This document shows positions 1-64,000 of a DNA stretch of 64,000 bases, piece by piece (position 1 is the first letter of the stretch; each line of letters begins with the position of its first letter). The translations under genes and the position numbers were made by a program. Under the pieces are notes generated by a model. The model saw only the letters and a list, made by a program, of their open reading frames with translations. It made no database searches and was not told where the DNA came from. The DNA lies in the NCBI GenBank assembly GCA_023412005.1, contig JAEYOE010000033.1, positions 23,344 through 87,343 on the forward strand. The letters run 5' to 3'. Source of the DNA: Bacillota bacterium. GTDB lineage: Bacteria > Bacillota > Clostridia > Christensenellales > SZUA-584.

Positions 1-209
1 TATTTAAAATACTCAAGATATGCAAATATGTTAATCACAAACGGCAGAAATTTTATTCCCTCTTATTATAGCTGGCGAAAGATGCTGCTGCGCTATCGTC
101 CCCTGTCGATTAAAATAATCACGGGATGCGATCCGCATTGAAAACCTTAGGCTGCAGTAAGCTGACCATAATTTCTAATGTCAATACGAGCTCAGCGGAA
201 AACTACAAA

Positions 210-258
210 GTGGATCAGAATCCCTTTAACTAAGCCTTATAATGGTATTCTGATCCAC
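210..258 (-). terminator. Hairpin downstream of the GlsB-family gene (possible terminator)
   Basis: Perfect 12-bp inverted repeat GTGGATCAGAAT (210-221) / ATTCTGATCCAC (247-258) with a ~25-nt loop, about 80 nt past the stop of CDS 338..607. The U-tract is weak. Confidence 0.35.
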
Positions 259-337
259 TGCACGGTCGGCAAGCCGGGATAATAAAACATGTAATATCGG
301 CACAGCATTTGCTTATACTGCTTTTCGTATGACGACG

Positions 338-607
338 CTATTTGTTTGTAACCGATCCCTTTCGAATCAGGTTGATAATTGCGAGCAGAATCACCGAGCC
401 CAGCAGTGCAACCAAAAAGCTTTCCAGCGTAAAGCCTGTCACATCCGCGTTCGCACCGATCAGATTCATTATGAAGCCGCCGATAAAAGCGCCGATGATA
501 CCCACAGCAATGTTCGCAAAAGCGCCCATTGACGGATTGTTTTTCATAATGATGCTGGCCACCCAGCCCGCGAGTGCACCAAGCACAATCCAAGATAAAA
601 TACCCAT
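338..607 (-). CDS. GlsB/YeaQ/YmgE-family (transglycosylase-associated) small membrane protein, 89 aa
   Basis: Internal Met of ORF 338..802: MGILSWIVLGALAGWVASIIM...IGAFIGGF, typical of the family with three Gly-rich TM segments. AGGAGGAAC RBS lies 6 nt upstream of the ATG at 605-607. Confidence 0.8.
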   Translation of the reverse strand: MGILSWIVLGALAGWVASIIMKNNPSMGAFANIAVGIIGAFIGGFIMNLIGANADVTGFTLESFLVALLGSVILLAIINLIRKGSVTNK

Positions 608-752
608 TGCAGTTCCTCCTTTTTTGTTAGTTTCTCTGCTATATCGATTTATTATGCATTTTCTCTTTTTGCGGGTATCCTTTTTGATGCAAAAGGATAA
701 CAAGCCGCAATGATTGGCTATAATAAGTTTTATCAAAACAGCCGGAGACAAC

Positions 753-3062
753 ATGATCAGAAACGACGCTTGGCTGAAGGTCAGCGGAAAAGCTAAATAC
801 AATGACGATGATGTCAGCCGTTCATGCCTTCAGGCAAGGCTTTTAACAAGCGTATTCGCGCATGCGCGTATTCTCTCCATCGATACATCCGGCGCGTACA
901 TGGTGCCTGGCGTGCGTGCCATCGTCACCGGACGCGACTGTTTGCAGCTCATCGGTTCCGTGCTGCAGGATATGCCGGTGCTTGCGATCGACAGGGTGCG
1001 TTACTTCGGCGAACCCGTTGCGATCGTGGTGGCTGATGAAGAATGGCAGGCAGCCCAAGGCACCAAGCTGATACAGGTGGCGTACGACCCGTTACCGATC
1101 GTTAATTCCATTGAAGACGCCCTGATGCCAAACCCCACGCTGGTGCATCCCGCGCTGATGCAGTATACGCATACCGTGGAAGATGTTTACCCGGAAATGA
1201 ATTCAAATATATCAAACCGCACCCGTATAAGAAAAGGAAATATGCTATATGGCTGGGCTTGCTGCGACACCGTTGTCGAAGGAGAGTACCGCATTCCGCA
1301 AGCCGATCATGCCTTTATGGAAACGCGAAACGCGCGGGCGCAAATCCTTCCAAATGGACAGCTCCTTATCCGTTCCGCCTCTCAGGCCGCTCACGCGGCA
1401 AGAGCGCTGATTGCGAAGTTTTTCAAGCTGTCAGAAAGCAGCATCATTATTGAGACACCATTTGTGGGCGGCGGATATGGCGGCAAGGTGAATCCGCATC
1501 CGGAGATCATGGCCTTTGTGGCTTCTCATGCCGTTAACGGGCAGGAGGTTCGCCTGTCGTTCACGCGTGAACAAAGCTTTTATTCAAGTGCCTGCAAAAT
1601 CGGCGCGAAAGCGTACATGAAGCTGGGTGCAGATAAAACAGGCCGCCTGCAGGCCATACAGGTTCACTTCTTTATCGAATCGGGTGCTTATGCCGATACG
1701 TCACCCATCATGACGCGCGCTGCCGCCGCTAACTGCAGCGGTGCATACAATGTGCCGTGCATCGAATGCGATTCCGTCTGCGTTTATACCAACCACGTTT
1801 ATTCCACATCTTTCAGAGGCTTCGGGCACGAGGTGTCCACGTTTGCAATGGAGCGCACAATGGAAAAGCTTGCGTTGCAGCTGGGCATTGACTCTTGCGA
1901 ATTAAGACGCATCAATGCCCTGCGCGAAGGCGACTATACCCCGACGCAAACGAAGGTGACACTCAGCAACACAGGCAATCTTGATGGCTGCATAAGCCGG
2001 GTTAAGCAGCTTATCGCGTGGGATGACGGCGCTCGCATAGAAACGCAAGAGGCGATGATTCGCACAAAAGGCCTCGCGTGCTTTTCTAAAACCTCCAGTT
2101 CCCCCACCGACGCATCATCATCGGCTGTTGTGCAGTTTTGCTCAGACGGCAGCGTCAGCCTGAGTTGCAGCGTGATTGAGTGCGGCCCGGGCATGACCAC
2201 CGCGCTGCCGAAAATTCTCGCCGAGCGCCTGGGCATCAGCCTTGATAAGGTGGCCATGAACATGCAGATCAACACACAGTCGCATCCCGAGCATTGGAAA
2301 ACCGTCGCGAGCATGTCGACCTATATGGCGGGCAACGCCATTATAGCCGCCGCCGATGACGCGCTCCGTCAGCTCAAGGCCAACGCGGCGCTTGCTTTAC
2401 GCTGCCCCCCGGAGGACATTGTTCTTATAAACGAGACAGCGCAGCTTAAGGACGACGAAGCTGTATCTCTGCCGTTTAAAGAGATTGTGTTTGGCGTTAA
2501 AACAAAAGAAGGCAACGCAATGGGCGGCCCGGTGATCGGCTGCGGACGCTTTATCATGAAAAACCTCTCCCAGCTCGACCGAGAAACGGGCAAAGGTCAG
2601 CCCGGGCCATACTGGACAGTGGGCGCACAGGCTGTGGAAATTGAGTACGACCGCTTTTTGCAGACCTTTCGTTTGGTGAAGGCTGTCACCGTGATTGACG
2701 CGGGCAAAGTGATTTTGCCCGCGTGTGCGGCGGGACAGGTACTGGGCGGCATGAACACCGGCCTTAGCTTGGCCACACGCGAATGCTACCATTTCGACGC
2801 GACGGGCGAATTGAACGACACCAGCTTTCGCACCTACAAGCTCATGCACTTTCATGAAAACCCGGTTTTCATTGCAGAATTTATTGAAACACCGAATTTG
2901 AGCGGCCCAATGGGCGCGCGCGGTATTGCGGAGCACAGCGTACTCGGTATGCCGCCGGCTCTCGTTAATGCGCTATGCCTGGCTGCCGGCGTACAGCTCG
3001 ATACGCTGCCCGTTACATTCGAAAGCCTCTGGCAGGCAGCTAAGACCGGCGGTAATGGCTGA
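753..3062 (+). CDS. Xanthine dehydrogenase/aldehyde oxidase-family molybdopterin-binding large subunit
   Basis: About 770 aa with N-terminal a/b-hammerhead-like KVSGKAKYNDD, a GGGYGGK motif and family-typical length. ATG at 753 is preceded by GGAGA; the listed ORF start at 714 is a TTG without an RBS. Confidence 0.9.
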   Translation: MIRNDAWLKVSGKAKYNDDDVSRSCLQARLLTSVFAHARILSIDTSGAYMVPGVRAIVTGRDCLQLIGSVLQDMPVLAIDRVRYFGEPVAIVVADEEWQAAQGTKLIQVAYDPLPIVNSIEDALMPNPTLVHPALMQYTHTVEDVYPEMNSNISNRTRIRKGNMLYGWACCDTVVEGEYRIPQADHAFMETRNARAQILPNGQLLIRSASQAAHAARALIAKFFKLSESSIIIETPFVGGGYGGKVNPHPEIMAFVASHAVNGQEVRLSFTREQSFYSSACKIGAKAYMKLGADKTGRLQAIQVHFFIESGAYADTSPIMTRAAAANCSGAYNVPCIECDSVCVYTNHVYSTSFRGFGHEVSTFAMERTMEKLALQLGIDSCELRRINALREGDYTPTQTKVTLSNTGNLDGCISRVKQLIAWDDGARIETQEAMIRTKGLACFSKTSSSPTDASSSAVVQFCSDGSVSLSCSVIECGPGMTTALPKILAERLGISLDKVAMNMQINTQSHPEHWKTVASMSTYMAGNAIIAAADDALRQLKANAALALRCPPEDIVLINETAQLKDDEAVSLPFKEIVFGVKTKEGNAMGGPVIGCGRFIMKNLSQLDRETGKGQPGPYWTVGAQAVEIEYDRFLQTFRLVKAVTVIDAGKVILPACAAGQVLGGMNTGLSLATRECYHFDATGELNDTSFRTYKLMHFHENPVFIAEFIETPNLSGPMGARGIAEHSVLGMPPALVNALCLAAGVQLDTLPVTFESLWQAAKTGGNG

Positions 3063-3904
3063 TGATCGCTTACGATTTTGATTACTATTTGCCGGATACC
3101 GTGCAGGAAGCCGTGCAGATATACGATAAGCTCAGCAGACAGGGAAAGCAGCCCCTTTATTACGGCGGCGGCACGGAAATCATCAGCATGAGCCGCGTGT
3201 TTAACCGAAAACCGGATGCTGTGATTGATTTCAAGAGCATTCCCGAATGCAGGGGGATTGGCACAGACGGCAAGCGGCTCGTGATCGGCGCGGCATCCAC
3301 GCTGAATGATATCAAGCGCGCCAATGTGTTTCCATTGCTCGGGCTTGCGGCGGGCCGCATTGCGGACCATACGGTGCAATGCCGTCTCACGCTGGGCGGC
3401 AATCTATGCGGTACGATTATTTACCGTGAAACGCTGATGCCGCTGCTGCTGGCCAACGCCACTGTCGACATCGCGTTTCCCGAGGGTATGAAAACAATAT
3501 CTGTACATGAGGCCTTTGCCGACGGCAGACGGCCCGCGTCCGGCGAATTAATCGTCAGCGTGCATGTTGACAGTGCGGCGGCCGCAATACCGTGCTTTCA
3601 TATCAAGAAATCCAGAGCCGAAAAGATCGGCTATCCGCTGCTCACCCTATGCGTACTGTTCTTAGGCGAAACGCTTCGTTTCGCGGCGGGCGGGCTTTGC
3701 GCCCATCCGTTCCGATTCGCGGATATCACAGACACGCGCCAAGCATCCGCCGCTGATATCGCCGCCCGGCTTTTAAGCGCGATACCCGCCCCCGTGCTGG
3801 ATGACCTTGAAGGTTCGGCGGCATACCGTCTTTTTGTGTTTCAAAGGACTGTGGAGAAAATCATTATGGACTATAAAAAGAACCGAGAAGCGAGTCATGC
3901 TTAA
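3062..3904 (+). CDS. FAD-binding (CoxM/XdhB-like) medium subunit of the molybdoenzyme
   Basis: N-terminus Y..P.T..EA...L...GK...YYGGGTEII, typical of the PCMH-type FAD-binding domain. Start overlaps the stop of the large subunit by 1 nt. Confidence 0.85.
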   Translation: MIAYDFDYYLPDTVQEAVQIYDKLSRQGKQPLYYGGGTEIISMSRVFNRKPDAVIDFKSIPECRGIGTDGKRLVIGAASTLNDIKRANVFPLLGLAAGRIADHTVQCRLTLGGNLCGTIIYRETLMPLLLANATVDIAFPEGMKTISVHEAFADGRRPASGELIVSVHVDSAAAAIPCFHIKKSRAEKIGYPLLTLCVLFLGETLRFAAGGLCAHPFRFADITDTRQASAADIAARLLSAIPAPVLDDLEGSAAYRLFVFQRTVEKIIMDYKKNREASHA

Positions 3905-4376
3905 GCTGTCCGGCAAAAGCCTGATATCGCTGACTGTGAATAACCGCGTTTATGATGTGGCGGTGCGGCCTGCCGATACGCTTGTTTATGTGCTGCGCTA
4001 TCAGCTGGGGCTGACGGGCACGAAAATCGGCTGTGAAAACGGCGATTGCGGCGCATGCACCGTGCTGGTGGATGATTGGCCCACGAAATCGTGTTTGATG
4101 CTGGCCGTGGAAGGCATCGGCCATCGTATCACCACCATTGAAGGGCTCAGCGACACGCCGATCCAGCAGGCCTTTGCCGAGCAGCAGGCGTTTCAATGCG
4201 GCTTTTGTACGCCGGGGTTTATTATGGTGTGCCATTCCATGCTGCTTCATCACCCGAACCCGGACGATTTTACGATTGAAACATGGCTGCAGTCTAACCT
4301 GTGCCGCTGCACGAGCTATCAGGAGATAATGAGTGCCGTTCGCAGTGCGGCGGCTATCATGCAGCAATCGGGTTAA
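3897..4376 (+). CDS. (2Fe-2S)-binding small subunit of the molybdoenzyme
   Basis: Contains CENGDCGACTV and CGFCTPG...CRCTSY cysteine clusters. Internal ATG at 3897 overlaps the medium-subunit stop by 8 nt. Confidence 0.9.
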   Translation: MLKLSGKSLISLTVNNRVYDVAVRPADTLVYVLRYQLGLTGTKIGCENGDCGACTVLVDDWPTKSCLMLAVEGIGHRITTIEGLSDTPIQQAFAEQQAFQCGFCTPGFIMVCHSMLLHHPNPDDFTIETWLQSNLCRCTSYQEIMSAVRSAAAIMQQSG

Positions 4377-4449
4377 AAAAAGCGCCTTATTAATGGCAAG
4401 GTGAGCCTGTAAAAAGTTATTTTTTTCATTCCGTTGGAACGTAAACGAT

Positions 4450-4554
4450 CGAGGAATCCTCCTCTACAAAGCGCTTTTCATAGGATTCCTCGACAGGCTC
4501 GGAATGACACAACAAGGTTTATCGGCAATCTGAACAGTCACCGAAAGGTGACTG
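4450..4554. repeat. Structured intergenic element (two hairpins)
   Basis: CGAGGAATCCT (4450-4460) pairs with AGGATTCCTCG (4482-4492) and is followed by ...GCTCGGAATGACA. A second hairpin is GTCACC-GAAA-GGTGAC (4537-4552). It lies in a 380-bp non-coding gap. A related architecture occurs at 54165-54257. Confidence 0.4.
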
Positions 4555-4757
4555 TGGGAGATATCGCATCATAAAACCTACCACTCCTTCAGGCACTTTG
4601 TGACACATCCCAAGCCATCCCATTGGGATAGCCATCTGACAGTCGCCAAGCGGTGGATTTATACGCTAAAAACTCATGACAGCTTGGCGGCGCCATATCA
4701 AATAGCGATGTTTAAAACAGAGCAACCGGGCAATGATTAATAAACGAGGTGAAAGCT

Positions 4758-5483
4758 ATGCAATATGCGTTTATGTTTCCTGACGAACACAAAGCGGCTC
4801 AAGATAAAGGGCTGCCGCTTGTGATTCCAATCGGCAATTTGGAATACCATGGGCAGCACAGCGTCTGCGGTACCGATATCATCATCACGGAAGGCATCGC
4901 GAAACTGCTGGAAGCGCAGACCGATATCGTGCTGGCGCCTACATTTTGTTATGCGCCCTCCAGCTATGCGGCCTCAGGGCCTGAGCTAGGCACTGTGCAC
5001 CTCTGCATGGATGTGTTCGAGCAGTATATCAAGGGCGTGCTGCGCGCGTTCATAGAAGGCGGCTGGCAGAATATTTTCATTCTCATCCATCATCAGTTTG
5101 ATATGGAGCTGCTTTTTCCGCTGTCTCTCGCGTGCCTGAAGGCAGCCAAACAGCTTTTCTTCGACATGATGGAGCAGGAGCTGGGCCGCGGCTGGTTTGC
5201 ACGTGCGGGCAATTTGGAGGCTGTACTGAAAAAGATGAACACCGTGAAGGTGCTGCCTGTAATGAGCCGTGAGATACAGGAGGCCTTTGGGTATGATCAT
5301 GCGGGCAAGGTGGAATGCTCGCTGCTGGCCGCGCTGCACCAGCGCTTGATGCTTGTAAAGCCCTGGCGCGCCTCAGGGGGCGAGTGGTTCGCGAAAAGCG
5401 CGCCTGAGTTTTCAGCCGAAAACGGCTGGCAGATCATCAATCGCTGCTTGGAGGATTTGAAAAGCAAATTGAATAGCAATTAA
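4758..5483 (+). CDS. Creatininase (creatinine amidohydrolase)-family protein
   Basis: N-terminal LVIPIGNLEYHGQHSVCGTD matches the family metal-binding E-x-H-G-x-H...D motif. GAGGTG RBS lies 6 nt before the ATG at 4758. Confidence 0.75.
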   Translation: MQYAFMFPDEHKAAQDKGLPLVIPIGNLEYHGQHSVCGTDIIITEGIAKLLEAQTDIVLAPTFCYAPSSYAASGPELGTVHLCMDVFEQYIKGVLRAFIEGGWQNIFILIHHQFDMELLFPLSLACLKAAKQLFFDMMEQELGRGWFARAGNLEAVLKKMNTVKVLPVMSREIQEAFGYDHAGKVECSLLAALHQRLMLVKPWRASGGEWFAKSAPEFSAENGWQIINRCLEDLKSKLNSN

Positions 5484-5604
5484 CAAGTACGTATTAACTG
5501 CTTCAATGAAAAAAGCGCTGCAATTGCTTCGCGTGTCGTAGAGACCTTATCATAAAGACTCACTGAAAATTGCCTATTTATATCTCCGAATAACCTTTAG
5601 TTCA

Positions 5605-5640
5605 GTCACAAACAGAAGGATTGGTTTGTGACTTGTGTTA
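5605..5640 (+). terminator. Intrinsic terminator after the creatininase-family gene
   Basis: GTCACAAAC (5605-5613) / GTTTGTGAC (5624-5632) stem followed by TTGTGTT. Confidence 0.5.
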
Positions 5641-5677
5641 GCACGGTTTATCTATTTTAATCTATACCAGAATTATA

Positions 5678-5706
5678 TAAAAAGCGCCCCGTCACGTCGG
5701 AGCGCT
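5678..5706 (-). terminator. Intrinsic terminator after the polyprenyl synthase gene
   Basis: Minus strand reads AAGCGCTCCGACGTGACGGGGCGCTTTTTAT, a GC-rich stem followed by a U-tract, 8 nt past the stop. Confidence 0.65.
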
Positions 5707-5713
5707 TAACATC

Positions 5714-6688
5714 TTATTGAAATGTCAGATCGAGAATGCCTTTCAGCAGCTGCCGTCCCTCTGTATCGGGGAGCCTCTCAAGGCTCTTCTCGGCCTTCGC
5801 AATATACCTGTCGAGTATCGCCTGCGTTTTCACAATGCCGTCCGCCTCGGCCACCAGCTTGATAATACGCTTGATATCCCGCTGCACCGGCTCCTTCTTC
5901 TTCAGCCCGATTAAGAACGCCTCAACCTTCTCCCTCACACCGTTATCCTGCGCTGCCGCCATTAGTACCGGCAACGTCACCACACCTTCTTTAAGGTCGT
6001 TGCCGACCGGCTTGCCGATACGGCTCGGGTGCTCGGTCATATCCAGCAGATCGTCCTTAATCTGAAACGCGATGCCGTAATACGCGCCGAACTTCGCCGC
6101 CTGCTTCACGTCCTTTTCGTCAAGGCCGCCAAGATGGCTGCCCACCGCACAGCAGGCTGCAAACAGCACCGCCGTTTTGCGGCTGATGCGCGAGAGATAC
6201 GTCTTGATCCCCGGAAGCTTGCCGCGCCCGCGAAACTGCTCCACCTCTCCCACGCATATCGCCTCAACCGCCTTGGAAAGCTCAAGCAGATATTTCATGG
6301 GCAGCTCGGCTGCCGCCAGCGCCTGCATCGATTTCACGTAGATATAGTCGCCCGCGAACACCGCCGTGCTGACCCCCTGTGTGGCATACAAGGTGGGTTC
6401 ATTGCGTCTGATCAGCGAATTGTCAATGATATCGTCATGTATCAGTGTGGCGGTATGCAGCATCTCCACGCTGAGCGCCGTGCTGAAAACCTTGTCTCGC
6501 CGGTATTCCCCGAGCTTGGCAGCGGCTATCGTCATCGCCGGGCGAAGCCGCTTCCCCCCGCTGTTGATAATGTGCAGAGACAGCTTGTCTATAAAGGCAT
6601 TGATATTCTTTTTTGATGCAAATTGCTCATTAAGCAGCGCCTCAAACAGATCAAGCTCCGTTTGCAAAGCGGGCAGCTTTTCCCACAC
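5714..6688 (-). CDS. Polyprenyl diphosphate synthase (HepT/DmkB-like, long-chain trans-IPPS)
   Basis: First and second Asp-rich motifs LIHDDIIDNS and QIKDDLLD. GTG start with AAGGGGA RBS, 13 nt after the stop of the NDH-2 gene. Confidence 0.9.
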   Translation of the reverse strand: MWEKLPALQTELDLFEALLNEQFASKKNINAFIDKLSLHIINSGGKRLRPAMTIAAAKLGEYRRDKVFSTALSVEMLHTATLIHDDIIDNSLIRRNEPTLYATQGVSTAVFAGDYIYVKSMQALAAAELPMKYLLELSKAVEAICVGEVEQFRGRGKLPGIKTYLSRISRKTAVLFAACCAVGSHLGGLDEKDVKQAAKFGAYYGIAFQIKDDLLDMTEHPSRIGKPVGNDLKEGVVTLPVLMAAAQDNGVREKVEAFLIGLKKKEPVQRDIKRIIKLVAEADGIVKTQAILDRYIAKAEKSLERLPDTEGRQLLKGILDLTFQ

Positions 6689-6701
6689 GCGTTTTGTCCC
6701 C

Positions 6702-8609
6702 TTATTTCAGCTTTTTGTTGTTACCCCAAGTGAGCGTTAAACGCCCATTTTTCTTTGTGCCGTCCCAAACCTTTCCGAGATACGGCAGCACCCAATGATC
6801 AAGACCAAACGCACGGCCGGCACCCGCCGCCATCGCAATACCCGCAAACAGCATCCACCATGTGGTATCGTACATGCCCGTGGATGTTATGAACATCGCA
6901 ATCAGGCCAAGTGAAACGACGGACGAAAGGAACGTAAACGTACCCGAGAATATCGCAAGACCGACAATGATCTCAAGAATCACGATCAGCACCTGGAAGA
7001 ACATCGACCAACCCGGGGTTGCGAGAACCCAGCCGTTCAATATCCAATCAACGAGGAAAAAGTGAACACGGAACACCATCGGCTGCCCCTCGCCCGATCT
7101 TTCGAGGAAAAACCCGAGGAACCCAAGATCAATATTCATCAGCTTTTCAACCACAGCCGTTGCGCCTTGCGCAGCCCCCGTTGCACCTGAAACCGCCTCG
7201 GCACCCGTCGCGGTTGATGCCGCGTCCGCGCCCGATGTATACCCCAAAAAGCTTGCGAGCATCGGCTTGGTGAACCAGCCTTCCAGCACCTTCTTTAAGC
7301 CCTCGTAAAACCATGTCCACCCGAGGAACAGCCGCAGCGGCACCAGCCACCAGGCTTGAACGGTTTTGGTGTAGTTGCGCTGTAAAAAGCGTTTGTGCTG
7401 ACGTCTGTGCAGTATTTCGTCGCGCAGATAGTCCCATATACCTTTAACACCCATGATACCATAAAGGTAGTGCATATTGACCAGGTATTTCATAATTAGC
7501 GAAATCCATCGCCCAGGCTTCACGCCCATCAAGTCGGCCACTGCAAAGTAATTGCCGATGCTGACCATCACACCGTGCAGCTTTACCTTAACAGGCTCGG
7601 GGTTTTTGCCTCGTATATCGCTTAAAATATTCATCGCAGCGCCTTCACCCGTTTGCAGCGCGGTTTCCACCATGGCCGGGTACGGTTTGCCTTTTTCATC
7701 AAGCAGCGCGCCTACATCACCCACAGCATACACATTTTTATGCTTTGTCCGGCAGAATTCGTCAACAACAAGTCGTCGGCCAAGGCCTTTGTCCAAATCC
7801 GTTTTTTCTACATCCAGAGACGATCTCACACCGGCGGCCCAGATGAGCGTGCTCGTTTCAATCTTTCTTTCGCCGATATCAACAAACTCAGGTGTCACCT
7901 GCTTAATCGCTGTGCTGAGAATCACCTCGATATCGTGTTTGCCGTGCATATAATCATGCGCGCGCTTGCTGTTCTTGTCGCAGAGGTTGCTTAATATGCA
8001 ATCCAGCATATCCACGATAATCAGGCGGATTTCCTTACGGTCGATGCGGTGTGCGCGGCACAGCTTTTTCACCCATTGCGCCAGCTCGCCGATCATCTCC
8101 ACGCCGGTGAATCCAGCTCCGCCGACCACAAACGTCAGCAGACGTTTGCGGCGCTCTGCGTCCTTCTCTGTTTCCGCTTCAAAGAAGCAGCGTTCAATGT
8201 GCTCTCTGATTCGTATCGCATCGTCGACCGACCAAAGCGAGAAGCCATGCTCCTCCAACCCCGGTATCCCGAAATAATTCGGTGTGGACCCGACAGATAT
8301 GATCAGATAGTCATACGGGTATTCATTCGACGATGATTTGACTTTGCGAGAATCAAACTCATACCCGTTGATATTATCGATCACGAGGTTTACATTCGTG
8401 GTTTTGAATATGTCTTTCAGAGGTATCTTAACCGCATCTTCACCCACGCGGTTGCCCGCCACCTCATGAATTTCCGTTAGCAGCGTATGGTAAGGGTTGC
8501 GGTCGATAATCGTGATTTCAAGATCATCTTTTCTCCCTTTTTTGTTCAGCTTAAGGGCGGCTTCGATACCCGCATAACCGGCGCCCACAATCACAACTTT
8601 CTTGCTCAT
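6702..8609 (-). CDS. Type II NADH:quinone oxidoreductase (NDH-2) fused to a C-terminal multi-TM (DoxX-like) domain
   Basis: N-terminal KVVIVGAGYAG Rossmann motif and a second VVGGGFTGVE-type motif (VVGGAGFTGVE). The last ~230 aa contain about 4-5 hydrophobic helices (WWLVPLRLFLGWTWFYEGL...). GGGAGG RBS. Confidence 0.9.
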   Translation of the reverse strand: MSKKVVIVGAGYAGIEAALKLNKKGRKDDLEITIIDRNPYHTLLTEIHEVAGNRVGEDAVKIPLKDIFKTTNVNLVIDNINGYEFDSRKVKSSSNEYPYDYLIISVGSTPNYFGIPGLEEHGFSLWSVDDAIRIREHIERCFFEAETEKDAERRKRLLTFVVGGAGFTGVEMIGELAQWVKKLCRAHRIDRKEIRLIIVDMLDCILSNLCDKNSKRAHDYMHGKHDIEVILSTAIKQVTPEFVDIGERKIETSTLIWAAGVRSSLDVEKTDLDKGLGRRLVVDEFCRTKHKNVYAVGDVGALLDEKGKPYPAMVETALQTGEGAAMNILSDIRGKNPEPVKVKLHGVMVSIGNYFAVADLMGVKPGRWISLIMKYLVNMHYLYGIMGVKGIWDYLRDEILHRRQHKRFLQRNYTKTVQAWWLVPLRLFLGWTWFYEGLKKVLEGWFTKPMLASFLGYTSGADAASTATGAEAVSGATGAAQGATAVVEKLMNIDLGFLGFFLERSGEGQPMVFRVHFFLVDWILNGWVLATPGWSMFFQVLIVILEIIVGLAIFSGTFTFLSSVVSLGLIAMFITSTGMYDTTWWMLFAGIAMAAGAGRAFGLDHWVLPYLGKVWDGTKKNGRLTLTWGNNKKLK

Positions 8610-8625
8610 CTTTTCCTCCCAAGAA

Positions 8626-9555
8626 TTAAAAGACTAAACCGTCTAAAACGGCACTGACGACAAAAGATAAACCCAACAACTGATAGATTTGCACCGTGGC
8701 GACGTTTGATGCAATCAGTTTATTGATGCTGTTAAAATGACGGCGGCAATTGCAAACCGCTTTCACCGCTATGGGCACCGTGAGCAGCGGCAGCAGCCAG
8801 ATTGGGTTCTTGGCATACACCGCAACCGCGATGACCGACAGATAACTGAGCGCAAACAGCACCGCGTACACGGAGACACCCTTCTTCTTACCCATCCGAA
8901 CCACACCGTTTCTTTTGTTATGCGCTTTATCCACCTCATAATCAGGGTACTGATTGATCCATAGCACATTCATAATCATGAAGGCAATGGGCAGCGATGC
9001 GAGCAGCGGCAGCCAGTCGAACCGGCCCTCAATCAGCACATACACCCCCAACACAATCGCGGGACCAAACGCAAGCCCCACCGCGATTTCGCCGAAGCCC
9101 CTGTAGCACAGCTTAAAAGGCGGCAGGCTATAAATTACAGCCAACGCAAAGCCTGCAACCCCCGGCCAGAATATCAGCGGTTCCACAAACACAGCCAATG
9201 CCATGCCCAAAAGCGCTGCAGCAAGAAAGCAGACAATCGCTATGTAAAGGCATTGTGTCAGATCAAGCGCCCCCGTCGTGATAGACTTTTTACCGCCCGA
9301 GAACGGCGTTGCATGTTCTTCGTCCACATCGGGGTCTACACCAGACTGATAGTCGATCACCTCGTTAAGCGCGTTTTTGGCGATCTCCACAAGATACACC
9401 CCGATAACGGCCAATATAAACCATATAATGCTGAGAGGCTTCGTCTGATGACCGAATGTCCAAGCAATCGCCGCACCCGTCAGCATCGGTATGGTTGACG
9501 CAACCCAGATTTTCGGATCGGCCACTTGCCAAAAGCCCTTCATTAAAGCTTTCAT
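8626..9555 (-). CDS. UbiA-family prenyltransferase (1,4-dihydroxy-2-naphthoate polyprenyltransferase MenA/DmkA-like)
   Basis: 309 aa with about 8-9 TM helices and an N..NE..D Asp-rich motif (KNALNEVIDYQSGVD). It is first in a tight three-gene minus-strand operon. Confidence 0.85.
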   Translation of the reverse strand: MKALMKGFWQVADPKIWVASTIPMLTGAAIAWTFGHQTKPLSIIWFILAVIGVYLVEIAKNALNEVIDYQSGVDPDVDEEHATPFSGGKKSITTGALDLTQCLYIAIVCFLAAALLGMALAVFVEPLIFWPGVAGFALAVIYSLPPFKLCYRGFGEIAVGLAFGPAIVLGVYVLIEGRFDWLPLLASLPIAFMIMNVLWINQYPDYEVDKAHNKRNGVVRMGKKKGVSVYAVLFALSYLSVIAVAVYAKNPIWLLPLLTVPIAVKAVCNCRRHFNSINKLIASNVATVQIYQLLGLSFVVSAVLDGLVF

Positions 9556-9875
9556 CGATCTTTCCTTATCGCGATTGACAACATAGTATCAAACCGTTTT
9601 TTAGTTTACTAATGTTAATTATTACAATTCACTTTATTGCTAAACCATTTTTCAGTCTTGAAACACAATTCATAATGGTTATTAATACCACTTTATTATT
9701 TTGTGACTATATGGTAAAATTAGCACACTTAATTAGTAATGATTTGGTCATGAAATCATTGTATCTATTTTAGGTATAACAATCAAGACATTTTCTGATT
9801 ATCTTTTCGGTCGTTGGCTTTAGAAAAGCCAATACTGGTTATGATAGTCGGTAAGTGATATAAGGAGGAATGCAA

Positions 9876-10982
9876 ATGAAAAAGGTAATTTTATTGGTTT
9901 TGGTTATAATGATGATCGTCTCTGCTTTTGCCGGATGCGGCGCCAGCAACAACGCATCTGCGTCACCGTCAGCGAGCGAATCTACCGCAGAATCCGCAAA
10001 TGAATCGGCGGCACCGGGCGAAGTGTCATCGTCGGCTGTTAAAACAGGCCTTGGCAGCGATATTTCGCTTGCAAAGTCAGCCAGCGTCAGTGCCGATAAG
10101 GACGCGCTTGCGGAGATAGACACTGCGATGGCAGCTGTCACACTCGATGCCGACGGAAAAATCATCAACGTGAAGATTGACATGGTTCAGCCCATGGTCA
10201 ACTTTGATGCACAGGGCCAGCTGAAATCTGATACCAAGCAGGAAATCAAAACAAAAGTAGAGCTCGGAAATGCTTATGGCATGGCCAAGGCTTCCGGCAT
10301 CGGCAAAGAATGGTATGAACAGATTGCAGCGCTTGAAGACTGGATGGTTGGCAAAACCATCGACGAAGTGATGGGCATGAAAATGAATGAAGAAGGTGTC
10401 TCCACAGAAGCCGACCTCACTTCCAGCGTGACCATTCATGTTACCAGCTACCTTGCGGCTGTTCAGAAAGCCGTTGCAAACGCTAAAGATTTTGGCGCTG
10501 CCGTTTCGGGTGCAACAAAAACCGGCATCGGCAACGTCACTTCCATCGCGAAATCTGCGGGCGCCACAGCTGACGCAGACGCCGTTGCACAAGCTGATAT
10601 CATTATGGCAGCAGTCACGATCGATCAGGACAACAAAATCGTGGGTGTTGTGATTGACAACGGTCAAGTCAAGGTGAATTTTGACGCAAAAGGCATGCTG
10701 ATTACCGATGCAGCATCTAAGCCCAAAACAAAAGTGGAGCTTGGCGACGAATATGGCATGAAGAAGGCCTCTTCTATCGGCAAGGAATGGTACGAGCAGA
10801 TTGCGGCGCTTGGCCAGTGGATGATCGGAAAAACCATTGATGAAGTGAAAGCAATGAAGACCGCTCAAAAGGATGAGGCTCACCCGGCTGTTCCGGCCGA
10901 AGCAGACCTGACATCCAGCGTGACCGTCTCGGTGCAGGATTACATTGCAGCCGTGGAAAAAGCGATTGCAACTGCTGACTGA
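9876..10982 (+). CDS. Lipoprotein with two tandem FMN_bind-like domains (PplA-like candidate flavoprotein)
   Basis: Lipobox SAFAGC. Two ~150-aa internal repeats (KTG[LI]G...AAVT[LI]D.D.KI..V.ID...VNFDA.G.L...KTKVELG..YGM.KAS.IGKEWYEQIAAL..WM.GKTIDEV...ADLTSSVT). AAGGAGG lies 7 nt before the ATG at 9876. An ApbE gene is immediately downstream. Confidence 0.65.
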   Translation: MKKVILLVLVIMMIVSAFAGCGASNNASASPSASESTAESANESAAPGEVSSSAVKTGLGSDISLAKSASVSADKDALAEIDTAMAAVTLDADGKIINVKIDMVQPMVNFDAQGQLKSDTKQEIKTKVELGNAYGMAKASGIGKEWYEQIAALEDWMVGKTIDEVMGMKMNEEGVSTEADLTSSVTIHVTSYLAAVQKAVANAKDFGAAVSGATKTGIGNVTSIAKSAGATADADAVAQADIIMAAVTIDQDNKIVGVVIDNGQVKVNFDAKGMLITDAASKPKTKVELGDEYGMKKASSIGKEWYEQIAALGQWMIGKTIDEVKAMKTAQKDEAHPAVPAEADLTSSVTVSVQDYIAAVEKAIATAD

Positions 10983-11063
10983 TTCGTTTAAAATCTAGAT
11001 AATAATCCGCGAATAATCCCTCCGGCCTCGTGCCGGATGGATTATTTTGCGCTAAGAGGTCGT

Positions 11064-12149
11064 ATGAAAAGAACTGTTTTGCTCATTACATGTGTTTTGG
11101 TGCTGCTTTCGCTCTTTGGCTGTGCCCCGTCGCAAAAATACCAAAAATTCAGCGGCGAATTTCTGGATACTTTTGATACGTCTGTGATTGTGATGGCGTA
11201 CGCAAGCTCTCAGGAAGAGTTTGATGATATATTGAAGACGGTTTATGATACATTTACTAATCTTCACAAGCAGTTTGATATCTATCACGACTATGACGGC
11301 ATCAATAATGTAAAGACAATCAACGACAATGCGGGCATTTCACCCGTTAAAGTTGACTCAGCGGTTATCGACATGCTGGAAATGTCTAAAGAGTGGTATG
11401 ACAAAACGAACAGCATTGTGAACGTGGCAATGGGCAGTGTACTGCGCATATGGCATGATTACCGCGAGGCAGGCGAATATGACCCGTCTGTCGCCGAGGT
11501 TCCCCCCATCGATCAGCTTCGGGACGCGTCAATGCATACGGCTATTGATGATATGATTATTGATGAGCAGGCATCTACGGTTTATTTAACAGACAGCCGT
11601 ATGAGCCTTGATGTGGGTGCTGTGGCAAAGGGCTATGCCACCGAGGTGGCGGCAGACAGGCTCATTGAAAAGGGGTATGATTCTGTGCTGATCAGCGCAG
11701 GCGGTAACGTTCGCGCTGTGGGCGCGCCCAAGGATGGTGTCCGTAACAATTGGAGCGTGGGCATTAAAGACCCGGACAGCCCGCTGGCCGGTTCAACAGA
11801 TGAATCCAACTTGTTGGATGTCGCGTTTGTTAAGAACCTTTCTGTGGTCTCCAGCGGCGTGTACGAGCGGTTTTACACCGTTAACGGCGTGAACTATCAT
11901 CACTTGATTGATCCCGAAACGCTGATGCCGGCAGACTATTACAAAGCGGTCACCGTGGTGCTTGAGGATTCGGGGCAGGCAGATTTGCTGTCTACCGCGC
12001 TGTTTTTGATGCCGCCCGATGAGAGCCTTAAGTTTGCGGAAAGCCTTGACGGCGTGGAGGCTTTGTGGGTAATGCCGGATAATGAAATTATAACAACCTC
12101 GGGCATGAAAGATATGCTGCGTGATTTGGGCGGCGCAACGTACAATTAA
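11064..12149 (+). CDS. apbE: FAD:protein FMN transferase (ApbE/FmnB family) lipoprotein
   Basis: Lipobox LSLFGC. Family-typical SL DVGAVAKGYA, ISAGGN and HHLIDP motifs. AAGAGG RBS before the ATG at 11064. Confidence 0.9.
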   Translation: MKRTVLLITCVLVLLSLFGCAPSQKYQKFSGEFLDTFDTSVIVMAYASSQEEFDDILKTVYDTFTNLHKQFDIYHDYDGINNVKTINDNAGISPVKVDSAVIDMLEMSKEWYDKTNSIVNVAMGSVLRIWHDYREAGEYDPSVAEVPPIDQLRDASMHTAIDDMIIDEQASTVYLTDSRMSLDVGAVAKGYATEVAADRLIEKGYDSVLISAGGNVRAVGAPKDGVRNNWSVGIKDPDSPLAGSTDESNLLDVAFVKNLSVVSSGVYERFYTVNGVNYHHLIDPETLMPADYYKAVTVVLEDSGQADLLSTALFLMPPDESLKFAESLDGVEALWVMPDNEIITTSGMKDMLRDLGGATYN

Positions 12150-12166
12150 GCAATATAAGCTGCTGA

Positions 12167-12197
12167 ACAGACCCGGCACTTCCGAGTCTGTTTTTTA
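12167..12197 (+). terminator. Intrinsic terminator after apbE
   Basis: CAGACCCGG-cactt-CCGAGTCTG stem followed by TTTTTT. Confidence 0.7.
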
Positions 12198-12625
12198 TTG
12201 CATGAAAATTGCTTAGCTATTATAAAACCTATGTGAATGAAAGAACAAACTCTCTGTCGTTAAATAATTTAGTTATAAAGCCTTCTCCTTAAATGAGAAA
12301 GCCCAGGCGTCGATCACGATTGTTCCACAGACAGCACATCATGCTGCAAGCGCGTCCCTGTTTTTAGCCATTACCTCTCCCCGGGTCACCTAGCGGTGAC
12401 AACCCCCGATTAACGCAGCTTCTCAATCTGCGTTAATCGATTTTTATTATACATGCCTTAAGAGCACGGACTTAGCAACCGACACTATGCCCCATAAAGC
12501 GACAGTGTGTTATAAACTTTGCGGGTTCAGGTTCTGATGCCGTAAAAAAGCGGGCATCTCCCCCATTGATGAAAAGCTCCTGATATTGGGATTATTATTG
12601 CTGAGTTTGCTCAGGAAATAATCAA

Positions 12626-12652
12626 CCCCTCTTCAAGCATCTTGAAGAGGGG
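12626..12652 (-). terminator. Perfect 12-bp hairpin downstream of the ABC permease gene
   Basis: CCCCTCTTCAAG-cat-CTTGAAGAGGGG, about 75 nt past the stop of the minus-strand permease. The trailing tract on the minus strand is modestly U-rich. Confidence 0.5.
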
Positions 12653-12727
12653 TACAATATGATCTTGCCGCTTTAAGGGCGGCATAAGGAGGCAAAAGCT
12701 CCCGATAATTTAATTATCGTGCTGTTA

Positions 12728-13900
12728 TCAGACTTTTGTTCTGGATTTAGACCAGACATCAAAGCCGACAGCCGCGATCAGAACGATACCTTTAATTGTC
12801 TGCTGCAAGTCGATACTGACGCCCATGATGGACATACCGTTATTCAGAACGCCCATTAACAGACCGCCGACGATGGCGCCAACCACTGTACCGATACCGC
12901 CTGTTGTTGACGCACCGCCGATGAAGCATGACGCAATCGCATCAAGCTCGAAACCGTTACCGGATTTCGGTGTGGCTGAGTTCAAGCGGCCCGTGAAGAT
13001 AATACCGGCCAACGCCGCCAGGAAGCCCATGTTCACATACACCCAGAAGAGGATGCGCTTCGTTTTAATACCGGAAAGCACAGCCGCCTTGGGATTGCCG
13101 CCGAACGCATATATATGACGTCCGGGTATTGTTTTATTGGTGATAAACGAGTAGATAAGCACCAGTATAACAACAACCACCAGCACCATGGGAAGCCCGC
13201 GATAGCTCGCAAGCTGGAATGTAAAGAAGTTGATTATCGCCACGATAAGAATGATTCTTGCCCAGAAAGCGAACAAGGAGTTCACGGCAAAGTTATACCG
13301 CTTTTTATTCCTGCGCTTGTTGATTTCAGAAATGATGAAAAGCATTGATGCGATAATACCGGACAAAAGAGCGAGCAGATTAATGCCTTCTATAGCCACA
13401 ATATCGGGCACAAAGCCGGCCGCCACAAATGTATACCCTTCGGGCAGCGGCGCAAGGCTCGTTCCGTTAAGCACGGTCATCGTCAAACCTCTGAATATCA
13501 GCAGGCCGGCCAATGTCGCGATGAACGCCGGAACACCGATAAACGCAATCCAGAAACCATGCCACATACCAATTAAGACCCCGACAGCCAACGACATTAA
13601 TATAGCCGGAAGCACCGGTATGTGCATTTTAAGAATGAACACCGCCGAAATCGCGCCCACAAAGCCGGCTACCGAACCGACTGAAAGGTCGATATTACCG
13701 CTTATTAATATACAAAGCAGCATACCGATAGCGAGAATCAGCACATAAGCATTTTGCTGAATAATGTTTGAAATGTTCAACGGCTGAAGAAGTACGCCCT
13801 GTGTTAAAATCAGAAAAAGGACCATCACAATGACGAGCGCAAAAATCATCGCGTTTTGTTTCAAGGAGCTTTTTATAGAGCTCCCGAGATTATTCTTCAT
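12728..13900 (-). CDS. Monosaccharide (CUT2-family, GguB/XylH-like) ABC transporter permease
   Basis: 390 aa with about 10-12 TM helices and a typical ribose/xylose-type permease sequence (GGIDLSVGS-like [10 protein letters not shown]). Overlaps the upstream ATPase by 4 nt. Confidence 0.9.
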
Positions 13901-15441
13901 TTCGTTACCTCCTTGTTGCTTTGCATTATGCAGTGCATAATTTTCTCCTGAGAAGCTTCTTTTGCGTCGAGCTCGCCGACAATTGCCCCTCTGTTCATGA
14001 CGTAAACCCTGTCACACATGCCGAGAATTTCAGGCAGCTCTGATGATATCATTATAATCGATTTGCCCTTTTCAGCAAGCTCATTGATAATGCAATATAT
14101 TTCGTATTTTGCGCCGACATCGATGCCTCTCGTGGGTTCATCGAGCAAAAGCACATCCGGATCAGCAAAAATCCATTTGCTGAAAACAACTTTTTGTTGG
14201 TTACCGCCTGAGAGATTGCCTGTCTTTTGCAAAACGCTGGAGGATTTGATGTTGAGCTTTTCTCTGTATTCTTCTCCAACTTTAATCTCGAGATTGTCGT
14301 CAATAACGGTACCCTTCTTCAAAGATTTTAAAGCGGCCAGTGAAATATTCCTCTTGATATCGTCAATAAGTATCAGTCCCGCTGTTTTACGGTCTTCCGT
14401 TGCATAAGCAATACCGTTTTTTATAGCATCGCTGACATCGTGCATCGTAAGCTCTTTGCCGTCTTTGATGACTTGGCCGGATATCTTCTTGCCATATGCA
14501 CCGCCGAACACACTCATTGCAAACTCGGTGCGCCCCGCGCCCATCAGGCCCGAAATACCAACAACCTCGCCTTTTTTCACATTCATGTTGATATTGAACA
14601 AAACCTGTTTATCCGGATCAAGGGGATTAAAAACGTTCCAGTTTTTCACCTCGAAACGAACATCACCCACCTCGTGTTTTCTTTTCGGGAAACGGTCTGT
14701 CAGTTCTCGGCCCACCATCGCTTTGATGATGCGTCCCTCGCTGATATCGTCTTCGCCCTTCACAAGGTTTTCAATCACGGCACCGTCACGGATAATCGTG
14801 ATCTCGTCTGCCACCTTCGTCACTTCGTTCAGTTTATGTGAAATGATGATGCTTGTGATCCCATGCTCTTTCAAATCGACGAGGAGATCGAGCAAATGAC
14901 TCGAATCTTCATCGTTAAGTGCAGCTGTCGGTTCATCAAGTATCAAAATTTTAACATCTTTGGCCAAAGCTTTAACGATCTCAACCAACTGCTGCTTGCC
15001 AAGGCCTATGTCTTTGATTTTCGTTTCGATATTCTCATTCAAACCGACCTTTTTAAGCATTTCAATCGTTCTGCTGTGTGTTTTGTTCCAATTGATGATA
15101 ACTCCCCGGTCTGTCTGCTCATTCCCCAAAAAAACGTTTTCCGCAATCGATAAGGTAGGTATCAATGCGAGCTCTTGATGGATAATGGCAATGCCTTTTG
15201 CTTCACTGTCATTGATGAATTTAAACGCGCAAACTTCACCCTCAACGATGATGTCGCCCTCATATGTCCCATGGGGATATACGCCGCTTAACACGTTCAT
15301 CAGCGTAGATTTACCGGCACCGTTCTCCCCAACCAAAGCATGTATATGTTTAGGCTTAACCTTTAAATTCACATTATCAAGAGCTTTGACGCCCGGAAAT
15401 GTCTTGGTAATATTCCTCATCTCTAAAATGTAGTTTTCCAT
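13897..15441 (-). CDS. Monosaccharide ABC transporter ATP-binding protein (duplicated ABC domains, GguA/MglA-like)
   Basis: Two Walker A motifs (GENGAGKST; GLMGAGRTE), an LSGGNQQK signature and two Walker B motifs (ILILDEPT; LLLLDEPT). Confidence 0.95.
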
Positions 15442-15560
15442 CGTCTCACTCCTTTATATCTGCCGCGATATTAAGCATAGCAACCATCGTGATAGTTTTA
15501 ATCGGCTGGTGCCGTAAGCACCAGCCGACCAAAATCCTAATTGACTATTATGTACCGGAG

Positions 15561-16706
15561 TTATTGAATGTCTTCGGGTTTCAGATAGCCGGAATCCATA
15601 ACGAGTTCCTTATAGTTATCAACTGTAACTGTGTACGGAATCAGCAGATATGACGGAACAACTTTCACATTGTTGTCATACGTTGTTGTGTCGTTGATTT
15701 CCGGTTCGGAACCGGTCAGCAGAGCGTCAACCATGCCAGCCGCAACAGCTGCGAGGTCTCTTGTGTCTTTCAGTATTGTGGAATACTGGTCGCCGGAGAT
15801 GATCATTTTGATCGAAGCCGCTTCAGCGTCCTGACCAGTTACGATCGGCCAGTTGTCTGTTCCAACTTCATAACCGAAGGATACCAGCGCCGAAATGATA
15901 CCTCTGGAAAGGCCGTCATACGGAGACAGTACGCCGTCAAGCTGTTTGCCGGAGGTGTAGTTTGCAGCAAGGATCGCATCCATACGTGCCTGAGCCACAG
16001 CACCGTCCCAACGGAGTGTTCCGATATCTTCCTGCTTCGTCTGGCCCGAGGGAACCACGATTGTGCCGTCATCGATCAGCGGCTGCAGAACGTCCATAGC
16101 GCCCGAGTAGAAGTAGAAGGAGTTGGTGTCGTCAGGAGATCCTGCGAACAACTCGATGTTGTACGGGCCATCGCCCTTTTTGGCTTTGAGGCCGTCAACC
16201 AGCGACTGAGCCTGCAGTTTGCCAACGCCTCTGTTGTCGAACGTTGCATAGTAAGAAACAGCATCCGTATCAACCAACAAGCGGTCATAAGAGATGATCT
16301 TCACGCCGTCTTTGCCGGCCTGATCAAGAGTTGCAGACAGTGTGGAACCGTCAACAGCAGCGATGATGAGAACATCAGCGCCTGTAGCGATCATGTTTTC
16401 GATCTGAGACTTCTGGGTCGGGATATCGTCTTCAGCATACTGCATATCAACCTTGTATCCCTTAGCTTCGAGGATCTCTTTCATCTTGTCGCCATCTTTG
16501 ATCCAGCGTTCGCTCGACTTTGTGGGCATCGAAATACCAACAATATGGTCACCTGCGCCTTCAACTGCCTCTACCGATTCAGAAGGAGCCGCGGATTCAG
16601 CGGGGGCCGAAGGTTCAGCACTCGCCGAAGGCGTTGTTGTTCCGCCGCAAGCCACGAGCGAAAAAGCCATCGCAAAAACCAAGAGACTCAGTAATACTTT
16701 TTTCAT
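15561..16706 (-). CDS. Sugar ABC transporter substrate-binding lipoprotein (ChvE-like multiple-monosaccharide binding protein)
   Basis: Lipobox SLVACG, an Ala/Pro/Ser linker, then a type I periplasmic-binding fold sequence (IVGISMPTKSSERWIKDG...). AAGGAGAGAG RBS. Confidence 0.9.
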   Translation of the reverse strand: MKKVLLSLLVFAMAFSLVACGGTTTPSASAEPSAPAESAAPSESVEAVEGAGDHIVGISMPTKSSERWIKDGDKMKEILEAKGYKVDMQYAEDDIPTQKSQIENMIATGADVLIIAAVDGSTLSATLDQAGKDGVKIISYDRLLVDTDAVSYYATFDNRGVGKLQAQSLVDGLKAKKGDGPYNIELFAGSPDDTNSFYFYSGAMDVLQPLIDDGTIVVPSGQTKQEDIGTLRWDGAVAQARMDAILAANYTSGKQLDGVLSPYDGLSRGIISALVSFGYEVGTDNWPIVTGQDAEAASIKMIISGDQYSTILKDTRDLAAVAAGMVDALLTGSEPEINDTTTYDNNVKVVPSYLLIPYTVTVDNYKELVMDSGYLKPEDIQ

Positions 16707-16998
16707 TTCTCTCTCCTTGATTATATTTTTTTTACACCGGTGTATATGTTACACGGGTAAACCGATTTTAATCTGATTAAATATATGTTCGTATTGGTTC
16801 GTTTATTTGCCGTTTGTCTTTTATTTACGAATTCTATCACTTTGATACGAAGATGTCAATCAGATTTTGTTCGATTTTTTACCCTTGCTTTCGATTTGTT
16901 TCTCTTTTCTTTCTTTTGTTTTACTGGTTGAAAAAACAATACAAATAATGTATCATGAGTAGCAGTTCTATTATTTCATGTCAATTCGGGTGTTTTAT

Positions 16999-17784
16999 AT
17001 GTTTGCTATCGAACGCATCAGCATAATAAAAAACTATCTTGAACGAGATAAGCATGTGTCTGTCGCCATGCTTTCCAGTATATTAAACGTCACCGAAGTA
17101 ACCATTCGCAGGGATTTGGAGAAACTTGAGAACGAAGGGTATTTAAAACGGACTCACGGCGGTGCCGTGATCAATGAAGAAATCGACTCTGAAACGTTTA
17201 TTCCTTTTGAACAGCCGCATAACGATCCAGAGCAGTCTCAGCTGCAGGAGATCGCCGATACCGTTTTCCATCTCGTTTCGGATAATGATATCATCATGCT
17301 GACAGATGGACGCACCAACCGATGCATAGCAAAGAGACTGACACAAAAAAACAACCTGACTGTGTTGACAAACGATCTGTTAATCGCTCTGGAGTTTTCC
17401 GCGTCACCCGGCAACCATATGATACTGCTGGGGGGCGATCTTGAAGAGTATGCGGTTTTTGGTCAGCTCGCCATCAACAATATGCAGAATTTCTCACTGA
17501 ACCACTTAATCGTAGAGGTAGACGGTATCAGTAAGAATTTCGGTATCACAGTCTCCAGCATAAACAAGGCATCGCTGATACAGCAAGCCTGTAAAATGGC
17601 CAGTACCGTCTCAGTCGTCTGCCCTGCGTCGCATTTCGGTGAAAAATCGTTTTACCGGGTTGGCGACTTCAGCTTTGCCGATAAAATCATCACCGACTCG
17701 ACGCTGAAGGACACATACAAAGACTTTCTGTTTGATTTAAACATTCAATTATATACTTCTGTTGATATCTATGAGGCAGGTTAA
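16999..17784 (+). CDS. DeoR/GlpR-family transcriptional regulator
   Basis: N-terminal HTH ERISIIKNYLERDKHVSVAMLSSILNVTEVTIRRDLEKLENEGYLKRTHGGA plus a C-terminal sugar-phosphate-isomerase-like effector domain. Start is uncertain (16978 or 16999). Confidence 0.9.
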   Translation: MFAIERISIIKNYLERDKHVSVAMLSSILNVTEVTIRRDLEKLENEGYLKRTHGGAVINEEIDSETFIPFEQPHNDPEQSQLQEIADTVFHLVSDNDIIMLTDGRTNRCIAKRLTQKNNLTVLTNDLLIALEFSASPGNHMILLGGDLEEYAVFGQLAINNMQNFSLNHLIVEVDGISKNFGITVSSINKASLIQQACKMASTVSVVCPASHFGEKSFYRVGDFSFADKIITDSTLKDTYKDFLFDLNIQLYTSVDIYEAG

Positions 17785-17812
17785 TCTCGCGCGATTTATT
17801 TAATGGAGGCGT

Positions 17813-19315
17813 ATGGATTTGAAAAAGCCATTAATAAAGCTGCAGGATGTGAATCTGGCACTGGAAAATTTCTCGTTGTCAAACATCAATCTTGAGCTTT
17901 ATGAAAATGAAATTCATGTGATCATGGGTGAAAACGGCGCGGGGAAAAGCCTTCTCATGCAAATTGTCGGCGGTGTTTTATCTCCTGATTCGGGAAAAAT
18001 ATTTATTAATGGCACCTTGGCAAAAAACAAAGGGTTTTCATCCGGCCTTTTTAACGACGTTATCTACATTCGACAAGATGCCACGATGCTTTCGCATCTT
18101 TCCGTCGCCGAAAATTTATTTTTCAATAATCTGCCGAGAAAATACAAATTCTTTCCGATGATCGATTACAACAAGCTCAACTATCTGTGTCAGCTTCTTA
18201 TCGACGATTTAGGACTGCCTGTCAGCACGCTAGACAAGGTTTCGCATTTGGGGTTTGCGCAAAGGCAGATCATTGAATTTTGCCGCGCCTATGTATCCGA
18301 TGCTAAAATCGTCATACTCGACGAGCCTTCTTCTGCCCTCTCTCAAAGCGAACGCGACCTGCTGTACCGCATTGTGAAAAAGATCAAGGAGCGCGGCGCA
18401 GGCGTGTTTTACATCACACACAGCATCGATGACGTTACGGTTTTGGGTGACAGAATCACGATCGTTAAAAAAGGTCACATCATCGGCACACGAATGGTTG
18501 CCGATTGTTCGCAGGAAGACATCATCCGTATGCTGAGTGCGCAAAACGTCAGCCAACGGTACCCCAAAATACATATTAAAAAAGGAAAGCAAACGCTCGC
18601 CGTTAGTGATCTTGGCTTTGAGGACAAGCTTTACAACATCAATTTTGAGCTGCATCAGGGCGAAGTGTTCGGCATTACCGGGCTTGCAGGCTCCGGGCGC
18701 ACACTGCTGGCCAACTGCTTGTTCGGGGCCGTTCCGAACGTGAAAGGCCAAATGTATATCAACGGTGCACCCATTAAGCTGGACAACCCGTATAAGGCCA
18801 TCAGCAACGGCGTCGCGCTGGTTCCCGAAAACCGGCTGACCGATTCTATATTCGGTTATCTGGATGTCAATAACAACGTGGCTGTGTCTTCACTGAAACG
18901 TTTTGCAAACTTCTTTTTAATCAACAACTCGGTACTCGAACAGGTGGTATCGGATTATGTGCAAAAGCTCAATATTCCTCAGCAGAACCTGCACAGCAAC
19001 ATACTCGAATACAGCGGCGGTAATCAGCAAAAAGCGGTGTTTGCGAAATGGATCATGAGCCGCGCGAAGATTTTTATATTGGATGAGCCGACGCGCGGGC
19101 TCGATATTGCCAGCAAGGTGGACATTTACAACTCCGTTAACGATCTGATTAAGAAAAAAGCGAGCGTTATCTTCATCTCTTCCGATATCGAAGAAATACT
19201 CGGCGTTTGCGACCGCGTTGCCGTGCTGGCCGACCACACTTTCGTGTGCAACGTGCCCACTGCCGACATCACCGTCGAAAAGGTTGTTGAGCTTTCCATG
19301 AGAAAAGAATCGTAA
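17813..19315 (+). CDS. Orphan CUT2-type sugar ABC ATP-binding protein (duplicated ABC domains)
   Basis: GENGAGKS and GLAGSGRT Walker A motifs, a YSGGNQQK signature and two Walker B motifs. GGAGG RBS. No permease or binding-protein gene shares its strand. Confidence 0.9.
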   Translation: MDLKKPLIKLQDVNLALENFSLSNINLELYENEIHVIMGENGAGKSLLMQIVGGVLSPDSGKIFINGTLAKNKGFSSGLFNDVIYIRQDATMLSHLSVAENLFFNNLPRKYKFFPMIDYNKLNYLCQLLIDDLGLPVSTLDKVSHLGFAQRQIIEFCRAYVSDAKIVILDEPSSALSQSERDLLYRIVKKIKERGAGVFYITHSIDDVTVLGDRITIVKKGHIIGTRMVADCSQEDIIRMLSAQNVSQRYPKIHIKKGKQTLAVSDLGFEDKLYNINFELHQGEVFGITGLAGSGRTLLANCLFGAVPNVKGQMYINGAPIKLDNPYKAISNGVALVPENRLTDSIFGYLDVNNNVAVSSLKRFANFFLINNSVLEQVVSDYVQKLNIPQQNLHSNILEYSGGNQQKAVFAKWIMSRAKIFILDEPTRGLDIASKVDIYNSVNDLIKKKASVIFISSDIEEILGVCDRVAVLADHTFVCNVPTADITVEKVVELSMRKES

Positions 19316-19502
19316 GACATAACAAAATAAATGAATAACACGGATGCTTGCTTGAATGACATAAAGAAGTTTTTCCTACACACTGAAGCGCCGTTCAGTC
19401 ACTTTTTATTATCGTTGACTATCGGTTGATTCTCGTATGTTTTAATCTCTTCGGAGATGTGATTTTACTATTTTTAATAACATATTTTAAAGGAGCAGGT
19501 TT

Positions 19503-20174
19503 ATGAAAGCAGACATTAATTCAGAGAAATTTTCGCGCCGTTTCGAGTTGTTCATTGCGATTATCCTTGGCATCACTGCCGTTCTTACGGCGTATGCGTC
19601 TTGGCAGAGCGCACTCTACGGCGGCGACCAAGCCGAGAACTACACACATGGCACCGCATTAATAGCCGATGCCAACCAATATTACAACGAAGCCTCTCAG
19701 GCTATCGCTGAAGACACGGCGACATGGAACCAGATCAACAATTTAAGAATTGATCTGGCATTTGCGGAATCATCCGGGAATACGGATGATGTGGATAGAC
19801 TTCAATACAAGCTCGATCAGCTCATGTACGAAAATGTTTCGGCAGAGCTGAGCGCAGCCATTGAATGGGCCGACGCACAGGAAGAATACGCTTCTCCGTT
19901 TGAGATGGAGGGCTTCATAGAAAGCTATTATGCAGACGGCAATGAAACCTATGTTGAGGGTATGCAAACAATTGACAAAGGGACCGAAGCCAATTCTCTG
20001 GATGACAAGCAAGGCCTCGTTACGGTTATTCTCGCTGTGGTGTTGTTCATGCTGGGTATTGTGAGCACATTTAATAATATGAAAACCAAGTTTGTCGTCA
20101 CCGGTGTTTCACTCGCCGCTTTGGCTTTCGGCATCGTCATGATGCTGAGCGTCCCGTTCCATCCGCTGGGCTGA
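19503..20174 (+). CDS. Hypothetical membrane protein (1 N-terminal + 2 C-terminal TM helices, acidic helical middle)
   Basis: AAAGGAG RBS. TM segments FELFIAIILGITAVLTAYASW, LVTVILAVVLFMLGIVSTF and VVTGVSLAALAFGIVMMLSV. I do not recognise a family. Confidence 0.6.
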   Translation: MKADINSEKFSRRFELFIAIILGITAVLTAYASWQSALYGGDQAENYTHGTALIADANQYYNEASQAIAEDTATWNQINNLRIDLAFAESSGNTDDVDRLQYKLDQLMYENVSAELSAAIEWADAQEEYASPFEMEGFIESYYADGNETYVEGMQTIDKGTEANSLDDKQGLVTVILAVVLFMLGIVSTFNNMKTKFVVTGVSLAALAFGIVMMLSVPFHPLG

Positions 20175-20221
20175 TTTTTCACGTAATCCCTGCAAGATAA
20201 CTAATAAAGGAGACCTTCGCT

Positions 20222-20902
20222 ATGCAATATGAAATTTTCGGCGGCAATCTTCCCGCAGTGACGATTAAGCTTGATCAGGGCGAGTCGGTTTATACACAGT
20301 CCGGCGGCATGTCGTGGATGACGTCCGGCATACAGATGCAGACCAACATGAAGGGCGGCTTCATGAAGGGACTGGGCCGCATGCTGAGCGGCGATTCCTT
20401 ATTCCTCGCAACCTATTCGGCCATGGCACCGAATCAGGAAATCACCATAGCGTCCACTTTTCCCGGCGCCATTGTGCCTCTTGATATGGCTAAGGGCGAT
20501 ATCATCGTGCAAAAAAGCGCGTTTCTGTGCGCACAGCCCGAGGTGATGCTCAGTGCGCATGTGGTGAAGGGCCTTAGCGCGGGGCTGTTCGGCGGCGAAG
20601 GCTTCATACTGCAAAAGCTCAGCGGCAGCGGGCTCGCATTCATCGAGATAGACGGTTCCGTGTGTGAAAAAACATTGGCACCCGGCGAATCGCTGATTGT
20701 GGATACCGGCAACATCGCGGCTTATGAAGCGTCTGTCGGCTATGAGGTGATGATGATTAAGGGCTTTAAGAACATATTGTTCGGCGGCGAAGGGCTGCTG
20801 AACACGCGGCTCACCGGCCCCGGCAAGGTGTGGCTGCAAACGATGACGCTGCCCGGTTTCGCGGGACGCATCATACCGTTCATTCCCACCAACAACAACT
20901 GA
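20222..20902 (+). CDS. AIM24/TIGR00266 (DUF124)-family protein
   Basis: MQYEIFGGNLPAVTIKLDQGESVYTQSGGMSWM...GEGFILQKLSGSGLAFIE...GPGKVWLQTM is the characteristic family pattern. AAAGGAGA RBS. Confidence 0.8.
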   Translation: MQYEIFGGNLPAVTIKLDQGESVYTQSGGMSWMTSGIQMQTNMKGGFMKGLGRMLSGDSLFLATYSAMAPNQEITIASTFPGAIVPLDMAKGDIIVQKSAFLCAQPEVMLSAHVVKGLSAGLFGGEGFILQKLSGSGLAFIEIDGSVCEKTLAPGESLIVDTGNIAAYEASVGYEVMMIKGFKNILFGGEGLLNTRLTGPGKVWLQTMTLPGFAGRIIPFIPTNNN

Positions 20903-20923
20903 GAATCTGCCACATACAAAGAG

Positions 20924-20951
20924 GAGCCGCTACACCAGCGGCTTCTTTTTG
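20924..20951 (+). terminator. Intrinsic terminator after the AIM24-family gene
   Basis: GCCGCT-acacc-AGCGGC followed by TTCTTTTT. Confidence 0.7.
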
Positions 20952-20952
20952 T

Positions 20953-20979
20953 AAAAAAAAGCGCCGTGTGAACAGCGCC
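20953..20979 (-). terminator. Minus-strand intrinsic terminator with no recognisable gene upstream
   Basis: Minus strand reads GCGCTG-ttcaca-CGGCGC followed by TTTTTTTT, back-to-back with the plus-strand terminator. Confidence 0.6.
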
Positions 20980-21294
20980 AAAGTTATATTTATATTGATG
21001 ATGCTTATTGGTTTTGTGTGCCGGTAACGGATGCCGACACGGATGTGCCATAACCTGCTCCCGCGTACACGTTGTCGCTCGGCCAATTCACCGCAGCACT
21101 GTAGGTCTTTTCCTATGCGTCCGTCGCGAGATTTTGACTGTAATGCAATGATAGCATAGCATTGTCTGCTATTCAAATTATATATACTATCAATTCTGGT
21201 ATATGAATACAGGCAAGGATGCGTATCTGCCATGTCGCGGCAGCATTTGCAGCGTGTTGCCATCACATCCATAAAATACATGGCAGTTCCGCAA

Positions 21295-21330
21295 GGTAAA
21301 CAAAGAGGACAGCCTTTTGGCCGTCCTCTT
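21295..21330 (-). terminator. Intrinsic terminator after the 47-aa ORF
   Basis: Minus strand reads AAGAGGACGGCC-aaaa-GGCTGTCCTCTT followed by TGTTT. Confidence 0.7.
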
Positions 21331-21342
21331 GTTTCCCAGTTC

Positions 21343-21486
21343 TCATCCGTCATGCGGATCGTCTTCCCCGCTGTAATGCACACGCAAGTCTTCCCTTAAG
21401 CCTATCTGGTGGTCCGTCCCGTCGTTTGCATTTGTCCGCGAAGAAAATTGATCCAGCATTCTTCTGGGATCCTTCTTTTTTTTCAT
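21343..21486 (-). CDS. Small hydrophilic hypothetical protein, 47 aa
   Basis: MKKKKDPRRMLDQFSSRTNANDGTDHQIGLREDLRVHYSGEDDPHDG. GAGGA RBS lies 8 nt upstream of the ATG (21484-21486). It has its own terminator and no recognisable family. Confidence 0.45.
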   Translation of the reverse strand: MKKKKDPRRMLDQFSSRTNANDGTDHQIGLREDLRVHYSGEDDPHDG

Positions 21487-21523
21487 TTTTATTATCCTCG
21501 TCTTTATTATGCTCAGTTCATAA

Positions 21524-21557
21524 TAAAAAAAAGCGGGTGCTCGCATGAACTCCCGCT
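21524..21557 (-). terminator. Intrinsic terminator after the giant surface-protein gene
   Basis: Minus strand reads AGCGGGAGTTCATGCGAGCACCCGCT followed by TTTTTTTT, 16 nt past the stop. Confidence 0.75.
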
Positions 21558-21572
21558 GAAAATGGTTCTTTT

Positions 21573-24500
21573 TTATTCCCAGCTTTCAATCGCCGCTGTA
21601 AAGCTGTCCCTCGCGTCATCAGGTATCACTGCGCTGAAAACCTCTTTGCCGTCCAGTGTGACGGTGAGTTTTTTTCTTCTCATACGGCGTGTCAGTCCGT
21701 CAGACAGTGTAATCCTTCCATCCGTGCTGTCCTTAATATCTGCGCGTTTCAAAGCGATCGTGAGCACATCGCGGCTGCGTCTGAGCCTTCTGATGACAAC
21801 AGCCTTTCTGGCTCGCCCGCTGCTTTGGCTGACCAGCGCTTCTATTTTCACATTACGCCACAGCAGCAGCAGGAATATCAGCAGCAGCCCAAGAGCCGTG
21901 CCGCCGCCCGCATAGGCATACCAGGGCAGCTCAGGCCTTGGCAGCCGCTGACCAAACGCGATATCTTCATCGGTAATGGTCACCTCTACGAGACGAACGT
22001 TGCCGTTTCCATCCATCACCTCAATCAGATAGGTGCCCGGCTTTATGTCTTCAAGCACGAGCGAATCCTGCCATTCGCCGTCCGGCAGCCTGATTTTTAC
22101 AGCATCCTTCACCACGTCCGTGGCGCTGACGCTCACATCGCCCGATACGGGCTCAGGTGTCTGTGTGGGCGCCGCAAAGGTCTCTTCCTCCGGTCCGGGT
22201 GCCCCCGTCTCCTTCTCGGCTATCTTAAACGGCCCGAACGTTTTGTTTGCCGTTAACCCAAACGCGTTTTTCGCATACGCATGGATGTAATACGTGCCGG
22301 GCTTGCTGATGAGAATATCGCTCTTATAGCTCTGGTAAGCGCCGGAGAACGTTTTTGACTCTGTCAGTGCGTAACCCTTGCCAACAATTTCCGACATATC
22401 ATCGGTAAACTTCAGCGATGCTTTGATATCCGTCAGCGTTGTTTCGCCGATGACGTAGCTGCCTGTGCTGCATTCTATAGCGGGCGGCGTTTCGTCAAGG
22501 CTATCTACCGTTACATTAAATTTGGTGCTGTTCCCAACGTTGTCCACAATCGTCATCGCGTAAACGTCATTCTTATCCGCAGTCCACGTCAGATCCGAAG
22601 ACGCTTTTTTTTGTGTGCCGTCCGGCATGATCAAATGGCTGTTGCCGCTGCCGCCCGGGTCAGCCGCGAGCGTGAACTTAAGCTGCGCTTTGTTGCCCGA
22701 TACCGTGACCTCTGTCTTGGGCATTACAGGCGCCATCTTATCGATTTTTATCAAATAACCGCCGAATTCGCCCACATTACCAAACTCATCAGCGGCCTGA
22801 ATAAACACGCTGTGAACACCGCTGACCACCGTTTTGCCCGATTCCGCAGCAAAGAGCTTATCCTCAGTCGCATATTTGAATGAAACCGTCGGCGCGTCTT
22901 CAACGGACACAGCCGTTACTGTCACGCTTTGGTTAGTCCATGTTCCTGCCGTATACGGTTTGCCGTCCGCTTTTGTCATCTTCACAACAATATTGACGGG
23001 AACGTTCTTATCAACCACCAGCTTGCCGGAGTAACCGTAACCGCTGGTGAACTCATCATCAGACGCGTTAACCCTGAACTGCAGGTTGGTGATGCTGGTT
23101 AACCCGAAAGGCAGTTTAAAGTCGTACGCCGTTTCATCGAGCCCCGTTTCAATCACGTTCCACGTTGCCCCATCAAAGTACTCAAGCGTATACGTCAGCG
23201 GGTCGCCGTCTATATCGTACCCGGTCCAAGTCACGTTCACCGTAGATTCGCCGCCGTAGCGCGAACCCTGAACGGGCGTATGCACCACCGGCACCGCAGG
23301 CGGGTCGTTCACGCTGTTAACGGCGACCGTGACCGTCGCGCTGTCTGTGCCGCCATGGCCGTCCGACATCAGATAGGTGAAGCTGTCGTCGCCCGCGAAT
23401 TGGTCAGCCGGTGTGTACGCCACCTTATTGTCTTTCATCTCTGCTTTGCCATGAGACGGTGCCCCGACGCTCGTCACCTTAAAGTCGTTTGTGGAATATA
23501 TCTGCCCGCTGTTGAGCCCGCCTTGTGTATCAACGTCCGTATCGTTTGCCAGCACGTTGATAACCACCATATCCTCGTCGTTCGTCACTGCCGTGTCGTC
23601 GTTCGCGATCGGTGCGTCGTTCACCTGCCGTATGGTCACCGTCACCAGCGCCTTATCCGCAGTGTCTCCGTCCGATAGCTTGTACTCAAAGCTGTCCGTG
23701 CCGTTGAAATTGGCCGTCGGCGTATATTTCACCTGGTTGCCGTCCAGCTCGGCTGTGCCGTGCGCCGGCAATTTCAGGCCGGTGTCTCCCAGCGAGAGCG
23801 TTAATGTCTCGTCCTCGGGATGCGCATTCAGCTCTGTTTTCGTGTCCTGATCCGTATCGTTCAAAAGCGCGCTGATCCAAACCGGCTGATCTTCGTTGGT
23901 TTGTGCACTGTCATCAACAGCATCCGGCGCGTCGTTCACCTGCGCCACCGTGACGGTCACAACGCCCGTATCCGATGCGTTTGAAGGGTCTTTAACCGTA
24001 TACGTGAAGCTGTCGGTGCCGTTCCAGTCTTTGTTCGGGGTATACCGGATATCCGTGCCGTTCACGCTTACCGTTCCGTGCGCGGGCCGTCCGGTTGTTT
24101 CCACCGTCACTGTCAGGCTGTCGCCGTCCACATCATGAATCAGCGACCCGACAGGCACATCCACCGCCGTGTCTTCATTTGTGGAAGCGGTGGTGTCAGC
24201 CGCTGTGGGCGCATCGTTTACAGGCTTTACCGTGATGGTGATCGTCCCCGTATCCGTTGTATCGGCAATATCGCTGACTGTGTAATCAATCGACACGGTG
24301 CCATGGTAGTTTGCGTCAGGCGTGTAGGTCACGTCTCCGTCTTTATCAGTGCTGATTGTTCCATGCATCGCGCCAACATCTCCGAGCAAACCGTCCAGTT
24401 CAAGCACGTCGCCAATATCCTGATCCGTATCGTTACCGAGTACATTGAAGGTGATCGGTGTCTCTTCGTTTGTCTCCACGACATCATCCACAGCCTTCGG

Positions 24501-27500
24501 TGCATCATTTTCGCTGTCCACCACAATGGTCAGAGTGCTCGACGCACTGCCGCCATGACCGTCGGTCATTGTATAATCGATATAAACGGCACCCGCGAAA
24601 CCCGCATCCGGGTCGTATGTGATTACGCCGCCGGATTCGGAAAGCGTGCCGTAGCCGGTTCCGTAAAACGCATAGCTTTGCACCGCAAAAGTGCTCCTGT
24701 AGTGCAGATCCGCAAGGTTATTATCCGCATCCGTATCCACGTCCGTATCGTTGGCAAGCACATCGAAGCTGACGATTGTATCCTCCGCCGTCAGCGTGCT
24801 GTCGGGCTTGGCCACCGGGTTGTCATTCACCTGCGACACGTTCACCGTCACCTTGCCCTTGTCGGTCAAAACGCCGTCACTCACGTAATACTCAAACGCA
24901 TCCGGGCCGTTAAAGTTGTTATTCGGCGTATAGAGTATTTTGTTATCCTCTATAGACAGTGTTCCGTGCGCGGGTGCCAGCAGACCGCCACCGCTTAAAG
25001 ACACCGACAGCACTTCGGTAACAGGCGTTGCGTTCAGCGTGCTGTCCCTATCCACATCGTTGTCGTTAAACAGCACATCTATTTGTGTTGGTGTGTCCTC
25101 GGTAACGGCGATATCCAAATCGTCGCTGGCCACAGGCGCATCGTTCACCTGATCAACCGTCACTGTGATTTCGCCTTTGTCGAAATCACCGATAGCATCC
25201 GTCACTGTATATTTGAATGTCACGACACCGTTCCAGTCGGTCGCCGGTGTGTAGGCCATCTGTTTACCCGCAACCGATACCGTACCGACAGCCGGTTTAT
25301 CATCGTTGGCAACCGTCACTGTCAGCGTCTCCCCCGGGTCGGTGGCTAAGTCTGCGTCGCTGATCAGCGAGCTTACATCAATCAACACCGGTGTCTGTTC
25401 GTTCGTGGTAACAGTTGTATCATCCGCAATCGGCTTATCATTCACCGACGTGACGGTTACGTCGAACTCAAAGGGTGTCACGTTCGTCGCGTGATCGGCA
25501 TCCTCCACAACCAGCCGTATGGCAATGGGCCCGCCATGCTGATGATCTTTGGGCTTAACGGTCACGGTGCGTTCGCCGCCGCTCCCTTTTGTAATGCTCA
25601 CATCACTTGTCCCTACTAATGAAGCATCTTCTGTGCTGGCCACCTGTACGTTCAGGTTTTCGGCAGCTGTTTCCTCATCGGATACGGCAAACGTAAACGA
25701 ATTGCTTCCGTCCTCCGCTATTGTTAAATCTTGCGGGTCTGTATCAAACACAGGCGGGTCGTTCACGGCGCTGACGGTTATTGTCACCGTCGACGTGGCC
25801 TCCAAGCCGTACCCGTCATTCATCGTGTAAGATATCACAACATCGCCGTACCAATTTTCAGACGGTGCGGTGTAATGCAGCTTGTTATCCACAACGCTGA
25901 CAGTGCCGTGCGTTTCACCTATGAAATGCACGTCTCCTTCGTCCGTGGATATCGCAAACGAAGCCTTGCTATGCGGCACCGCATTGAGCGCTGCATCCGT
26001 ATCAACATCCGTGTCGTTTAAGAGCACGTCAATATCAACGACGGCGCTCTCATTAACGATTGCCGTATCCGCATACGCTATCGGCTCGTCGTTCACCTGA
26101 TCAATCGTGACGTTAACGGTGCCCTTCACGGGCGCTGCCTCACCGTCGCTGACGTAATAATCAAATGAAACACTGCCGTTGAAATCCGGATCGGGGTTAA
26201 ACTGAATGTCGTTTCCGACAATGATCGCAGTACCCTTCGCGCCCGCATGATTCACAACGCTCGAAATTGACAGCGATTCATCCTCCGGATGTTTATTGAG
26301 ATCGGGGTCCTTGTCGACATCCTCGTCGTTGCTCAGCACGGTAAGCGTCAATGAACCGTCTTCATTCATCGTCACATCTTCGCCCGTCACCACCGGCTTG
26401 TCATTCACCTGCGATATGTGCATTGTTATCGTCGCGGTCGCGGTTGCGTTGAACATATCCTTCACGGTGTAGGTAAAGCTGTCGTCACCATTGAAGTTTG
26501 CCGTCGGCGTATAGAGTAGATTATTGCCGCTCAATGTTGCCGTACCGTGAGACGGTGCTGAAACATTTGATATGCTTAAAGCATCGCCGTTTGTCGCAAT
26601 GTCCACATCAGCGGTCAGTGCCGTCCAGTCAATCGCGAAATTTTTGGTGTCCTCATCGATTGTTTTTTCCGCACCGCTTGCTGTCGGCGCATCGTTCACC
26701 GGGCTCACTGTCACAACGAACTCACAGTCAGCCGTGCCGCCATCGCTGTCTGTCACACGCAGCCGCACGGTTGTACCGGCCGTGTCGTTTTGATTGTTTT
26801 TGGGATTCACAATCACGCTTCTGCTGCCGCCGCTTCCTGAGAATGTCACATCGCTTGTGCTCGCAAGTGTTCCGTTGGACGTAGAGATCACCTGCACCGT
26901 TAAAGACGCGGCGGACGTTTCTACGTCACTCACCGCAAACTCGCTTTCGCCGTTGTCCCCGTCTTCTGTCAGCTCCATATCGGCGGGAACAGAAATAACC
27001 GGCAGGTCGTTCACGCTGTTAACCGTTACATTCACCACGCCTGAACCGCTTCCGCCGTGGCCGTCCAAAACCGTATAGTTTATTTGGTTATTGTCATGGT
27101 TGTTGGCGGCCGGGGTATATGTCAATGTCTTGCCGCCATCCGTGATTGCCACCGAGCCGTATTCGGTATGGGCCACGGTTGCCGCCGATATCGTAAATGT
27201 CGTTTTGGAATTCGGCGAAGCATTCAGGCCGCTTTGCGTATCCACGTCCGTGTCGTTCGCGAGCGGATCGATCACCAGCGGCGTATCCTCATCCGTCGAC
27301 ACATTATCCGTGACTGCCACGGGGTTGTCATTCACCTGCGCCACAGATACCGTAATCTGCGCGGTGCTCGATACACCCGTCACGTCTTTAATTGTGTACG
27401 AGAAGGTCTCGGTGCCGTTGAAATCCGTCTTCGGCGTGTATCGTATGGTTGTGTAGCCGCTGCCATCGCTTTGAATAGCGGCTGTGCCGTTTGTCGGCGT

Positions 27501-30500
27501 CGCCACAGCGGTGATCTTGAGCTTCTCCGCTGTCGGATTCGCGTTGAGCGCTGCATTCGTATCAACGTCCGTATCGTTGGCAAGCGCGTCAATCTCGATC
27601 CACTGTTCCTCGTCGGTGTTAATGCCGGTATCGTTATTGGCCACCGGCGCATCGTTCACCTGTTTCACCGTCACCGTCACTGTAGAACTGCTCGTTACAC
27701 CAGCAATATCTTTAATCGTATAATCGAAGATGATCGGGCCGCCGTTAAAATTGGGTTTGGGCGTCACATTAATGCCTTTTTTATCGTCGGTCACACTCAC
27801 AATCAGGTTCTCGTTGCTGCATGTTGCCGATACCACAAACAGCTCGTCCGAGCCGGTCAGCAAATCGGGGTCTTTATCGTTGGTGAGTACGGTTAATTTT
27901 GTGGTGGCATCTTCATTCACATCAAATGCATCGGCGACTGCTGTCGGCGCTTCGTTCACACTGTTGACCACAAATTTAAATTTTGTGGACGATGCAAGCG
28001 CCCCGTCACTAACTGTCAGTGTGATGAATGTGGAGCCGTTCCATGCGCCGTTGGGCAACACATCAATCGTTCTGTTCGCCCCCGTACCTCCAAGCACCAT
28101 GCCGGTAGGCAGCACCAGCACCGGGTTGCTGCCCTTCTTGGTCAGCGTCAGTGAGCCCTCATCAGTGTCAACATCTGATATTGTAAATTGAATACCGGTT
28201 TTTGATTCCGTCTCATTGACGGTATAGACCGGCATTGTCGCGTCGTCAAGCGGGTCTGCGTTGCTGTCGTCTACCAGATGAATCACCGGCGCGTCGTTCA
28301 CGGGTGTGACGTTAACGGTAACCTTATAACTGAATGTTTCGTTGGTATTATTGTCCTGCATTGTGTATTCGAATGTATCAGTGTCCGTTCTGTCCTGTCC
28401 AGTTACATAGTTAATTGACTTCCCGTCAGCGGCAATCGTCGCCGTACCATGCACAGGATTCGTTTTTATAAGAATCACGCTGTCCTTGCTGGGGTCGGAT
28501 TTAAAGTCAACATCATCGTTATCAAGCACATTGAGCTGTGTTGGCACATCCTCTGAGACCGTAAAAGTATCATCTCCGTCTGCCACCGGTTCGTCGTTTA
28601 CCGAGTTGACAGTGATATGGAATGTTCTTGTCGCGGTTTTAACCGGCGAGCCTGAATCCGTGACGGTCAGCGTAATATCCGCTTCGCCATAGCCGTTGAG
28701 CACCGGTGTGGCTTTCACCGTTCTTGCGCCATTGCCGGTTAACGGGTTGGTAATCACAATTCTTTCATTCGGAAATAGTTCGGGGTTGGAGCAAGAGAAA
28801 TTGACATCGAGCCCGTCTTTGCTGTCTTCTTCGTCGCTCACTGTGAAAGCGATTTCCCCTGTGTCATGATCCTCATCAATCTCCAAATTACTGATGGCTG
28901 TCATCGTCGGCGCATCGTTATCAGGCGTCACCGTCACGGTCACCGTCGCCGTTGATGAGCCTTCGCTGTCCACAGCCTTGTAAGTGAATGTCACCTTAAT
29001 ATCGGTCTTCTCCGGCATGTTGCTGTCCGGCGTGTACTTTATTTTGTTTCTGCCCGCATCCGTGACAACTTCAACAGTGCCTCTGTTTGGGGACAGCGCG
29101 CTGACGTTTTCAATATGCAGCGAGGCATCACCCTCGTTTTGCAGGTCAACGTCATCGTTGGCCAATACATCTATTAAGACATATTCGTCTGTTTCCTTAA
29201 CAGTAGCGCTGTCGTTAACGGCAACCGGAACGTCATTAACCGGCTTCACCGTCAGCGTAAACGTATCGCTTGCGGTGAGTGTGCCGTCCGACACCGTCAC
29301 GGTGATCAGCGATGTGCCGAATTTATTGTCGTAGGGTTCCAGTGTAAACGTGCGTACGCCATCTTCGCCGCCGGGTGTTGCATTGTTGTTGTTATTCACT
29401 GCCACTGCCGGAAGCAGCGCCGTGTTGCCGCGCGTCACCGTTACGGCCAAATTGCTGTCGGGATAATCCACGTCACTGACCGTGACGGTCAGTGTGCCGG
29501 TGGCGCCGTCCTCATTAATCTCAATATCATCTAGGTTGGTAATCGTCGGCGTATCGTTGACGGGTTTCACCGTAACATTGACAGTAAACACGGCCGTTTC
29601 GAGGCTCTTATCAACAGCGGTATACGTGAACAAATCGGAGCCGAAATAATTTGCGTCCGGCGTGTAGATGATTGTTTTATTGTCTGCCTTGAGCGTTGCC
29701 GTGCCGTTCCCAGGGTCGCTGACAGAATCAGGCACCACAGTCACATCTTCGTCGTCCGGATTGGTCGATTCGTCAATATCGTCGTTGGCGGTCACGAGTA
29801 TCTCCAATGCCGTATCTTCATCCGTTGATACCGTATCGTTTCCGCCGGACGGCGCGTCGTTAACGGGTGTCACTGTTACCGTTACCGTCGCCGCGCTTGT
29901 TTTATCCTCGCTGTCTTTAATCCAGTAGGTAAAGCTGTCGGTTCCGTTCCAGTTCGCATCCGGTTTGTATTTAATCTTATCCGGCTGCCCAGTTTCCTTC
30001 ACGCGTGACAGTGTGCCGTGAGACACACCGGAGAAAGACGTGATGGTCAGCATATCGCCATCCATAATGTCGAGCTCAATATCGTTGGCCAATACGTCGA
30101 TATCCGTTTCTCCGTCTTCGGCGATGGTCGCCGAATCGTCGACTGCTGTCGGGTTATCGTTCACGGGCAGCACCGTGACTGTAACGGTGCCCGTCGATGT
30201 GCCGTTTACCAGCTCGCCGTCGCTCACCTGTATGTTAAAGCTGTCTGTTCCCGTGTAGTCGGCAGACGGCGTATACGTGAACGAACCGTCGGGGCTGACC
30301 GACACTGTGCCGTGTGCGGGATCTGTCGATTTTGAGAATGTCAGCGTTGACGAATCGATATCTGTTGCTGTGACGCTGCTGCTCACCGCCATGTCTTCAT
30401 TCGTCGTCACGGCTTTCGGCGCCATCACCGGCGCATCGTTAACGGCATTCACGGTGATTTCATAGTCGGCGGTTGCGTGCTTATCCCCATCGGTCACATC

Positions 30501-33500
30501 AAAATGCACCCACATTGAGCCGTGCACATCGTCTTCCGGGGTAACGGTTAACAGCTTGCGGTCAGACAAGCTGGACAGCTTAATGCCCTCTGTTTTCAGC
30601 ATGTTTGTCGTTTCTGATGTAATCGTAATGATCAGCTTGCTGGTGTCTGTCGTTTCCGGGTCGCTGACAACAAAGCTGAACGATTCGCTTTTGTCCTCGT
30701 CCATAACCCAAGCGATATCCGGGTATTTGCTGATGGCCGGCGGGTCATTCTCGGGGCTGATCTCCACCGTTACCGTTGCGGTATCGGTGCCGCCGTGGCC
30801 GTCACCGACAGTGTATGTGAATGTATCTGTGCCGTAGAAGTTTAGCGCAGGCGTGTAATCCACACTCTTTTTGTCGCCGCTGATGACAGCCGTTGCCCCT
30901 TCCGAGGACGCAGTGCTTAAAACGATCAGTGCGTCGCCGTCAATATCGCTGTCGTTGGTCAGTACTGTCACGTTAACCGTTGTATCTTCTGTGGTTGCTG
31001 CCGTGTCGTTTCTCGCCAGCGGTTCGTCGTTGGCCGCAATTACAGTGACCGTGACGGTACCGGTGGCTGTCGCACCGTTTTTGTCCATGACGGTATATGT
31101 GAATGTATCCTCACCGTTAAAGTCACCCTGAACGCTGTACTCCAGTGTGCCGTTATGTTTGTTCTGCACCCGGCCCGTTGCAGGAACCGATACAGATGAA
31201 ATCGTCGGCACATGGTCTTCCACGTCGCTGATGCTGCCAGACAGGTCGACCAGCACGCTCGTTGTGCCCGGCGTGCCAGTCACGCCAGAATTCTCCGTGA
31301 CCTCCACCGATTTATCATTGGCAACCGGCGCATCGTTCACCGGCACCACCAAAAGCCGGAACTCCGCTTCGGCCGTCTGCTTATCGTCGCCGTCTCTGCC
31401 ATCCACAGCCGCGATGTTAATATATGTGATACCGGATTCATTGGAGACAGGATTGAGCGAAATCTCCATTTTATATTCGCCCGTTTCAGCATTTTTCTCC
31501 ACGCATTGCAGCGATATGCCACTGCTCTGCACCACGCCCGTGTTGCTCGAGATGATGGTGTAAAGCACGGTATCGCTCATGTCATCATCCAAATTGGTCA
31601 CGGTGTAAGGCACCTTTATCAGCGTGTCTTCGTTCGTGGTATTGTAGTAAGCAAGGCCCGAAATGCTCAAGGGATCGTTCACCGGCAGCACTTTAAACGT
31701 GATGGTCTGCGAGCTGCTGAGAGCCGCTTCCGTTACATCTGTTACCGTGTAACTCACTGTATCTGTACCGTTCCAGTTCGGGTCGGGCGTGTACGTGACG
31801 ATGCCGGTCGCTTCATCAAAAGCCGCTTCACCGTGGGCTGGCTGGGTCATCTCCACCGTCAGCGCCGTGCCGCCGTCCACGTCCGTGTTCGGTGTAATCA
31901 CCGCAACGGCTGCCGACGTGTCTTCATAGAGCGTTCGCGTGATCTCTTCGAGCACCGGCGCGTCGTCCAGCGCATTCACCGTCACATAGATCACATGAAA
32001 ATCCTGCGTTATTCCGTCGCTGACACCAAGCAGCAGCTTGACCGTACCGTTGGCGTTGGCATACAGCGGTTCGGCTGTTACCCTCGCGCTGCCCAGCCCC
32101 GTTGATATTGCGGTAACTTTGAGATCGAGCGCAACCGGTGCGGCTGTAATTGGATCATACGTATAGGTATAAAACTTGAGAACATCTTCTGTATCCGCAT
32201 CGCTGAACGTCACATCGAACGTGACGCCCTCCGAATCCTCATCGAACGTTTCCGCTGTGTTGACATCGTTTGTGATGGCCGCTCCGTGTACCGTTTCGAT
32301 AACGGGCGGATCGTTAACGGCATGAACCGACATGATGATATTTGCCGAAGCTTTTTCAACACCGTTTTTACCGTCGGAATCGCCGTCTGTCCCGTCTTTC
32401 TGCTCTGTCACCGTATACTTAATGGGCACTTCCTCACCGTTCATATTGGGCGCAGGTGTAAACACCCAGTTTGGCCCGCTGCCCGTGAAAGTACCGAGAG
32501 TCGTTGGCGCGATTGTCACCGATACCGGAACACCGTTGGGATTGCTGTATGGTAATGTTATATTGACACTGGCTCCGTCTTCTGTGGTTTCCTTATATAT
32601 GTCATGGCAGTATACCGTACTCTGAAATTCGATGCCGATATAAACGGTGGCCGTATCCGTTCCGCCGTTACCGTCGGATACCGTATACGTAAAGCTGTCG
32701 GCTCCGTTTGCTTCAAGAGATGTCCCTGAGCGCGTGTAGCGAATCTTGTTGCTTTCTATGCTCACGGTACCGTGACTCGGATCCGTCTTGCTTATGACTG
32801 TCAGCACATCATTTTCAACGTCATTATCGTTACCGAGAACATTGATCAACGCCGTTTCCTCTCCGGTGTTGTTCGGCAATTCGCAATAATCCGTCCAGGC
32901 CACGGGCGCATCGTTCACAGAATTCACAATAATGGTCAGTTGGGCTGTCGCGGTGTCCTTGCCGTCTGTTACCGTATACGTCAGGTTCTCGGTGCCAAAC
33001 CGATTCCGGTATGGCGTGTATGAATACGTGTCACCCGTTTTTTTAATTTGGCCGAATACCGGCGTGCTGACGGTGCTGACCCAAATGGTATCACTCTCAA
33101 CATCCGAATCGTTTGAGAGCAAATTAAGATCGGTAATGGAGGTATCTTCATCCACCGTGAACGTATCATCAACAGCTTTAGGCGCGTCGTTAACCGACAT
33201 GACGGTGAGTGTGAAGCTGCGCGTCTCATATAAGCCGGTATCGTCTTCGGCCCTGATTGTTATTATTGCCTCACCATACTTATCATCTGATGGCACCAGC
33301 ACCAGCGAGTATGTGCCGTCTTCATGATCCGTCAGCTTAATATGGTCGCTGTCATTATCAAGCAGCGTGGTGTTGTTAGACGTTGCTGTTACCGTTAGGG
33401 TGTTCTCCGTGTCCTGATCCGTCACGGAAAAATTGATGGTTCCCGACGGGTTGTCTTCATATATATAGAGATTGGCAATTGCGCTGATGACAGGCGGATA

Positions 33501-36500
33501 CTTTGCGTCTTCAATGTGCATGGTGACCGTGCCCGTATCGGAAAGCTTGCCGTCCGACACAACATAGTCAAAATACTTGGTGCCTGTTTCTCCGTTCGCC
33601 GCAGTGTATGTGAAGTAATGCCCGTTATAAACAAGCGTACCCGCATAATTGCCGGTGATGCCCGTCATACCGGTGGTCAGTATGTCGCCGTCCACATCGA
33701 TGTCGTTCGCCAGTACATCAATTCTCTGCGTACCCGATACCGGCACATACGCGGTGTCATCCACAGCCACCGGTTTATCGTTCACTTCGTTGATCGTGAA
33801 CACAAACGACTTATCCGTAAGCTCCATACCGTCACTGACCGATACATGAATGGCAACAATGCCGTTCGCGTCGGCTTCCGGAGTAATCAACAGAGCGTAA
33901 TAGCTCTCTTTCTCCACGATATCGATACCCGATGTCTTTACCTTTGTCAGATCGGCGCTCCACGCGGAAATGACCAGATCTTCCGTCGGCGTTAAATCAT
34001 CCGAAACAGTAAACTTGATTTCTCCGCTCGGCGTATCTTCATCGGTTGTCGCCGCGGATGTATCAGTAAACGTCAGTGTCGGTGCTTTGTTCAGCGCGTT
34101 CATAATGATGTTGCAGGTTCCTGCCACGCGGTCTGTGCCGTCTGTCACGTAATAGGTGAAGCTTGTGTTTTCTATCACAGAGCCCGGTGTAAAGCGCAGC
34201 GTTGTGGCATCGACTATCTCAACCGTGCCGTGATCAGCCTCCGGCTGCTCGATGCCGTCAAACGTCGGCTTGCCGTTTTCAATATCCGAGTCGTTGTCCA
34301 GCAGGTGGGCAATGCTGATGCTCAGCTCGTTGTAGCGTTCGTCGAAGTAAACCGTATCCTGACCGGCAATCGGCAGATCGTTCACGCCTGTCACATAGAG
34401 CGTAAACGTTTTTGTTTCCGTGTTAAAGCCGTCACCAAGCGACAGCGTCACGTTGGTCTGACCGAATTTGTTGGCCTTGGGCGTTATGCTGATTTTTACC
34501 GCCGGGTTATTATCTCCAAGCCCGGTGATCACAATATCCTTGGAAGCCAGCAGTGCCTCGTTTGAAGACACCGCCTGCAGCATCAGGCTGTCCGGCGGCG
34601 TTTCGTTAGCCACGTCATAAATCTCAAATGGAATCTCAAAGTTTTTATCGTCTTCGTTGATCGTATAGTCAGCCGCCACGTTCTTGAACCACGGCGGGTC
34701 AATCACAGGTTTAATCGTCACTGTGACTGTGCCGGTGCTGGTGCGACCGCTGCTGTCCTGCATCGTGTACTGAAACGTATCCTGTCCGTAGGCGTTTTCA
34801 TTCGGTGTGTAGGTCACTGTGCCGTGCTCAGCATCAACCTCAGTTGTCCCCTTGGCGCCGTTGGTGGCCGATACGAGCGTTTGGGTATCCCCCGTGTCCG
34901 GGTCGGTATCGTTAGCCAGCACATTAATCACAACGGCAGTGTCCTCGTTGGTCGATGCCGTGTCCGCAACGGCCACGGGGTCGTCGTTCACGGGTGTAAC
35001 GGTCACTAATACCTTGGCCGTATCCGTGCCGCCATGGCCGTCGGATACCGTGTAGGTGAAGCTGTCGTCGCCGCTGTAATTGGCTGCCGGAACATATTTG
35101 ATCGTGTCTGCCACAACGGTGGTTGAGCCGTGAGCCGGTGTGCCGGGGCTGAGTATTGAAAGAGCATCCATATCCACATCGCTGTCGTTTTCGAGCACAC
35201 TGATGCGAATGCTGCCGTCTTCCACCACCGTGTATGCCGGATAATTTTCTTCGTCGCTTTCATCCGGATCATCCGCCGCCACCGGCGCGTCGTTGACAGC
35301 GTTAACCGTCACATTGAATGTGTCCACAACCGTACCGCCGTTTAAGTCTTTCACCGTCACCGTGATGGTCACCGGTGTCTCGGAATACAAATTGGCTGCC
35401 GGTGTTATCGACAGCGATGTTTCTGTGCTGCTCTGATTCACGGTCACTTGCGGAATCAATGTGGTGTCAGACGACTGAGTCGTCACAACCAGTTTATCTG
35501 TCGGCGTCTCCTGATCGCTGACATTCAGCGTCACCGTTTTTGTGGTATCTTCATTCATTGTGAAGCTGACGATATCAACAAGCGACGGCGCCGTATTCAG
35601 ATCGCACTCCCTCACCGCCGTGTTGCCCGCGTTATCGCTCGCATACACCGTGTAAGTGCCGCCGACCGAAACCTCGAATTTGCCGCCGGTAAATGTTGTG
35701 CCATTATCCGCGAAATACGCCGCGTCATGGCTGCCCACCGCGTATTTGGTCACAGCGATTCCGCTTAAGCCTTCATCGTTAATAGCAGCCGTCACCGCAC
35801 ATTTGCCGCTGGAAACAACACTGCTGATTTCATTGATTGAAGGCGACAGTTTGTCGATGGATATGGAGTCCGTGTAGGCGGAAGATATATTGCCGGCCCG
35901 GTCAGCCACAGCCACGTTCAAATCATATTGTCCGCTCTCTGATACAGTCAGGCCTTCAGCAGGAGCCTCCTGCCAGCTGTCTTCATTGTGCAGCTTATAG
36001 GCATAGTATTCGGGTGCGCCGGTGCTCGCCCCCAAAGCGGGCAAATTCACCGTCACGTCTGTGTTTGTCCAGTCGTCATGCGACAGCGTAATGCCGCTGG
36101 GTGCCGACGGCGTATGTGTATCAATGTTCGTGATGTTAATCGTCTGATGTTCGGATTCATGGCCCGCGTAGTCTTTCGCGTAAACCTCCATCGAGGTGTT
36201 CGCCTCCACATCCAATACCTTGAGAGACGACGTGAATTTTTCACCGTTGATGTAAATGCCTTCAAGGCCGCTGTCATCATCCGAGGCAGATACGCTCACC
36301 CGAAGCGGCAGCACATTCGTCCAGTCAGTGGCGTAATCAACATTGCATGCAGGCGCATGCGAATCGTTTATTTTGAGGCTGATGTTACTGAAGGAAGCTG
36401 TGTCGGTGCCGTTTGGATTATTGTTGACCAAGCGGATAATCAGCGAGCGCGTGCCGACAGGAATGGAGACAGTTTTGGAAATCTTCTCCGTGGGATTGTT

Positions 36501-36941
36501 TAAATCGGATTTTCTGATTTCTGTTCTGCTGATCATGCTGTCGTAATCAGCCGTGCAGAATTCTATGACGGCGTACGGCTCGTCAGCGGTGTCGGTAACG
36601 GCGGTATCCGCTGAGAAGCTGATCTCGAGCGTTCCCAAATCAACCGATGTGGAAATATCGTGCCCCGCTTCATTCAGCGCAACAAAGCCCATTGCCACGC
36701 CTTCCGCGGAGGTACCCATTTTTAGTGTTGACCCCTCCCAGGAAAGCCCGGAGGAAATTGCAAATGTGCCACCCTCTCCCGTGACAACGTTTTCATTATT
36801 GTAGCCTCTAAAATAGTAAGGACTCGCGCCGTAGGCCACGTCGTTAAGCCCCACCAGCTGAACGACCATGGCCATGCTTAAAGCGACAGCGATAATCCGT
36901 ATGATGCTTTGTCCTATTTTCGATTTCATGAATGCTTTCAC
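21573..36941 (-). CDS. Giant (5,122-aa) C-terminally membrane-anchored surface protein with ~40 tandem cadherin-like/'tandem-95'-type repeats
   Basis: Uninterrupted 15.4-kb ORF. The N-terminal signal peptide is MKAFMKSKIGQSIIRIIAVALSMAMVVQLVGLNDVAYG. Ig-like modules sit at both ends and the ~100-aa units are joined by V-N-D-x-P linkers. An FN3-like module is present. The TM helix YAYAGGGTALGLLLIFLLLLW is followed by a 94-aa basic tail. Confidence 0.95.
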   Translation of the reverse strand: MKAFMKSKIGQSIIRIIAVALSMAMVVQLVGLNDVAYGASPYYFRGYNNENVVTGEGGTFAISSGLSWEGSTLKMGTSAEGVAMGFVALNEAGHDISTSVDLGTLEISFSADTAVTDTADEPYAVIEFCTADYDSMISRTEIRKSDLNNPTEKISKTVSIPVGTRSLIIRLVNNNPNGTDTASFSNISLKINDSHAPACNVDYATDWTNVLPLRVSVSASDDDSGLEGIYINGEKFTSSLKVLDVEANTSMEVYAKDYAGHESEHQTINITNIDTHTPSAPSGITLSHDDWTNTDVTVNLPALGASTGAPEYYAYKLHNEDSWQEAPAEGLTVSESGQYDLNVAVADRAGNISSAYTDSISIDKLSPSINEISSVVSSGKCAVTAAINDEGLSGIAVTKYAVGSHDAAYFADNGTTFTGGKFEVSVGGTYTVYASDNAGNTAVRECDLNTAPSLVDIVSFTMNEDTTKTVTLNVSDQETPTDKLVVTTQSSDTTLIPQVTVNQSSTETSLSITPAANLYSETPVTITVTVKDLNGGTVVDTFNVTVNAVNDAPVAADDPDESDEENYPAYTVVEDGSIRISVLENDSDVDMDALSILSPGTPAHGSTTVVADTIKYVPAANYSGDDSFTYTVSDGHGGTDTAKVLVTVTPVNDDPVAVADTASTNEDTAVVINVLANDTDPDTGDTQTLVSATNGAKGTTEVDAEHGTVTYTPNENAYGQDTFQYTMQDSSGRTSTGTVTVTIKPVIDPPWFKNVAADYTINEDDKNFEIPFEIYDVANETPPDSLMLQAVSSNEALLASKDIVITGLGDNNPAVKISITPKANKFGQTNVTLSLGDGFNTETKTFTLYVTGVNDLPIAGQDTVYFDERYNELSISIAHLLDNDSDIENGKPTFDGIEQPEADHGTVEIVDATTLRFTPGSVIENTSFTYYVTDGTDRVAGTCNIIMNALNKAPTLTFTDTSAATTDEDTPSGEIKFTVSDDLTPTEDLVISAWSADLTKVKTSGIDIVEKESYYALLITPEADANGIVAIHVSVSDGMELTDKSFVFTINEVNDKPVAVDDTAYVPVSGTQRIDVLANDIDVDGDILTTGMTGITGNYAGTLVYNGHYFTYTAANGETGTKYFDYVVSDGKLSDTGTVTMHIEDAKYPPVISAIANLYIYEDNPSGTINFSVTDQDTENTLTVTATSNNTTLLDNDSDHIKLTDHEDGTYSLVLVPSDDKYGEAIITIRAEDDTGLYETRSFTLTVMSVNDAPKAVDDTFTVDEDTSITDLNLLSNDSDVESDTIWVSTVSTPVFGQIKKTGDTYSYTPYRNRFGTENLTYTVTDGKDTATAQLTIIVNSVNDAPVAWTDYCELPNNTGEETALINVLGNDNDVENDVLTVISKTDPSHGTVSIESNKIRYTRSGTSLEANGADSFTYTVSDGNGGTDTATVYIGIEFQSTVYCHDIYKETTEDGASVNITLPYSNPNGVPVSVTIAPTTLGTFTGSGPNWVFTPAPNMNGEEVPIKYTVTEQKDGTDGDSDGKNGVEKASANIIMSVHAVNDPPVIETVHGAAITNDVNTAETFDEDSEGVTFDVTFSDADTEDVLKFYTYTYDPITAAPVALDLKVTAISTGLGSARVTAEPLYANANGTVKLLLGVSDGITQDFHVIYVTVNALDDAPVLEEITRTLYEDTSAAVAVITPNTDVDGGTALTVEMTQPAHGEAAFDEATGIVTYTPDPNWNGTDTVSYTVTDVTEAALSSSQTITFKVLPVNDPLSISGLAYYNTTNEDTLIKVPYTVTNLDDDMSDTVLYTIISSNTGVVQSSGISLQCVEKNAETGEYKMEISLNPVSNESGITYINIAAVDGRDGDDKQTAEAEFRLLVVPVNDAPVANDKSVEVTENSGVTGTPGTTSVLVDLSGSISDVEDHVPTISSVSVPATGRVQNKHNGTLEYSVQGDFNGEDTFTYTVMDKNGATATGTVTVTVIAANDEPLARNDTAATTEDTTVNVTVLTNDSDIDGDALIVLSTASSEGATAVISGDKKSVDYTPALNFYGTDTFTYTVGDGHGGTDTATVTVEISPENDPPAISKYPDIAWVMDEDKSESFSFVVSDPETTDTSKLIITITSETTNMLKTEGIKLSSLSDRKLLTVTPEDDVHGSMWVHFDVTDGDKHATADYEITVNAVNDAPVMAPKAVTTNEDMAVSSSVTATDIDSSTLTFSKSTDPAHGTVSVSPDGSFTYTPSADYTGTDSFNIQVSDGELVNGTSTGTVTVTVLPVNDNPTAVDDSATIAEDGETDIDVLANDIELDIMDGDMLTITSFSGVSHGTLSRVKETGQPDKIKYKPDANWNGTDSFTYWIKDSEDKTSAATVTVTVTPVNDAPSGGNDTVSTDEDTALEILVTANDDIDESTNPDDEDVTVVPDSVSDPGNGTATLKADNKTIIYTPDANYFGSDLFTYTAVDKSLETAVFTVNVTVKPVNDTPTITNLDDIEINEDGATGTLTVTVSDVDYPDSNLAVTVTRGNTALLPAVAVNNNNNATPGGEDGVRTFTLEPYDNKFGTSLITVTVSDGTLTASDTFTLTVKPVNDVPVAVNDSATVKETDEYVLIDVLANDDVDLQNEGDASLHIENVSALSPNRGTVEVVTDAGRNKIKYTPDSNMPEKTDIKVTFTYKAVDSEGSSTATVTVTVTPDNDAPTMTAISNLEIDEDHDTGEIAFTVSDEEDSKDGLDVNFSCSNPELFPNERIVITNPLTGNGARTVKATPVLNGYGEADITLTVTDSGSPVKTATRTFHITVNSVNDEPVADGDDTFTVSEDVPTQLNVLDNDDVDFKSDPSKDSVILIKTNPVHGTATIAADGKSINYVTGQDRTDTDTFEYTMQDNNTNETFSYKVTVNVTPVNDAPVIHLVDDSNADPLDDATMPVYTVNETESKTGIQFTISDVDTDEGSLTLTKKGSNPVLVLPTGMVLGGTGANRTIDVLPNGAWNGSTFITLTVSDGALASSTKFKFVVNSVNEAPTAVADAFDVNEDATTKLTVLTNDKDPDLLTGSDELFVVSATCSNENLIVSVTDDKKGINVTPKPNFNGGPIIFDYTIKDIAGVTSSSTVTVTVKQVNDAPVANNDTGINTDEEQWIEIDALANDTDVDTNAALNANPTAEKLKITAVATPTNGTAAIQSDGSGYTTIRYTPKTDFNGTETFSYTIKDVTGVSSTAQITVSVAQVNDNPVAVTDNVSTDEDTPLVIDPLANDTDVDTQSGLNASPNSKTTFTISAATVAHTEYGSVAITDGGKTLTYTPAANNHDNNQINYTVLDGHGGSGSGVVNVTVNSVNDLPVISVPADMELTEDGDNGESEFAVSDVETSAASLTVQVISTSNGTLASTSDVTFSGSGGSRSVIVNPKNNQNDTAGTTVRLRVTDSDGGTADCEFVVTVSPVNDAPTASGAEKTIDEDTKNFAIDWTALTADVDIATNGDALSISNVSAPSHGTATLSGNNLLYTPTANFNGDDSFTYTVKDMFNATATATITMHISQVNDKPVVTGEDVTMNEDGSLTLTVLSNDEDVDKDPDLNKHPEDESLSISSVVNHAGAKGTAIIVGNDIQFNPDPDFNGSVSFDYYVSDGEAAPVKGTVNVTIDQVNDEPIAYADTAIVNESAVVDIDVLLNDTDVDTDAALNAVPHSKASFAISTDEGDVHFIGETHGTVSVVDNKLHYTAPSENWYGDVVISYTMNDGYGLEATSTVTITVSAVNDPPVFDTDPQDLTIAEDGSNSFTFAVSDEETAAENLNVQVASTEDASLVGTSDVSITKGSGGERTVTVKPKDHQHGGPIAIRLVVEDADHATNVTPFEFDVTVTSVNDKPIADDTTVTTNEQTPVLIDVSSLISDADLATDPGETLTVTVANDDKPAVGTVSVAGKQMAYTPATDWNGVVTFKYTVTDAIGDFDKGEITVTVDQVNDAPVASDDLDIAVTEDTPTQIDVLFNDNDVDRDSTLNATPVTEVLSVSLSGGGLLAPAHGTLSIEDNKILYTPNNNFNGPDAFEYYVSDGVLTDKGKVTVNVSQVNDNPVAKPDSTLTAEDTIVSFDVLANDTDVDTDADNNLADLHYRSTFAVQSYAFYGTGYGTLSESGGVITYDPDAGFAGAVYIDYTMTDGHGGSASSTLTIVVDSENDAPKAVDDVVETNEETPITFNVLGNDTDQDIGDVLELDGLLGDVGAMHGTISTDKDGDVTYTPDANYHGTVSIDYTVSDIADTTDTGTITITVKPVNDAPTAADTTASTNEDTAVDVPVGSLIHDVDGDSLTVTVETTGRPAHGTVSVNGTDIRYTPNKDWNGTDSFTYTVKDPSNASDTGVVTVTVAQVNDAPDAVDDSAQTNEDQPVWISALLNDTDQDTKTELNAHPEDETLTLSLGDTGLKLPAHGTAELDGNQVKYTPTANFNGTDSFEYKLSDGDTADKALVTVTIRQVNDAPIANDDTAVTNDEDMVVINVLANDTDVDTQGGLNSGQIYSTNDFKVTSVGAPSHGKAEMKDNKVAYTPADQFAGDDSFTYLMSDGHGGTDSATVTVAVNSVNDPPAVPVVHTPVQGSRYGGESTVNVTWTGYDIDGDPLTYTLEYFDGATWNVIETGLDETAYDFKLPFGLTSITNLQFRVNASDDEFTSGYGYSGKLVVDKNVPVNIVVKMTKADGKPYTAGTWTNQSVTVTAVSVEDAPTVSFKYATEDKLFAAESGKTVVSGVHSVFIQAADEFGNVGEFGGYLIKIDKMAPVMPKTEVTVSGNKAQLKFTLAADPGGSGNSHLIMPDGTQKKASSDLTWTADKNDVYAMTIVDNVGNSTKFNVTVDSLDETPPAIECSTGSYVIGETTLTDIKASLKFTDDMSEIVGKGYALTESKTFSGAYQSYKSDILISKPGTYYIHAYAKNAFGLTANKTFGPFKIAEKETGAPGPEEETFAAPTQTPEPVSGDVSVSATDVVKDAVKIRLPDGEWQDSLVLEDIKPGTYLIEVMDGNGNVRLVEVTITDEDIAFGQRLPRPELPWYAYAGGGTALGLLLIFLLLLWRNVKIEALVSQSSGRARKAVVIRRLRRSRDVLTIALKRADIKDSTDGRITLSDGLTRRMRRKKLTVTLDGKEVFSAVIPDDARDSFTAAIESWE
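23303..35297 (-). repeat. Coding tandem-repeat array (~40 units of ~95-115 aa) inside the giant gene
   Basis: I counted by eye 36 V-N-D-[ADKLPENTV]-P boundaries plus 4 degenerate ones (VIDPP, LNKAP, DAKYPP, EFQS). The first is at ~35289-35297 and the last at ~23303-23311. The plus strand shows the recurring reverse-complement GCRTCGTTCAC. Confidence 0.9.
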
Positions 36942-37141
36942 AGTTGCTCCCCCAAATTAACGCATGTTCCGGTAATTTTCAGTTAATATCAGAATAATAT
37001 TGTCGTATTTTGTCACTAATACAGATATATATAGACGGATATACGCAAACCGAATCAATTGGCATTCCGTGTTCTAAAAATTATTTTTAAATCATCCAAT
37101 ATGTTTTTATATTCAGCTTCGCGAATTTTTTCCATAACGTG

Positions 37142-37170
37142 TTGACATTCCGCCACATGTTGCATATAAT
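37142..37170 (+). promoter_or_regulatory. Sigma-A-type promoter of the trp operon leader
   Basis: TTGACA (37142-37147), 17-nt spacer, TATAAT (37165-37170). Confidence 0.75.
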
Positions 37171-37171
37171 A

Positions 37172-37456
37172 ACAAACAACAGTAAACCTTTGAGCAAGAA
37201 AAGTAAGAAAACTCGGGTGTACACAGAGAGCCGCCGGTGGTGTGAGTGCGGCAGCACAGAATTTTCCGAATGGCCTTGCGAGGGCAGCTTGAAACCGCTT
37301 AATGCGCGAGTAGACGCTGACGGGAGTCCCCTTCCGTTACCATAGGGGTGCATATGATGGTATGCAAAGAGGCGGATGATTCAATTCATCAATTTGGGTG
37401 GTACCGCAGAAGCTTACGGCTTTTGTCCCTTACAGGGGGCAAAGGCTTTTTTTGTT
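37172..37456 (+). promoter_or_regulatory. T-box riboswitch leader (tRNA-Trp-responsive candidate)
   Basis: Conserved T-box sequence AATTTGGGTGGTACCGCA at 37391-37408. AGAGAG and GGTGGTGTGAG stem-I elements lie at about 37225-37250, and GAA-TGG (37268-37273) is the candidate specifier. The terminator stem ~37418-37446 is followed by TTTTTTT, and trpE lies directly downstream. Confidence 0.85.
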
Positions 37457-37505
37457 TCCAAAAACCCTTGATCTATTCGGAAAGGAGCGTTTCATCTCCA
37501 TCAGG

Positions 37506-38981
37506 ATGAACAAAATGACTATGATCAGACCTGACAGCAAAACTATTGAACAGCTTGCGAAGTCGTTCAACACGATTCCCATCTGCAAGGAGGTTTACGC
37601 AGACATCGTCACCCCCATCGCGCTGCTGAGAAAGCTGGCGGCCATGAGCGAAAAGTACTTTCTGCTCGAAAGCGTGGAAGGCGGCGAAAAGTGGGCACGG
37701 TATTCGTTCTTGGGGCTGAACCCGGTGATGCGTGTGACCTGCCGTTCAGGATTCGTCACCATTGAAGGGAATGAAACGAAAACCGTCAAGACGGATAGAC
37801 CTCTTGATGTGGTGCGCTCGCTGCTGAAAAGCTACAACGCGCCGTCGCTGCCCGATATGCCTCCGTTTACAGGCGGTTTTGTGGGGTACTTCGCGTATTC
37901 GATGATCGGCTACACGGAGCCGGTGCTCAAGCTGTCTGATGGGGACGGCAACGATTTTGACCTGATGCTGTTTGACAAGGTGATCGCTTACGACCATCTC
38001 AAGCAAAAAATCTGCATCGTTGTGAACATGAACGCGGACAATGTGCTGGAAAACTACGGCCGGGCTGTTTCAGAAATTGAGAAGATCGTTCGCATCATAC
38101 AGGGGCGCGAGCCGGTGGCTCGCGTACACGGTGCGGTTAAGAGCGAATTTACCTGCAACGTGACAAAAGAAGACTACTGCGCGATGGTGGAAAAAACCAA
38201 GGCATATATTCGCGACGGGGATATTTTTCAGGCTGTGATATCGCGCCGCTTCACCAGCCCGTATCAGGGCAGCCTGATAAACGCGTACCGCGTGTTGCGC
38301 ACCATCAATCCCTCGCCTTACATGGTTTATATGCATTTCGATGATTTGGAGCTGATGAGCACCTCACCCGAAACACTGGTGCGGCTGCAGAACGGACGGC
38401 TTTCAACGTTCCCCGTGGCGGGGTCGCGCCCGCGCGGTAAAAACGACGCTGAAGATGCCGCTCTTGAAAAGGATCTGCTAGCCGACGAAAAGGAACTCTC
38501 GGAGCACAATATGCTGGTGGATCTTGCCCGCAACGACCTCGGGCGTATATCCGAAATCTCATCCGTTGAGGTGATGGACTATATGATGATTCACCGTTAC
38601 TCCAAGATCATGCACATCACCTCGCGTGTGGAAAGCAACCTGCTGCCCGAGCGTGACGCGCTGGATGCACTGGAGGCAATACTGCCCGCCGGAACACTCT
38701 CGGGTGCACCCAAAATACGCGCCTGCGAGATTATTGAAGAACTCGAGCAATCGCCGCGGGGCATATACGGCGGGGCTCTTGGGTACATCGACTTTACGGG
38801 CAATCTGGATACGTGTATCGCGATTCGTATGGCCGTGAAACGCGGTGGTACCGTCAGCGTGCAGGCAGGCGGCGGCATTGTGGCCGACAGCGTGCCCGAG
38901 CTTGAATATGAGGAATCCGGCAATAAGGCGCTCGCCGTGATGAGCGCCTTATTACGCGCAAACGAGGTGGACGACGAATGA
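37506..38981 (+). CDS. trpE: Anthranilate synthase component I
   Basis: Family-typical sequence (…YADIVTPIALLRKL…, LMSTSPETLVR, GAPKIRA.EII.ELE, RGIYGGALGY). The listed ORF start at 37398 lies inside the T-box/terminator, so the start is taken at the ATG at 37506 (37515 and 37521 are alternatives). Confidence 0.9.
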   Translation: MNKMTMIRPDSKTIEQLAKSFNTIPICKEVYADIVTPIALLRKLAAMSEKYFLLESVEGGEKWARYSFLGLNPVMRVTCRSGFVTIEGNETKTVKTDRPLDVVRSLLKSYNAPSLPDMPPFTGGFVGYFAYSMIGYTEPVLKLSDGDGNDFDLMLFDKVIAYDHLKQKICIVVNMNADNVLENYGRAVSEIEKIVRIIQGREPVARVHGAVKSEFTCNVTKEDYCAMVEKTKAYIRDGDIFQAVISRRFTSPYQGSLINAYRVLRTINPSPYMVYMHFDDLELMSTSPETLVRLQNGRLSTFPVAGSRPRGKNDAEDAALEKDLLADEKELSEHNMLVDLARNDLGRISEISSVEVMDYMMIHRYSKIMHITSRVESNLLPERDALDALEAILPAGTLSGAPKIRACEIIEELEQSPRGIYGGALGYIDFTGNLDTCIAIRMAVKRGGTVSVQAGGGIVADSVPELEYEESGNKALAVMSALLRANEVDDE

Positions 38982-39559
38982 TACTCTTAATCGATAATTA
39001 CGACAGCTTTACTTATAATTTATACCAACTCACCGCAAGCATCAATTCGGATATCAGGGTGGTGCGCAACGACGCGATGAGCGTGGAAGAGATTCAGGCA
39101 TTAAAGCCGTCTCACATATTGCTCTCCCCCGGCCCCGGCTACCCGAAGGATGCGGGTATCTGCGAGGATGTGATTCGCAGCCTGGGCGGCAGCGTGCCGA
39201 TTCTCGGCGTGTGCCTCGGGCATCAGGCCATCTGCGAGGTGTTCGGCGCGACGATATCGCACGCACGGCAGCTGATGCACGGCAAAAAAAGCCGTATCAC
39301 GCTCGACTCAACCAGCCCGCTTTTTGCGGGGCTGAGCGACTTCATCGACGCGGCACGCTACCATTCGCTCGTGGCGAAGGAAGACACCGTGCCGGATTGC
39401 CTTAAAGTGATCGCGCGGGATGATATCGGCGAAATCATGGCCGTGTGCCACAAAGAAATGACCATCTACGGTGTACAGTTTCACCCCGAATCCGTGCTGA
39501 CACCGCTGGGCGACGTGATACTTAAAAACTTTTTATCTCTGGAAGGAGGACGACAATGA
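38978..39559 (+). CDS. trpG: Anthranilate synthase component II (glutamine amidotransferase, TrpG/PabA type)
   Basis: MILLIDNYDSFTYNLYQ…GVCLGHQAI…QFHPES catalytic-triad context. Start overlaps the trpE stop by 4 nt. Confidence 0.95.
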   Translation: MILLIDNYDSFTYNLYQLTASINSDIRVVRNDAMSVEEIQALKPSHILLSPGPGYPKDAGICEDVIRSLGGSVPILGVCLGHQAICEVFGATISHARQLMHGKKSRITLDSTSPLFAGLSDFIDAARYHSLVAKEDTVPDCLKVIARDDIGEIMAVCHKEMTIYGVQFHPESVLTPLGDVILKNFLSLEGGRQ

Positions 39560-40569
39560 TACAGGAAGCGATACGACAGGCGATAGACAAAAAGGACTTG
39601 AGCTACGACACCGCTAAGGAATCAATGCGCGAGATTATGCACGGGCAAGCCACACAGGCTCAAATTGCCGCGTTTTTAACGGCGCTGCGCATGAAGGGCG
39701 AGAGCATCGACGAAATCACCGCGTGCGCGGCTGTGATGCGCGAATGCTGCACGCGGCTGCCGCACGATATGGAAGTGCTCGAAATTGTGGGCACGGGCGG
39801 AGACGAAGCGTTTACGTTTAACATCTCCACCGTGTCGGCGTTTGTTGTCTCGGCGGCAGGTGTGCCGGTCGCCAAGCACGGCAACCGCAGCGTATCAAGC
39901 AAATGCGGCGCGGCGGATCTTTTTGAAGCGCTGGGCGCGCGGATTGATATAACCGCCGAGCAAAGCGCCAAAATCCTTGCGGACATCGGCCTTTGCTTCA
40001 TGTTCGCGCCCGGCTATCACGCCTCAATGAAGCATGCGATGCCCGTTCGTCGCGAGATGGGCACAAGAACGATATTCAATATTTTGGGGCCGCTTTCCAA
40101 CCCCGCCTCTGCAACGATTCAACTGCTTGGCGTTTACGACGAAAAGCTGATTGAGCCGATGGCAAAGACGCTGCAGAACCTTGGCGTTCGCCGTGCAATG
40201 GTGGTGCACGGCAACGACGGCCTCGATGAAATTTCGCTGACCGCAACCTCGCAGGTTTGCGAGGTGAACGGTGATGCGATGACGCGCTATGAACTGAACC
40301 CGGGCGAGTTTGGGCTTGCGATGTGCAGGCCCGAAGATCTGGTGGGCGGCGATGCCGTCACGAACGCACAGATCGCGCGCGCCATTCTCTCGGGCAGCAA
40401 AGGCCCGAAGCGCGATGTGGTGATACTCAACGCGGGCGCATGCCTTTATATGGCGGGCAAGGCAGACAGCCTCGCGGGCGGTATGGCTCTGGCCGCACAG
40501 ACAATTGACAGCGGCAAAGCCGCAAATAAGATGGAGGCGTTTGTCCGTGCGACGAACGAGGTGCTATGA
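39556..40569 (+). CDS. trpD: Anthranilate phosphoribosyltransferase
   Basis: GTGGD, NISTVSAFV and KHGNRSVSSK.GAADL motifs. Start overlaps the previous gene by 4 nt. Confidence 0.95.
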   Translation: MIQEAIRQAIDKKDLSYDTAKESMREIMHGQATQAQIAAFLTALRMKGESIDEITACAAVMRECCTRLPHDMEVLEIVGTGGDEAFTFNISTVSAFVVSAAGVPVAKHGNRSVSSKCGAADLFEALGARIDITAEQSAKILADIGLCFMFAPGYHASMKHAMPVRREMGTRTIFNILGPLSNPASATIQLLGVYDEKLIEPMAKTLQNLGVRRAMVVHGNDGLDEISLTATSQVCEVNGDAMTRYELNPGEFGLAMCRPEDLVGGDAVTNAQIARAILSGSKGPKRDVVILNAGACLYMAGKADSLAGGMALAAQTIDSGKAANKMEAFVRATNEVL

Positions 40570-41351
40570 TACTTGAAAGAATTGCCGTTGCCACACGAAA
40601 GCGCGTTGCAGCAGCCAAGGCCGCCGTGTTTCCCGAGGCCATGAAGCAGCGCGCACTTGAGCTTCCTAAAAAAGAATTTGCGTTTGAGCGGGCTTTGCGG
40701 CAGCCCGGCATGGCCTTTATATGCGAAGTGAAAAAGGCGTCGCCGTCCAAGGGGCTGATCGCGCCCGACTTCCCGTATATTGATATCGCGCGGGATTATG
40801 AAGCCGCAGGTGCAAGCGCCATATCAGTGCTCACCGAGCCGGAGTATTTTCTCGGGAGCGACAGCTATCTCACCGAAATCAGAGCCATTTCCAATCTGCC
40901 GCTGCTGCGCAAGGACTTCACGGTGGATGAGTACCAGATTTACGAGGCCAAATCGATCGGCGCGGATGCGGTGCTGCTGATCTGCGCGCTGCTCGATACG
41001 GAAACGATACATCAATACCTCAACATTTGCGATTCTCTCGGTCTATCGGCGCTCGTTGAGGCGCACACCGCAAAGGAGGTTATATCGGCGCTGGATGCGG
41101 GCGCGCGCATTGTGGGTGTTAATAACCGCAACCTCAAAACGTTTGAGGTTAACATTGAAACATGCGAAACACTCCGGCCGATGGTGCCGCCAGACGTGGT
41201 ATTTGTGGCTGAAAGCGGCATTCAAACAAAGGGCGATATCACCCGCCTGACAAATGCGGGCGTGGATGCGGTGTTGATTGGCGAGTCGCTGATGCGCAGT
41301 ACCGACCGGCAGGCTGTTTTAAGGGCGTTGCGCCAAGGCGGCGACACATGA
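40566..41351 (+). CDS. trpC: Indole-3-glycerol-phosphate synthase
   Basis: ICEVKKASPSKG, LRKDF.VDEYQIYEA, VEAH and VGVNNRNL motifs. Start overlaps the previous gene by 4 nt. Confidence 0.95.
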   Translation: MILERIAVATRKRVAAAKAAVFPEAMKQRALELPKKEFAFERALRQPGMAFICEVKKASPSKGLIAPDFPYIDIARDYEAAGASAISVLTEPEYFLGSDSYLTEIRAISNLPLLRKDFTVDEYQIYEAKSIGADAVLLICALLDTETIHQYLNICDSLGLSALVEAHTAKEVISALDAGARIVGVNNRNLKTFEVNIETCETLRPMVPPDVVFVAESGIQTKGDITRLTNAGVDAVLIGESLMRSTDRQAVLRALRQGGDT

Positions 41352-41962
41352 GCAAAATAAAGATATGCGGCCTCTCCCGCCTGCAGGATATCGATGCCGT
41401 CAACGAAGCCCTGCCGGATTATATCGGTTTTGTGTTCGCTCCGAGCCCGCGGCAGATTTGCACCATGCAGGCCTCGGCTTTAAAAAAAACGCTTGACCGC
41501 CGTATTCAAGCCGTTGGCGTATTCGTGGATGCCGATATCGACAAAGTCACAGCGTTGGCACTTGACGGCATCATCGATATGATACAGCTGCACGGGCATG
41601 AAGACGCTCTATATATTAGGAAGCTAAAAAGAGCTGTCAGTGTTCCGGTTATCAAAGCGGTGCGCGTGCAGTGCGCTGAACAGATTATGGAGGCACAGCC
41701 TCTCGACTGCGATTATCTGCTGCTGGACACATGGCAAAAGGGTGTGCAGGGCGGCAGCGGCGTTACGTTTGACTGGTCGCTGATCCCGCAAGGCATCAAG
41801 CCGTATTTTCTGGCGGGCGGATTGAACGCGCAGAATATACTCAGAGCCGCACAGCTTAAGCCCTACTGCCTTGATGTGAGCAGCGGCGCGGAGACAGACG
41901 GCATAAAAGACAAAGACAAGATAGCAAAGCTTGTTCAACAGATAAGGAGGCAAGACAATTGA
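41348..41962 (+). CDS. trpF: Phosphoribosylanthranilate isomerase
   Basis: KICGL…DYIGFVF.PSPR…QLHG…LAGGL…DVSSG.E pattern. Start overlaps the previous gene by 4 nt. Confidence 0.9.
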
Positions 41963-43143
41963 GCAAAGGACGATTTGGCAAACACGGCGGCCGGTTCATA
42001 CCCGAAACGCTGATGAACGCCGTGATTGAACTGGAAGAAGCTTATGAGCATTATAAAAACGACAGCGCATTTTGCGAAGCATTTGACGCGCTGCTGAAAA
42101 ACTACGCGGGGCGGCCATCGCTGCTGTATTACGCGGAAAAGATGACGCGCGACCTCGGCGGCGCGAAAATCTATTTAAAGCGCGAAGACTTAAATCACAC
42201 AGGCTCGCACAAGATCAACAACGTGCTGGGTCAGGTGCTGCTCGCCAAGAAAATGGGCAAAACGCGCGTGATTGCCGAAACGGGTGCAGGGCAGCACGGC
42301 GTGGCCACCGCCACCGCCGCAGCCTTTATGGACCTCGAATGCGAGATATACATGGGCAAGGAAGACACCGAGCGTCAGGTTTTAAACGTGTACCGCATGG
42401 AGCTGCTCGGCGCAAAGGTGCATCCGGTGACGAGTGGTACGCAAACGCTCAAGGACGCGGTGAATGAAGCGATGCGCGAATGGACCTCGCGCATTGACGA
42501 TACGCATTACGTGATGGGCTCCGTGATGGGGCCACACCCGTTCCCCACCATTGTGCGCGATTTTCAGAGCGTGATCGGCAAAGAGGTGAAGCAGCAGCTG
42601 CTGGAAACCGAAGGCCGTTTGCCGGACGCGGTGGTGGCGTGCGTGGGCGGCGGCAGCAACGCAATGGGCTTGTTTTACGACTTTATTCCCGAGACAAATG
42701 TGCGGCTGATCGGCTGTGAAGCCGCCGGGCTGGGCGCGGACACACCCAAAACCGCCGCAACGATTGCGACGGGTTCACTCGGGATATTCCACGGTATGAA
42801 GTCTTACTTCTGCCAGGATGCTTTCGGGCAGATCGCGCCCGTTCACTCGATATCGGCGGGGCTGGATTACCCGGGCATCGGCCCCGAGCACGCGAACCTT
42901 TTTGACACGGGGCGCGCGCAGTACGTGCCCGTTACCGACGAGGAATCTGTCCAGGCGTTTGAGTATCTCTCGCGTACCGAGGGCATCATCCCGGCTATCG
43001 AAAGCGCGCATGCCGTGGCGTATGTGCAAAAAATAGCACCGACTATGAAAAAAGATCAGATTATCGTCGTTAACCTGTCAGGGCGCGGCGACAAGGACGT
43101 GGCAGCCATCGCGCGTTACAGGGGGGTGAATATCCATGAATAA
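41959..43143 (+). CDS. trpB: Tryptophan synthase beta chain
   Basis: [29 protein letters not shown] (PLP Lys) and [11 protein letters not shown] start at 41959 with AAGGAGG 7 nt upstream. Confidence 0.95.
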
Positions 43144-43915
43144 GCTGCACAAAGCGTTTGAAAACGGCAAAGCCTTTATCCCGTTTGTGACGGCGGGCGA
43201 CCCGAATCTGGATACCACCGAGCAGCTGGTGCTCGCAATGGCGCAGGCCGGAGCCGATTTGATTGAGCTGGGCATCCCATTTTCCGACCCGGTGGCCGAA
43301 GGCCCTGTGATTCAGCAGGCGGATGAGCGTGCGCTCGCGGCTGGCACCACGACCGACCGCATTTTCGAGATGGTGAGCCGCGTGCGCCAGAAGACCGACG
43401 TACCGCTCGCGTTTATGACTTACGCCAACCCGATATTCGTATACGGCGCGGAACCATTTATGCGCCGCTGCGCCGAGACCGGCGTGGATGCCGTGATTGT
43501 GCCCGATCTGCCGTTTGAGGAAAAGGATGAGCTGGCTCCCGCGTGCCGCACGCACGATGTGAAGCTGATATCGTTGATCGCGCCCACCTCCAAGGAGCGC
43601 ATCGGCTTGATTGCGTCGCAGGCCGAGGGCTTCGTGTATTGTGTGTCGTCACTTGGTGTAACGGGTGTGCGCAGCCAAATCAACACAGATTTAAGCCGAA
43701 TGATCGCCGAGGTCAAGGCGGTGCGCGATATCCCCTGCGCGATCGGTTTTGGCATATCCACACCCGAACAGGCGCGTGACATGGCAAAAGTGGCGGACGG
43801 CGTGATTGTCGGCAGCGCGATTGTGAAGATGGCCGCCAAGTTCGGCACAGGCTGCGTGCAGCCGATTGCGGACTATGTGCGCGAGATGAAACAAGCCACA
43901 GTATCAGGAGAATAA
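43136..43915 (+). CDS. trpA: Tryptophan synthase alpha chain
   Basis: [10 protein letters not shown]…[18 protein letters not shown]…GFGIS pattern. Start overlaps trpB by 8 nt. Confidence 0.95.
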
Positions 43916-43917
43916 TT

Positions 43918-44931
43918 ATGGTATTTGTATTGAAAAACGGCGCCAGCGAAGAGCAAATCGGCGCATTCGTTAAAAGAATTGAAGCGGACGGCTTCTCCAC
44001 TTTTTTAAGTACCGGCACGGAGCACACCGTCGTCTGCCTGATTGGCAATACGGCCACGGTGGATGTGGACCATGTGGTGCAGACCAATGACATTGTGGAA
44101 TACGGGAAGCGTGTGACGGAGCCATACAAAGCGGTGAACCGCACGGTGCATCCCGAAAACACGCTTGTCAGCGCAGATGGTGTCACGTTCGGCGAAGGGT
44201 TTTTCCACGTAGTGGCCGGGCCATGCTCGGTGGAAAGCGAAGAACAAATCATTGAGGTGGCCAAAGCGATTAAACGCAGCGGCGCGGCCATGCTGCGCGG
44301 CGGCGCGTTCAAGCCGCGCACCTCGCCTTACGCGTTCCCCGGGCTGCGCGAGGAGGGCATTCACCTGCTGCTCGCCGCCAAAAAGGAAACCGGGCTGCCG
44401 ATTGTCAGCGAGATTATGAACCAGACACAGCTGCCGATGTTTGAGGCTGTGGATATGATACAGATCGGCACGCGCAATATGCAGAACTTCGATCTGCTGC
44501 GCGAGGTGGGCCATAGCAAAAAGCCGGTGCTGCTCAAGCGCGGCTTTTCCAACACGCTGGAGGAGTTTTTGATGAGCGCGGAATACATCGTCGCCTCGGG
44601 CAACCCGAATGTGATACTGTGCGAGCGCGGCATCCGCACGTTTGAGACGATGACGCGCAACACGCTGGATCTCTCGGCGGTGCCGCTCTTAAAGCAAAAG
44701 TCGCATCTGCCGGTGGTAGTCGACCCGAGCCATGCGTCGGGGCTGCGCAGCCTTGTGCCTGCGCTGTCGCGCGCGGCGATTGCGGTCGGCGCGGACGGGC
44801 TGATCATCGAGGCTCACAACAACCCCGCCAAAGCGCTGTCAGACGGCGCACAGTCGCTGGATCTAAAACAGTTTGACGCACTGATGAGTGATTTGAAGCG
44901 CCGCGCCGCCTTTGAAGGCAAGGCCATGTGA
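43918..44931 (+). CDS. 3-deoxy-7-phosphoheptulonate (DAHP) synthase, type I-beta with an N-terminal ferredoxin-like regulatory domain
   Basis: The ~65-aa N-terminal extension ([26 protein letters not shown]…) is followed by a KDOPS/DAHPS core ([25 protein letters not shown]). It begins 3 nt after trpA. Confidence 0.9.
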
Positions 44932-44940
44932 GGTGGAATC

Positions 44941-45402
44941 ATGACAAGTGCTGTACAGATCGCGGAGCGCGGTGATTTGCCTGAGATACTCAGCGTTCAG
45001 AAAGCGGCGTTCTCCCCCATTGCGGTGATGCTGAATAAGGAGACGCTGCCCCCACTGCTGCAAACGCTCAGCGACATTGAAGCCGACTTTGAAAAACATC
45101 TGATATTGAAGTATACGCTAAACGGGCGCATTGCCGGCAGCGTCCGCGCCTATGCAGACGAGCAGAATGTGTGCCGGATCGGCAAGCTTGTGGTGCTGCC
45201 CGGCTTTCAAGGCTTTGGTATCGGCAAGGCGCTGATGCAGGCGGTTCATGAGCAATTCAGTGGCTGCGCCTCGTTTCAGCTGTTCACCAGCAAGAATATC
45301 GCGTACATTGTTGATTTTTATGAAAGGCTTGGGTATAAGGAAACGCGCAGCGAACCGTTTGAGGGCGACACGCTTGTGTTCTTGGAGCGCAAGAATTTTT
45401 GA
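44941..45402 (+). CDS. GNAT-family N-acetyltransferase
   Basis: 153 aa. VLPGFQGFGIGKALM matches the acetyl-CoA-binding Q/RxxGxG/A motif. GAGGTGG RBS, 9 nt after the DAHP synthase stop. Confidence 0.85.
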   Translation: MTSAVQIAERGDLPEILSVQKAAFSPIAVMLNKETLPPLLQTLSDIEADFEKHLILKYTLNGRIAGSVRAYADEQNVCRIGKLVVLPGFQGFGIGKALMQAVHEQFSGCASFQLFTSKNIAYIVDFYERLGYKETRSEPFEGDTLVFLERKNF

Positions 45403-45538
45403 TCTCATCACGGTGAAAGAACTTTCTTAGAAACGATTATAACGATGGCCATATTTGCCGACGGTTTCTGTCGTATCGATTGTTATTTAACAATAATCAT
45501 TGTATTATTTAATAAAATATACATAAGGAGGTTTTATT

Positions 45539-45982
45539 ATGGATTTAAAAGTTGAGAACAACTTGTCCAGTGAAGCTATTCGATCAAATGAGTATAACAT
45601 TTATAAATGCTTCAAATTATCACTTTTTAATGTCATAGTCAGTGCCTGCTTTCTCCTCATTGCATGCTTCATCTCAGATTTTTTTGATATCTATCCTGAC
45701 GAACTCATGCAGCTTCTAATCGTTTTCACGGCGATAGGTTTTTCATTTGTATTTATTTCGTTTATATATTTGGCAGTAAAAAGAAAGGATTCAGCAGTTG
45801 TTCTTTCTATGATCGCGGGAATCATCACACTCATATCCGTATTTGGTCTCGGTCTATACCTTGTTTCAGGCGGTGACGGCGGACATGTAACGCAAACAGA
45901 GCACGATACCGGCTTTGTTTTGTTGGTCTGGGCGATAAACGAGATTGCCATGATTATTATATTAGCAAAGAAAAAAAACTAA
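45539..45982 (+). CDS. Hypothetical membrane protein (about 4 TM helices)
   Basis: AAGGAGG RBS, an AT-rich gene and four hydrophobic segments. No family recognised. Confidence 0.55.
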   Translation: MDLKVENNLSSEAIRSNEYNIYKCFKLSLFNVIVSACFLLIACFISDFFDIYPDELMQLLIVFTAIGFSFVFISFIYLAVKRKDSAVVLSMIAGIITLISVFGLGLYLVSGGDGGHVTQTEHDTGFVLLVWAINEIAMIIILAKKKN

Positions 45983-46125
45983 AAAAAAGAACAGACCTCA
46001 CTCACCTGTATAGTCATTTCTTTCTTTAGGATATAAGAATTATTCCAATTAAAGCTTGACACGCGCTGGTTTTTATAAGAATATATATTATATATTACAA
46101 AATTATGACGAGGATGCGTGCCGAC

Positions 46126-47670
46126 ATGAGATTATTTCAGAAAAAGCGCAAAATACCCTTTGTCACCATCACCGTGTTCATGGTTGTGTTTGCGGTCAGC
46201 ATGTATGCGGCCTTTGCCGAAGATACCGTTGTGACCGACGCTAACCTAAAAACTGCGTTAACCACACTCGGTGCAGACGCAAACAGCGACACCATCATCA
46301 CATCTTCAGAAATGGCTGCGCTCACCGGCGATATCGATCTGTCGGGCAAAAGCATCTCTGATATTTCGGGCCTTGACTATGCCACGGGCGTTACATCGAT
46401 CAACCTTAAAAACAACACCATCCGGAGCATACAGCCTCTTGTCACGCTGGTTGGCGCACCGCATGCGTTAACAAGCGTTGATGTTTCCAACAACTATCTG
46501 GTTATTGCCGATGGCAGTGAGGACAAGCTCGCCGTTCAGGCAATCGCAGGCGCAGGCTGTACGGTCGTCAGCGACCCGCAAACAACCATACCGGCGGCCG
46601 GGGTCACCCTCAATACGAAAACATTACTGCTCGGCATCGGTGAAACCGCCGCACTGACGGCGGCGATCGCGCCCGATGATGCGGCCAACAAAGCCGCAAC
46701 TTGGTCTTCAAGCGACGAAAGCATAGTGACGGTATCAAACGGCACGGTGACCGCTGTGTCAGCAGGTACAGCCACCATCACAGCCGTTTCGTCGTCCAAC
46801 CCCTCCGTTTTTGATACCTGTGCCGTCACGGTGAAATCATACGCCATCGAAACCACCAAATACCCCATTGACCGCGCGCAAGGTGTTCTTAAAGGGGTGC
46901 CAAAGATGACCACCTCGGTCGAGTTCTTGAGCAACTTAAGAAACGCAACAGCGGATCTTGCCATATTAGATGCGGCTGGCAATCTTTGCGGAAGCACACC
47001 GATGAAAACCGGAATGACATTGGTTCTGAACGCAAACGGCGCCCAGCGCGATACATTGAAAATCGCCGTTAACGGCGACTGTAATGGCGATGGTACGGTC
47101 TCCGTTTCAGACTACACACTGGCCCGTCAGCACATTTTGGGGCTGAGAGCTCTCGACAGTGTGTCCAAAGCCGCTTGCGACATTAACGGAGACGGTAAGG
47201 TTTCCATTTCCGATTACACGTCGATGCGTTTGGATATTCTCGGGCTTAAGGCCATCACTCCTCTTCCCGATTTACCGGCAGTATCCGATTCGCGTATCAG
47301 GGCGTTCCTTGATATGGCACTGATGCAGCAGGGCAAGCCGTACGTTTGGGGGGCAATAGGCCCAGAGACTTTCGACTGTTCCGGCTATATCTATTACTGC
47401 CTCAAAAAAGTGGGATACAGTCTTGGCCGATCTACCGCCAGCACATACAGCAAAAACGATAAGTGGCAGTATATCCCGAGAAACCAGCTCCAGCCCGGAG
47501 ACCTGATGTTCTACTTCGATGACGATATGGCAACCATCGGGCATGTCGGCGTATACCTTGGCAACGGCTATCATATTCACGCCTCGTCGGATTACGGGTG
47601 TGTAATTATCTGCCGCGTTGAAGGCTGGTACGACAAAAGGCTGAGCCACGGCCGCCGCGTGTTCTTTTAA
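46126..47670 (+). CDS. Secreted NlpC/P60 (C40) cell-wall hydrolase with LRR, Big_2 and dockerin-type modules
   Basis: Signal-like N-terminus. Short LRRs (LSGKSISDISGL…INLKNNTIRSIQPL). Big_2 (VTLNTKTLLLGIGETAALTAAIAP…TWSSSDESIVTV). Two dockerin-type Ca-binding repeats (DCNGDGTVSVSDYTLARQHILGL; CDINGDGKVSISDYTSMRLDILGL). C-terminal GKPYVWGA..PETFDCSGY…GHVGVYLG catalytic Cys/His. Start is 46105 or 46126. Confidence 0.85.
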   Translation: MRLFQKKRKIPFVTITVFMVVFAVSMYAAFAEDTVVTDANLKTALTTLGADANSDTIITSSEMAALTGDIDLSGKSISDISGLDYATGVTSINLKNNTIRSIQPLVTLVGAPHALTSVDVSNNYLVIADGSEDKLAVQAIAGAGCTVVSDPQTTIPAAGVTLNTKTLLLGIGETAALTAAIAPDDAANKAATWSSSDESIVTVSNGTVTAVSAGTATITAVSSSNPSVFDTCAVTVKSYAIETTKYPIDRAQGVLKGVPKMTTSVEFLSNLRNATADLAILDAAGNLCGSTPMKTGMTLVLNANGAQRDTLKIAVNGDCNGDGTVSVSDYTLARQHILGLRALDSVSKAACDINGDGKVSISDYTSMRLDILGLKAITPLPDLPAVSDSRIRAFLDMALMQQGKPYVWGAIGPETFDCSGYIYYCLKKVGYSLGRSTASTYSKNDKWQYIPRNQLQPGDLMFYFDDDMATIGHVGVYLGNGYHIHASSDYGCVIICRVEGWYDKRLSHGRRVFF

Positions 47671-47686
47671 CGAATAGTCAATCAAA

Positions 47687-47722
47687 GCGGTATCATTGTG
47701 CAGTGATGCCGCTTTTTGTTTT
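47687..47722 (+). terminator. Intrinsic terminator after the NlpC/P60 gene
   Basis: GCGGTATCA (47687-47695) / TGATGCCGC (47704-47712) followed by TTTTTGTTTT. Confidence 0.75.
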
Positions 47723-47898
47723 GTAAAAAAGCGTTTCCGAATTAAAAAATAATTTACGTTGTAGAAAAGTATAAAATATGATAATATTTTAGTGTAATAT
47801 GGTAATTTGGAAGCATGGCAGCACGGTCTACTTTTGTTTAACGAGGGTAGAATGACTTCCAACATAGTACATACATATTTTGCAGGAGGGTAGTACGG

Positions 47899-49347
47899 AT
47901 GTCAAAAATCGATTTTTTCTCAGGTGAATTTATTCCCTTGGAGATGCACAAAGTACGCATTGTCCAAAAGCTCAATTTAATCCCCATTGAAGACCGTCAT
48001 GCCGCCATTTCCAAGGCGGGAAACAACACATTTCTTCTCCAAAACCGCGACGTATTTTTGGATATGCTCACCGACAGCGGCGTGAACGCAATGAGCGACA
48101 GGCAGCTTGGCGCCATGATGATTGCGGACGACAGCTACGCGGGTTCGGAAACATTTTATCGCCTCGAAGAAGCCGTCAAACGGATATTCAACGTCAAATA
48201 TTTTCTTCCGGCGCATCAAGGCCGCGCATGCGAAAACATACTGTCGAGCGTATTGGTTAAACCCGGCGATATCATCCCGATGAACTATCATTTCACCACC
48301 ACGAAAGCGCATATCACGCTGAACGGCGGGCAGGTCGCGGAAATTTATAAGGATGCCGCGATGGAGGTGGACAGCGCCAATCCGTTCAAGGGCGATATTG
48401 ACCCCGATAAACTTAATTGCCTCATAGAGAAGCACGGCGCTGAAAAGATACCGTTCCTGCGCTATGAGATGGGGACAAACCTCATCGGCGGGCAGCCGGT
48501 TTCGCTCGCAAATATGCGGCAGATCAAAAAGATTTGCCGCAGTCACGGCATTCCGATTGTAACCGACATCAGCCTGCTGGCGGACAACCTCTATTTTTTA
48601 AAGATACGCGACAGCGAATGTGCAGACATGAGCGTGCAAGACATCATCCGCGAGATTTCCTCGCTTTCCGATATCATGTACTTCTCGGCTCGCAAGCTTG
48701 GGTGCGCACGCGGCGGCGGCATATGTGTGAATGACGAAGAAATTTATTTGAAGCTACGCGAGCTGGTGCCGCTACTGGAAGGGTTTCTCACCTATGGCGG
48801 TATGTCCGTGCGGGAAATGGAAGCCATCACTGTGGGGCTCGAAGAAACGCTGGATATGGATATGATCAGCCAGGGGCCATTGTTCATACAGTACATGGTG
48901 AACGAGCTTTATAAAAAAGGCATACCCGTTATCACCCCCGCAGGCGGCCTTGGCTGCCACCTCGATGCATCGCGGTTTATCCCCCACGTTCCCCAAAGCG
49001 AATACCCTGCGGGTTCGCTGGCAGCCGCCATGTATATTGCGGGCGGCGTACGCGGTATGGAGCGCGGCACACTCTCCGAGCAGCGTGACGAAGCGGGTAA
49101 CGAAACATTTGCCAGCATGGAGCTGCTGCGCCTTGCGATGCCGCGCCGTGTCTTTACCCTCTCGCAGGTGAAATACACCATCGACCGTATCGAATGGCTG
49201 TATAATAACAGAGATTTGGTCGGCGGCCTTCGTTTTGTGGAAGAACCCAATATTCTGCGTTTCTTCTTCGGGCGGTTAGAGCCCATCAGCGATTGGCAGG
49301 AAAAGCTGGTTTCTAAGTTCCGCAGAGATTTCGGCGACAGCCTGTAA
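47899..49347 (+). CDS. Beta-eliminating lyase of the tyrosine phenol-lyase/tryptophanase family (TPL-like specificity residues)
   Basis: LTDSGVNAMSDRQ, YAGSE.FY.LE, PAHQGR..EN, GGQPVSLANMR and a PLP-Lys context FSARKLG. Thr (48295-48297, in HFTTTK) and Phe (49261-49263, in LRFFFGRL) occupy the positions that are Thr124/Phe448 in C. freundii TPL and Asp137/His463 in E. coli TnaA. This alignment is from memory. Confidence 0.85.
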   Translation: MSKIDFFSGEFIPLEMHKVRIVQKLNLIPIEDRHAAISKAGNNTFLLQNRDVFLDMLTDSGVNAMSDRQLGAMMIADDSYAGSETFYRLEEAVKRIFNVKYFLPAHQGRACENILSSVLVKPGDIIPMNYHFTTTKAHITLNGGQVAEIYKDAAMEVDSANPFKGDIDPDKLNCLIEKHGAEKIPFLRYEMGTNLIGGQPVSLANMRQIKKICRSHGIPIVTDISLLADNLYFLKIRDSECADMSVQDIIREISSLSDIMYFSARKLGCARGGGICVNDEEIYLKLRELVPLLEGFLTYGGMSVREMEAITVGLEETLDMDMISQGPLFIQYMVNELYKKGIPVITPAGGLGCHLDASRFIPHVPQSEYPAGSLAAAMYIAGGVRGMERGTLSEQRDEAGNETFASMELLRLAMPRRVFTLSQVKYTIDRIEWLYNNRDLVGGLRFVEEPNILRFFFGRLEPISDWQEKLVSKFRRDFGDSL

Positions 49348-49390
49348 AAAACATCATCAAATTATATAACATTATTATGGAACAAATACG

Positions 49391-49430
49391 AACGCCCCTT
49401 TTTCGGCAAATGAAGACGGGGCGTTTTCTT
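49391..49430 (+). terminator. Intrinsic terminator after the lyase gene
   Basis: AACGCCCC (49391-49398) / GGGGCGTT (49418-49425) followed by TTCTT. Confidence 0.7.
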
Positions 49431-49518
49431 GCTGACAATGCATTTTATAACGCAAAAAACCATCAAATCGCGGGTTTTAAATCTCTTCAAAATCAATTGA
49501 AATTAAGTATCGTTTTGG

Positions 49519-49547
49519 TTGACAGAGGGTGCTGTTTCTCTTATAAT
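49519..49547 (+). promoter_or_regulatory. Consensus sigma-A promoter for tRNA-Ser
   Basis: TTGACA (49519-49524), 17-nt spacer, TATAAT (49542-49547), 16 nt upstream of the tRNA 5' end. Confidence 0.75.
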
Positions 49548-49563
49548 GTAATAGCTGGTTTTT

Positions 49564-49657
49564 GGAGAAGTACCCAAGTACGGCTGAAGGGGCTCCCCTG
49601 CTAAGGGAGTAGACCGGGGTAACCGGTGCATGGGTTCAAATCCCATCTTCTCCGCCA
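49564..49657 (+). tRNA. tRNA-Ser (anticodon GCU), class II with long variable arm, encoded CCA
   Basis: Manual fold gives acceptor GGAGAAG/CTTCTCC and anticodon stem CTCCC/GGGAG with loop CT-GCT-AA. The 20-nt variable arm is TAGACCGGGGTAACCGGTGC. The T-arm is ATGGG-TTCAAAT-CCCAT, followed by discriminator G and CCA. Confidence 0.92.
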
Positions 49658-49660
49658 TAA

Positions 49661-49713
49661 CTGGACACCAATTTTGATACAAAGCGTATCTTGTTTGGTG
49701 TCCAGTTTCTTTA
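49661..49713 (+). terminator. Intrinsic terminator after tRNA-Ser
   Basis: CTGGACACCAA (49661-49671) / TTGGTGTCCAG (49695-49705) followed by TTTCTTTA. Confidence 0.7.
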
Positions 49714-49737
49714 TATGCCAAGCGCGAGGTGTTTTTT

Positions 49738-50403
49738 ATGATTATAATAGAAAACTATATATCGCAATTGATTGATTTACTTCAACGACAATATGATTCA
49801 AGGCTTATATATGTCGGTCTGCAAGGCAGTTATCTTCGCGGAGAGGCGACCGACAGCAGCGATATCGATATCATGGTGGTGATCGACGAGCTGGCTGTTT
49901 CCGACTTAGACAGCTATCGGGAGATCATTTTGTCCTTAGAGGAATCGGATAAGTCGTGCGGGTTTATATGCAGTAAAGATGATCTTGCGGGCTGGAATCC
50001 GCTTGAGATATGCCATCTACTAAACAGCACGAAAGATTATTACGGCTCGTTGAAACGGCTTGTTCCTGTGTACACGCAAAATGACAACCGTAATTTCATA
50101 AAAATAAGCGTTAATAATTTGTACCACGAAATTTGCCACAGATACATTCATTCCGGACAACAAGAAAACGCCAAAAGCCTCCCCGGTACTTATAAAGGTG
50201 TTTTTTTTATCCTTCAGAACCTTTATTATCTGGAGCACGGAAAATACATTCCGACCAAGGCACAATTACTGCTACTGTTATCCGGCAAAAACCGTGCTGT
50301 TTTGGATCGCGCTATGCAGCTAAGCGATACCGATGCATACGACTTTGCTGACAGTTTTGGTCTTCTTTTTACATGGTGTCAGGATACATTGAAACTTCTA
50401 TAA
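49738..50403 (+). CDS. Nucleotidyltransferase-domain protein (aminoglycoside/small-molecule NTase-like fold)
   Basis: GLQGSYLRGEATDSSDIDIMVVID matches the G-S-x(n)-D-x-D polymerase-beta-type NTase motif. GAGGTG RBS lies 6 nt before the ATG at 49738. The gene is AT-rich. Confidence 0.7.
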   Translation: MIIIENYISQLIDLLQRQYDSRLIYVGLQGSYLRGEATDSSDIDIMVVIDELAVSDLDSYREIILSLEESDKSCGFICSKDDLAGWNPLEICHLLNSTKDYYGSLKRLVPVYTQNDNRNFIKISVNNLYHEICHRYIHSGQQENAKSLPGTYKGVFFILQNLYYLEHGKYIPTKAQLLLLLSGKNRAVLDRAMQLSDTDAYDFADSFGLLFTWCQDTLKLL

Positions 50404-50483
50404 AATAAACTCTGCGTTACATTTTTAATATATCCAAAGTAGATTTTTCTGCAACGCTATCGCCAACCTTTATTATCGACGAT

Positions 50484-50526
50484 AAAAAAACATCCTGCCA
50501 AGGCATTTGCGCCTTCGGCAGGACGG
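50484..50526 (-). terminator. Intrinsic terminator after the 488-aa exported protein gene
   Basis: Minus strand reads CCGTCCTGCCGAAGGC-gcaaat-GCCTTGGCAGGATG followed by TTTTTTT. Confidence 0.75.
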
Positions 50527-50580
50527 AATCAGATTTATTGTTTTAGATAGACTTCAATCTTCACCTCGTCAAAGTCGGCT

Positions 50581-52047
50581 CTATTGTGGAATAAATGCTT
50601 CGCCGGTGACTGTGTTGATATACTCATGGTCGGCCTTCCAGCCCGTCTGAGACCCCCGGAAACATTCTTCGCTCGCGAAGAACATAACCTGCTGCAGATT
50701 GCCGTCCTCAAACATGAATTCATAAATGGAGCCATCGTGCATGAACGCGTCTATGGTGCAGAAATGGTCATCATACACGGCGTTGACGCTGACATAATTG
50801 AATTCATCGCCATAGATATTGCCCATGATATTGGCGACATAGTCCGTATATTCATCCCCGCCCATATCACCGTATTCAATCTTCGTCAGATCAAGCTCGG
50901 GGTTGTTAAGATTGCCGCAGCTCAGGGAAATGATCCATTTGCTTTTCGATGTGATATCCATCGACAGCTGCTTGCTTGATAGCTGCCAGTAATTCTCCCT
51001 CACACCCGAATTGTCAATATAGAACGTCATCTTGGGCTCTTTGTATTGTCCCTCACCATTCGCCAGCGTCAGGAATCGCTGATAGATATCGAGTGCCTGT
51101 TCCCGCGTCATATCGCCCTGGCGGGGCTCACCCTTTTTAAAGTCCTGTTCGGAAGCCAGTTTTACAATGGACGGATCCCGCTGCACGTCCGCGTCAAAAT
51201 AAACACCCTCCTGCATGCTCGCTTCCGACGGGTAAACGCCCACAGCGTAGAGCGTCCCGTTCATCACCCCGAACCTTGCAAGTTTACCGCTTTTCATTTT
51301 AAGCGCGTAGTCATTCCGCCAGATTCCGCTGCCTCCGCCGCCGCCTGTATACCTTATATCCGCCACGGTAGTGTTAAATACAGCGGCAATATTGTCGGCA
51401 ATCTCACGGTCGCTGTCCGGAACTTTTGAATAATCGTCGATATCCCTCTGCGCCTGCTCGCCAGCCGGAATGAAATAATAATCGATAGCGATGAGATCCA
51501 GAGTGTCCGCCGCCAGCGTGCAGATGATGGCCTCGTCTGTTGTGAATACCCTGATAAAATCACCGCGATGTCCGCTGGCATCCGTGTAGTACAGGTAGTC
51601 AACGAGATCGTTTGCTATATCGTAGTCGAAGAAAGCTTTGGCGTATTCGCTGGCTTTGGGCAAAGCTTTCTTCTTTAGGGCATCAAAATCATTCGGCTCT
51701 ATGTTTTTCCACGTGTCGGCTTTTTTTATCCCCCCATTATCTATACCCGGGATGACATTATCGCGCCGCATTTCCTTTCGCCCAACCACAATGCTCAGCG
51801 CCTCTGCACTCAGCGTGGATTTAGTTGGTGTGGGCTGCGGCCCTGCTGTCTCCTCTGGCGTGGGCTTATCAGCCGATTCAGCAATTTCAACGGTTTGCGC
51901 CGCCTCGGCTTCGGCGGTTTGAATTTTATCCGCGGCCATCGCGCTATGCGCCTGACTGACCAGCACCACGGCCAAACAGATTCCGCCTGCCAGCACAATA
52001 GCGGCGGCTATAAGCAGGATTTTATTTTTCTTAATAAAGTTTCTCAT
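50581..52047 (-). CDS. Hypothetical N-terminally anchored extracytoplasmic protein, 488 aa
   Basis: AGAGGTGA RBS. Single N-terminal TM ILLIAAAIVLAGGICLAVVLV, then a Pro/Thr/Glu linker and a ~400-aa domain I cannot assign. It lies 67 nt downstream of the histidine kinase gene on the same strand. Confidence 0.6.
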   Translation of the reverse strand: MRNFIKKNKILLIAAAIVLAGGICLAVVLVSQAHSAMAADKIQTAEAEAAQTVEIAESADKPTPEETAGPQPTPTKSTLSAEALSIVVGRKEMRRDNVIPGIDNGGIKKADTWKNIEPNDFDALKKKALPKASEYAKAFFDYDIANDLVDYLYYTDASGHRGDFIRVFTTDEAIICTLAADTLDLIAIDYYFIPAGEQAQRDIDDYSKVPDSDREIADNIAAVFNTTVADIRYTGGGGGSGIWRNDYALKMKSGKLARFGVMNGTLYAVGVYPSEASMQEGVYFDADVQRDPSIVKLASEQDFKKGEPRQGDMTREQALDIYQRFLTLANGEGQYKEPKMTFYIDNSGVRENYWQLSSKQLSMDITSKSKWIISLSCGNLNNPELDLTKIEYGDMGGDEYTDYVANIMGNIYGDEFNYVSVNAVYDDHFCTIDAFMHDGSIYEFMFEDGNLQQVMFFASEECFRGSQTGWKADHEYINTVTGEAFIPQ

Positions 52048-52114
52048 AAAACATCACCTCTTTTCAAACAGAGCATATGCCTCAACATATCACGGAGTCT
52101 TCACGGGGACGTTA

Positions 52115-53233
52115 TCAAGTTGTAAAAGTAATTGTGACCCGCGTTCCTTTGCCCTCTTCGGATGCAAAGTGCAGCACAGCCTTGTGCAGCTTTGCGATTT
52201 CATGGCACAGCGGAATGCCAAGGCCGTTGCGCTTGTGCGGGTTTTCGGCCCGTCCCGGGTGGTTCACGTATTCCAATAAGTCTTCGCTCATGCCCTTGCC
52301 GCTGTCGCTGACGGTGATCTGCCTGTCAACTGCATTAAGTTCAACAACGCCGCCCTCATAAGAAGCCTTAATCGCGTTGGCAACCAGATTGTTAATCAGG
52401 CTTTGCAGCAGCACCTTATCACCCGTTATCCGCTTTGTCCCGACAGTATACTTAACCTGACCATATGTTTTTTGCGCATGTGCGAACATTGCCTCTACAT
52501 CTACATTTTCGCGCTTAGCACCGCTCTCGCGCAGGTTTGAAATCGTCAACAGCTTTTCCGATATCTCCGCAAGGCGCTTGCTCTCGTCGATTATGTAGCG
52601 TGTTGCGTCATGGCGCTGCTGCGCTGTCAGCTTGGCGATCATCAGGGCTTCCGCATAGCCGCTGATGGCTGTCAGCGGCGTGCGCAGCTCATGCGCGAGC
52701 CGATCTACCGGCTGATTGATCTTTTTCAGTGTGAGATAAAGCAGCACGCACAGCGCGAGCATCACACCCGCACCTGTTAACGATGATAAAATCGACTGGC
52801 TAATACCGGCGCTGACCGCATGGGTAGCGGATTTGGCCAGCACAAAATAATATCCGTTGGTGAGCTGATCCGTCATAAAGATATAAGTGTCTTGCCCATG
52901 TGCCACCCATTTGAGCGTCCCTGGCTCGCGGGCAGACGCAAACGGCAGGTTGCCGAAAAGCACACCATCGTCGCTGCCGACCTCCAAATAGACGTCTTTA
53001 TCCGCATAATACTCGGCAAAAGAAGCCGCCGCGCTTTGATGGGTATCGGCCTTTATACTGTTAAATGTACTATCGAGCGCACGGGAGATGGCGTATTCTT
53101 CATTGATGGCTGCGGTCTTCGCACTTTCCAGCAGCGATGTCACCGAGGGCACGGCAAGAAAATACACATAAATATAGAATATCGCCATAATCCAAAGAAC
53201 GGCGAATAAATAATTCTTCTGCCATAGCTTCAT
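52115..53233 (-). CDS. Sensor histidine kinase (two TM helices, HisKA + HATPase_c)
   Basis: H-box HELRTPLTAISGYAE, an N-box (LVANAIKAS) and G-boxes (DSGKGM, GLGIP). Confidence 0.9.
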   Translation of the reverse strand: MKLWQKNYLFAVLWIMAIFYIYVYFLAVPSVTSLLESAKTAAINEEYAISRALDSTFNSIKADTHQSAAASFAEYYADKDVYLEVGSDDGVLFGNLPFASAREPGTLKWVAHGQDTYIFMTDQLTNGYYFVLAKSATHAVSAGISQSILSSLTGAGVMLALCVLLYLTLKKINQPVDRLAHELRTPLTAISGYAEALMIAKLTAQQRHDATRYIIDESKRLAEISEKLLTISNLRESGAKRENVDVEAMFAHAQKTYGQVKYTVGTKRITGDKVLLQSLINNLVANAIKASYEGGVVELNAVDRQITVSDSGKGMSEDLLEYVNHPGRAENPHKRNGLGIPLCHEIAKLHKAVLHFASEEGKGTRVTITFTT

Positions 53234-53236
53234 CGT

Positions 53237-53884
53237 TCAATCCTCAAACCTGTACCCCACTTTAAACACGGTGTTGATACGAGCCTCCAGCTCAAGCTTT
53301 TTACGCAGCTTTTGAATGTGAACATCCACCGTGCGGCTTTCGCCCATAAAGTTAATGCCCCACGCCTCGGTTAAAAGGCGTTGGCGCGACAGGGCGATAT
53401 TCCTGTTTTCTATTAGAATCTGCAGCAGATTGAATTCCTGCAGCGTCAAATCCACCGGCTCACCGCGCAAATAGGCTTGTCGTGAGTCGAACCGTATGGT
53501 CAGATCGCCCGAACTGTAGGCGGCTTCCGTTTTCTGTGTCCGCCGCAGTACCGCCTGAACGCGCAGCAGCAGCTCTGTGACTTCGAACGGTTTGGTGATG
53601 TAATCGTCCGCGCCCAGTGTGAAACCGTGCACCTTGTCAGTCGTCTCGTGGCGTGCAGTTAAAAATATCGCCGGTATGTCTCTGATTTTCTCCATCACAC
53701 CAAAGCCGTCAATGTCCGGCAGCATAATATCAAGCAGCATGAGATCATAGACGCTGCTGCGCGCCAATGCAACGGCATCTTTTCCGCAGTATGCCGGGGT
53801 GCAGCGGTGCCCGGTCATCTGCAGATTGATCGTTATCAGATTGCTGATCGGCATTTCGTCTTCAACAATCAGTATGTTGGCCAT
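53237..53884 (-). CDS. OmpR/PhoB-family response regulator
   Basis: Receiver domain ILIVEDE…DLMLLDIMLPDIDG… plus a winged-helix C-terminus (LT..EF.LL..L…V.VHI..LR.K…I.TV...GY.F). Confidence 0.92.
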   Translation of the reverse strand: MANILIVEDEMPISNLITINLQMTGHRCTPAYCGKDAVALARSSVYDLMLLDIMLPDIDGFGVMEKIRDIPAIFLTARHETTDKVHGFTLGADDYITKPFEVTELLLRVQAVLRRTQKTEAAYSSGDLTIRFDSRQAYLRGEPVDLTLQEFNLLQILIENRNIALSRQRLLTEAWGINFMGESRTVDVHIQKLRKKLELEARINTVFKVGYRFED

Positions 53885-54117
53885 GCACCCGTTCCTCCTT
53901 TTGCTTCCATTGTAACATAAAAGTTGTTATCATTGTGTAAATCTGGCGTATCACTCACAATTGTTATATCATGGTGGTTAAACCAACATTATTTGTCATA
54001 CAGTCCACTTCGTAGTCGCTTCTCTTCGCTCGTTCACTGCGAAAGCAAAAAGAATGACCGCTAACCGTAGCTTCGTTCATTGATATGCGTAAGCACATGA
54101 TGATTTCTGAGAAAAAT

Positions 54118-54307
54118 TGAGCCGATTGTATTTATCGGCTCAGGCTTCTGACAAAGTCATTATTGTCATTTTGAGCGAGCGTTAGCGATGTCGAAAAATC
54201 CCATGTTAAAAGCGTTTTTCCATGGGATGCTCACGTCGCTCCGCTCCTCAGCATGACAGATGGAGTGGTTTATCATCAAGCTGAGCCGATTGTATTTATC
54301 GGCTCAG
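54118..54307. repeat. Duplicated 26-nt hairpin flanking an imperfect palindromic (MITE-like) element
   Basis: TGAGCCGATTGTATTTATCGGCTCAG occurs identically at 54118-54143 and 54282-54307. Between the copies, imperfect inverted arms GTCATTTTGAGCGAGCG… (from 54165) and …CGCTCCGCTCCTCAGCATGAC (to 54257) surround the hairpin ATCCCATG…CATGGGAT. Confidence 0.6.
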
Positions 54308-54337
54308 TCATGTCAATTTGTAATTTTTATTACCCGC

Positions 54338-57300
54338 TTACTGAACCGTCACCGTGCACACGGCTGTGATGCCGTTGCTCGTCGTCGCCGCGATCGTTGC
54401 CGTGCCCGTTGCAATGGCCTTCACCTTGCCCTTGGCATCCACGGTGGCCACGGCCGGGTTGCTGCTCGCCCATGTCACCGTTTTATAGTCCGTATTCTTC
54501 GGGGCTATCGTCGCTTTCAGCGCAGCCGTTTTCCCCGTCTTCAGCGTCAGCGCCGCTTTGCTCATCTTCAAGCCTGCCGGGTAAATCGGTGTTACCGTCA
54601 CGGTACAGCTCACCGAAACGCCGCTGCCGTCCTTCGCGGTGCAGGTAATCACCGCCGCACCGCCCGTCTTGCCCGTTACCACACCCGCGCTGGAAACCGC
54701 CGCCACCTTGGGGTTGCTCGATTTCCATGTCAGCTTCTTGTTGCTGGCAGTGCCCGGCGCGATCGATGCCGTCAGCTTCACTTTCTGCGTCCGCGCGATG
54801 GTCGTATCCGCAAGGTTCAGCGAGATCCACGATACCGGCTGCTGAACTGTGATTGTCTTTTTAATGGTGGTGGTCTTGGTTTTCACCCTGCCCTTCTTAT
54901 CGACTGTCTGGGAGACCACCTTGGTGATAATCGTCACCTTACCGCCCGCGAGGAATGTCACATTGCCGTTTGAGTCCACAGACGCGATAGCCGGATTGGA
55001 GGACGTGTAGGTGACGGACTGAACCGTATAGCCCTTCGGCGCGGCCGGCGGTATCAAAGTGACTGCCGTTCCCGCGTTCGTTTTAGACGGCACCTTCGTC
55101 GCCGGAACGTTTCCTCTGCTTGGCGGTTGACCAACCATCACCGTTTGCATTTGTCCATTGCCTTTATTGGCTGCATCACAAGCAGCTGCCGTATAAGTGC
55201 CCGCCGCCACGCTGAAGCTGTTGGCGCTGCCCCAGCTCGCACCGCCGTCAATAGAATACAAATACGCACCGCTGTTGCCCCCCGATGCCGTAATGGTGAT
55301 ATTCCCATTTGCCGCGCCGTATAAAGTCGCATCGGCCTTTGTGCAGCTGATGGAAACCGGTATGAGCGTATGTGTATCGGTTAACTTCATCCATTTTGCG
55401 TAAAGTGTGGTATTGGCCGTCACCGTGTCGTCACCGAAGTTCCATGCACTTGTCAGTTCTCTTTGCTTATACCATCCGCCGAAAGTATAACCGGTTTTTA
55501 CAGGATCGGCCGGTTTCGATACCCGCCCCCCCGGCGGCACGCTCTGCTTCGCAACCGTGCTTCCGCCATCTGTATCAAACGAAACAACATACGGAAAATT
55601 AGCGGTTAATATGTAAGCTGTATTGTATTTGTACGCATATTTCGCAGAGGTTGATACCGTCACGTTCGCCGCGTCTGTCCAGTTTAAGAATGTCTCGCCG
55701 GTTTTGGGTACAGCTTCAACATACATGTTCTCTTCCGATTCATCCGACCAAATGAAATATAAACCGACATACCCTTCCCCGTTTGCTCTCAGCTCCATTG
55801 CAGAGGTTTTGTCTAAGTCGTAAGGGATGGCCGCCTTCAAGTCGGTGAGCGGATTGTCTGTGCAGTCGATAATCACCAAAATAAATCTGCTCAGATCCAG
55901 CGATGAAAGCCGATTGCTGCTCACGTCAAGTGTGGACAACTGCGCATTATGTGTCAAATCTAGTGAAGAAAGCTGATTGCGACTGCAATTCAGACCGGAA
56001 AGGCTCACATTTTTTGTTACATCCAACGCCGATAGGCCAGTATTTGAGCACTCAAGGACTTGAAGCAACGTGTTTTTCGTCACGTCCAGTGTCCCAAGCC
56101 GATTGCCGCTGCATTCTAAATCCCTCAGGGATGTGTTATTGTCGACATCAAGTGTCGTGATCAGATTGTCCTCACAGTAAAGCTCAGCCAATGCCGTATT
56201 GATTGAAACATCAAGACCGGTTATCTTGTTTTTGCTGCAGTCTAAACAGTTGAGGTTGATGTTGGCATTGATACTCAGTTCGGAGAGGTTGTTGTCGCTG
56301 CATCCCAGCTGCAGAAGATCACGATTTGCGCTGACATCTAGCGAGCTTATTTCATTATTGTCGCAGTAGAGCTTCCTTAGCTTTGTATTCGCACTGACAG
56401 GAAGCGATTTCAGCTTATTATCCTCGCAGGTCAGCTCGGTAAGCTTCGTGTTGGCGTTTACGTCCAGCGCACTCAAACTGTTGCCGCTGCAAAACAATTT
56501 ATCAAGAACCGTACAATTCGCAATATCAAGAGAGCTTATCTGATTGTCGATACAGCTGAGAATCCTCAGATTTGTACAACCATTTGTGACAAGCGCCGTC
56601 AGCTCGTTAAAGCCGCAGTCAAGAATGTCGAGTGATGCGCGATTTTCCAGGTCAAGCGTTCCGGTGAGCTTGTTGTTGTTACAGTACAGCTTCTCGAGCC
56701 CTGTATTTCCTGTTAATGTCAACGAACTGATTTCATTGTTGCCACAACAAAGCTTTTTCAGGGATGCGCCCGCCGCAGACGTATCGAGTGCGGCTATTAA
56801 GTTATAATCACATTCTAATTCTTCCAGCGCATTAAGAGACGAAAGTTCCAAAACAGGTATCTGATTATTATTGCATTTTAGCCACATGAGATTAATGTTA
56901 TCGCTCACATCCAGCGCCGTTAATGCGTTTTCACTGCAGTTTAAGCTTTGAAGTGCGGTATTTGTGCTCAAATCCAGCGAGGTGATTCCAACATTTTTTA
57001 CGTTACCGTTAAAGTCAACGAGATGCGTACCCGAACAGTTAAGCGTTTCGAGCGCTTTGTCATTATCAACTTTCAGGCTGTCGATGTGGTTATAATTCGC
57101 TATAAACGACTCCAGATAGACAAAGTCACTCAGATCCAGATCGCCGTCGAGACTTACGGAGGTCCATGAAATTTCTTTCACATGCAGAACATTTTCTGAA
57201 CCTTCCAGATACGATTCCCATGTGATACCTGGCCAGCTCGACGGGCTGTCCTTGTCGTACATAGATGTCAAGGCTTGCCCATTGGTGTACCCGGGCGACG

Positions 57301-57460
57301 CTGACGGAAGACTCAGAAAATCTTTAAGCTTATTGTATTCATAATCATCGTAATTCTCTCCGCCTTCGTCATAAGCGAAAGCGGTTGAGGGCAGCAGACT
57401 GATTACAAGCATCAAGCAAAGCATCATGCTTATCAGTTTTAATTTTGGATTTCTACTCAT
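54338..57460 (-). CDS. Secreted leucine-rich-repeat protein (Cys-ladder LRRs) with Listeria-Bacteroides repeat, SprB-like repeat and four Big_2 domains
   Basis: Signal peptide (LCLMLVISLLPSTAFA). About 20 repeats of ~21-22 aa, L..L.C..N.L..LD[VL]S.N. A Flg_new-type segment (VSFDTDGGS…GYTFGGWY…TLYAKW). CTKADATLYGAANGNITITASGGNSGAYLYSIDGG. Four Big_2-like repeats (…TWKSSNPKVAAVSS.G.VTG…). No C-terminal LPXTG motif or TM helix. Confidence 0.88.
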   Translation of the reverse strand: MSRNPKLKLISMMLCLMLVISLLPSTAFAYDEGGENYDDYEYNKLKDFLSLPSASPGYTNGQALTSMYDKDSPSSWPGITWESYLEGSENVLHVKEISWTSVSLDGDLDLSDFVYLESFIANYNHIDSLKVDNDKALETLNCSGTHLVDFNGNVKNVGITSLDLSTNTALQSLNCSENALTALDVSDNINLMWLKCNNNQIPVLELSSLNALEELECDYNLIAALDTSAAGASLKKLCCGNNEISSLTLTGNTGLEKLYCNNNKLTGTLDLENRASLDILDCGFNELTALVTNGCTNLRILSCIDNQISSLDIANCTVLDKLFCSGNSLSALDVNANTKLTELTCEDNKLKSLPVSANTKLRKLYCDNNEISSLDVSANRDLLQLGCSDNNLSELSINANINLNCLDCSKNKITGLDVSINTALAELYCEDNLITTLDVDNNTSLRDLECSGNRLGTLDVTKNTLLQVLECSNTGLSALDVTKNVSLSGLNCSRNQLSSLDLTHNAQLSTLDVSSNRLSSLDLSRFILVIIDCTDNPLTDLKAAIPYDLDKTSAMELRANGEGYVGLYFIWSDESEENMYVEAVPKTGETFLNWTDAANVTVSTSAKYAYKYNTAYILTANFPYVVSFDTDGGSTVAKQSVPPGGRVSKPADPVKTGYTFGGWYKQRELTSAWNFGDDTVTANTTLYAKWMKLTDTHTLIPVSISCTKADATLYGAANGNITITASGGNSGAYLYSIDGGASWGSANSFSVAAGTYTAAACDAANKGNGQMQTVMVGQPPSRGNVPATKVPSKTNAGTAVTLIPPAAPKGYTVQSVTYTSSNPAIASVDSNGNVTFLAGGKVTIITKVVSQTVDKKGRVKTKTTTIKKTITVQQPVSWISLNLADTTIARTQKVKLTASIAPGTASNKKLTWKSSNPKVAAVSSAGVVTGKTGGAAVITCTAKDGSGVSVSCTVTVTPIYPAGLKMSKAALTLKTGKTAALKATIAPKNTDYKTVTWASSNPAVATVDAKGKVKAIATGTATIAATTSNGITAVCTVTVQ

Positions 57461-57805
57461 TTTATTCTTCCTTTTCTATTATAAATGGTTGCATATGAAT
57501 TGAGTTGAAGAAAGTAATCGCAACTAAATTGTTGCAATTAATGTACCATTTTGTTTTATTATTGTCAATAATGGATGTTTGTGTCGTATTGAGGATTGAA
57601 TTGTAATTACATCAACAAGGATAAGGAATATGGTAAAAGGCAAAGAATCGTCTGACGTTGATAGCTGCTATTTAGGCTTCTTCTCGAGGAGAAGGCTTTC
57701 ATAAGTCATCCTAATTTTATCTTATATAAAGTATAGTCTATCGCGAAAGCCTTTTCATAGCTGAAGCTTTTGGAACCCGGCATTACCAAAGGGTATTCTT
57801 TAGAC

Positions 57806-57835
57806 AAAAAAAGCCCTGCGAAGCCGCAAAGCTTT
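57806..57835 (-). terminator. Intrinsic terminator after nrdDG
   Basis: Minus strand reads GCTTTGCG-gctt-CGCAGGGC followed by TTTTTTT. Confidence 0.7.
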
Positions 57836-57912
57836 TCGTTGTCAGAATGCTTATTCTTTGAAGAGAAGCTCGGTATAAACATGCAGCCCGGGCTGGCAAC
57901 GTCTCAATGATA

Positions 57913-58401
57913 TCAGTCGCCTGTTTGCGGCGCGCCGTTTTTCAAGTTGATAATGCGCTGGTTTCGGCTGCCCCGAAACGTCAGCGACAAATCCTTCTGC
58001 GCCAGAATAAACGGTCCATCTATCAGCGTATCGGTTTGCGCCAGCAATGCGTTAATGCCTTGCTGCTGCATTTGCTGCAGCTCCTCATACCGGTACCCCG
58101 TGTAAACCGTGACATCAAGCCCTTTGCCGTGCACACGCCTTGCCAGTTCAGCCAGCGGCTCCGGCTGGCAAAAAGGCTCTCCGCCGCTGAAGGTGACTCC
58201 CTTCAGCAGAGGGTTTTCGCAGATTTGCGCATACAGCTCATCAATGCTGAGCAGCCTTCCGCCGTCGAATGGATGCGACTCAGGATTATGGCAGCCGGGG
58301 CAATGATGCGGACAGCCCTGCACGAATATAACGTACCGAATGCCCTCACCATCCACAATAGATTCTTGCTCTAGGCCGTAAACCTTCAGCTCAGAGGCCA
58401 T
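57913..58401 (-). CDS. nrdG: Anaerobic ribonucleoside-triphosphate reductase activating protein (radical SAM)
   Basis: Internal Met gives MASELKVYGLEQESIVDGEGIRYVIFVQGCPHHCPGCHNPES, which carries the CxxxCxxC cluster. The ATG at 58399-58401 overlaps the nrdD stop by 11 nt. Confidence 0.9.
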   Translation of the reverse strand: MASELKVYGLEQESIVDGEGIRYVIFVQGCPHHCPGCHNPESHPFDGGRLLSIDELYAQICENPLLKGVTFSGGEPFCQPEPLAELARRVHGKGLDVTVYTGYRYEELQQMQQQGINALLAQTDTLIDGPFILAQKDLSLTFRGSRNQRIINLKNGAPQTGD

Positions 58402-60706
58402 GCTTAATTCTCTCTCCCTCTTCGGAGCGTTTGGCATTGTTCCATCTGTCGATGGTTCCCACGAGGTATCCCGTGATTCGGCGGATACGCTCAAACTTCG
58501 GCGCGCCATCGGCTTCACCCCGTCCGCAGCCCGGGCAAACATTGTCTATAATGCCGTTATAGCCGCACACAGGGTCGCGGTCTACCGGGTGGTTCACCGA
58601 GCCATAACCGATGCCGCTTTCCTTCATAAAACGGATGATCGCTTCAAACGCCTGCAGATTACGTGACGTGTCGCCGTCAAGCTCAACGTAGCTGATATGC
58701 CCCGCGTTGGCCAGCGCATGATACGGGGCTTCCAGCGTTATTTTCCGATGCGCTTTGATCGGAAAATAAACAGGCACATGAAACGAATTCGTATAGTAAT
58801 CGCGGTCTGTCACGCCCTCAATCACACCGTATTTCTTTTTGTCCATATTCACAAAGCGCCCCGACAAGCCTTCTGCGGGCGTTGCGAGCAGCGTAAAGTT
58901 AAGCCCTGTACGCTGGCTTTCCTCATCCATACGCTGGCGCATGCGGCTGATAATTTGAAGGCCGATTCGCTGGCTTTCTTCGCTTTCACCGTGGTGCTGA
59001 CCCACCAGCACCTTCAGGCATTCCGCAAGCCCGATGAAGCCGACACTCAGTGTACCATGCATTAAAACGTCCGCTATACTGTCCTCAGGCCCCAGCTTTT
59101 CACTATCAATCCACACGCCTTGCCCCATTAAAAATGGATAATTGTATACCTTCTTGGTGCACTGAATTTTAAAACGGTGTACCAACTGGCGAATGGTCAG
59201 TTCCATCCTCTCGTCCAATATCTTGTAAAACCGGTCAATATTGCGGTTTGCCTCAATGCCTATACGCGGCAGATTGATCGATGTAAAGCTTAAGTTCCCC
59301 CGCCCGCAGGTGGTTTCCCTGTTATTATCATGCACATTTCCCATCACGCGCGTTCGGCAGCCCATATAAGCCACTTCGGTATCGTAGTCGCCCTCTTTGT
59401 AGTATTGCAGGTTAAACGGCGCGTCCAGAAAACTGAAATTCGGGAACAAACGCTTGGCGCTGACTTGCATGGCAAGCTGAAACAAGTCGTAGCCGGGGTC
59501 GTCCTGATTATAGTTAATACCTTCCTTCACCTTGAAAATTTGAACCGGAAAAATAGGCGTTTCTCCATCACCAAGCCCTGCTTGCGTGGCAAGCAGCAAG
59601 TTCTTAATCACCATGCGGCCCTCGGGGGACGTATCGGTTCCGTAATTGATAGAGCTGAACGGCACTTGCGCGCCCGCTCTGGAATTCATCGTGTTCAGAT
59701 TATGTATCAGGGCCTCCATCGCCTGGTACGTTCTCCGATCGGTATCGTCTATGGCACCCTGCCGTGCAAAACGATGAGCTTTGGCAGCCTCCTTAGCGCC
59801 CAAAGCAGCCGGAGACTTTGTTAAAATCTCAGCAATTCTGCTGCCATATGCATCGTCATTCCCCAGAGAAATTTCATTGATACCGTCACATGCCGTTTTC
59901 ACCAGAGAATCGACAACGTCTTTATCCATGCCGTGCGCTGCCTGCAGATACCGTGACAGCTCTTTGATATACGCTTTTCGGAACGTTTTTTTCACGCCCG
60001 GTGCCATGCTGTAGTCAAAATTAGGTATGCTCTGCCCGCCATGCATTTCATTCTGATTGGCCTGAATGGCAATACAAGCAAGAGAGGTATATGAACCGAT
60101 ATCATTGGGCTCACGCAGGTGTCCATGTCCGGTGCAAAAGCCGTTCTTAAACAGCTTAAGCAAATCGATCTGGCAGCAGGTTTCTGTCAGCATATAAAAA
60201 TCCTGATCATGGATATGAATATCGCCGTTAATATGCGCCGCAGCAATATCCTTGGGAAGAACATCGTTGTTGACGAAGTATTTAGAGCCTTCCGACCCAT
60301 ATTTCAGCATCGTCCCCATCGCCGTGTCCGCATCGATATTCGCATTCTCACGTTTCAAATCCACATCCTTGGCGGCACGGTATGTGAGCTGCTTGTATAT
60401 ATCCATCAGGTCGCTCTCCGCCTGACGTATTTTCGTATGCTCCGCACGATATAAAATATACGCTTTGGCAGTTTTCGCGTAATCCGCCCGAATCAGAGTC
60501 TCCTCCACCACGTCCTGAATCTCTTCCACCGTGGGGATAGCGTTGTTTTTAATAGCACTCGTTACAATACCCGTTAAATCATTCAGCGCCTTCTCATCCA
60601 TGATTTCGTCGTGAACAGCCCGGTTCGCTTTTTCGATTGCATGTTTGATTTTGATGGCGTCAAAGGATACGACTGCGCCATTTCTTTTTTTAATCTGAGT
60701 TGCCAT
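58391..60706 (-). CDS. nrdD: Anaerobic ribonucleoside-triphosphate reductase (class III RNR) with N-terminal ATP-cone
   Basis: ATP-cone (IKKRNGAVVSFDAIKIKHAIEKA). C-terminal Zn-ribbon CPGCG and the glycyl-radical motif RIRRITGYLV. Confidence 0.95.
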   Translation of the reverse strand: MATQIKKRNGAVVSFDAIKIKHAIEKANRAVHDEIMDEKALNDLTGIVTSAIKNNAIPTVEEIQDVVEETLIRADYAKTAKAYILYRAEHTKIRQAESDLMDIYKQLTYRAAKDVDLKRENANIDADTAMGTMLKYGSEGSKYFVNNDVLPKDIAAAHINGDIHIHDQDFYMLTETCCQIDLLKLFKNGFCTGHGHLREPNDIGSYTSLACIAIQANQNEMHGGQSIPNFDYSMAPGVKKTFRKAYIKELSRYLQAAHGMDKDVVDSLVKTACDGINEISLGNDDAYGSRIAEILTKSPAALGAKEAAKAHRFARQGAIDDTDRRTYQAMEALIHNLNTMNSRAGAQVPFSSINYGTDTSPEGRMVIKNLLLATQAGLGDGETPIFPVQIFKVKEGINYNQDDPGYDLFQLAMQVSAKRLFPNFSFLDAPFNLQYYKEGDYDTEVAYMGCRTRVMGNVHDNNRETTCGRGNLSFTSINLPRIGIEANRNIDRFYKILDERMELTIRQLVHRFKIQCTKKVYNYPFLMGQGVWIDSEKLGPEDSIADVLMHGTLSVGFIGLAECLKVLVGQHHGESEESQRIGLQIISRMRQRMDEESQRTGLNFTLLATPAEGLSGRFVNMDKKKYGVIEGVTDRDYYTNSFHVPVYFPIKAHRKITLEAPYHALANAGHISYVELDGDTSRNLQAFEAIIRFMKESGIGYGSVNHPVDRDPVCGYNGIIDNVCPGCGRGEADGAPKFERIRRITGYLVGTIDRWNNAKRSEEGERIKHGL

Positions 60707-60785
60707 ATTTCATCCTCTTAATAATTATTCGCATTTAAAGGGTGATGCTATTATATTTGTGATTGCGTATCATGTCAATACGATA

Positions 60786-60832
60786 CCACAATATTTTGTG
60801 TCCATTCTCATATTCGTATCTATATATGGTTT
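60786..60832 (-). promoter_or_regulatory. Putative tandem NrdR boxes upstream of nrdD
   Basis: Box 1 is CCACAATATTTTGTGT (60786-60801), a near-palindrome close to the ACACNATATATNGTGT-type consensus. Box 2 is TATCTATATATGGTTT (60817-60832), a weaker match (11/16 by my alignment). Centre-to-centre spacing is 31 bp. The boxes lie 80-126 nt upstream of the nrdD start. Confidence 0.55.
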
Positions 60833-61132
60833 ATTTGTGCAGGTTTGCTTGAAGTTAAATAATAAATATAAATTTGATGGATCATTAATTGAACTAATAC
60901 TCAACTATTGGTTTCTCGAAGAGAAGCTGTCGCCGACAGGCGATGTGATGCGATGTTTGTATTGTGTGCTTAATCACCAACTTATCATCTTTAAGAAGGT
61001 TGTCACAAGACACAGAGATTACAACTTAAATAAAGCATTTTTGTCGCGAACCCATTTTACCATAGAAAACGTGTTTTGCAACCCTCCCATGGCGACTTTA
61101 GGCGGCTCTTCCCCAGCCGTTGACATTGCTAC

Positions 61133-61161
61133 AAAAAAAGGCTCTGCGAAACCGCAGAACC
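61133..61161 (-). terminator. Intrinsic terminator after the GS-III gene
   Basis: Minus strand reads GGTTCTGCG-gttt-CGCAGAGCC followed by TTTTTTT, 17 nt past the stop. Confidence 0.75.
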
Positions 61162-61178
61162 TTTTGTGTTTATAAGTA

Positions 61179-63260
61179 TTACACTCTGAAGAGCAGATCG
61201 GTGTAAACCGGCACAGGCCACACATCCGCAGGGATGATCGGCTCGGTCACATCGATAACAGCACGAAGCGCTTCCATACCGCTCACCACGTTCTCACGGA
61301 ATTTGAGCGCTGTTTCAAGCGCATCTTTGCCTTCGGCCGATGCAACGGCGCTCTTCAGCGAGCTCAGCGCCGCATCCATCGCGTCTGCCAGCTCATTGAC
61401 CTTCACAAGACGCGTTTTTGCCGTTTTGCTTCCCGCTTTATCGGCGATCTCGGAAAGTTTAAGCGCGTAACCCAGCACAGCGGGCAGCAGCAAACGTTCG
61501 GTCATATCGATGAGCGTTAAAGCTTCCACGTTGATGGTCTTTGTGTAGTTGTCCAGAAGAATTTCATAGCGCGATTCAATTTCCTTCTCATTGAGTACGC
61601 CCATCTTTTCAAACACGAGCTTGTTCTTCTCAGCAAGGATCTCTTTGATAGCGAGCACGGTGTTTCCGATGTTTGGCAGACCGCGTTTCGCAGCTTCGAC
61701 GACCCATTCTTCCGAATAGTTGTTGCCGTTGAAGATGATACGCTGATGCTTTTTAAAGATGTCTCTGATCGCATCCATCGCGGCTGCCGGTACGTCGCTT
61801 GCTTTTTCCAGCTTGTCAGCGATTTCGCTGAGTGCCTGAGCCACGATGGTGTTGATCGTGAAGCAGGCTTCCGCAACGTTCTGAGACGAGCCGCACATAC
61901 GGAACTCGAACTTGTTGCCGGTGAAGGCAAACGGCGACGTCCGGTTACGGTCGGTTGCGTCTTCTGTAATCACAGGCAGCGAATTAATACCGAGATTGGT
62001 TTTCACACGGCCATTGTCAACATAGGTGTTGCCGCTGATAATCGATTCGATAATGCTGTTAAGCTCCTTGCCGACGAACATGGAGATGATAGCCGGAGGC
62101 GCTTCGTTGGCACCCAAACGGTGATCGTTTCCTGCGCTTGCAACGGAGAGGCGAAGGATTTCCGAGTATTCATCCACAGCCTTAATAACCGCAGCTAAGA
62201 AAATCAGGAACTGTTCGTTTTCAATCGGTTTCATACCGGGTTCCAGCAGGTTGATGCCGTCGTTGGTCGCCATAGACCAGTTGATGTGCTTGCCGCTGCC
62301 GTTAACGCCCGCGAACGGCTTTTCGTGCAACAGAGCCGTAAGGCCGTGCTTTTTGGCGATGCGCTTCATCATTTCCATCACCAGTAGGTTGTGGTCTGCC
62401 GCCATGCTGGCCGGGTCGAATATAATCGCCAGCTCGTGCTGAGCCGGAGCCACTTCATTGTGCTTGGTTTTGGCTGTGATGCCCAGCTTCCAAAGCTCGG
62501 TATCAAGATCGTGCATGAAATCGCATATCTTGTTGCGCAAACGGCCGAAATACTGATCTTCCAGCTCCTGGCCTTTGGGCGGCATGGCGCCAAACAGTGT
62601 GCGGCCGGTCAGCATCAGGTCGAGACGCTTGTTATAAAGCTCACGGTTGATGATGAAATATTCCTGCTCCGGGCCGACGGTGGAGACAACCTGACGGGAT
62701 GTGGTGTTACCCAACACCTTAAGAACGCGCAGGGCCTGTGTGCTCAGCGCCTCTACGCTTCTCAGCAACGGCGCTTTCTTGTCGAGAATCTCGCCGGTGT
62801 ACGAGAAGAATGCAGTCGGGATATACAGTGTGCCCTCTCTCACAAACGCATGAGACGTGCAGTCCCAAGCTGTGTAGCCTCTGGCTGCGGCGGTTTCGCG
62901 CAGGCCGCCCGACGGGAACGACGATGCGTCCGGCTCGCCTTTGATGAGCTCTTTGCCCGAGAATTCCATGATGACCTTGCCGTCTCCGCACGGAGAAATG
63001 AACGCGTCATGTTTTTCGGCTGTGATACCGGTCATCGGCTGGAACCAGTGTGTAAAATGTGTGGCCCCTTTCTCAAGAGCCCAAGCCTTCATCGCGGATG
63101 CAACTTCATCGGCGATCGAAGAATCGAGGGCAAAACCGGATTCAATGGTCTGTTTGAGGATTTTTACTGTGGCTTTTGATAACCGTGATTTCATCACGGA
63201 TTCATTGAAGACATATTCCCCAAATATTTCTTCTGGTGATAAAAACTTCTCGTTTGCCAT
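61179..63260 (-). CDS. glnN: Type III glutamine synthetase
   Basis: 693 aa. The N-terminus …EIFGEYVFNESVMKSRLSKATVKILKQTIE…, the …KHNEVAPAQHE… motif and the ~700-aa length are typical of GS-III as opposed to the ~445-aa GS-I. AGGAGG RBS. Confidence 0.9.
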   Translation of the reverse strand: MANEKFLSPEEIFGEYVFNESVMKSRLSKATVKILKQTIESGFALDSSIADEVASAMKAWALEKGATHFTHWFQPMTGITAEKHDAFISPCGDGKVIMEFSGKELIKGEPDASSFPSGGLRETAAARGYTAWDCTSHAFVREGTLYIPTAFFSYTGEILDKKAPLLRSVEALSTQALRVLKVLGNTTSRQVVSTVGPEQEYFIINRELYNKRLDLMLTGRTLFGAMPPKGQELEDQYFGRLRNKICDFMHDLDTELWKLGITAKTKHNEVAPAQHELAIIFDPASMAADHNLLVMEMMKRIAKKHGLTALLHEKPFAGVNGSGKHINWSMATNDGINLLEPGMKPIENEQFLIFLAAVIKAVDEYSEILRLSVASAGNDHRLGANEAPPAIISMFVGKELNSIIESIISGNTYVDNGRVKTNLGINSLPVITEDATDRNRTSPFAFTGNKFEFRMCGSSQNVAEACFTINTIVAQALSEIADKLEKASDVPAAAMDAIRDIFKKHQRIIFNGNNYSEEWVVEAAKRGLPNIGNTVLAIKEILAEKNKLVFEKMGVLNEKEIESRYEILLDNYTKTINVEALTLIDMTERLLLPAVLGYALKLSEIADKAGSKTAKTRLVKVNELADAMDAALSSLKSAVASAEGKDALETALKFRENVVSGMEALRAVIDVTEPIIPADVWPVPVYTDLLFRV

Positions 63261-63274
63261 GACTTATACCTCCT

Positions 63275-63311
63275 AAAATAAAAGACGCTTCACGAAATAA
63301 ATCGTGAAACG
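63275..63311 (-). terminator. Terminator-like hairpin inside the glnN 5' leader (possible attenuator)
   Basis: Minus strand reads CGTTTCACG-atttattt-CGTGAAGCG (9 bp including one G-U pair) followed by TCTTTTATTTT. It ends just upstream of the AGGAGG RBS. Confidence 0.45.
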
Positions 63312-63337
63312 CCCTTGTTACACTTATTATATATTAT

Positions 63338-63365
63338 ATTTTAATCGGAAATTCGTGATTGTCAA
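63338..63365 (-). promoter_or_regulatory. Candidate sigma-A promoter for glnN
   Basis: Minus strand TTGACA (63360-63365), 16-nt spacer, TAAAAT (63338-63343). Confidence 0.5.
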
Positions 63366-63568
63366 CATCAATATAAAGTTTTTATAGCAAAAATTACACT
63401 CTGGCACAATTTTCCGTCCATCTTTTTGTGCTCTGCTAAAAAAATGCGCCGTGACAATCCGATTTTATGAAAAAAAGCACGCCTGTGCAGGACTTTCAGA
63501 GTCTTGATAACCCTTTTCAGTCATCGCTTTGTATGCGAAGCGACTGCGATGATGCTACCCAGACGGCA

Positions 63569-63943
63569 TCACGGCTGTTTCTTCTGAAAAAACTGCACAT
63601 TAAGACCATTTGGGTCTTTGATGCAGAAAAACCGAAAGGCCGGTGTTTCGAATGGCCCGCTGTGTACGGCGATGCCTTTGTCTTTCACAAGGGTAAGCAT
63701 ATCGTCTACAGACTCTACGGCAAACCCAAGTGAGATGCTCTCGCCAAAGCTAACATCACCGATTTTGCTGTCTGCCATAAGCTCCACAAGCGTTTCGCCC
63801 TCGTGACCGTTGCCTAAGAAAGCAATTTCCATGCCGAGCCCAGCAGGAAAACGATTCAGCGTTTTGAGCTTAAGCAAACCGGTGTAAAAAGCAATTGATT
63901 CCTCCAGATTCCTGACATAGATTGTCGTCCATAAAAACTTCAT
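63569..63943 (-). CDS. VOC (glyoxalase/bleomycin-resistance/dioxygenase) family protein
   Basis: MKFLWTTIYVRNLEESIAFYTGLLKL… is a typical VOC beta-alpha-beta-beta-beta start. 124 aa. AAGGAGGA RBS. Confidence 0.85.
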   Translation of the reverse strand: MKFLWTTIYVRNLEESIAFYTGLLKLKTLNRFPAGLGMEIAFLGNGHEGETLVELMADSKIGDVSFGESISLGFAVESVDDMLTLVKDKGIAVHSGPFETPAFRFFCIKDPNGLNVQFFQKKQP

Positions 63944-64000
63944 TTCATTATCCTCCTTACAGTTAATTTAAATTGAATTCTGGTATTATGTTAATACACG

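Follow-up and report, generated by a model that had tools for sequence, protein, structure and literature searches.

Five adjoining genes of an uncultured, Christensenellales-like clostridial bacterium raise the question whether they form a module for flavin-based extracellular electron transfer (FLEET) and which product would carry the flavin at the cell surface. The window, i.e. the whole stretch of DNA analysed, comprises 64 kb. A reading made from the sequence alone had likened the locus to the Listeria system and, given the lack of eetA and eetB, had suggested a module which is either split across the genome or wired differently. The best explanation of the locus is a FLEET-type module that moves electrons out of the cytoplasm by the mechanism proposed below (probability roughly 0.7). 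What looks new is an unrecognised family of surface lipoproteins and a conserved outward-facing motif in the NADH dehydrogenase, which resembles a flavin attachment site.

Gene content and conservation of the locus

The following features were delineated (position, strand, description, evidence):

5682..5707, minus, terminator-like hairpin directly after the operon (consensus match only)
5714..6688, minus, polyprenyl diphosphate synthase, DmkB/HepT-like, last gene of the operon, 324 aa (Pfam polyprenyl_synt, 9e-63)
6702..8609, minus, type II NADH dehydrogenase (NDH-2, residues 1 to ~400) fused to a C-terminal four-helix membrane domain, 635 aa (Pyr_redox_2, 7e-39)
6702..7397, minus, DoxD/DoxX/MauE-like membrane domain, NDH-2 residues 405-635 (DoxD match)
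7179..7226, minus, two flavinylation-like motifs in a predicted outward loop of NDH-2, DAASTAT (462-468) and EAVSGAT (471-477) (motif conservation)
8626..9555, minus, UbiA-family MenA-like prenyltransferase, DmkA-like, first gene of the operon, 309 aa (Pfam UbiA, 3e-30)
9556..9869, no strand, divergent intergenic region with promoter-like sites in both directions (sequence matches)
9870..10982, plus, two-repeat surface lipoprotein in the position of PplA, 370 aa (probable start 9876; lipobox FAGC at 9927-9938)
10413..10433, plus, DLTSSVT of repeat 1, with Thr188 as candidate FMN acceptor (alignment with SGAT of PDB 2kzx and of the FMN_bind family of locus L073)
10500..10517, plus, AVSGAT at residues 211-216, in the linker between the repeats (only in the window's own clade and close relatives, not family-wide)
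10905..10925, plus, DLTSSVT of repeat 2, with Thr352 as candidate FMN acceptor (evidence as at 10413..10433)
11037..12149, plus, ApbE-family FAD:protein FMN transferase lipoprotein, FmnB-like, 370 aa (Pfam ApbE, 4e-62)

All five ORFs which the sequence-only reading had placed were recovered at their positions, including the gaps of 13 and 16 nt between the minus-strand genes, and its assignments of the prenyltransferase, the polyprenyl synthase, the NDH-2 with a C-terminal membrane domain of ~230 aa and the ApbE-family lipoprotein were borne out. We regard gene identities, lipoboxes, synteny and motif conservation as established here. For the polyprenyl synthase, the top NCBIfam model was HepT with 242 bits, below the cut-off of 456; for the prenyltransferase, all top models were 1,4-dihydroxy-2-naphthoate polyprenyltransferases (MenA), each below its cut-off. 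The isolated C-terminal 232 aa of NDH-2 matched DoxD with 25.9 bits (cut-off 22.7). The ApbE product (probable start 11064, lipobox LFGC at 11112-11123) matched Treponema pallidum Ftp (PDB 4xdt, 1.5e-37) and L. monocytogenes FmnB (7esa, 2.5e-35). The hairpin lies 7 nt past the stop codon; 7 of the 10 pairs in its stem are G-C, and a T-rich tail follows. In the divergent region, the promoter-like sites are TTGATT-17-TACAAT at 9786-9758 (minus strand) and TTTTCA-16-CATAAT at 9649-9676 (plus strand), and no Rfam family reached the gathering score there. A plausible ORF for a small membrane protein was found neither in this region nor in 12150-12727, the two intergenic stretches checked.

That eetA, eetB, ribU and fmnA are absent from the window, as had been noted before, was corroborated: Pfam scans of the window's ORFs gave no PF07009, PF07456, CbiQ or ECF-S, and phmmer with EetA and EetB of a Pseudobutyrivibrio locus (L008) gave no match among all window ORFs of at least 50 aa. 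The precomputed Pfam annotation of a contig which is 99% identical and spans window positions 1-19.6 kb (L001) likewise contains no eet, fmnA or ribU domains. For comparison, 80 GTDB loci encoding the NDH-2 membrane domain were surveyed, among which 68 contain a polyprenyl synthase, 59 ApbE, 57 a lipoprotein of the two-repeat family and 32 both EetA and EetB; the divergent operon layout is kept across genera. Since eetA/eetB are missing from 15 of the 16 loci of the window's clade, their absence is a clade-wide trait and no peculiarity of the window. Moreover, EetB serves as the ECF-S and FmnA as the ECF-T component of an FAD exporter, and deletion of eetA in Listeria has no EET phenotype (PMC9973259). 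The premise behind a split or rewired module, namely that EetA and EetB carry electrons, therefore did not stand; the absence of the exporter concerns the supply of FAD as cofactor, not electron wiring. With no eetB, fmnA or ribU, the window does not account for FAD supply, which counts against the FLEET reading, as does the lack of any men gene in the 64 kb as a source of the naphthoate head group. In favour of an EET system, the window locus has an NDH-2 with transmembrane helices within an apbE gene cluster, which is the operational definition of Gram-positive EET (PMC8238504).

The two-repeat lipoprotein and its pairing with apbE

The lipoprotein consists of two mutually homologous repeats of ~155 aa each, which span residues ~55-208 and ~214-370. 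Thus, the two repeats of the sequence-only reading were retained, whereas their FMN_bind label has no Pfam match, not even at E = 10, and the link is remote. The family has >2,100 homologues, of which hardly any has a Pfam domain; a relative bearing DLATGAT is also unrecognised by Pfam FMN_bind, which counts against the FLEET reading. An AF2 model (pLDDT 90.9) places both repeats in one confident unit, for which Foldseek found nothing significant in the PDB; NqrC, RnfG and 3o6u were absent from the best 50 matches, likewise a point against the FLEET reading. The family profile matched PDB 2kzx with E = 0.0045, and the matched fragment is itself recognised as Pfam FMN_bind at 1.9e-5. The family consensus gave E = 0.65 against Pfam FMN_bind, and hhalign with a genuine FMN_bind lipoprotein family gave P = 1.5e-4 with a probability of 51%. 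Judged by these comparisons, kinship with FMN_bind is only remote; it counts in favour of the FLEET reading.

The last T/S of the candidate acceptor motif is nearly invariant across the family, other members of which carry DLATGAT or DLVTSAT at the position of DLTSSVT. Compared to D-x-x-S-G-A-T of canonical substrates, D-L-T-S-S-V-T has two simultaneous departures in its S-S-V-T core, which is a further point against the FLEET reading. Substitutions in such motifs are tolerated in part, G-to-A and A-to-V retaining ~50% flavinylation and D-to-A having a minor effect (PMC12052999). Canonical PplA and Cad proteins carry one or two [S/T]GA[S/T] motifs (PMC7074142), a sequence absent from the homologous site of the lipoprotein. 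Without this motif and without a Pfam FMN_bind match, the protein was ruled out as a recognisable PplA and represents a separate, unannotated family; from the Listeria component list that had been invoked, the NDH-2/apbE combination and the DmkA-like and DmkB-like genes remain. In the ~19,080 aa encoded in the window, only two [ST]GA[ST] sites exist, EAVSGAT in the NDH-2 loop and AVSGAT in the lipoprotein linker.

In 54 of 60 loci, the lipoprotein gene and apbE are co-oriented with the former first, and in 52 the two directly adjoin; the pair also occurs alone, with no NDH-2 nearby, in Paenibacillus and Fonticella. Such pairing is the pattern expected of an enzyme and its substrate.

Proposed electron route and alternatives

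The NDH-2 has >2,400 homologues of ~635 aa in Clostridia, several of which are annotated as MauE, DoxD or DoxX; its membrane domain forms a family of only 243 clusters (50% identity) among 1.84 billion proteins. Within this domain, TM1 (418-441), TM2 (534-556) and a conserved GAGRAFGLD (596-604) were located. The flank charges of +6, -4 and +6 fit an N-in, loop-out, C-in topology, and the helix positions agree with an AF2 model of low confidence (pLDDT 62.5), in which the loop is predicted to be disordered (pLDDT < 50).

In the proposed mechanism, the polyprenyl diphosphate synthase would supply the chain which the MenA-like UbiA enzyme couples to a naphthoate head group, and the resulting membrane naphthoquinone, whose identity we infer, would be reduced by NDH-2 with cytoplasmic NADH. 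Both plus-strand lipoproteins would sit at the outside of the membrane. There, ApbE would use FAD, provided by genes beyond the window, to link FMN through a phosphoester to Thr or Ser acceptors. As a putative divergent FMN_bind-type protein, the two-repeat lipoprotein would take FMN at the Thr of each DLTSSVT and, once flavinylated, would hand electrons to extracellular acceptors; this direction and end-point of electron flow are inferred likewise. Electrons would most likely pass from quinol to the surface flavin by way of NDH-2's own DoxX-like domain, which would interact with the quinone and is proposed for this step because of its disordered outward loop with conserved flavinylation-like motifs. 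ApbE may flavinylate the loop motif, which would then connect quinol with the flavins at the surface.

A possible, yet rather unlikely variant is that NDH-2 is the main or only ApbE substrate, with FMN on Thr468 and/or Thr477, and forms a self-contained conduit from NADH to surface flavin, the lipoprotein being accessory. The latter would then bind free flavin or dock acceptors and carry no covalent flavin at SSVT, which is conceivable rather than probable. The variant draws on the motif [DE]xx[ST][GAST]A[ST], which is found in 184 of 224 distinct homologous loops (shuffles: 2.45 expected, maximum 7), mostly at 15-19 residues into the loop, whose start we delimited at profile position 41. It is associated with apbE (34/2 vs 5/4, Fisher p = 0.01; full-flank loci, phylogeny ignored), and EAVSGAT is near-canonical, which SSVT is not. 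The lipoprotein is missing from 8 of the 59 ApbE-bearing loci; Thermoclostridium caenicola L056 and L040 have EetA, EetB, NDH-2, polyprenyl synthase and ApbE without it, hence NDH-2 is the sole candidate substrate in those clusters. Sporobacter termitidis, like T. caenicola a cultured relative, also has the NDH-2 locus and lacks the lipoprotein. A precedent is the flavinylation of unstructured FMN_red tails by ApbE (PMC11334425). Furthermore, part of the EET activity in Enterococcus faecalis and Lactobacillus plantarum does not need PplA, whereas Ndh is required, in E. faecalis together with EetB, and the outward carrier from quinol is stated to be unknown (PMC9864754, PMC8837199). However, only 22 of the 224 loop motifs are strictly canonical, most having Ala or Ser at the Gly position, and no report of a flavinylated NDH-2 was found in the literature searched. 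The pairing with apbE, seen also without NDH-2 nearby, and the nearly invariant terminal Thr/Ser argue for the lipoprotein itself as substrate. The two readings are mutually compatible.

It is very improbable that the minus-strand operon provides the housekeeping NADH:menaquinone part of an ordinary anaerobic respiratory chain while lipoprotein and ApbE serve something unrelated. NDH-2, MenA-like and HepT-like enzymes are indeed standard parts of such chains, and no second copy of any of the three genes exists in the window, to which this search was confined. Against this stand the small family defined by the NDH-2-fused membrane domain, its company of ApbE in 59 and EetA/EetB in 32 of the 80 loci, the layout conserved among genera and the scores of all three enzymes below the NCBIfam equivalog cut-offs for housekeeping proteins. 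It is possible, yet rather unlikely, that the same chain ends neither at minerals nor at electrodes, but at one or several flavinylated reductases outside the cytosol which act on soluble organic acceptors and whose genes lie in other parts of the genome. Against this end-point, the 64 kb window contains no FAD_binding_2 or fumarate-reductase-like gene, and a dedicated lipoprotein is kept in the cluster regardless.

Comparison with known systems

The FLEET locus of Listeria monocytogenes (lmo2634-lmo2641) was reportedly described by Light et al. in 2018 as encoding DmkA, DmkB, Ndh2, PplA, FmnB, EetA, EetB and FmnA. The locus in the window is alike in its NDH-2 with C-terminal membrane extension, MenA-like prenyltransferase, polyprenyl diphosphate synthase, FmnB-like ApbE lipoprotein and two-domain surface lipoprotein beside apbE. 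It differs in having no eetA/eetB/fmnA within 64 kb, in its two divergent units, in a lipoprotein of another, Pfam-invisible family (~155-aa repeats, S-S-V-T instead of S/T-G-A-S/T) and in its host, which belongs to a strictly anaerobic clostridial lineage. This likeness is one of family and gene content, based on published descriptions and, for FmnB, on the 7esa match; that the comparison with Listeria, Enterococcus and Lactobacillus is thus indirect counts against the FLEET reading.

For the lipoprotein, the FMN-bind2 domains of Huang et al. 2024 are of similar size (~160 aa, larger than FMN-bind1); they occur in even numbers, and in a pair the sheets pack against each other, giving a pseudo-symmetric unit in which each domain has one site (PMC11334425). 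On our reading, the window's repeats, modelled confidently as one unit, match this description in size and pairing. The published cases were found via Pfam FMN_bind and the canonical motif, whereas the window family fails the former and its motif has drifted. With 2kzx and the L073 family (P0411-P0442), the repeats have in common a C-terminal half Y-x-M ... W-x-x-Q-A ... D-x-x-S-x-x-T-I, in which the acceptor residue is aligned. The small FMN_bind lipoproteins also adjoin apbE in FLEET-like loci, but have a single ~130-aa domain with canonical DAISGAT and a Pfam match, and no alignment with them extends to the N-terminal beta half of the window's repeats.

Regarding NDH-2, FMN_red tails and Flavodoxin_4 inserts (Huang et al. 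2024) are comparable as short ApbE motifs on flexible segments of proteins other than FMN_bind. Those proteins already bind flavin non-covalently at the motif's site, whereas the DoxX-like domain bearing the NDH-2 loop has no known flavin site. With the DoxD/DoxX/MauE superfamily, the domain shares its four helices and a Pfam DoxD match just above the cut-off; it is distinguished by the fusion to NDH-2 and a long outward Ala/Ser/Thr-rich loop with the motif. An example of this superfamily is DoxD, a subunit of thiosulfate:quinone oxidoreductase.

Two clostridial loci, those of Pseudobutyrivibrio (L008) and a Christensenellales MAG (L013), have a complete FLEET set plus the two-repeat lipoprotein. 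They share all five genes with the window, including the identical lipoprotein family, and L013 also shows the divergent layout. They differ in that their clusters include EetA (NusG_II) and EetB (PF07456); in L013, these two genes lie where the window has its divergent region 9556..9869.

Gene content of the cluster and its surroundings

The five ORFs of the cluster were found exactly where the sequence-only reading had placed them, and the gaps of 13-16 nt described for the minus-strand genes are 13 and 16 nt. The two divergent units contain the following features:

8626-9555, minus strand: UbiA-family, MenA-like prenyltransferase (Pfam UbiA 3e-30; top NCBIfam models all 1,4-dihydroxy-2-naphthoate polyprenyltransferases, below cut-offs)
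6702-8609, minus strand: type II NADH dehydrogenase (NDH-2), 635 aa (Pyr_redox_2 7e-39)
5714-6688, minus strand: polyprenyl diphosphate synthase (polyprenyl_synt 9e-63; HepT-like, below the NCBIfam cut-off)
after the last gene of the minus-strand operon, minus strand: terminator-like hairpin (consensus-type match)
9870-10982, plus strand: two-repeat lipoprotein (lipobox FAGC)
11021-11037, plus strand: short G+C-rich hairpin with T-rich tail
11037-12149, plus strand: ApbE-family FMN transferase lipoprotein (Pfam ApbE 4e-62; lipobox LFGC)

The UbiA gene, NDH-2 and polyprenyl synthase form one operon, and apbE is located 2.4 kb from the NDH-2 gene in the divergent unit. Among PDB matches, the ApbE protein is equally near to Listeria FmnB (7esa, 2.5e-35) and Treponema Ftp (4xdt, 1.5e-37). 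The hairpin between the lipoprotein gene and apbE, a consensus match only, overlaps the upstream ATG of the apbE ORF and might keep expression of apbE below that of the lipoprotein. An Rfam search gave no riboswitch and no other RNA family for the cluster or its immediate vicinity.

A xanthine-dehydrogenase-like trio (molybdopterin subunit, FAD_binding_5 and 2Fe-2S subunit; 714-4376, plus strand) adjoins the cluster and is kept beside it in the homologous loci L001 and L003-L005. In the relatives L003-L005, the homologue of a giant ORF is found directly downstream of apbE. In the window, this single ORF of 5,122 aa (21573-36941, minus strand) consists of Big_9, Cadherin_4 and Cadherin_5 repeats, which indicate a giant surface protein, and is separated from apbE by some 8.6 kb (12.7-21.4 kb) of sugar-ABC/DeoR/AIM24 genes. 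A complete trpE-G-D-C-F-B-A operon is preceded by a T-box leader (Rfam RF00230, 99.9 bits; 37181-37433) and followed by DAHP synthase; the whole block spans 37181-44931 on the plus strand. Further along are a tRNA gene (49564-49654, plus strand), the anaerobic ribonucleotide reductase NrdD with its activase (57913-60706, minus strand) and a type III glutamine synthetase (61179-63260, minus strand). The presence of NrdD and its activase agrees with a strictly anaerobic host. This organism is known only from metagenomes: the metagenome scaffold L001 (ENA scaffold set ERZ28598022) shares 99% identity with the window over 14 kb, and 94% identity is seen for the GTDB representative 'Bacillota bacterium OH_CDB_207' (L009, contig JAEZIW010000247.1). 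Its closest named relatives are MAGs of Christensenellales and Christensenellaceae.

The two-repeat lipoprotein family

In the window lipoprotein, a unit of about 155 aa occurs twice; the two copies are clearly homologous, and each has the motif DLTSSVT at the candidate acceptor site. With another choice of start codon, the lipoprotein is 368 aa long (P0001). The repeats had been called FMN_bind-like, which holds for their number and for a remote homology to FMN_bind; a Pfam FMN_bind match was not obtained even at E=10. The AlphaFold2 model is confident (pLDDT 90.9). A Foldseek search of this model against the PDB gave nothing at E ≤ 0.001, and the best matches, IscU (E ~0.02, low TM-scores) and class I MHC platforms, are uninformative.

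The assignment to FMN_bind is based on the agreement of three weaker results. The family profile matches PDB 2kzx (E=0.0045), whereby T-S-S-V-T of the family falls on S-G-A-T of 2kzx, and Pfam assigns the matched 2kzx fragment to FMN_bind (1.9e-5). The family consensus spans the whole Pfam FMN_bind model (PF04205) with a non-significant score of 11.1 bits (E=0.65, cut-off 22). Using hhalign, the repeat alignment was compared to a genuine FMN_bind lipoprotein family (P0411-P0442 from the FLEET-like locus L073; Pfam-positive, motif DAISGAT), resulting in P=1.5e-4 and a probability of 51% over 67 columns, with SSVT again on SGAT. We conclude that the window lipoprotein is probably a divergent FMN_bind-type protein with a drifted acceptor motif and not a recognisable PplA. 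The size and pairing of its repeats fit the 'FMN-bind2' subtype (Huang et al. 2024, PMC11334425). In canonical PplA/Cad proteins, S/TGAT motifs number one or two, and 3o6u, an FMN-bind1 structure, serves as the modelling template (PMC7074142).

Across the family, the acceptor site reads D/E-L-x-[S/T/A]-[S/K/T/G]-[V/A]-[T/S] with a nearly invariant last residue; variants are DLATGAT in locus L026 and DLVTSAT in locus L027. Compared to the ApbE motif D-x-x-[S/T]-G-A-[S/T] (ApbE review, PMC12052999), the D, the [S/T] and the acceptor T/S are kept, but G-A is changed to S-V (K-V, S-A, T-A or G-A in relatives). According to the same review, the single changes G-to-A or A-to-V leave about 50% flavinylation and D-to-A has little effect; the SSVT core departs from the canonical GA at both positions at once, whereas the published tolerance covers single substitutions. 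Single-repeat versions of about 180 aa are encoded in L022 (11820-12383), L045 (4370-5089) and L026 (11755-12378); the last has the canonical DLATGAT, yet Pfam FMN_bind does not detect it.

More than 2,100 members of the family are detectable; a Pfam domain is lacking in nearly all of them, and a few are named 'FMN-binding protein' in UniRef. The members may be flavinylated at a drifted S-S/K-V-T acceptor motif and unseen by current profiles. Because Pfam FMN_bind misses the family, censuses based on this domain would not register it as a flavinylation substrate.

For comparison of gene context, the NDH-2 membrane domain was used as probe, and the ORFs of 80 loci from GTDB species representatives were screened by HMM and phmmer. 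A polyprenyl synthase was present in 68 loci, ApbE in 59, the two-repeat lipoprotein family in 57, and EetA plus EetB in 32. At 60 independent lipoprotein loci, apbE follows downstream on the same strand in 54 and is directly adjacent in 52; the pair occurs alone in Paenibacillus and Fonticella. A Pseudobutyrivibrio locus (L008) is complete with UbiA, NDH-2, polyprenyl synthase, lipoprotein, ApbE, NusG_II (EetA) and PF07456 (EetB). The Christensenellales locus L013 shares the divergent layout of the window and has eetA-eetB ahead of the lipoprotein. From this synteny, the family is the clostridial occupant of the PplA position, so that in Clostridia the role of PplA would be filled by a large lipoprotein family which current domain libraries miss. 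In a Clostridiaceae MAG (L079, 6628-7686, plus strand), a different two-repeat lipoprotein of 346 aa is encoded between polyprenyl synthase and ApbE, i.e., in the PplA position. Each of its repeats is headed by 'DAVTSAS'. Pfam finds no domain in this protein, which shares no similarity with the window family and may be another unrecognised flavinylation substrate.

A conserved motif in the NDH-2 membrane domain

At its C-terminus, NDH-2 has a four-helix membrane domain of 230 residues. The isolated residues 405-635 match Pfam DoxD marginally (25.9 bits, cut-off 22.7), with DoxX and MauE sub-threshold, and homologues of the domain bear precomputed PF07291, PF04173 or PF07681. The AlphaFold2 model of this domain reached a pLDDT of only 62.5. 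The charge is +6 before helix 1, -4 in the long loop after helix 1 and +6 in the C-terminal tail. This distribution, together with the necessarily cytoplasmic NADH-binding domain, places the loop 442-533 outside the cell. Directly past the first helix, residues 460-477 read G-A-D-A-A-S-T-A-T-G-A-E-A-V-S-G-A-T, which includes DAASTAT (462-468) and EAVSGAT (471-477).

The pattern [DE]xx[ST][GAST]A[ST] was found in 184 of 224 distinct homologous loops, which were drawn from 120 close homologues, 150 distant representatives and the fetched loci. In 200 shuffles that preserve composition, the number of loops with the motif averaged 2.45 and never exceeded 7. The distance from the loop start (delimited at profile position 41) to the motif is 15-19 residues in 121 loops, and the strict form D-x-x-[ST]-G-A-[ST] occurs in 22 loops versus 0.32 expected. 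Most loops lacking the motif have it in a variant form whose position 4 is Ala or Gly, and many NDH-2 proteins carry several tandem copies. An Ala/Ser/Thr-rich loop could resemble such a site by mere low complexity; this explanation was rejected, since the shuffles fall far below the observed number and the position is fixed. Within about 19,080 residues of window protein, [ST]GA[ST] occurs only twice, in the NDH-2 loop (EAVSGAT) and in the inter-repeat linker of the lipoprotein (AAVSGAT). Both sites are 'AVSGAT' (7179-7199, minus strand, and 10500-10517, plus strand) and lie in this cluster; the linker copy is confined to close relatives of the window.

The motif is present in 34 of 36 full-flank loci having apbE; for full-flank loci with and without apbE, presence/absence is 34/2 versus 5/4 (Fisher p=0.01, relatedness ignored). 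The loop thus joins a conserved ApbE-type motif, a predicted extracytosolic segment and co-location with apbE, and would qualify as a candidate substrate class. Flexible tails of FMN_red proteins are established targets of ApbE (Huang et al. 2024, PMC11334425). No report of a flavinylated NDH-2 loop was found in the literature searched, which covers the field incompletely. Lipoprotein genes are absent from the clusters of Thermoclostridium caenicola DSM 19027 (L056, 2834-7621; EetB, NDH-2, polyprenyl synthase and ApbE) and L040 (7626-12817; EetA, EetB, NDH-2, polyprenyl synthase and ApbE), which leaves the NDH-2 loop (DSQSAAT and DSHSAAT, respectively) as the sole candidate ApbE substrate there.

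The genome scan with the NDH-2 domain (narrow alignment) returned Clostridia and a few other anaerobes, and no Bacilli. Cultured species in which it located such loci include Thermoclostridium caenicola DSM 19027, Sporobacter termitidis DSM 10068, Ruminiclostridium cellobioparum, Acetobacterium bakii and Anaerobacterium chartisolvens. When Ndh2 of Listeria, Enterococcus and Lactobacillus was sought among 20 distant representatives, only MAG, Alkalibaculum and Spirochaete names were obtained, and tblastn for these proteins against plasmids gave a single Acetoanaerobium record only.

Taken from sequence, the loop motif is the most interesting lead of this locus: it resembles a flavinylation site, is strongly conserved and is predicted to face outward. 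The reading that the DoxX-like domain of FLEET-type NDH-2 enzymes is an ApbE substrate, with FMN on the motif D-A-x-S-x-A-T of the flexible loop taking electrons from quinol, and that the lipoprotein family is flavinylated alongside, is tentative, and we give it about one chance in three.

Proposed electron path, flavin supply and relation to the Listeria-type system

Flavin-based extracellular electron transfer (EET) is the main known route by which cytochrome-less Gram-positive fermenters can dump electrons outside the cell.

The carriers from reduced demethylmenaquinone to ferric iron have been stated to be unknown (Hederstedt 2022, PMC9864754). In E. faecalis, PplA is dispensable, and Ndh3 and EetB are required (PMC9864754); in L. 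plantarum, Ndh2 is required and PplA only conditionally so (PMC8837199). A flavinylated NDH-2 loop would fit the motif, the synteny and this EET-mutant evidence. Gene identities, synteny, localisation signals and conservation of the motif are observed; we infer every redox step of the following path. NADH would be oxidised by the cytoplasmic NDH-2 domain, and a naphthoquinone, the product of the two enzymes from the same operon, would be reduced with these electrons. The quinol would be re-oxidised at the fused DoxX-like domain; if the loop is flavinylated, one or more FMN on it would accept electrons from quinol made by the same NDH-2. Electrons would be passed to the FMN on the outward loop, the FMN on the lipoprotein, or both, each attached by the ApbE lipoprotein, and from surface FMN onward, either to external acceptors or to flavinylated reductases whose genes lie elsewhere. 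If the loop does carry FMN, NDH-2 would be the missing link that joins the membrane quinone pool with extracellular acceptors or surface flavoproteins. This would explain the need for FAD export and ApbE in EET even where PplA is dispensable, the clusters with ApbE but without lipoprotein, and why EetA/EetB need not carry electrons. Through the loop motif, the missing quinol-to-surface step becomes a testable hypothesis.

As had been observed from the sequence, eetA, eetB and a flavin transporter are missing: Pfam scans of the ORFs in the 64 kb window found no EetA (PF07009), EetB (PF07456), FmnA (ECF-T, CbiQ) or ECF-S, and phmmer with EetA and EetB against all window ORFs of at least 50 aa gave nothing. 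EetA/EetB are likewise absent within 10 kb in 15 of 16 loci of the window's own clade. An ABC ATPase (17813-19315) with two following ORFs of about 225 aa was considered as an ECF-type flavin transporter and rejected: the ATPase sits with a sugar-type ABC system, no ECF, CbiQ or PF07456 signal was found for the first ORF, and the second is AIM24. The altered wiring, one of two options suggested from the missing genes, was not upheld. An ECF-type FAD exporter, with EetB as its S and FmnA as its T subunit, supplies FmnB, and a Listeria eetA deletion has no EET phenotype (Rivera-Lugo et al. 2023, PMC9973259). The missing genes therefore concern cofactor supply for ApbE and not wiring, and that EetA/EetB are dispensable as cluster members across the whole clade fits this revised role.

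Gram-positive EET has been defined operationally by an NDH-2 (K03885-type) with one or more transmembrane helices inside an apbE gene cluster (Meheust et al. 2021, PMC8238504). The window has such an NDH-2, with Pyr_redox_2 and the four-helix C-terminal domain, and apbE in the cluster. Counterparts of DmkA (MenA-like UbiA) and DmkB (polyprenyl diphosphate synthase) are found at family level only, in the NDH-2 operon, and that of FmnB is the extracytosolic ApbE lipoprotein. The FLEET interpretation (Listeria-type flavin-based EET) thus stands for the NDH-2, DmkA/DmkB-type and FmnB-type genes. It fails for a recognisable PplA, i.e., an FMN_bind lipoprotein with an [S/T]GA[S/T] site per domain, given SSVT and no Pfam FMN_bind match; the two-repeat lipoprotein nonetheless sits in the PplA position adjoining apbE. 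Should the NDH-2 loop not be flavinylated, the locus stays an ordinary, if divergent, member of the known system. By its gene content, it is a FLEET-type module whose lipoprotein is non-canonical and escapes profile libraries.

Follow-up and report, generated by a model that had tools for sequence, protein, structure and literature searches.

The window analysed here, a 64,000-nucleotide stretch of a Clostridia-like contig, probably encodes a giant fibrillar adhesin-like surface protein of a monoderm member of the Bacillota, which would be exported by Sec and anchored in the membrane by its C-terminus. Its overall build is that of an ordinary adhesin-like fibre, with new pieces at its two ends, a tip domain and an anchor tail; the sole element of modest novelty is the C-terminal transmembrane (TM) helix together with the conserved cytoplasmic domain.

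Coding frame and domain layout

The protein is encoded by a single, uninterrupted open reading frame of 5,122 codons (21573-36941, minus strand, GTG start), exactly as the preliminary description of this DNA had it, and the predicted product has a mass of 542 kDa and a pI of 4.05. The start is preceded by a Shine-Dalgarno-like sequence, from which the alternative in-frame ATG (codon 5) would be 17 nt away, and the N-terminus is of equal length in the homologues. The features, all on the minus strand, are the following:

36947..36953, minus: Shine-Dalgarno-like GGGGGAG, 5 nt 5' of the GTG (upstream sequence)
36828..36941, minus: signal peptide, aa 1-38; K-rich n-region, hydrophobic core aa 9-35, cleavage-type motif A-Y-G|A-S (hydropathy scan)
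36342..36827, minus: N-terminal domain, aa ~39-200, ~160 aa; family-specific, predicted all-beta sandwich
35598..36341, minus: three Ig-like modules, aa ~201-448 (AF2 strands, pLDDT 75-94)
23313..35597, minus: 40 tandem ~100-aa units, aa 449-4543, with VNDxP linkers (Pfam, NCBIfam, unit map, alignments)
23007..23312, minus: FN3-like module, aa 4544-4645 (AF2 beta-sandwich, pLDDT 75-92)
22212..23006, minus: three more beta-sandwich (Ig-like) modules, aa ~4646-4910 (AF2; the first modelled at low confidence)
22149..22211, minus: Pro/Glu-rich linker, aa ~4911-4931 (sequence; pLDDT <50)
21966..22148, minus: small membrane-proximal beta domain, aa ~4932-4992 (AF2, pLDDT 82-85; hairpin motif PGTYxIEVxDxxGN)
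21852..21923, minus: single TM helix, aa ~5007-5030 (hydropathy scan; AF2 helix at model residues 464-485)
21576..21851, minus: basic tail domain, aa 5031-5122, 92 aa, pI 10.8; predicted beta-rich (alignment of 18 tails)
21303..21330, minus: terminator-like hairpin with a 12-bp stem, ~245 nt 3' of the stop (consensus scan, pattern match only)

The repeat array

The core of the protein consists of contiguous, head-to-tail units of 92-116 aa each, the limits of which are marked by VND.P-type linkers. Class-specific HMMs assign these units the order BAABABABAAaBABAABAAABABABAAABAAABAAAAAAA, that is, 27 A units, 12 B units and one degenerate unit at aa 1440-1541, although, given that the HMMs were built on the units of this very protein, the A/B separation within it is partly circular. 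Of the approximately 28 A and 12 B units counted earlier, the B count stands and the A count becomes 27 plus the degenerate unit.

The A units, with the signature ED..ND.D.D..HGT..YTP..G.D.F.Y.V.DG, are, as judged by profile matching, canonical tandem-95 (NF012211)/Big_9/Cadherin_4/Cadherin_5 domains. Big_9 (PF17963) matches 31 stretches in the Pfam search, at 728.5 and 811.5 bits (cut-off 23.6), and tandem-95 matches 38 stretches in the NCBIfam search, at 733.3 and 733.0 bits (cut-off 90); Cadherin_4 and Cadherin_5 also match the array. A single stretch passes for VCBS (TIGR01965), marginally (E 5.4e-4; 20.1 bits, cut-off 15.5) and overlapping a tandem-95 unit. The cadherin-like and tandem-95 identity that had been read from the translation is borne out by these scores, which for Big_9 and tandem-95 lie far above the cut-offs. 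Among the cadherin models, only the bacterial Cadherin_3/4/5 match, and the eukaryote-type Cadherin (PF00028) is not among the Pfam families matched. The E near the start of the A unit, the DxD cluster and the VNDxP linker resemble cadherin motifs, the linker of which is DxNDNxP, but, since PF00028 does not match, the likeness to cadherins would be one of analogy, or at most of very distant homology.

The B units lack the ND.D.D cluster, as had been claimed for them, and form a class separable by HMM, with weak Big_9 matches. When compared by hhalign, the A and B profiles align with a probability of 96.7% (E 4.7e-10), and on this profile evidence, the B units are a diverged, homologous form of the A-unit domain, not a second fold. 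The A-unit profile also reaches solved PDB chains named 'RTX protein' and 'Cadherin domain protein'; single-sequence PDB searches with the repeat region and both termini yielded nothing.

Age and conservation of the array

At the DNA level, the units share short repeats only: the longest exact direct repeat within the reading frame is 21 nt, slightly longer than the ~15-18 nt reported initially, the 15-mer TGTCATTCACCTGCG occurs in three copies, and TRF found no tandem array of a ~300-nt period. The mean amino-acid identity is 40% between pairs of A units and 33% between pairs of B units. Relatives in three GTDB species carry colinear orthologues with 72% identity, and a homologue that is just 45% identical overall has its A and B units in the same order. 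Because the units are this divergent, the 72% relatives colinear and the order fixed at 45% identity, the view that the array is old and recombinationally stable, already expressed in the preliminary description, is strongly supported, with the units apparently maintained individually instead of being homogenised. The giant gene is under purifying selection: compared with a strain of 98.3% nucleotide identity, dN/dS is 0.19 over 3,109 codons, with no indels. Full-length colinear homologues range from 4,625 to 5,075 aa, one of them on a 1.08-Mb contig; most of the database homologues are contig-end fragments.

A long reading frame of this kind could, in principle, arise by chance through misassembly, to which repeat arrays are prone, or belong to a decaying pseudogene, and the preponderance of contig-end fragments among the homologues would fit such an artefact. 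However, DNA repeats of at most 21 nt leave nothing longer to cause collapse, and the frame runs unbroken in two other assemblies of the 98.3% strain, in the three 72% orthologues and in the homologues of 4.6-5.1 thousand aa. Together with the low dN/dS, this makes an artefact or a pseudogene extremely unlikely.

The N-terminal end

The hydropathy scan detects just two hydrophobic segments in the whole protein, at aa 9-35 and aa 5008-5037. The former, followed by the cleavage-type motif, agrees with the signal peptide postulated earlier, and an AxG/AxA motif followed by S or G is kept at this place in six homologues. The adjacent domain contains 34 invariant columns over seven homologues and is modelled by AF2 with ~9 strands at a pLDDT of ~80; searches against Pfam and PDB sequences gave no match. 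The preliminary description had it as a ~170-aa domain of unknown fold; the domain is now put at ~160 aa and predicted to be all-beta. Foldseek, for which the queries were the two whole AF2 terminal models, returned generic multi-Ig/FN3 chains only for both ends; for the N-terminal model, the matches span several domains, with Eph ectodomains and SraP among them. Both models are of moderate confidence (pLDDT 74-79), the underlying alignments being shallow (4-10 sequences). The modelled beta-sandwich is a candidate for the distal tip or ligand-binding domain. Between this domain and the first B unit, the AF2 model places three Ig-like modules (aa ~200-448), not the approximately four originally proposed; sub-threshold matches in this region are to OmpL47-type (aa 215-271) and Big_13 (aa 274-363) domains.

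The C-terminal end and the anchor tail

The C-terminal succession of further Ig-like modules, Pro/Glu linker, TM helix and tail was recovered, through AF2, sequence and hydropathy, in the form proposed earlier. The FN3-like module that precedes it holds up at the level of fold, with an AF2 beta-sandwich and Foldseek matches to FN3 tandems, but not at the level of sequence (Pfam fn3, E 0.12 only). The three Ig-like modules are kept in 10 homologues, the length of the linker varies between homologues, and the TM helix is present in all of them. The PGTYxIEVxDxxGN motif of the membrane-proximal domain by itself matches SprB-repeat proteins. The tail has 21 K/R against 13 D/E, compared to 265 K/R against 805 D/E in the ectodomain, for which the net charge is ~-540. 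In combination, the signal peptide, the TM helix and the basic tail are consistent with a type-I surface protein. More familiar modes of anchoring, namely LPXTG/sortase, T1SS/RTX, SLH, dockerin and cohesin, were discarded because neither the Pfam and NCBIfam searches nor the C-terminal scan detected such a motif or domain. No LPXTG-like motif is found near the C-terminus, the sole strings being at aa 856 and 1463, and HemolysinCabind (RTX nonapeptide repeats) matches neither half of the protein.

The tail has no match in Pfam, NCBIfam or PDB, the PDB profile search giving nothing below E 0.015. The tail profile retrieved just 11 fragments in a word-indexed search; an exhaustive profile search yielded 2,073 matches, among the best 150 of which ~39 truly carry the tail. 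In these 39 proteins, the tail lies within 6 residues of the C-terminus wherever the match is complete, and the four that were checked are Flg_new-repeat proteins. The 2,073 matches, which looked like a large family, probably do not form one: three multi-stretch matches that were checked are SprB-repeat proteins, and the remaining matches most likely share the GxYxxxVxDxxGN hairpin alone, because they show many short matches at the same profile positions. Two candidate identities for the tail itself were rejected. An RxxxR-like basic run occurs in most of the 18 aligned tails; a PilZ domain is discounted by the missing DxSxxG and by the lack of a PilZ match at E up to 10 in all 18. For a bacterial-PH-like domain, there is one bPH_10 match in a single tail of the 18, at an E of 0.12 that is not meaningful.

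The TM helix and tail terminate not only these cadherin-like fibres of 0.5 MDa but also unrelated, much smaller surface proteins with Flg_new repeats. It is a tentative idea, which we consider improbable, that the TM helix and the ~90-aa basic tail make up a portable module, so far undescribed, by which Clostridia-like bacteria anchor or couple surface proteins. If so, its role would go beyond retention in the membrane. The tail could then dock surface proteins to a cytoplasmic partner, as the tails of cadherins dock to catenins, in the service of localisation, load-bearing or inside-out or outside-in control, and the strictly conserved order of A and B units would define where along the fibre the junctions are stiff (Ca-bound) and where they act as hinges.

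Proposed mechanism and alternative functions

In the mechanism that we propose, the N-terminal signal peptide would direct the protein to Sec and the C-terminal helix would serve as a stop-transfer anchor, so that, by the topology rules, the folded basic tail would remain inside and ~5,000 residues would be exposed outside. The ectodomain is predicted to be a string of ~48 beta-sandwich modules, with the 40 individually diverged Big_9/tandem-95 units as its core. By analogy, the low pI and the acidic motifs (ED, ND.D.D and VNDxP) suggest that Ca2+ is most likely bound at or near the domain junctions, which would stiffen the chain into a rod of ~0.2 um. The rod would hold the N-terminal beta-sandwich domain off the wall for the putative binding of a ligand or a partner cell. 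More speculatively, the 12 B units, found at fixed positions and lacking the DxD, probably form Ca-poor, more flexible or functionally distinct junctions. The sporulation genes bofA and yabP, located on the contig of one homologue, indicate that the host is a putative monoderm spore-former. As in fibrillar adhesins, the stalk is built of repeated stalk domains, here 40 Big_9-type units and ~7 Ig/FN3-like modules, and Gram-positive fibrillar adhesins usually combine an N-terminal tip with a C-terminal anchor (PMC8286594). Because searches with the N-terminal domain brought up no known adhesive domain, the label 'adhesin' rests on this architecture.

Conceivably, the same fibre could instead be a steric shield or spacer, with a brush of ~0.2-um acidic rods that repels cells, phages or surfaces or masks shorter adhesins. 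The extreme length, the strong negative charge and the tip without a recognisable adhesive domain would suit such a brush, and Ebh is similarly held by a C-terminal membrane-spanning segment and a charged cytoplasmic part. Indeed, some giant Gram-positive surface proteins, as reported for Ebh, SraP and SasG of S. aureus, act as anti-adhesive shields, and giant surface proteins inhibit clumping in a size-dependent manner (PMC6548404). However, the N-terminal domain, with its invariant columns, is among the better-conserved parts of the protein, beyond what the end of a passive spacer would need, and the fixed order of units across homologues with 45% identity points to a position-specific function rather than to bulk; hence we regard a shield as unlikely.

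The cadherin-like set of motifs, with an E near the start of the unit, the DxD cluster and the VNDxP linker, and the formally classical-cadherin layout of a single-pass TM helix with a conserved cytoplasmic domain bring to mind homophilic, Ca2+-dependent cell-cell adhesion, in which the stalks or tips of neighbours would interact to form aggregates or granules, as eukaryotic cadherins do. The failure of PF00028 to match and the general perception of bacterial Big_9 stalks as extenders (PMC12153261) speak against this possibility, to which we give little credence. It is very unlikely that the fibre is released by proteolysis near the Pro/Glu linker and becomes a matrix or biofilm scaffold, such that the TM helix and tail would mark a transient export intermediate. 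Although the linker is disordered, variable in length and situated just outside the membrane-proximal domain, a conserved ~90-aa tail that is always C-terminal and common to other surface proteins would be odd for a discarded remnant, and no protease gene linked to the giant gene was found in the window neighbourhood.

Relationship to known giant surface proteins

The membrane-anchored, adhesin-like fibre that we favor has partial counterparts in several systems. Giant extracellular proteins with tandem-95/Big_9 repeats are a recognised class, commonest in Planctomycetota (PMC11573180). The protein described here shares with these the tandem repeat domain and a size above 5,000 aa, and differs in its Clostridia-like Bacillota host, in the two conserved unit subtypes in fixed order, in the unannotated N-terminal domain and in ending with a TM helix and tail and no known sorting signal. 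BapP, a biofilm adhesin that requires Ca2+, contains Big_9 repeats (PMC12153261). Like the other RTX/T1SS adhesins of Gram-negative bacteria (LapA, MpIBP, SiiE and BapA), the BIg extender regions of which are rigidified by Ca2+, it has a long stalk in which beta-sandwich units of ~100 aa carry acidic motifs at their junctions, as does the present protein, the A-unit profile of which matches the solved 'RTX protein' chain, with a Foldseek match to SiiE. In contrast to these adhesins, there are no RTX repeats, T1SS signal or T1SS genes here, the signal is an N-terminal Sec signal, and the polarity is reversed, with the anchor at the C-terminus and the tip at the N-terminus. Extenders of the MpIBP type are near-identical in DNA, whereas the units of this array are only ~40% identical.

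With the sortase-anchored CshA, SraP, SasG and Cna-type MSCRAMMs, the protein has in common the signal peptide, an N-terminal non-repeat region, a stalk and a C-terminal anchor (PMC8286594). There are weak matches to the CshA repeat (NCBIfam) and Foldseek matches to the SraP binding region; in this case, however, LPXTG is missing from the C-terminal region and the TM helix with a ~90-aa conserved domain replaces the short charged tail. Ebh and Embp are retained in the membrane by a C-terminal spanning segment and a positively charged cytoplasmic part, and are similarly giant (0.5-1 MDa) and Sec-exported, but the stalk of Ebh is alpha-helical (FIVAR/GA/DUF1542), and Pfam finds none of these three domains in the giant protein. 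Classical eukaryotic cadherins, too, combine tandem beta-sandwich units bearing E/DxD/xNDxP-type acidic motifs with a TM helix that crosses the membrane once and a cytoplasmic domain that is conserved; they have 5-34 units compared to the 40 present here.

In approximately half of the predicted fibrillar adhesins, no anchor can be recognised (PMC8286594), and the TM helix plus tail is a candidate, open to testing, for one of the anchor types still missing from Gram-positive anaerobes. The very long array, maintained unit by unit and not homogenised, should be a clean natural case for studying selection on the length and composition of a stalk. Otherwise, this is one further uncharacterised giant Big_9 protein from uncultured bacteria.

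Genomic neighbourhood

No T1SS, sortase or accessory-Sec genes lie beside the giant gene in the loci with annotated flanks or called genes, and a linked T1SS-type set of ABC transporter, membrane-fusion protein and TolC-type genes is absent from the window and from two homologue loci. In the window, the giant gene is instead accompanied by AIM24, DeoR, the trp operon and an ABC system for sugar uptake. Two open reading frames (20880-21383 and 21343-21546, minus strand) were considered as downstream partner genes and treated as non-coding, given their Cys/Arg-rich, non-protein-like translations without a Pfam match; both carry gene calls in another assembly.

The giant gene and its product

The giant protein is encoded by a single ORF (21573..36941, minus strand; 5,122 codons) that starts with a GTG codon preceded, 5 nt upstream, by GGGGGAG; the first in-frame ATG is codon 5, 17 nt from GGGGGAG, and the N-termini of homologues match that of the giant protein in length. 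The product (542 kDa, pI 4.05) is abundant in Thr, Asp and Val, with 805 Asp+Glu vs 265 Lys+Arg residues, and a hydropathy scan detected only two hydrophobic segments in it, aa 9-35 and aa 5008-5037. The GC content of the gene is close to that of the adjoining genes.

Comparison with relatives makes mis-assembly or a pseudogene very unlikely. In two assemblies of another sample, a strain 98.3% identical over 11.2 kb (window 19695-30902) retains the open ORF, and the 3,109 codons aligned with this strain show no indels and a dN/dS of 0.19. Colinear orthologues are present in three GTDB species representatives, all 'Bacillota bacterium' MAGs, with 72% identity over the readable 2,360-3,900 aa; the adjoining housekeeping genes tested are 78-91% identical in these representatives, with partial conservation of synteny across the gene block. 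An exhaustive search added a representative 88.5% identical to aa 1018-5122 and three full-length, colinear homologues of 5,075, 4,625 and 4,663 aa (42-45% identity), in which both end modules are present. One of the full-length homologues lies inside a 1.08-Mb contig, adjoining bofA and yabP, which indicates that its host is a spore-forming monoderm.

The repeat array

When the protein is cut at the VNDxP-type linkers, aa 449-4543 resolve into 40 contiguous units of 92-116 aa each. By the repeat-family tests, the giant protein is classified as a member of the tandem-95/Big_9 class: Big_9 (PF17963) is found in 31 stretches, with overlapping Pfam models of Cadherin_4 and Cadherin_5 covering the same regions, and the NCBIfam tandem-95 repeat (NF012211) in 38 stretches (733 bits vs a cut-off of 90), with one marginal stretch of VCBS. 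The consensus of the A units (n=27) is VNDAPVA..D.....ED....I.VL.ND.DVD......L.......P.HGT.........YTP..N..G.D.F.YTV.DG...T.T.TVTVTV and that of the B units (n=12), from which the ND.D.D cluster is absent, is VNDPP.I....D.T..ED.......FTVSD..T....L.VT..SSN..L....G.......P..N..G....ITL.V.DG..T....F..TVN.; the one remaining unit, aa 1440-1541, is degenerate. Judged by sequence, the B units are a divergent subtype of the A domain and not a second fold, because the A and B profiles match each other over 90 columns (probability 96.7%, E 4.7e-10) and single B units match Big_9 weakly (of eight scanned, two exceeded the cut-off, five fell short of it and one did not match Big_9 at all). Among solved structures, the A profile matches 36gk_A 'RTX protein' (E 1.7e-12), an endofucoidanase C-terminal domain and 9y9w 'Cadherin domain protein'; the B profile has no significant match there.

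The preliminary description took the array to be old and stable, and this view is now borne out more strongly than the first reading allowed, by low unit identity and conserved unit order. Across 15.4 kb of the ORF, the longest exact direct repeat is 21 nt, TRF found no array of a period near 300 nt, and the DNA repeat families are 60-88% identical, 30-110 nt long and centred on the linker codons. Mean pairwise amino acid identity is 40% among the A units, with a maximum of 57%, and 33% among the B units. The unit types follow the order BAABABABAAaBABAABAAABABABAAABAAABAAAAAAA; the 5,075-aa homologue, 45% identical, has exactly the same order, and the two ~4,650-aa homologues depart from it only in having lost a single BAAA block. 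Retention of this order at such low identity means that the array has been passed down unit by unit, without homogenisation.

The N-terminal domain and the probable C-terminal anchor

An AlphaFold (AF2) model of aa 35-449 (pLDDT 78.6, alignment of 4 sequences) places an all-beta domain at roughly aa 64-195, with three Ig-like modules after it, one fewer than the four initially counted. Aligned across 7 homologues, the N-terminal domain shows 34 invariant columns; neither Pfam nor the PDB sequences contain a match to it. Foldseek matches of the model are multi-domain chains only, including Eph ectodomains, SraP, SiiE and GhpA, which is compatible with, although not proof of, a jelly-roll head on Ig/FN3 modules.

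The AF2 model of the C-terminal end (aa 4544-5122, pLDDT 73.9) begins with an FN3-like module and three more beta-sandwiches, of which the first has low confidence. A disordered Pro/Glu linker leads on to a small beta domain, and this in turn to a single TM helix (aa ~5007-5028) and, last, a beta-rich tail (~86 aa, pLDDT 55-82). The tail is basic (pI 10.8; 21 K/R vs 13 D/E) and, given the positive-inside rule and the N-terminal signal peptide, would be cytoplasmic. No LPXTG-like motif was found near the C-terminus.

When 1.84 billion representative proteins were searched with a profile built from the last 190 aa, 2,073 matches were obtained, most of which repeatedly cover one short stretch of the profile. 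Since the three multi-stretch matches checked were all SprB-repeat proteins, the similarity of such matches is most likely confined to the GxYxxxVxDxxGN hairpin in the membrane-proximal domain. The TM helix and tail occur in about 39 proteins, and the complete matches all end <=6 residues from the C-terminus. These carriers include the giant family and proteins of 246-1,007 aa with Listeria-Bacteroides (Flg_new) repeat ectodomains, namely P0073, P0075, P0087 and P0101 (L007 661-3684). One Flg_new-repeat carrier belongs to the NCBI genome assembly GCA_054606615.1. The consensus of 18 aligned tails is NV.V.V.G....G.EK.LRT.RRLKRRKDEV.V.L...H.RGG..G.V.L.K.LTRRMRG..L.V...G..VL...IP.DA.G.F.A.I..W, and these tails have no meaningful match in Pfam, NCBIfam or PDB sequences. 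Being common to unrelated ectodomains and without a database match, the TM-plus-tail module thus appears to be a portable, unannotated C-terminal element.

In a profile search of the six-frame translation of the window, the giant ORF was the only match to this module, with no second copy. The window encodes a second large surface-type protein (54338-57460, minus strand; 1,040 aa) with LRR_4, a Listeria-Bacteroides (Flg_new) repeat, an SprB-like motif and three Big_2 domains; it lacks the module by the same search.

Proposed function and relation to known systems

The signal peptide would direct Sec export, and the C-terminal helix would act as a stop-transfer segment that leaves the basic tail domain inside. 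About 48 beta-sandwich modules would then form a chain outside the cell; Ig and cadherin domains measure roughly 4-4.5 nm per module, so the chain would reach ~0.2 um if extended. The calcium ligands of cadherins are E, DxD and DxNDNxP, and the acidic ED, ND.D.D and VNDxP motifs of the giant protein resemble both these and the junction sites that Vance et al. (2020, cited in PMC12153261) reportedly described in RTX-adhesin extenders. Because of this resemblance, a Ca-stiffened stalk presenting the N-terminal domain seems the most likely design. Speculatively, the B units, which lack the DxD cluster and occupy fixed positions, may form Ca-poor, more flexible junctions. Less probable than such a stalk are homophilic cell-cell adhesion by the giant protein, its release into the matrix, and a role as an anti-adhesive shield (PMC6548404).

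By architecture, the giant protein is fibrillar-adhesin-like. The defining tests of RTX/T1SS adhesins, LPXTG proteins and eukaryote-type cadherins place it outside all three groups, although in function it probably resembles their stalks. The stalk itself is ordinary, since giant Big_9, Cadherin_4 and Cadherin_5 proteins are an already recognised class (PMC11573180). What is new, modestly, is the unannotated candidate tip domain, the conserved 'grammar' of two unit subtypes, and the unannotated predicted anchor, a TM helix with a putative cytoplasmic domain, that is common to other surface proteins; approximately half of the fibrillar-adhesin-like proteins are without a known anchor (PMC8286594).

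Genomic neighbourhood

The giant gene appears to be monocistronic. On its 5' side, it shares a divergent intergenic region with a T-box-controlled trp operon; on its 3' side, ~670 nt (20903-21572) without convincing genes precede AIM24. Features noted in the window are as follows.

37142-37170, plus strand: perfect sigma-70 consensus promoter (TTGACA, 17 nt, TATAAT; 12/12 matches) in the divergent intergenic region, directly upstream of the T-box
37181-37433, plus strand: T-box leader (Rfam RF00230; 99.9 bits, gathering score 93), preceding the trpE-G-D-C-F-B-A operon
21330-21303, minus strand: terminator-like hairpin with a 12-bp stem, between AIM24 and the stop codon of the giant gene
19503-20174, plus strand: 223-aa ORF between an ABC ATPase gene and AIM24, without a Pfam match
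49564-49657, plus strand: tRNA-Ser(GCT) gene, with no mobile-element features noticed adjacent

The mechanically listed start of trpE (GTG at 37398) falls within the T-box, for which reason trpE probably begins downstream of this GTG. Other assemblies call genes of 157 and 67 aa in 20903-21572, and we rejected both because their translations look non-coding. The giant gene has no linked genes for secretion, sortases, glycosylation or proteases, either at the window locus or at the homologue loci L006 and L008.

Comparison of window 5714-12149 with loci L003, L005 and L008 revealed a five-gene block, encoding among others a 635-aa protein (the L008 homologue has Pyr_redox_2) and a 324-aa protein (homologous to a polyprenyl synthase of L008). 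The block comes immediately after the giant gene in two related species, whereas in the window the two are separated by ~9.4 kb (12150-21572) containing a sugar ABC transporter, a DeoR regulator, the ABC ATPase, the 223-aa ORF and AIM24, which suggests an insertion or rearrangement.
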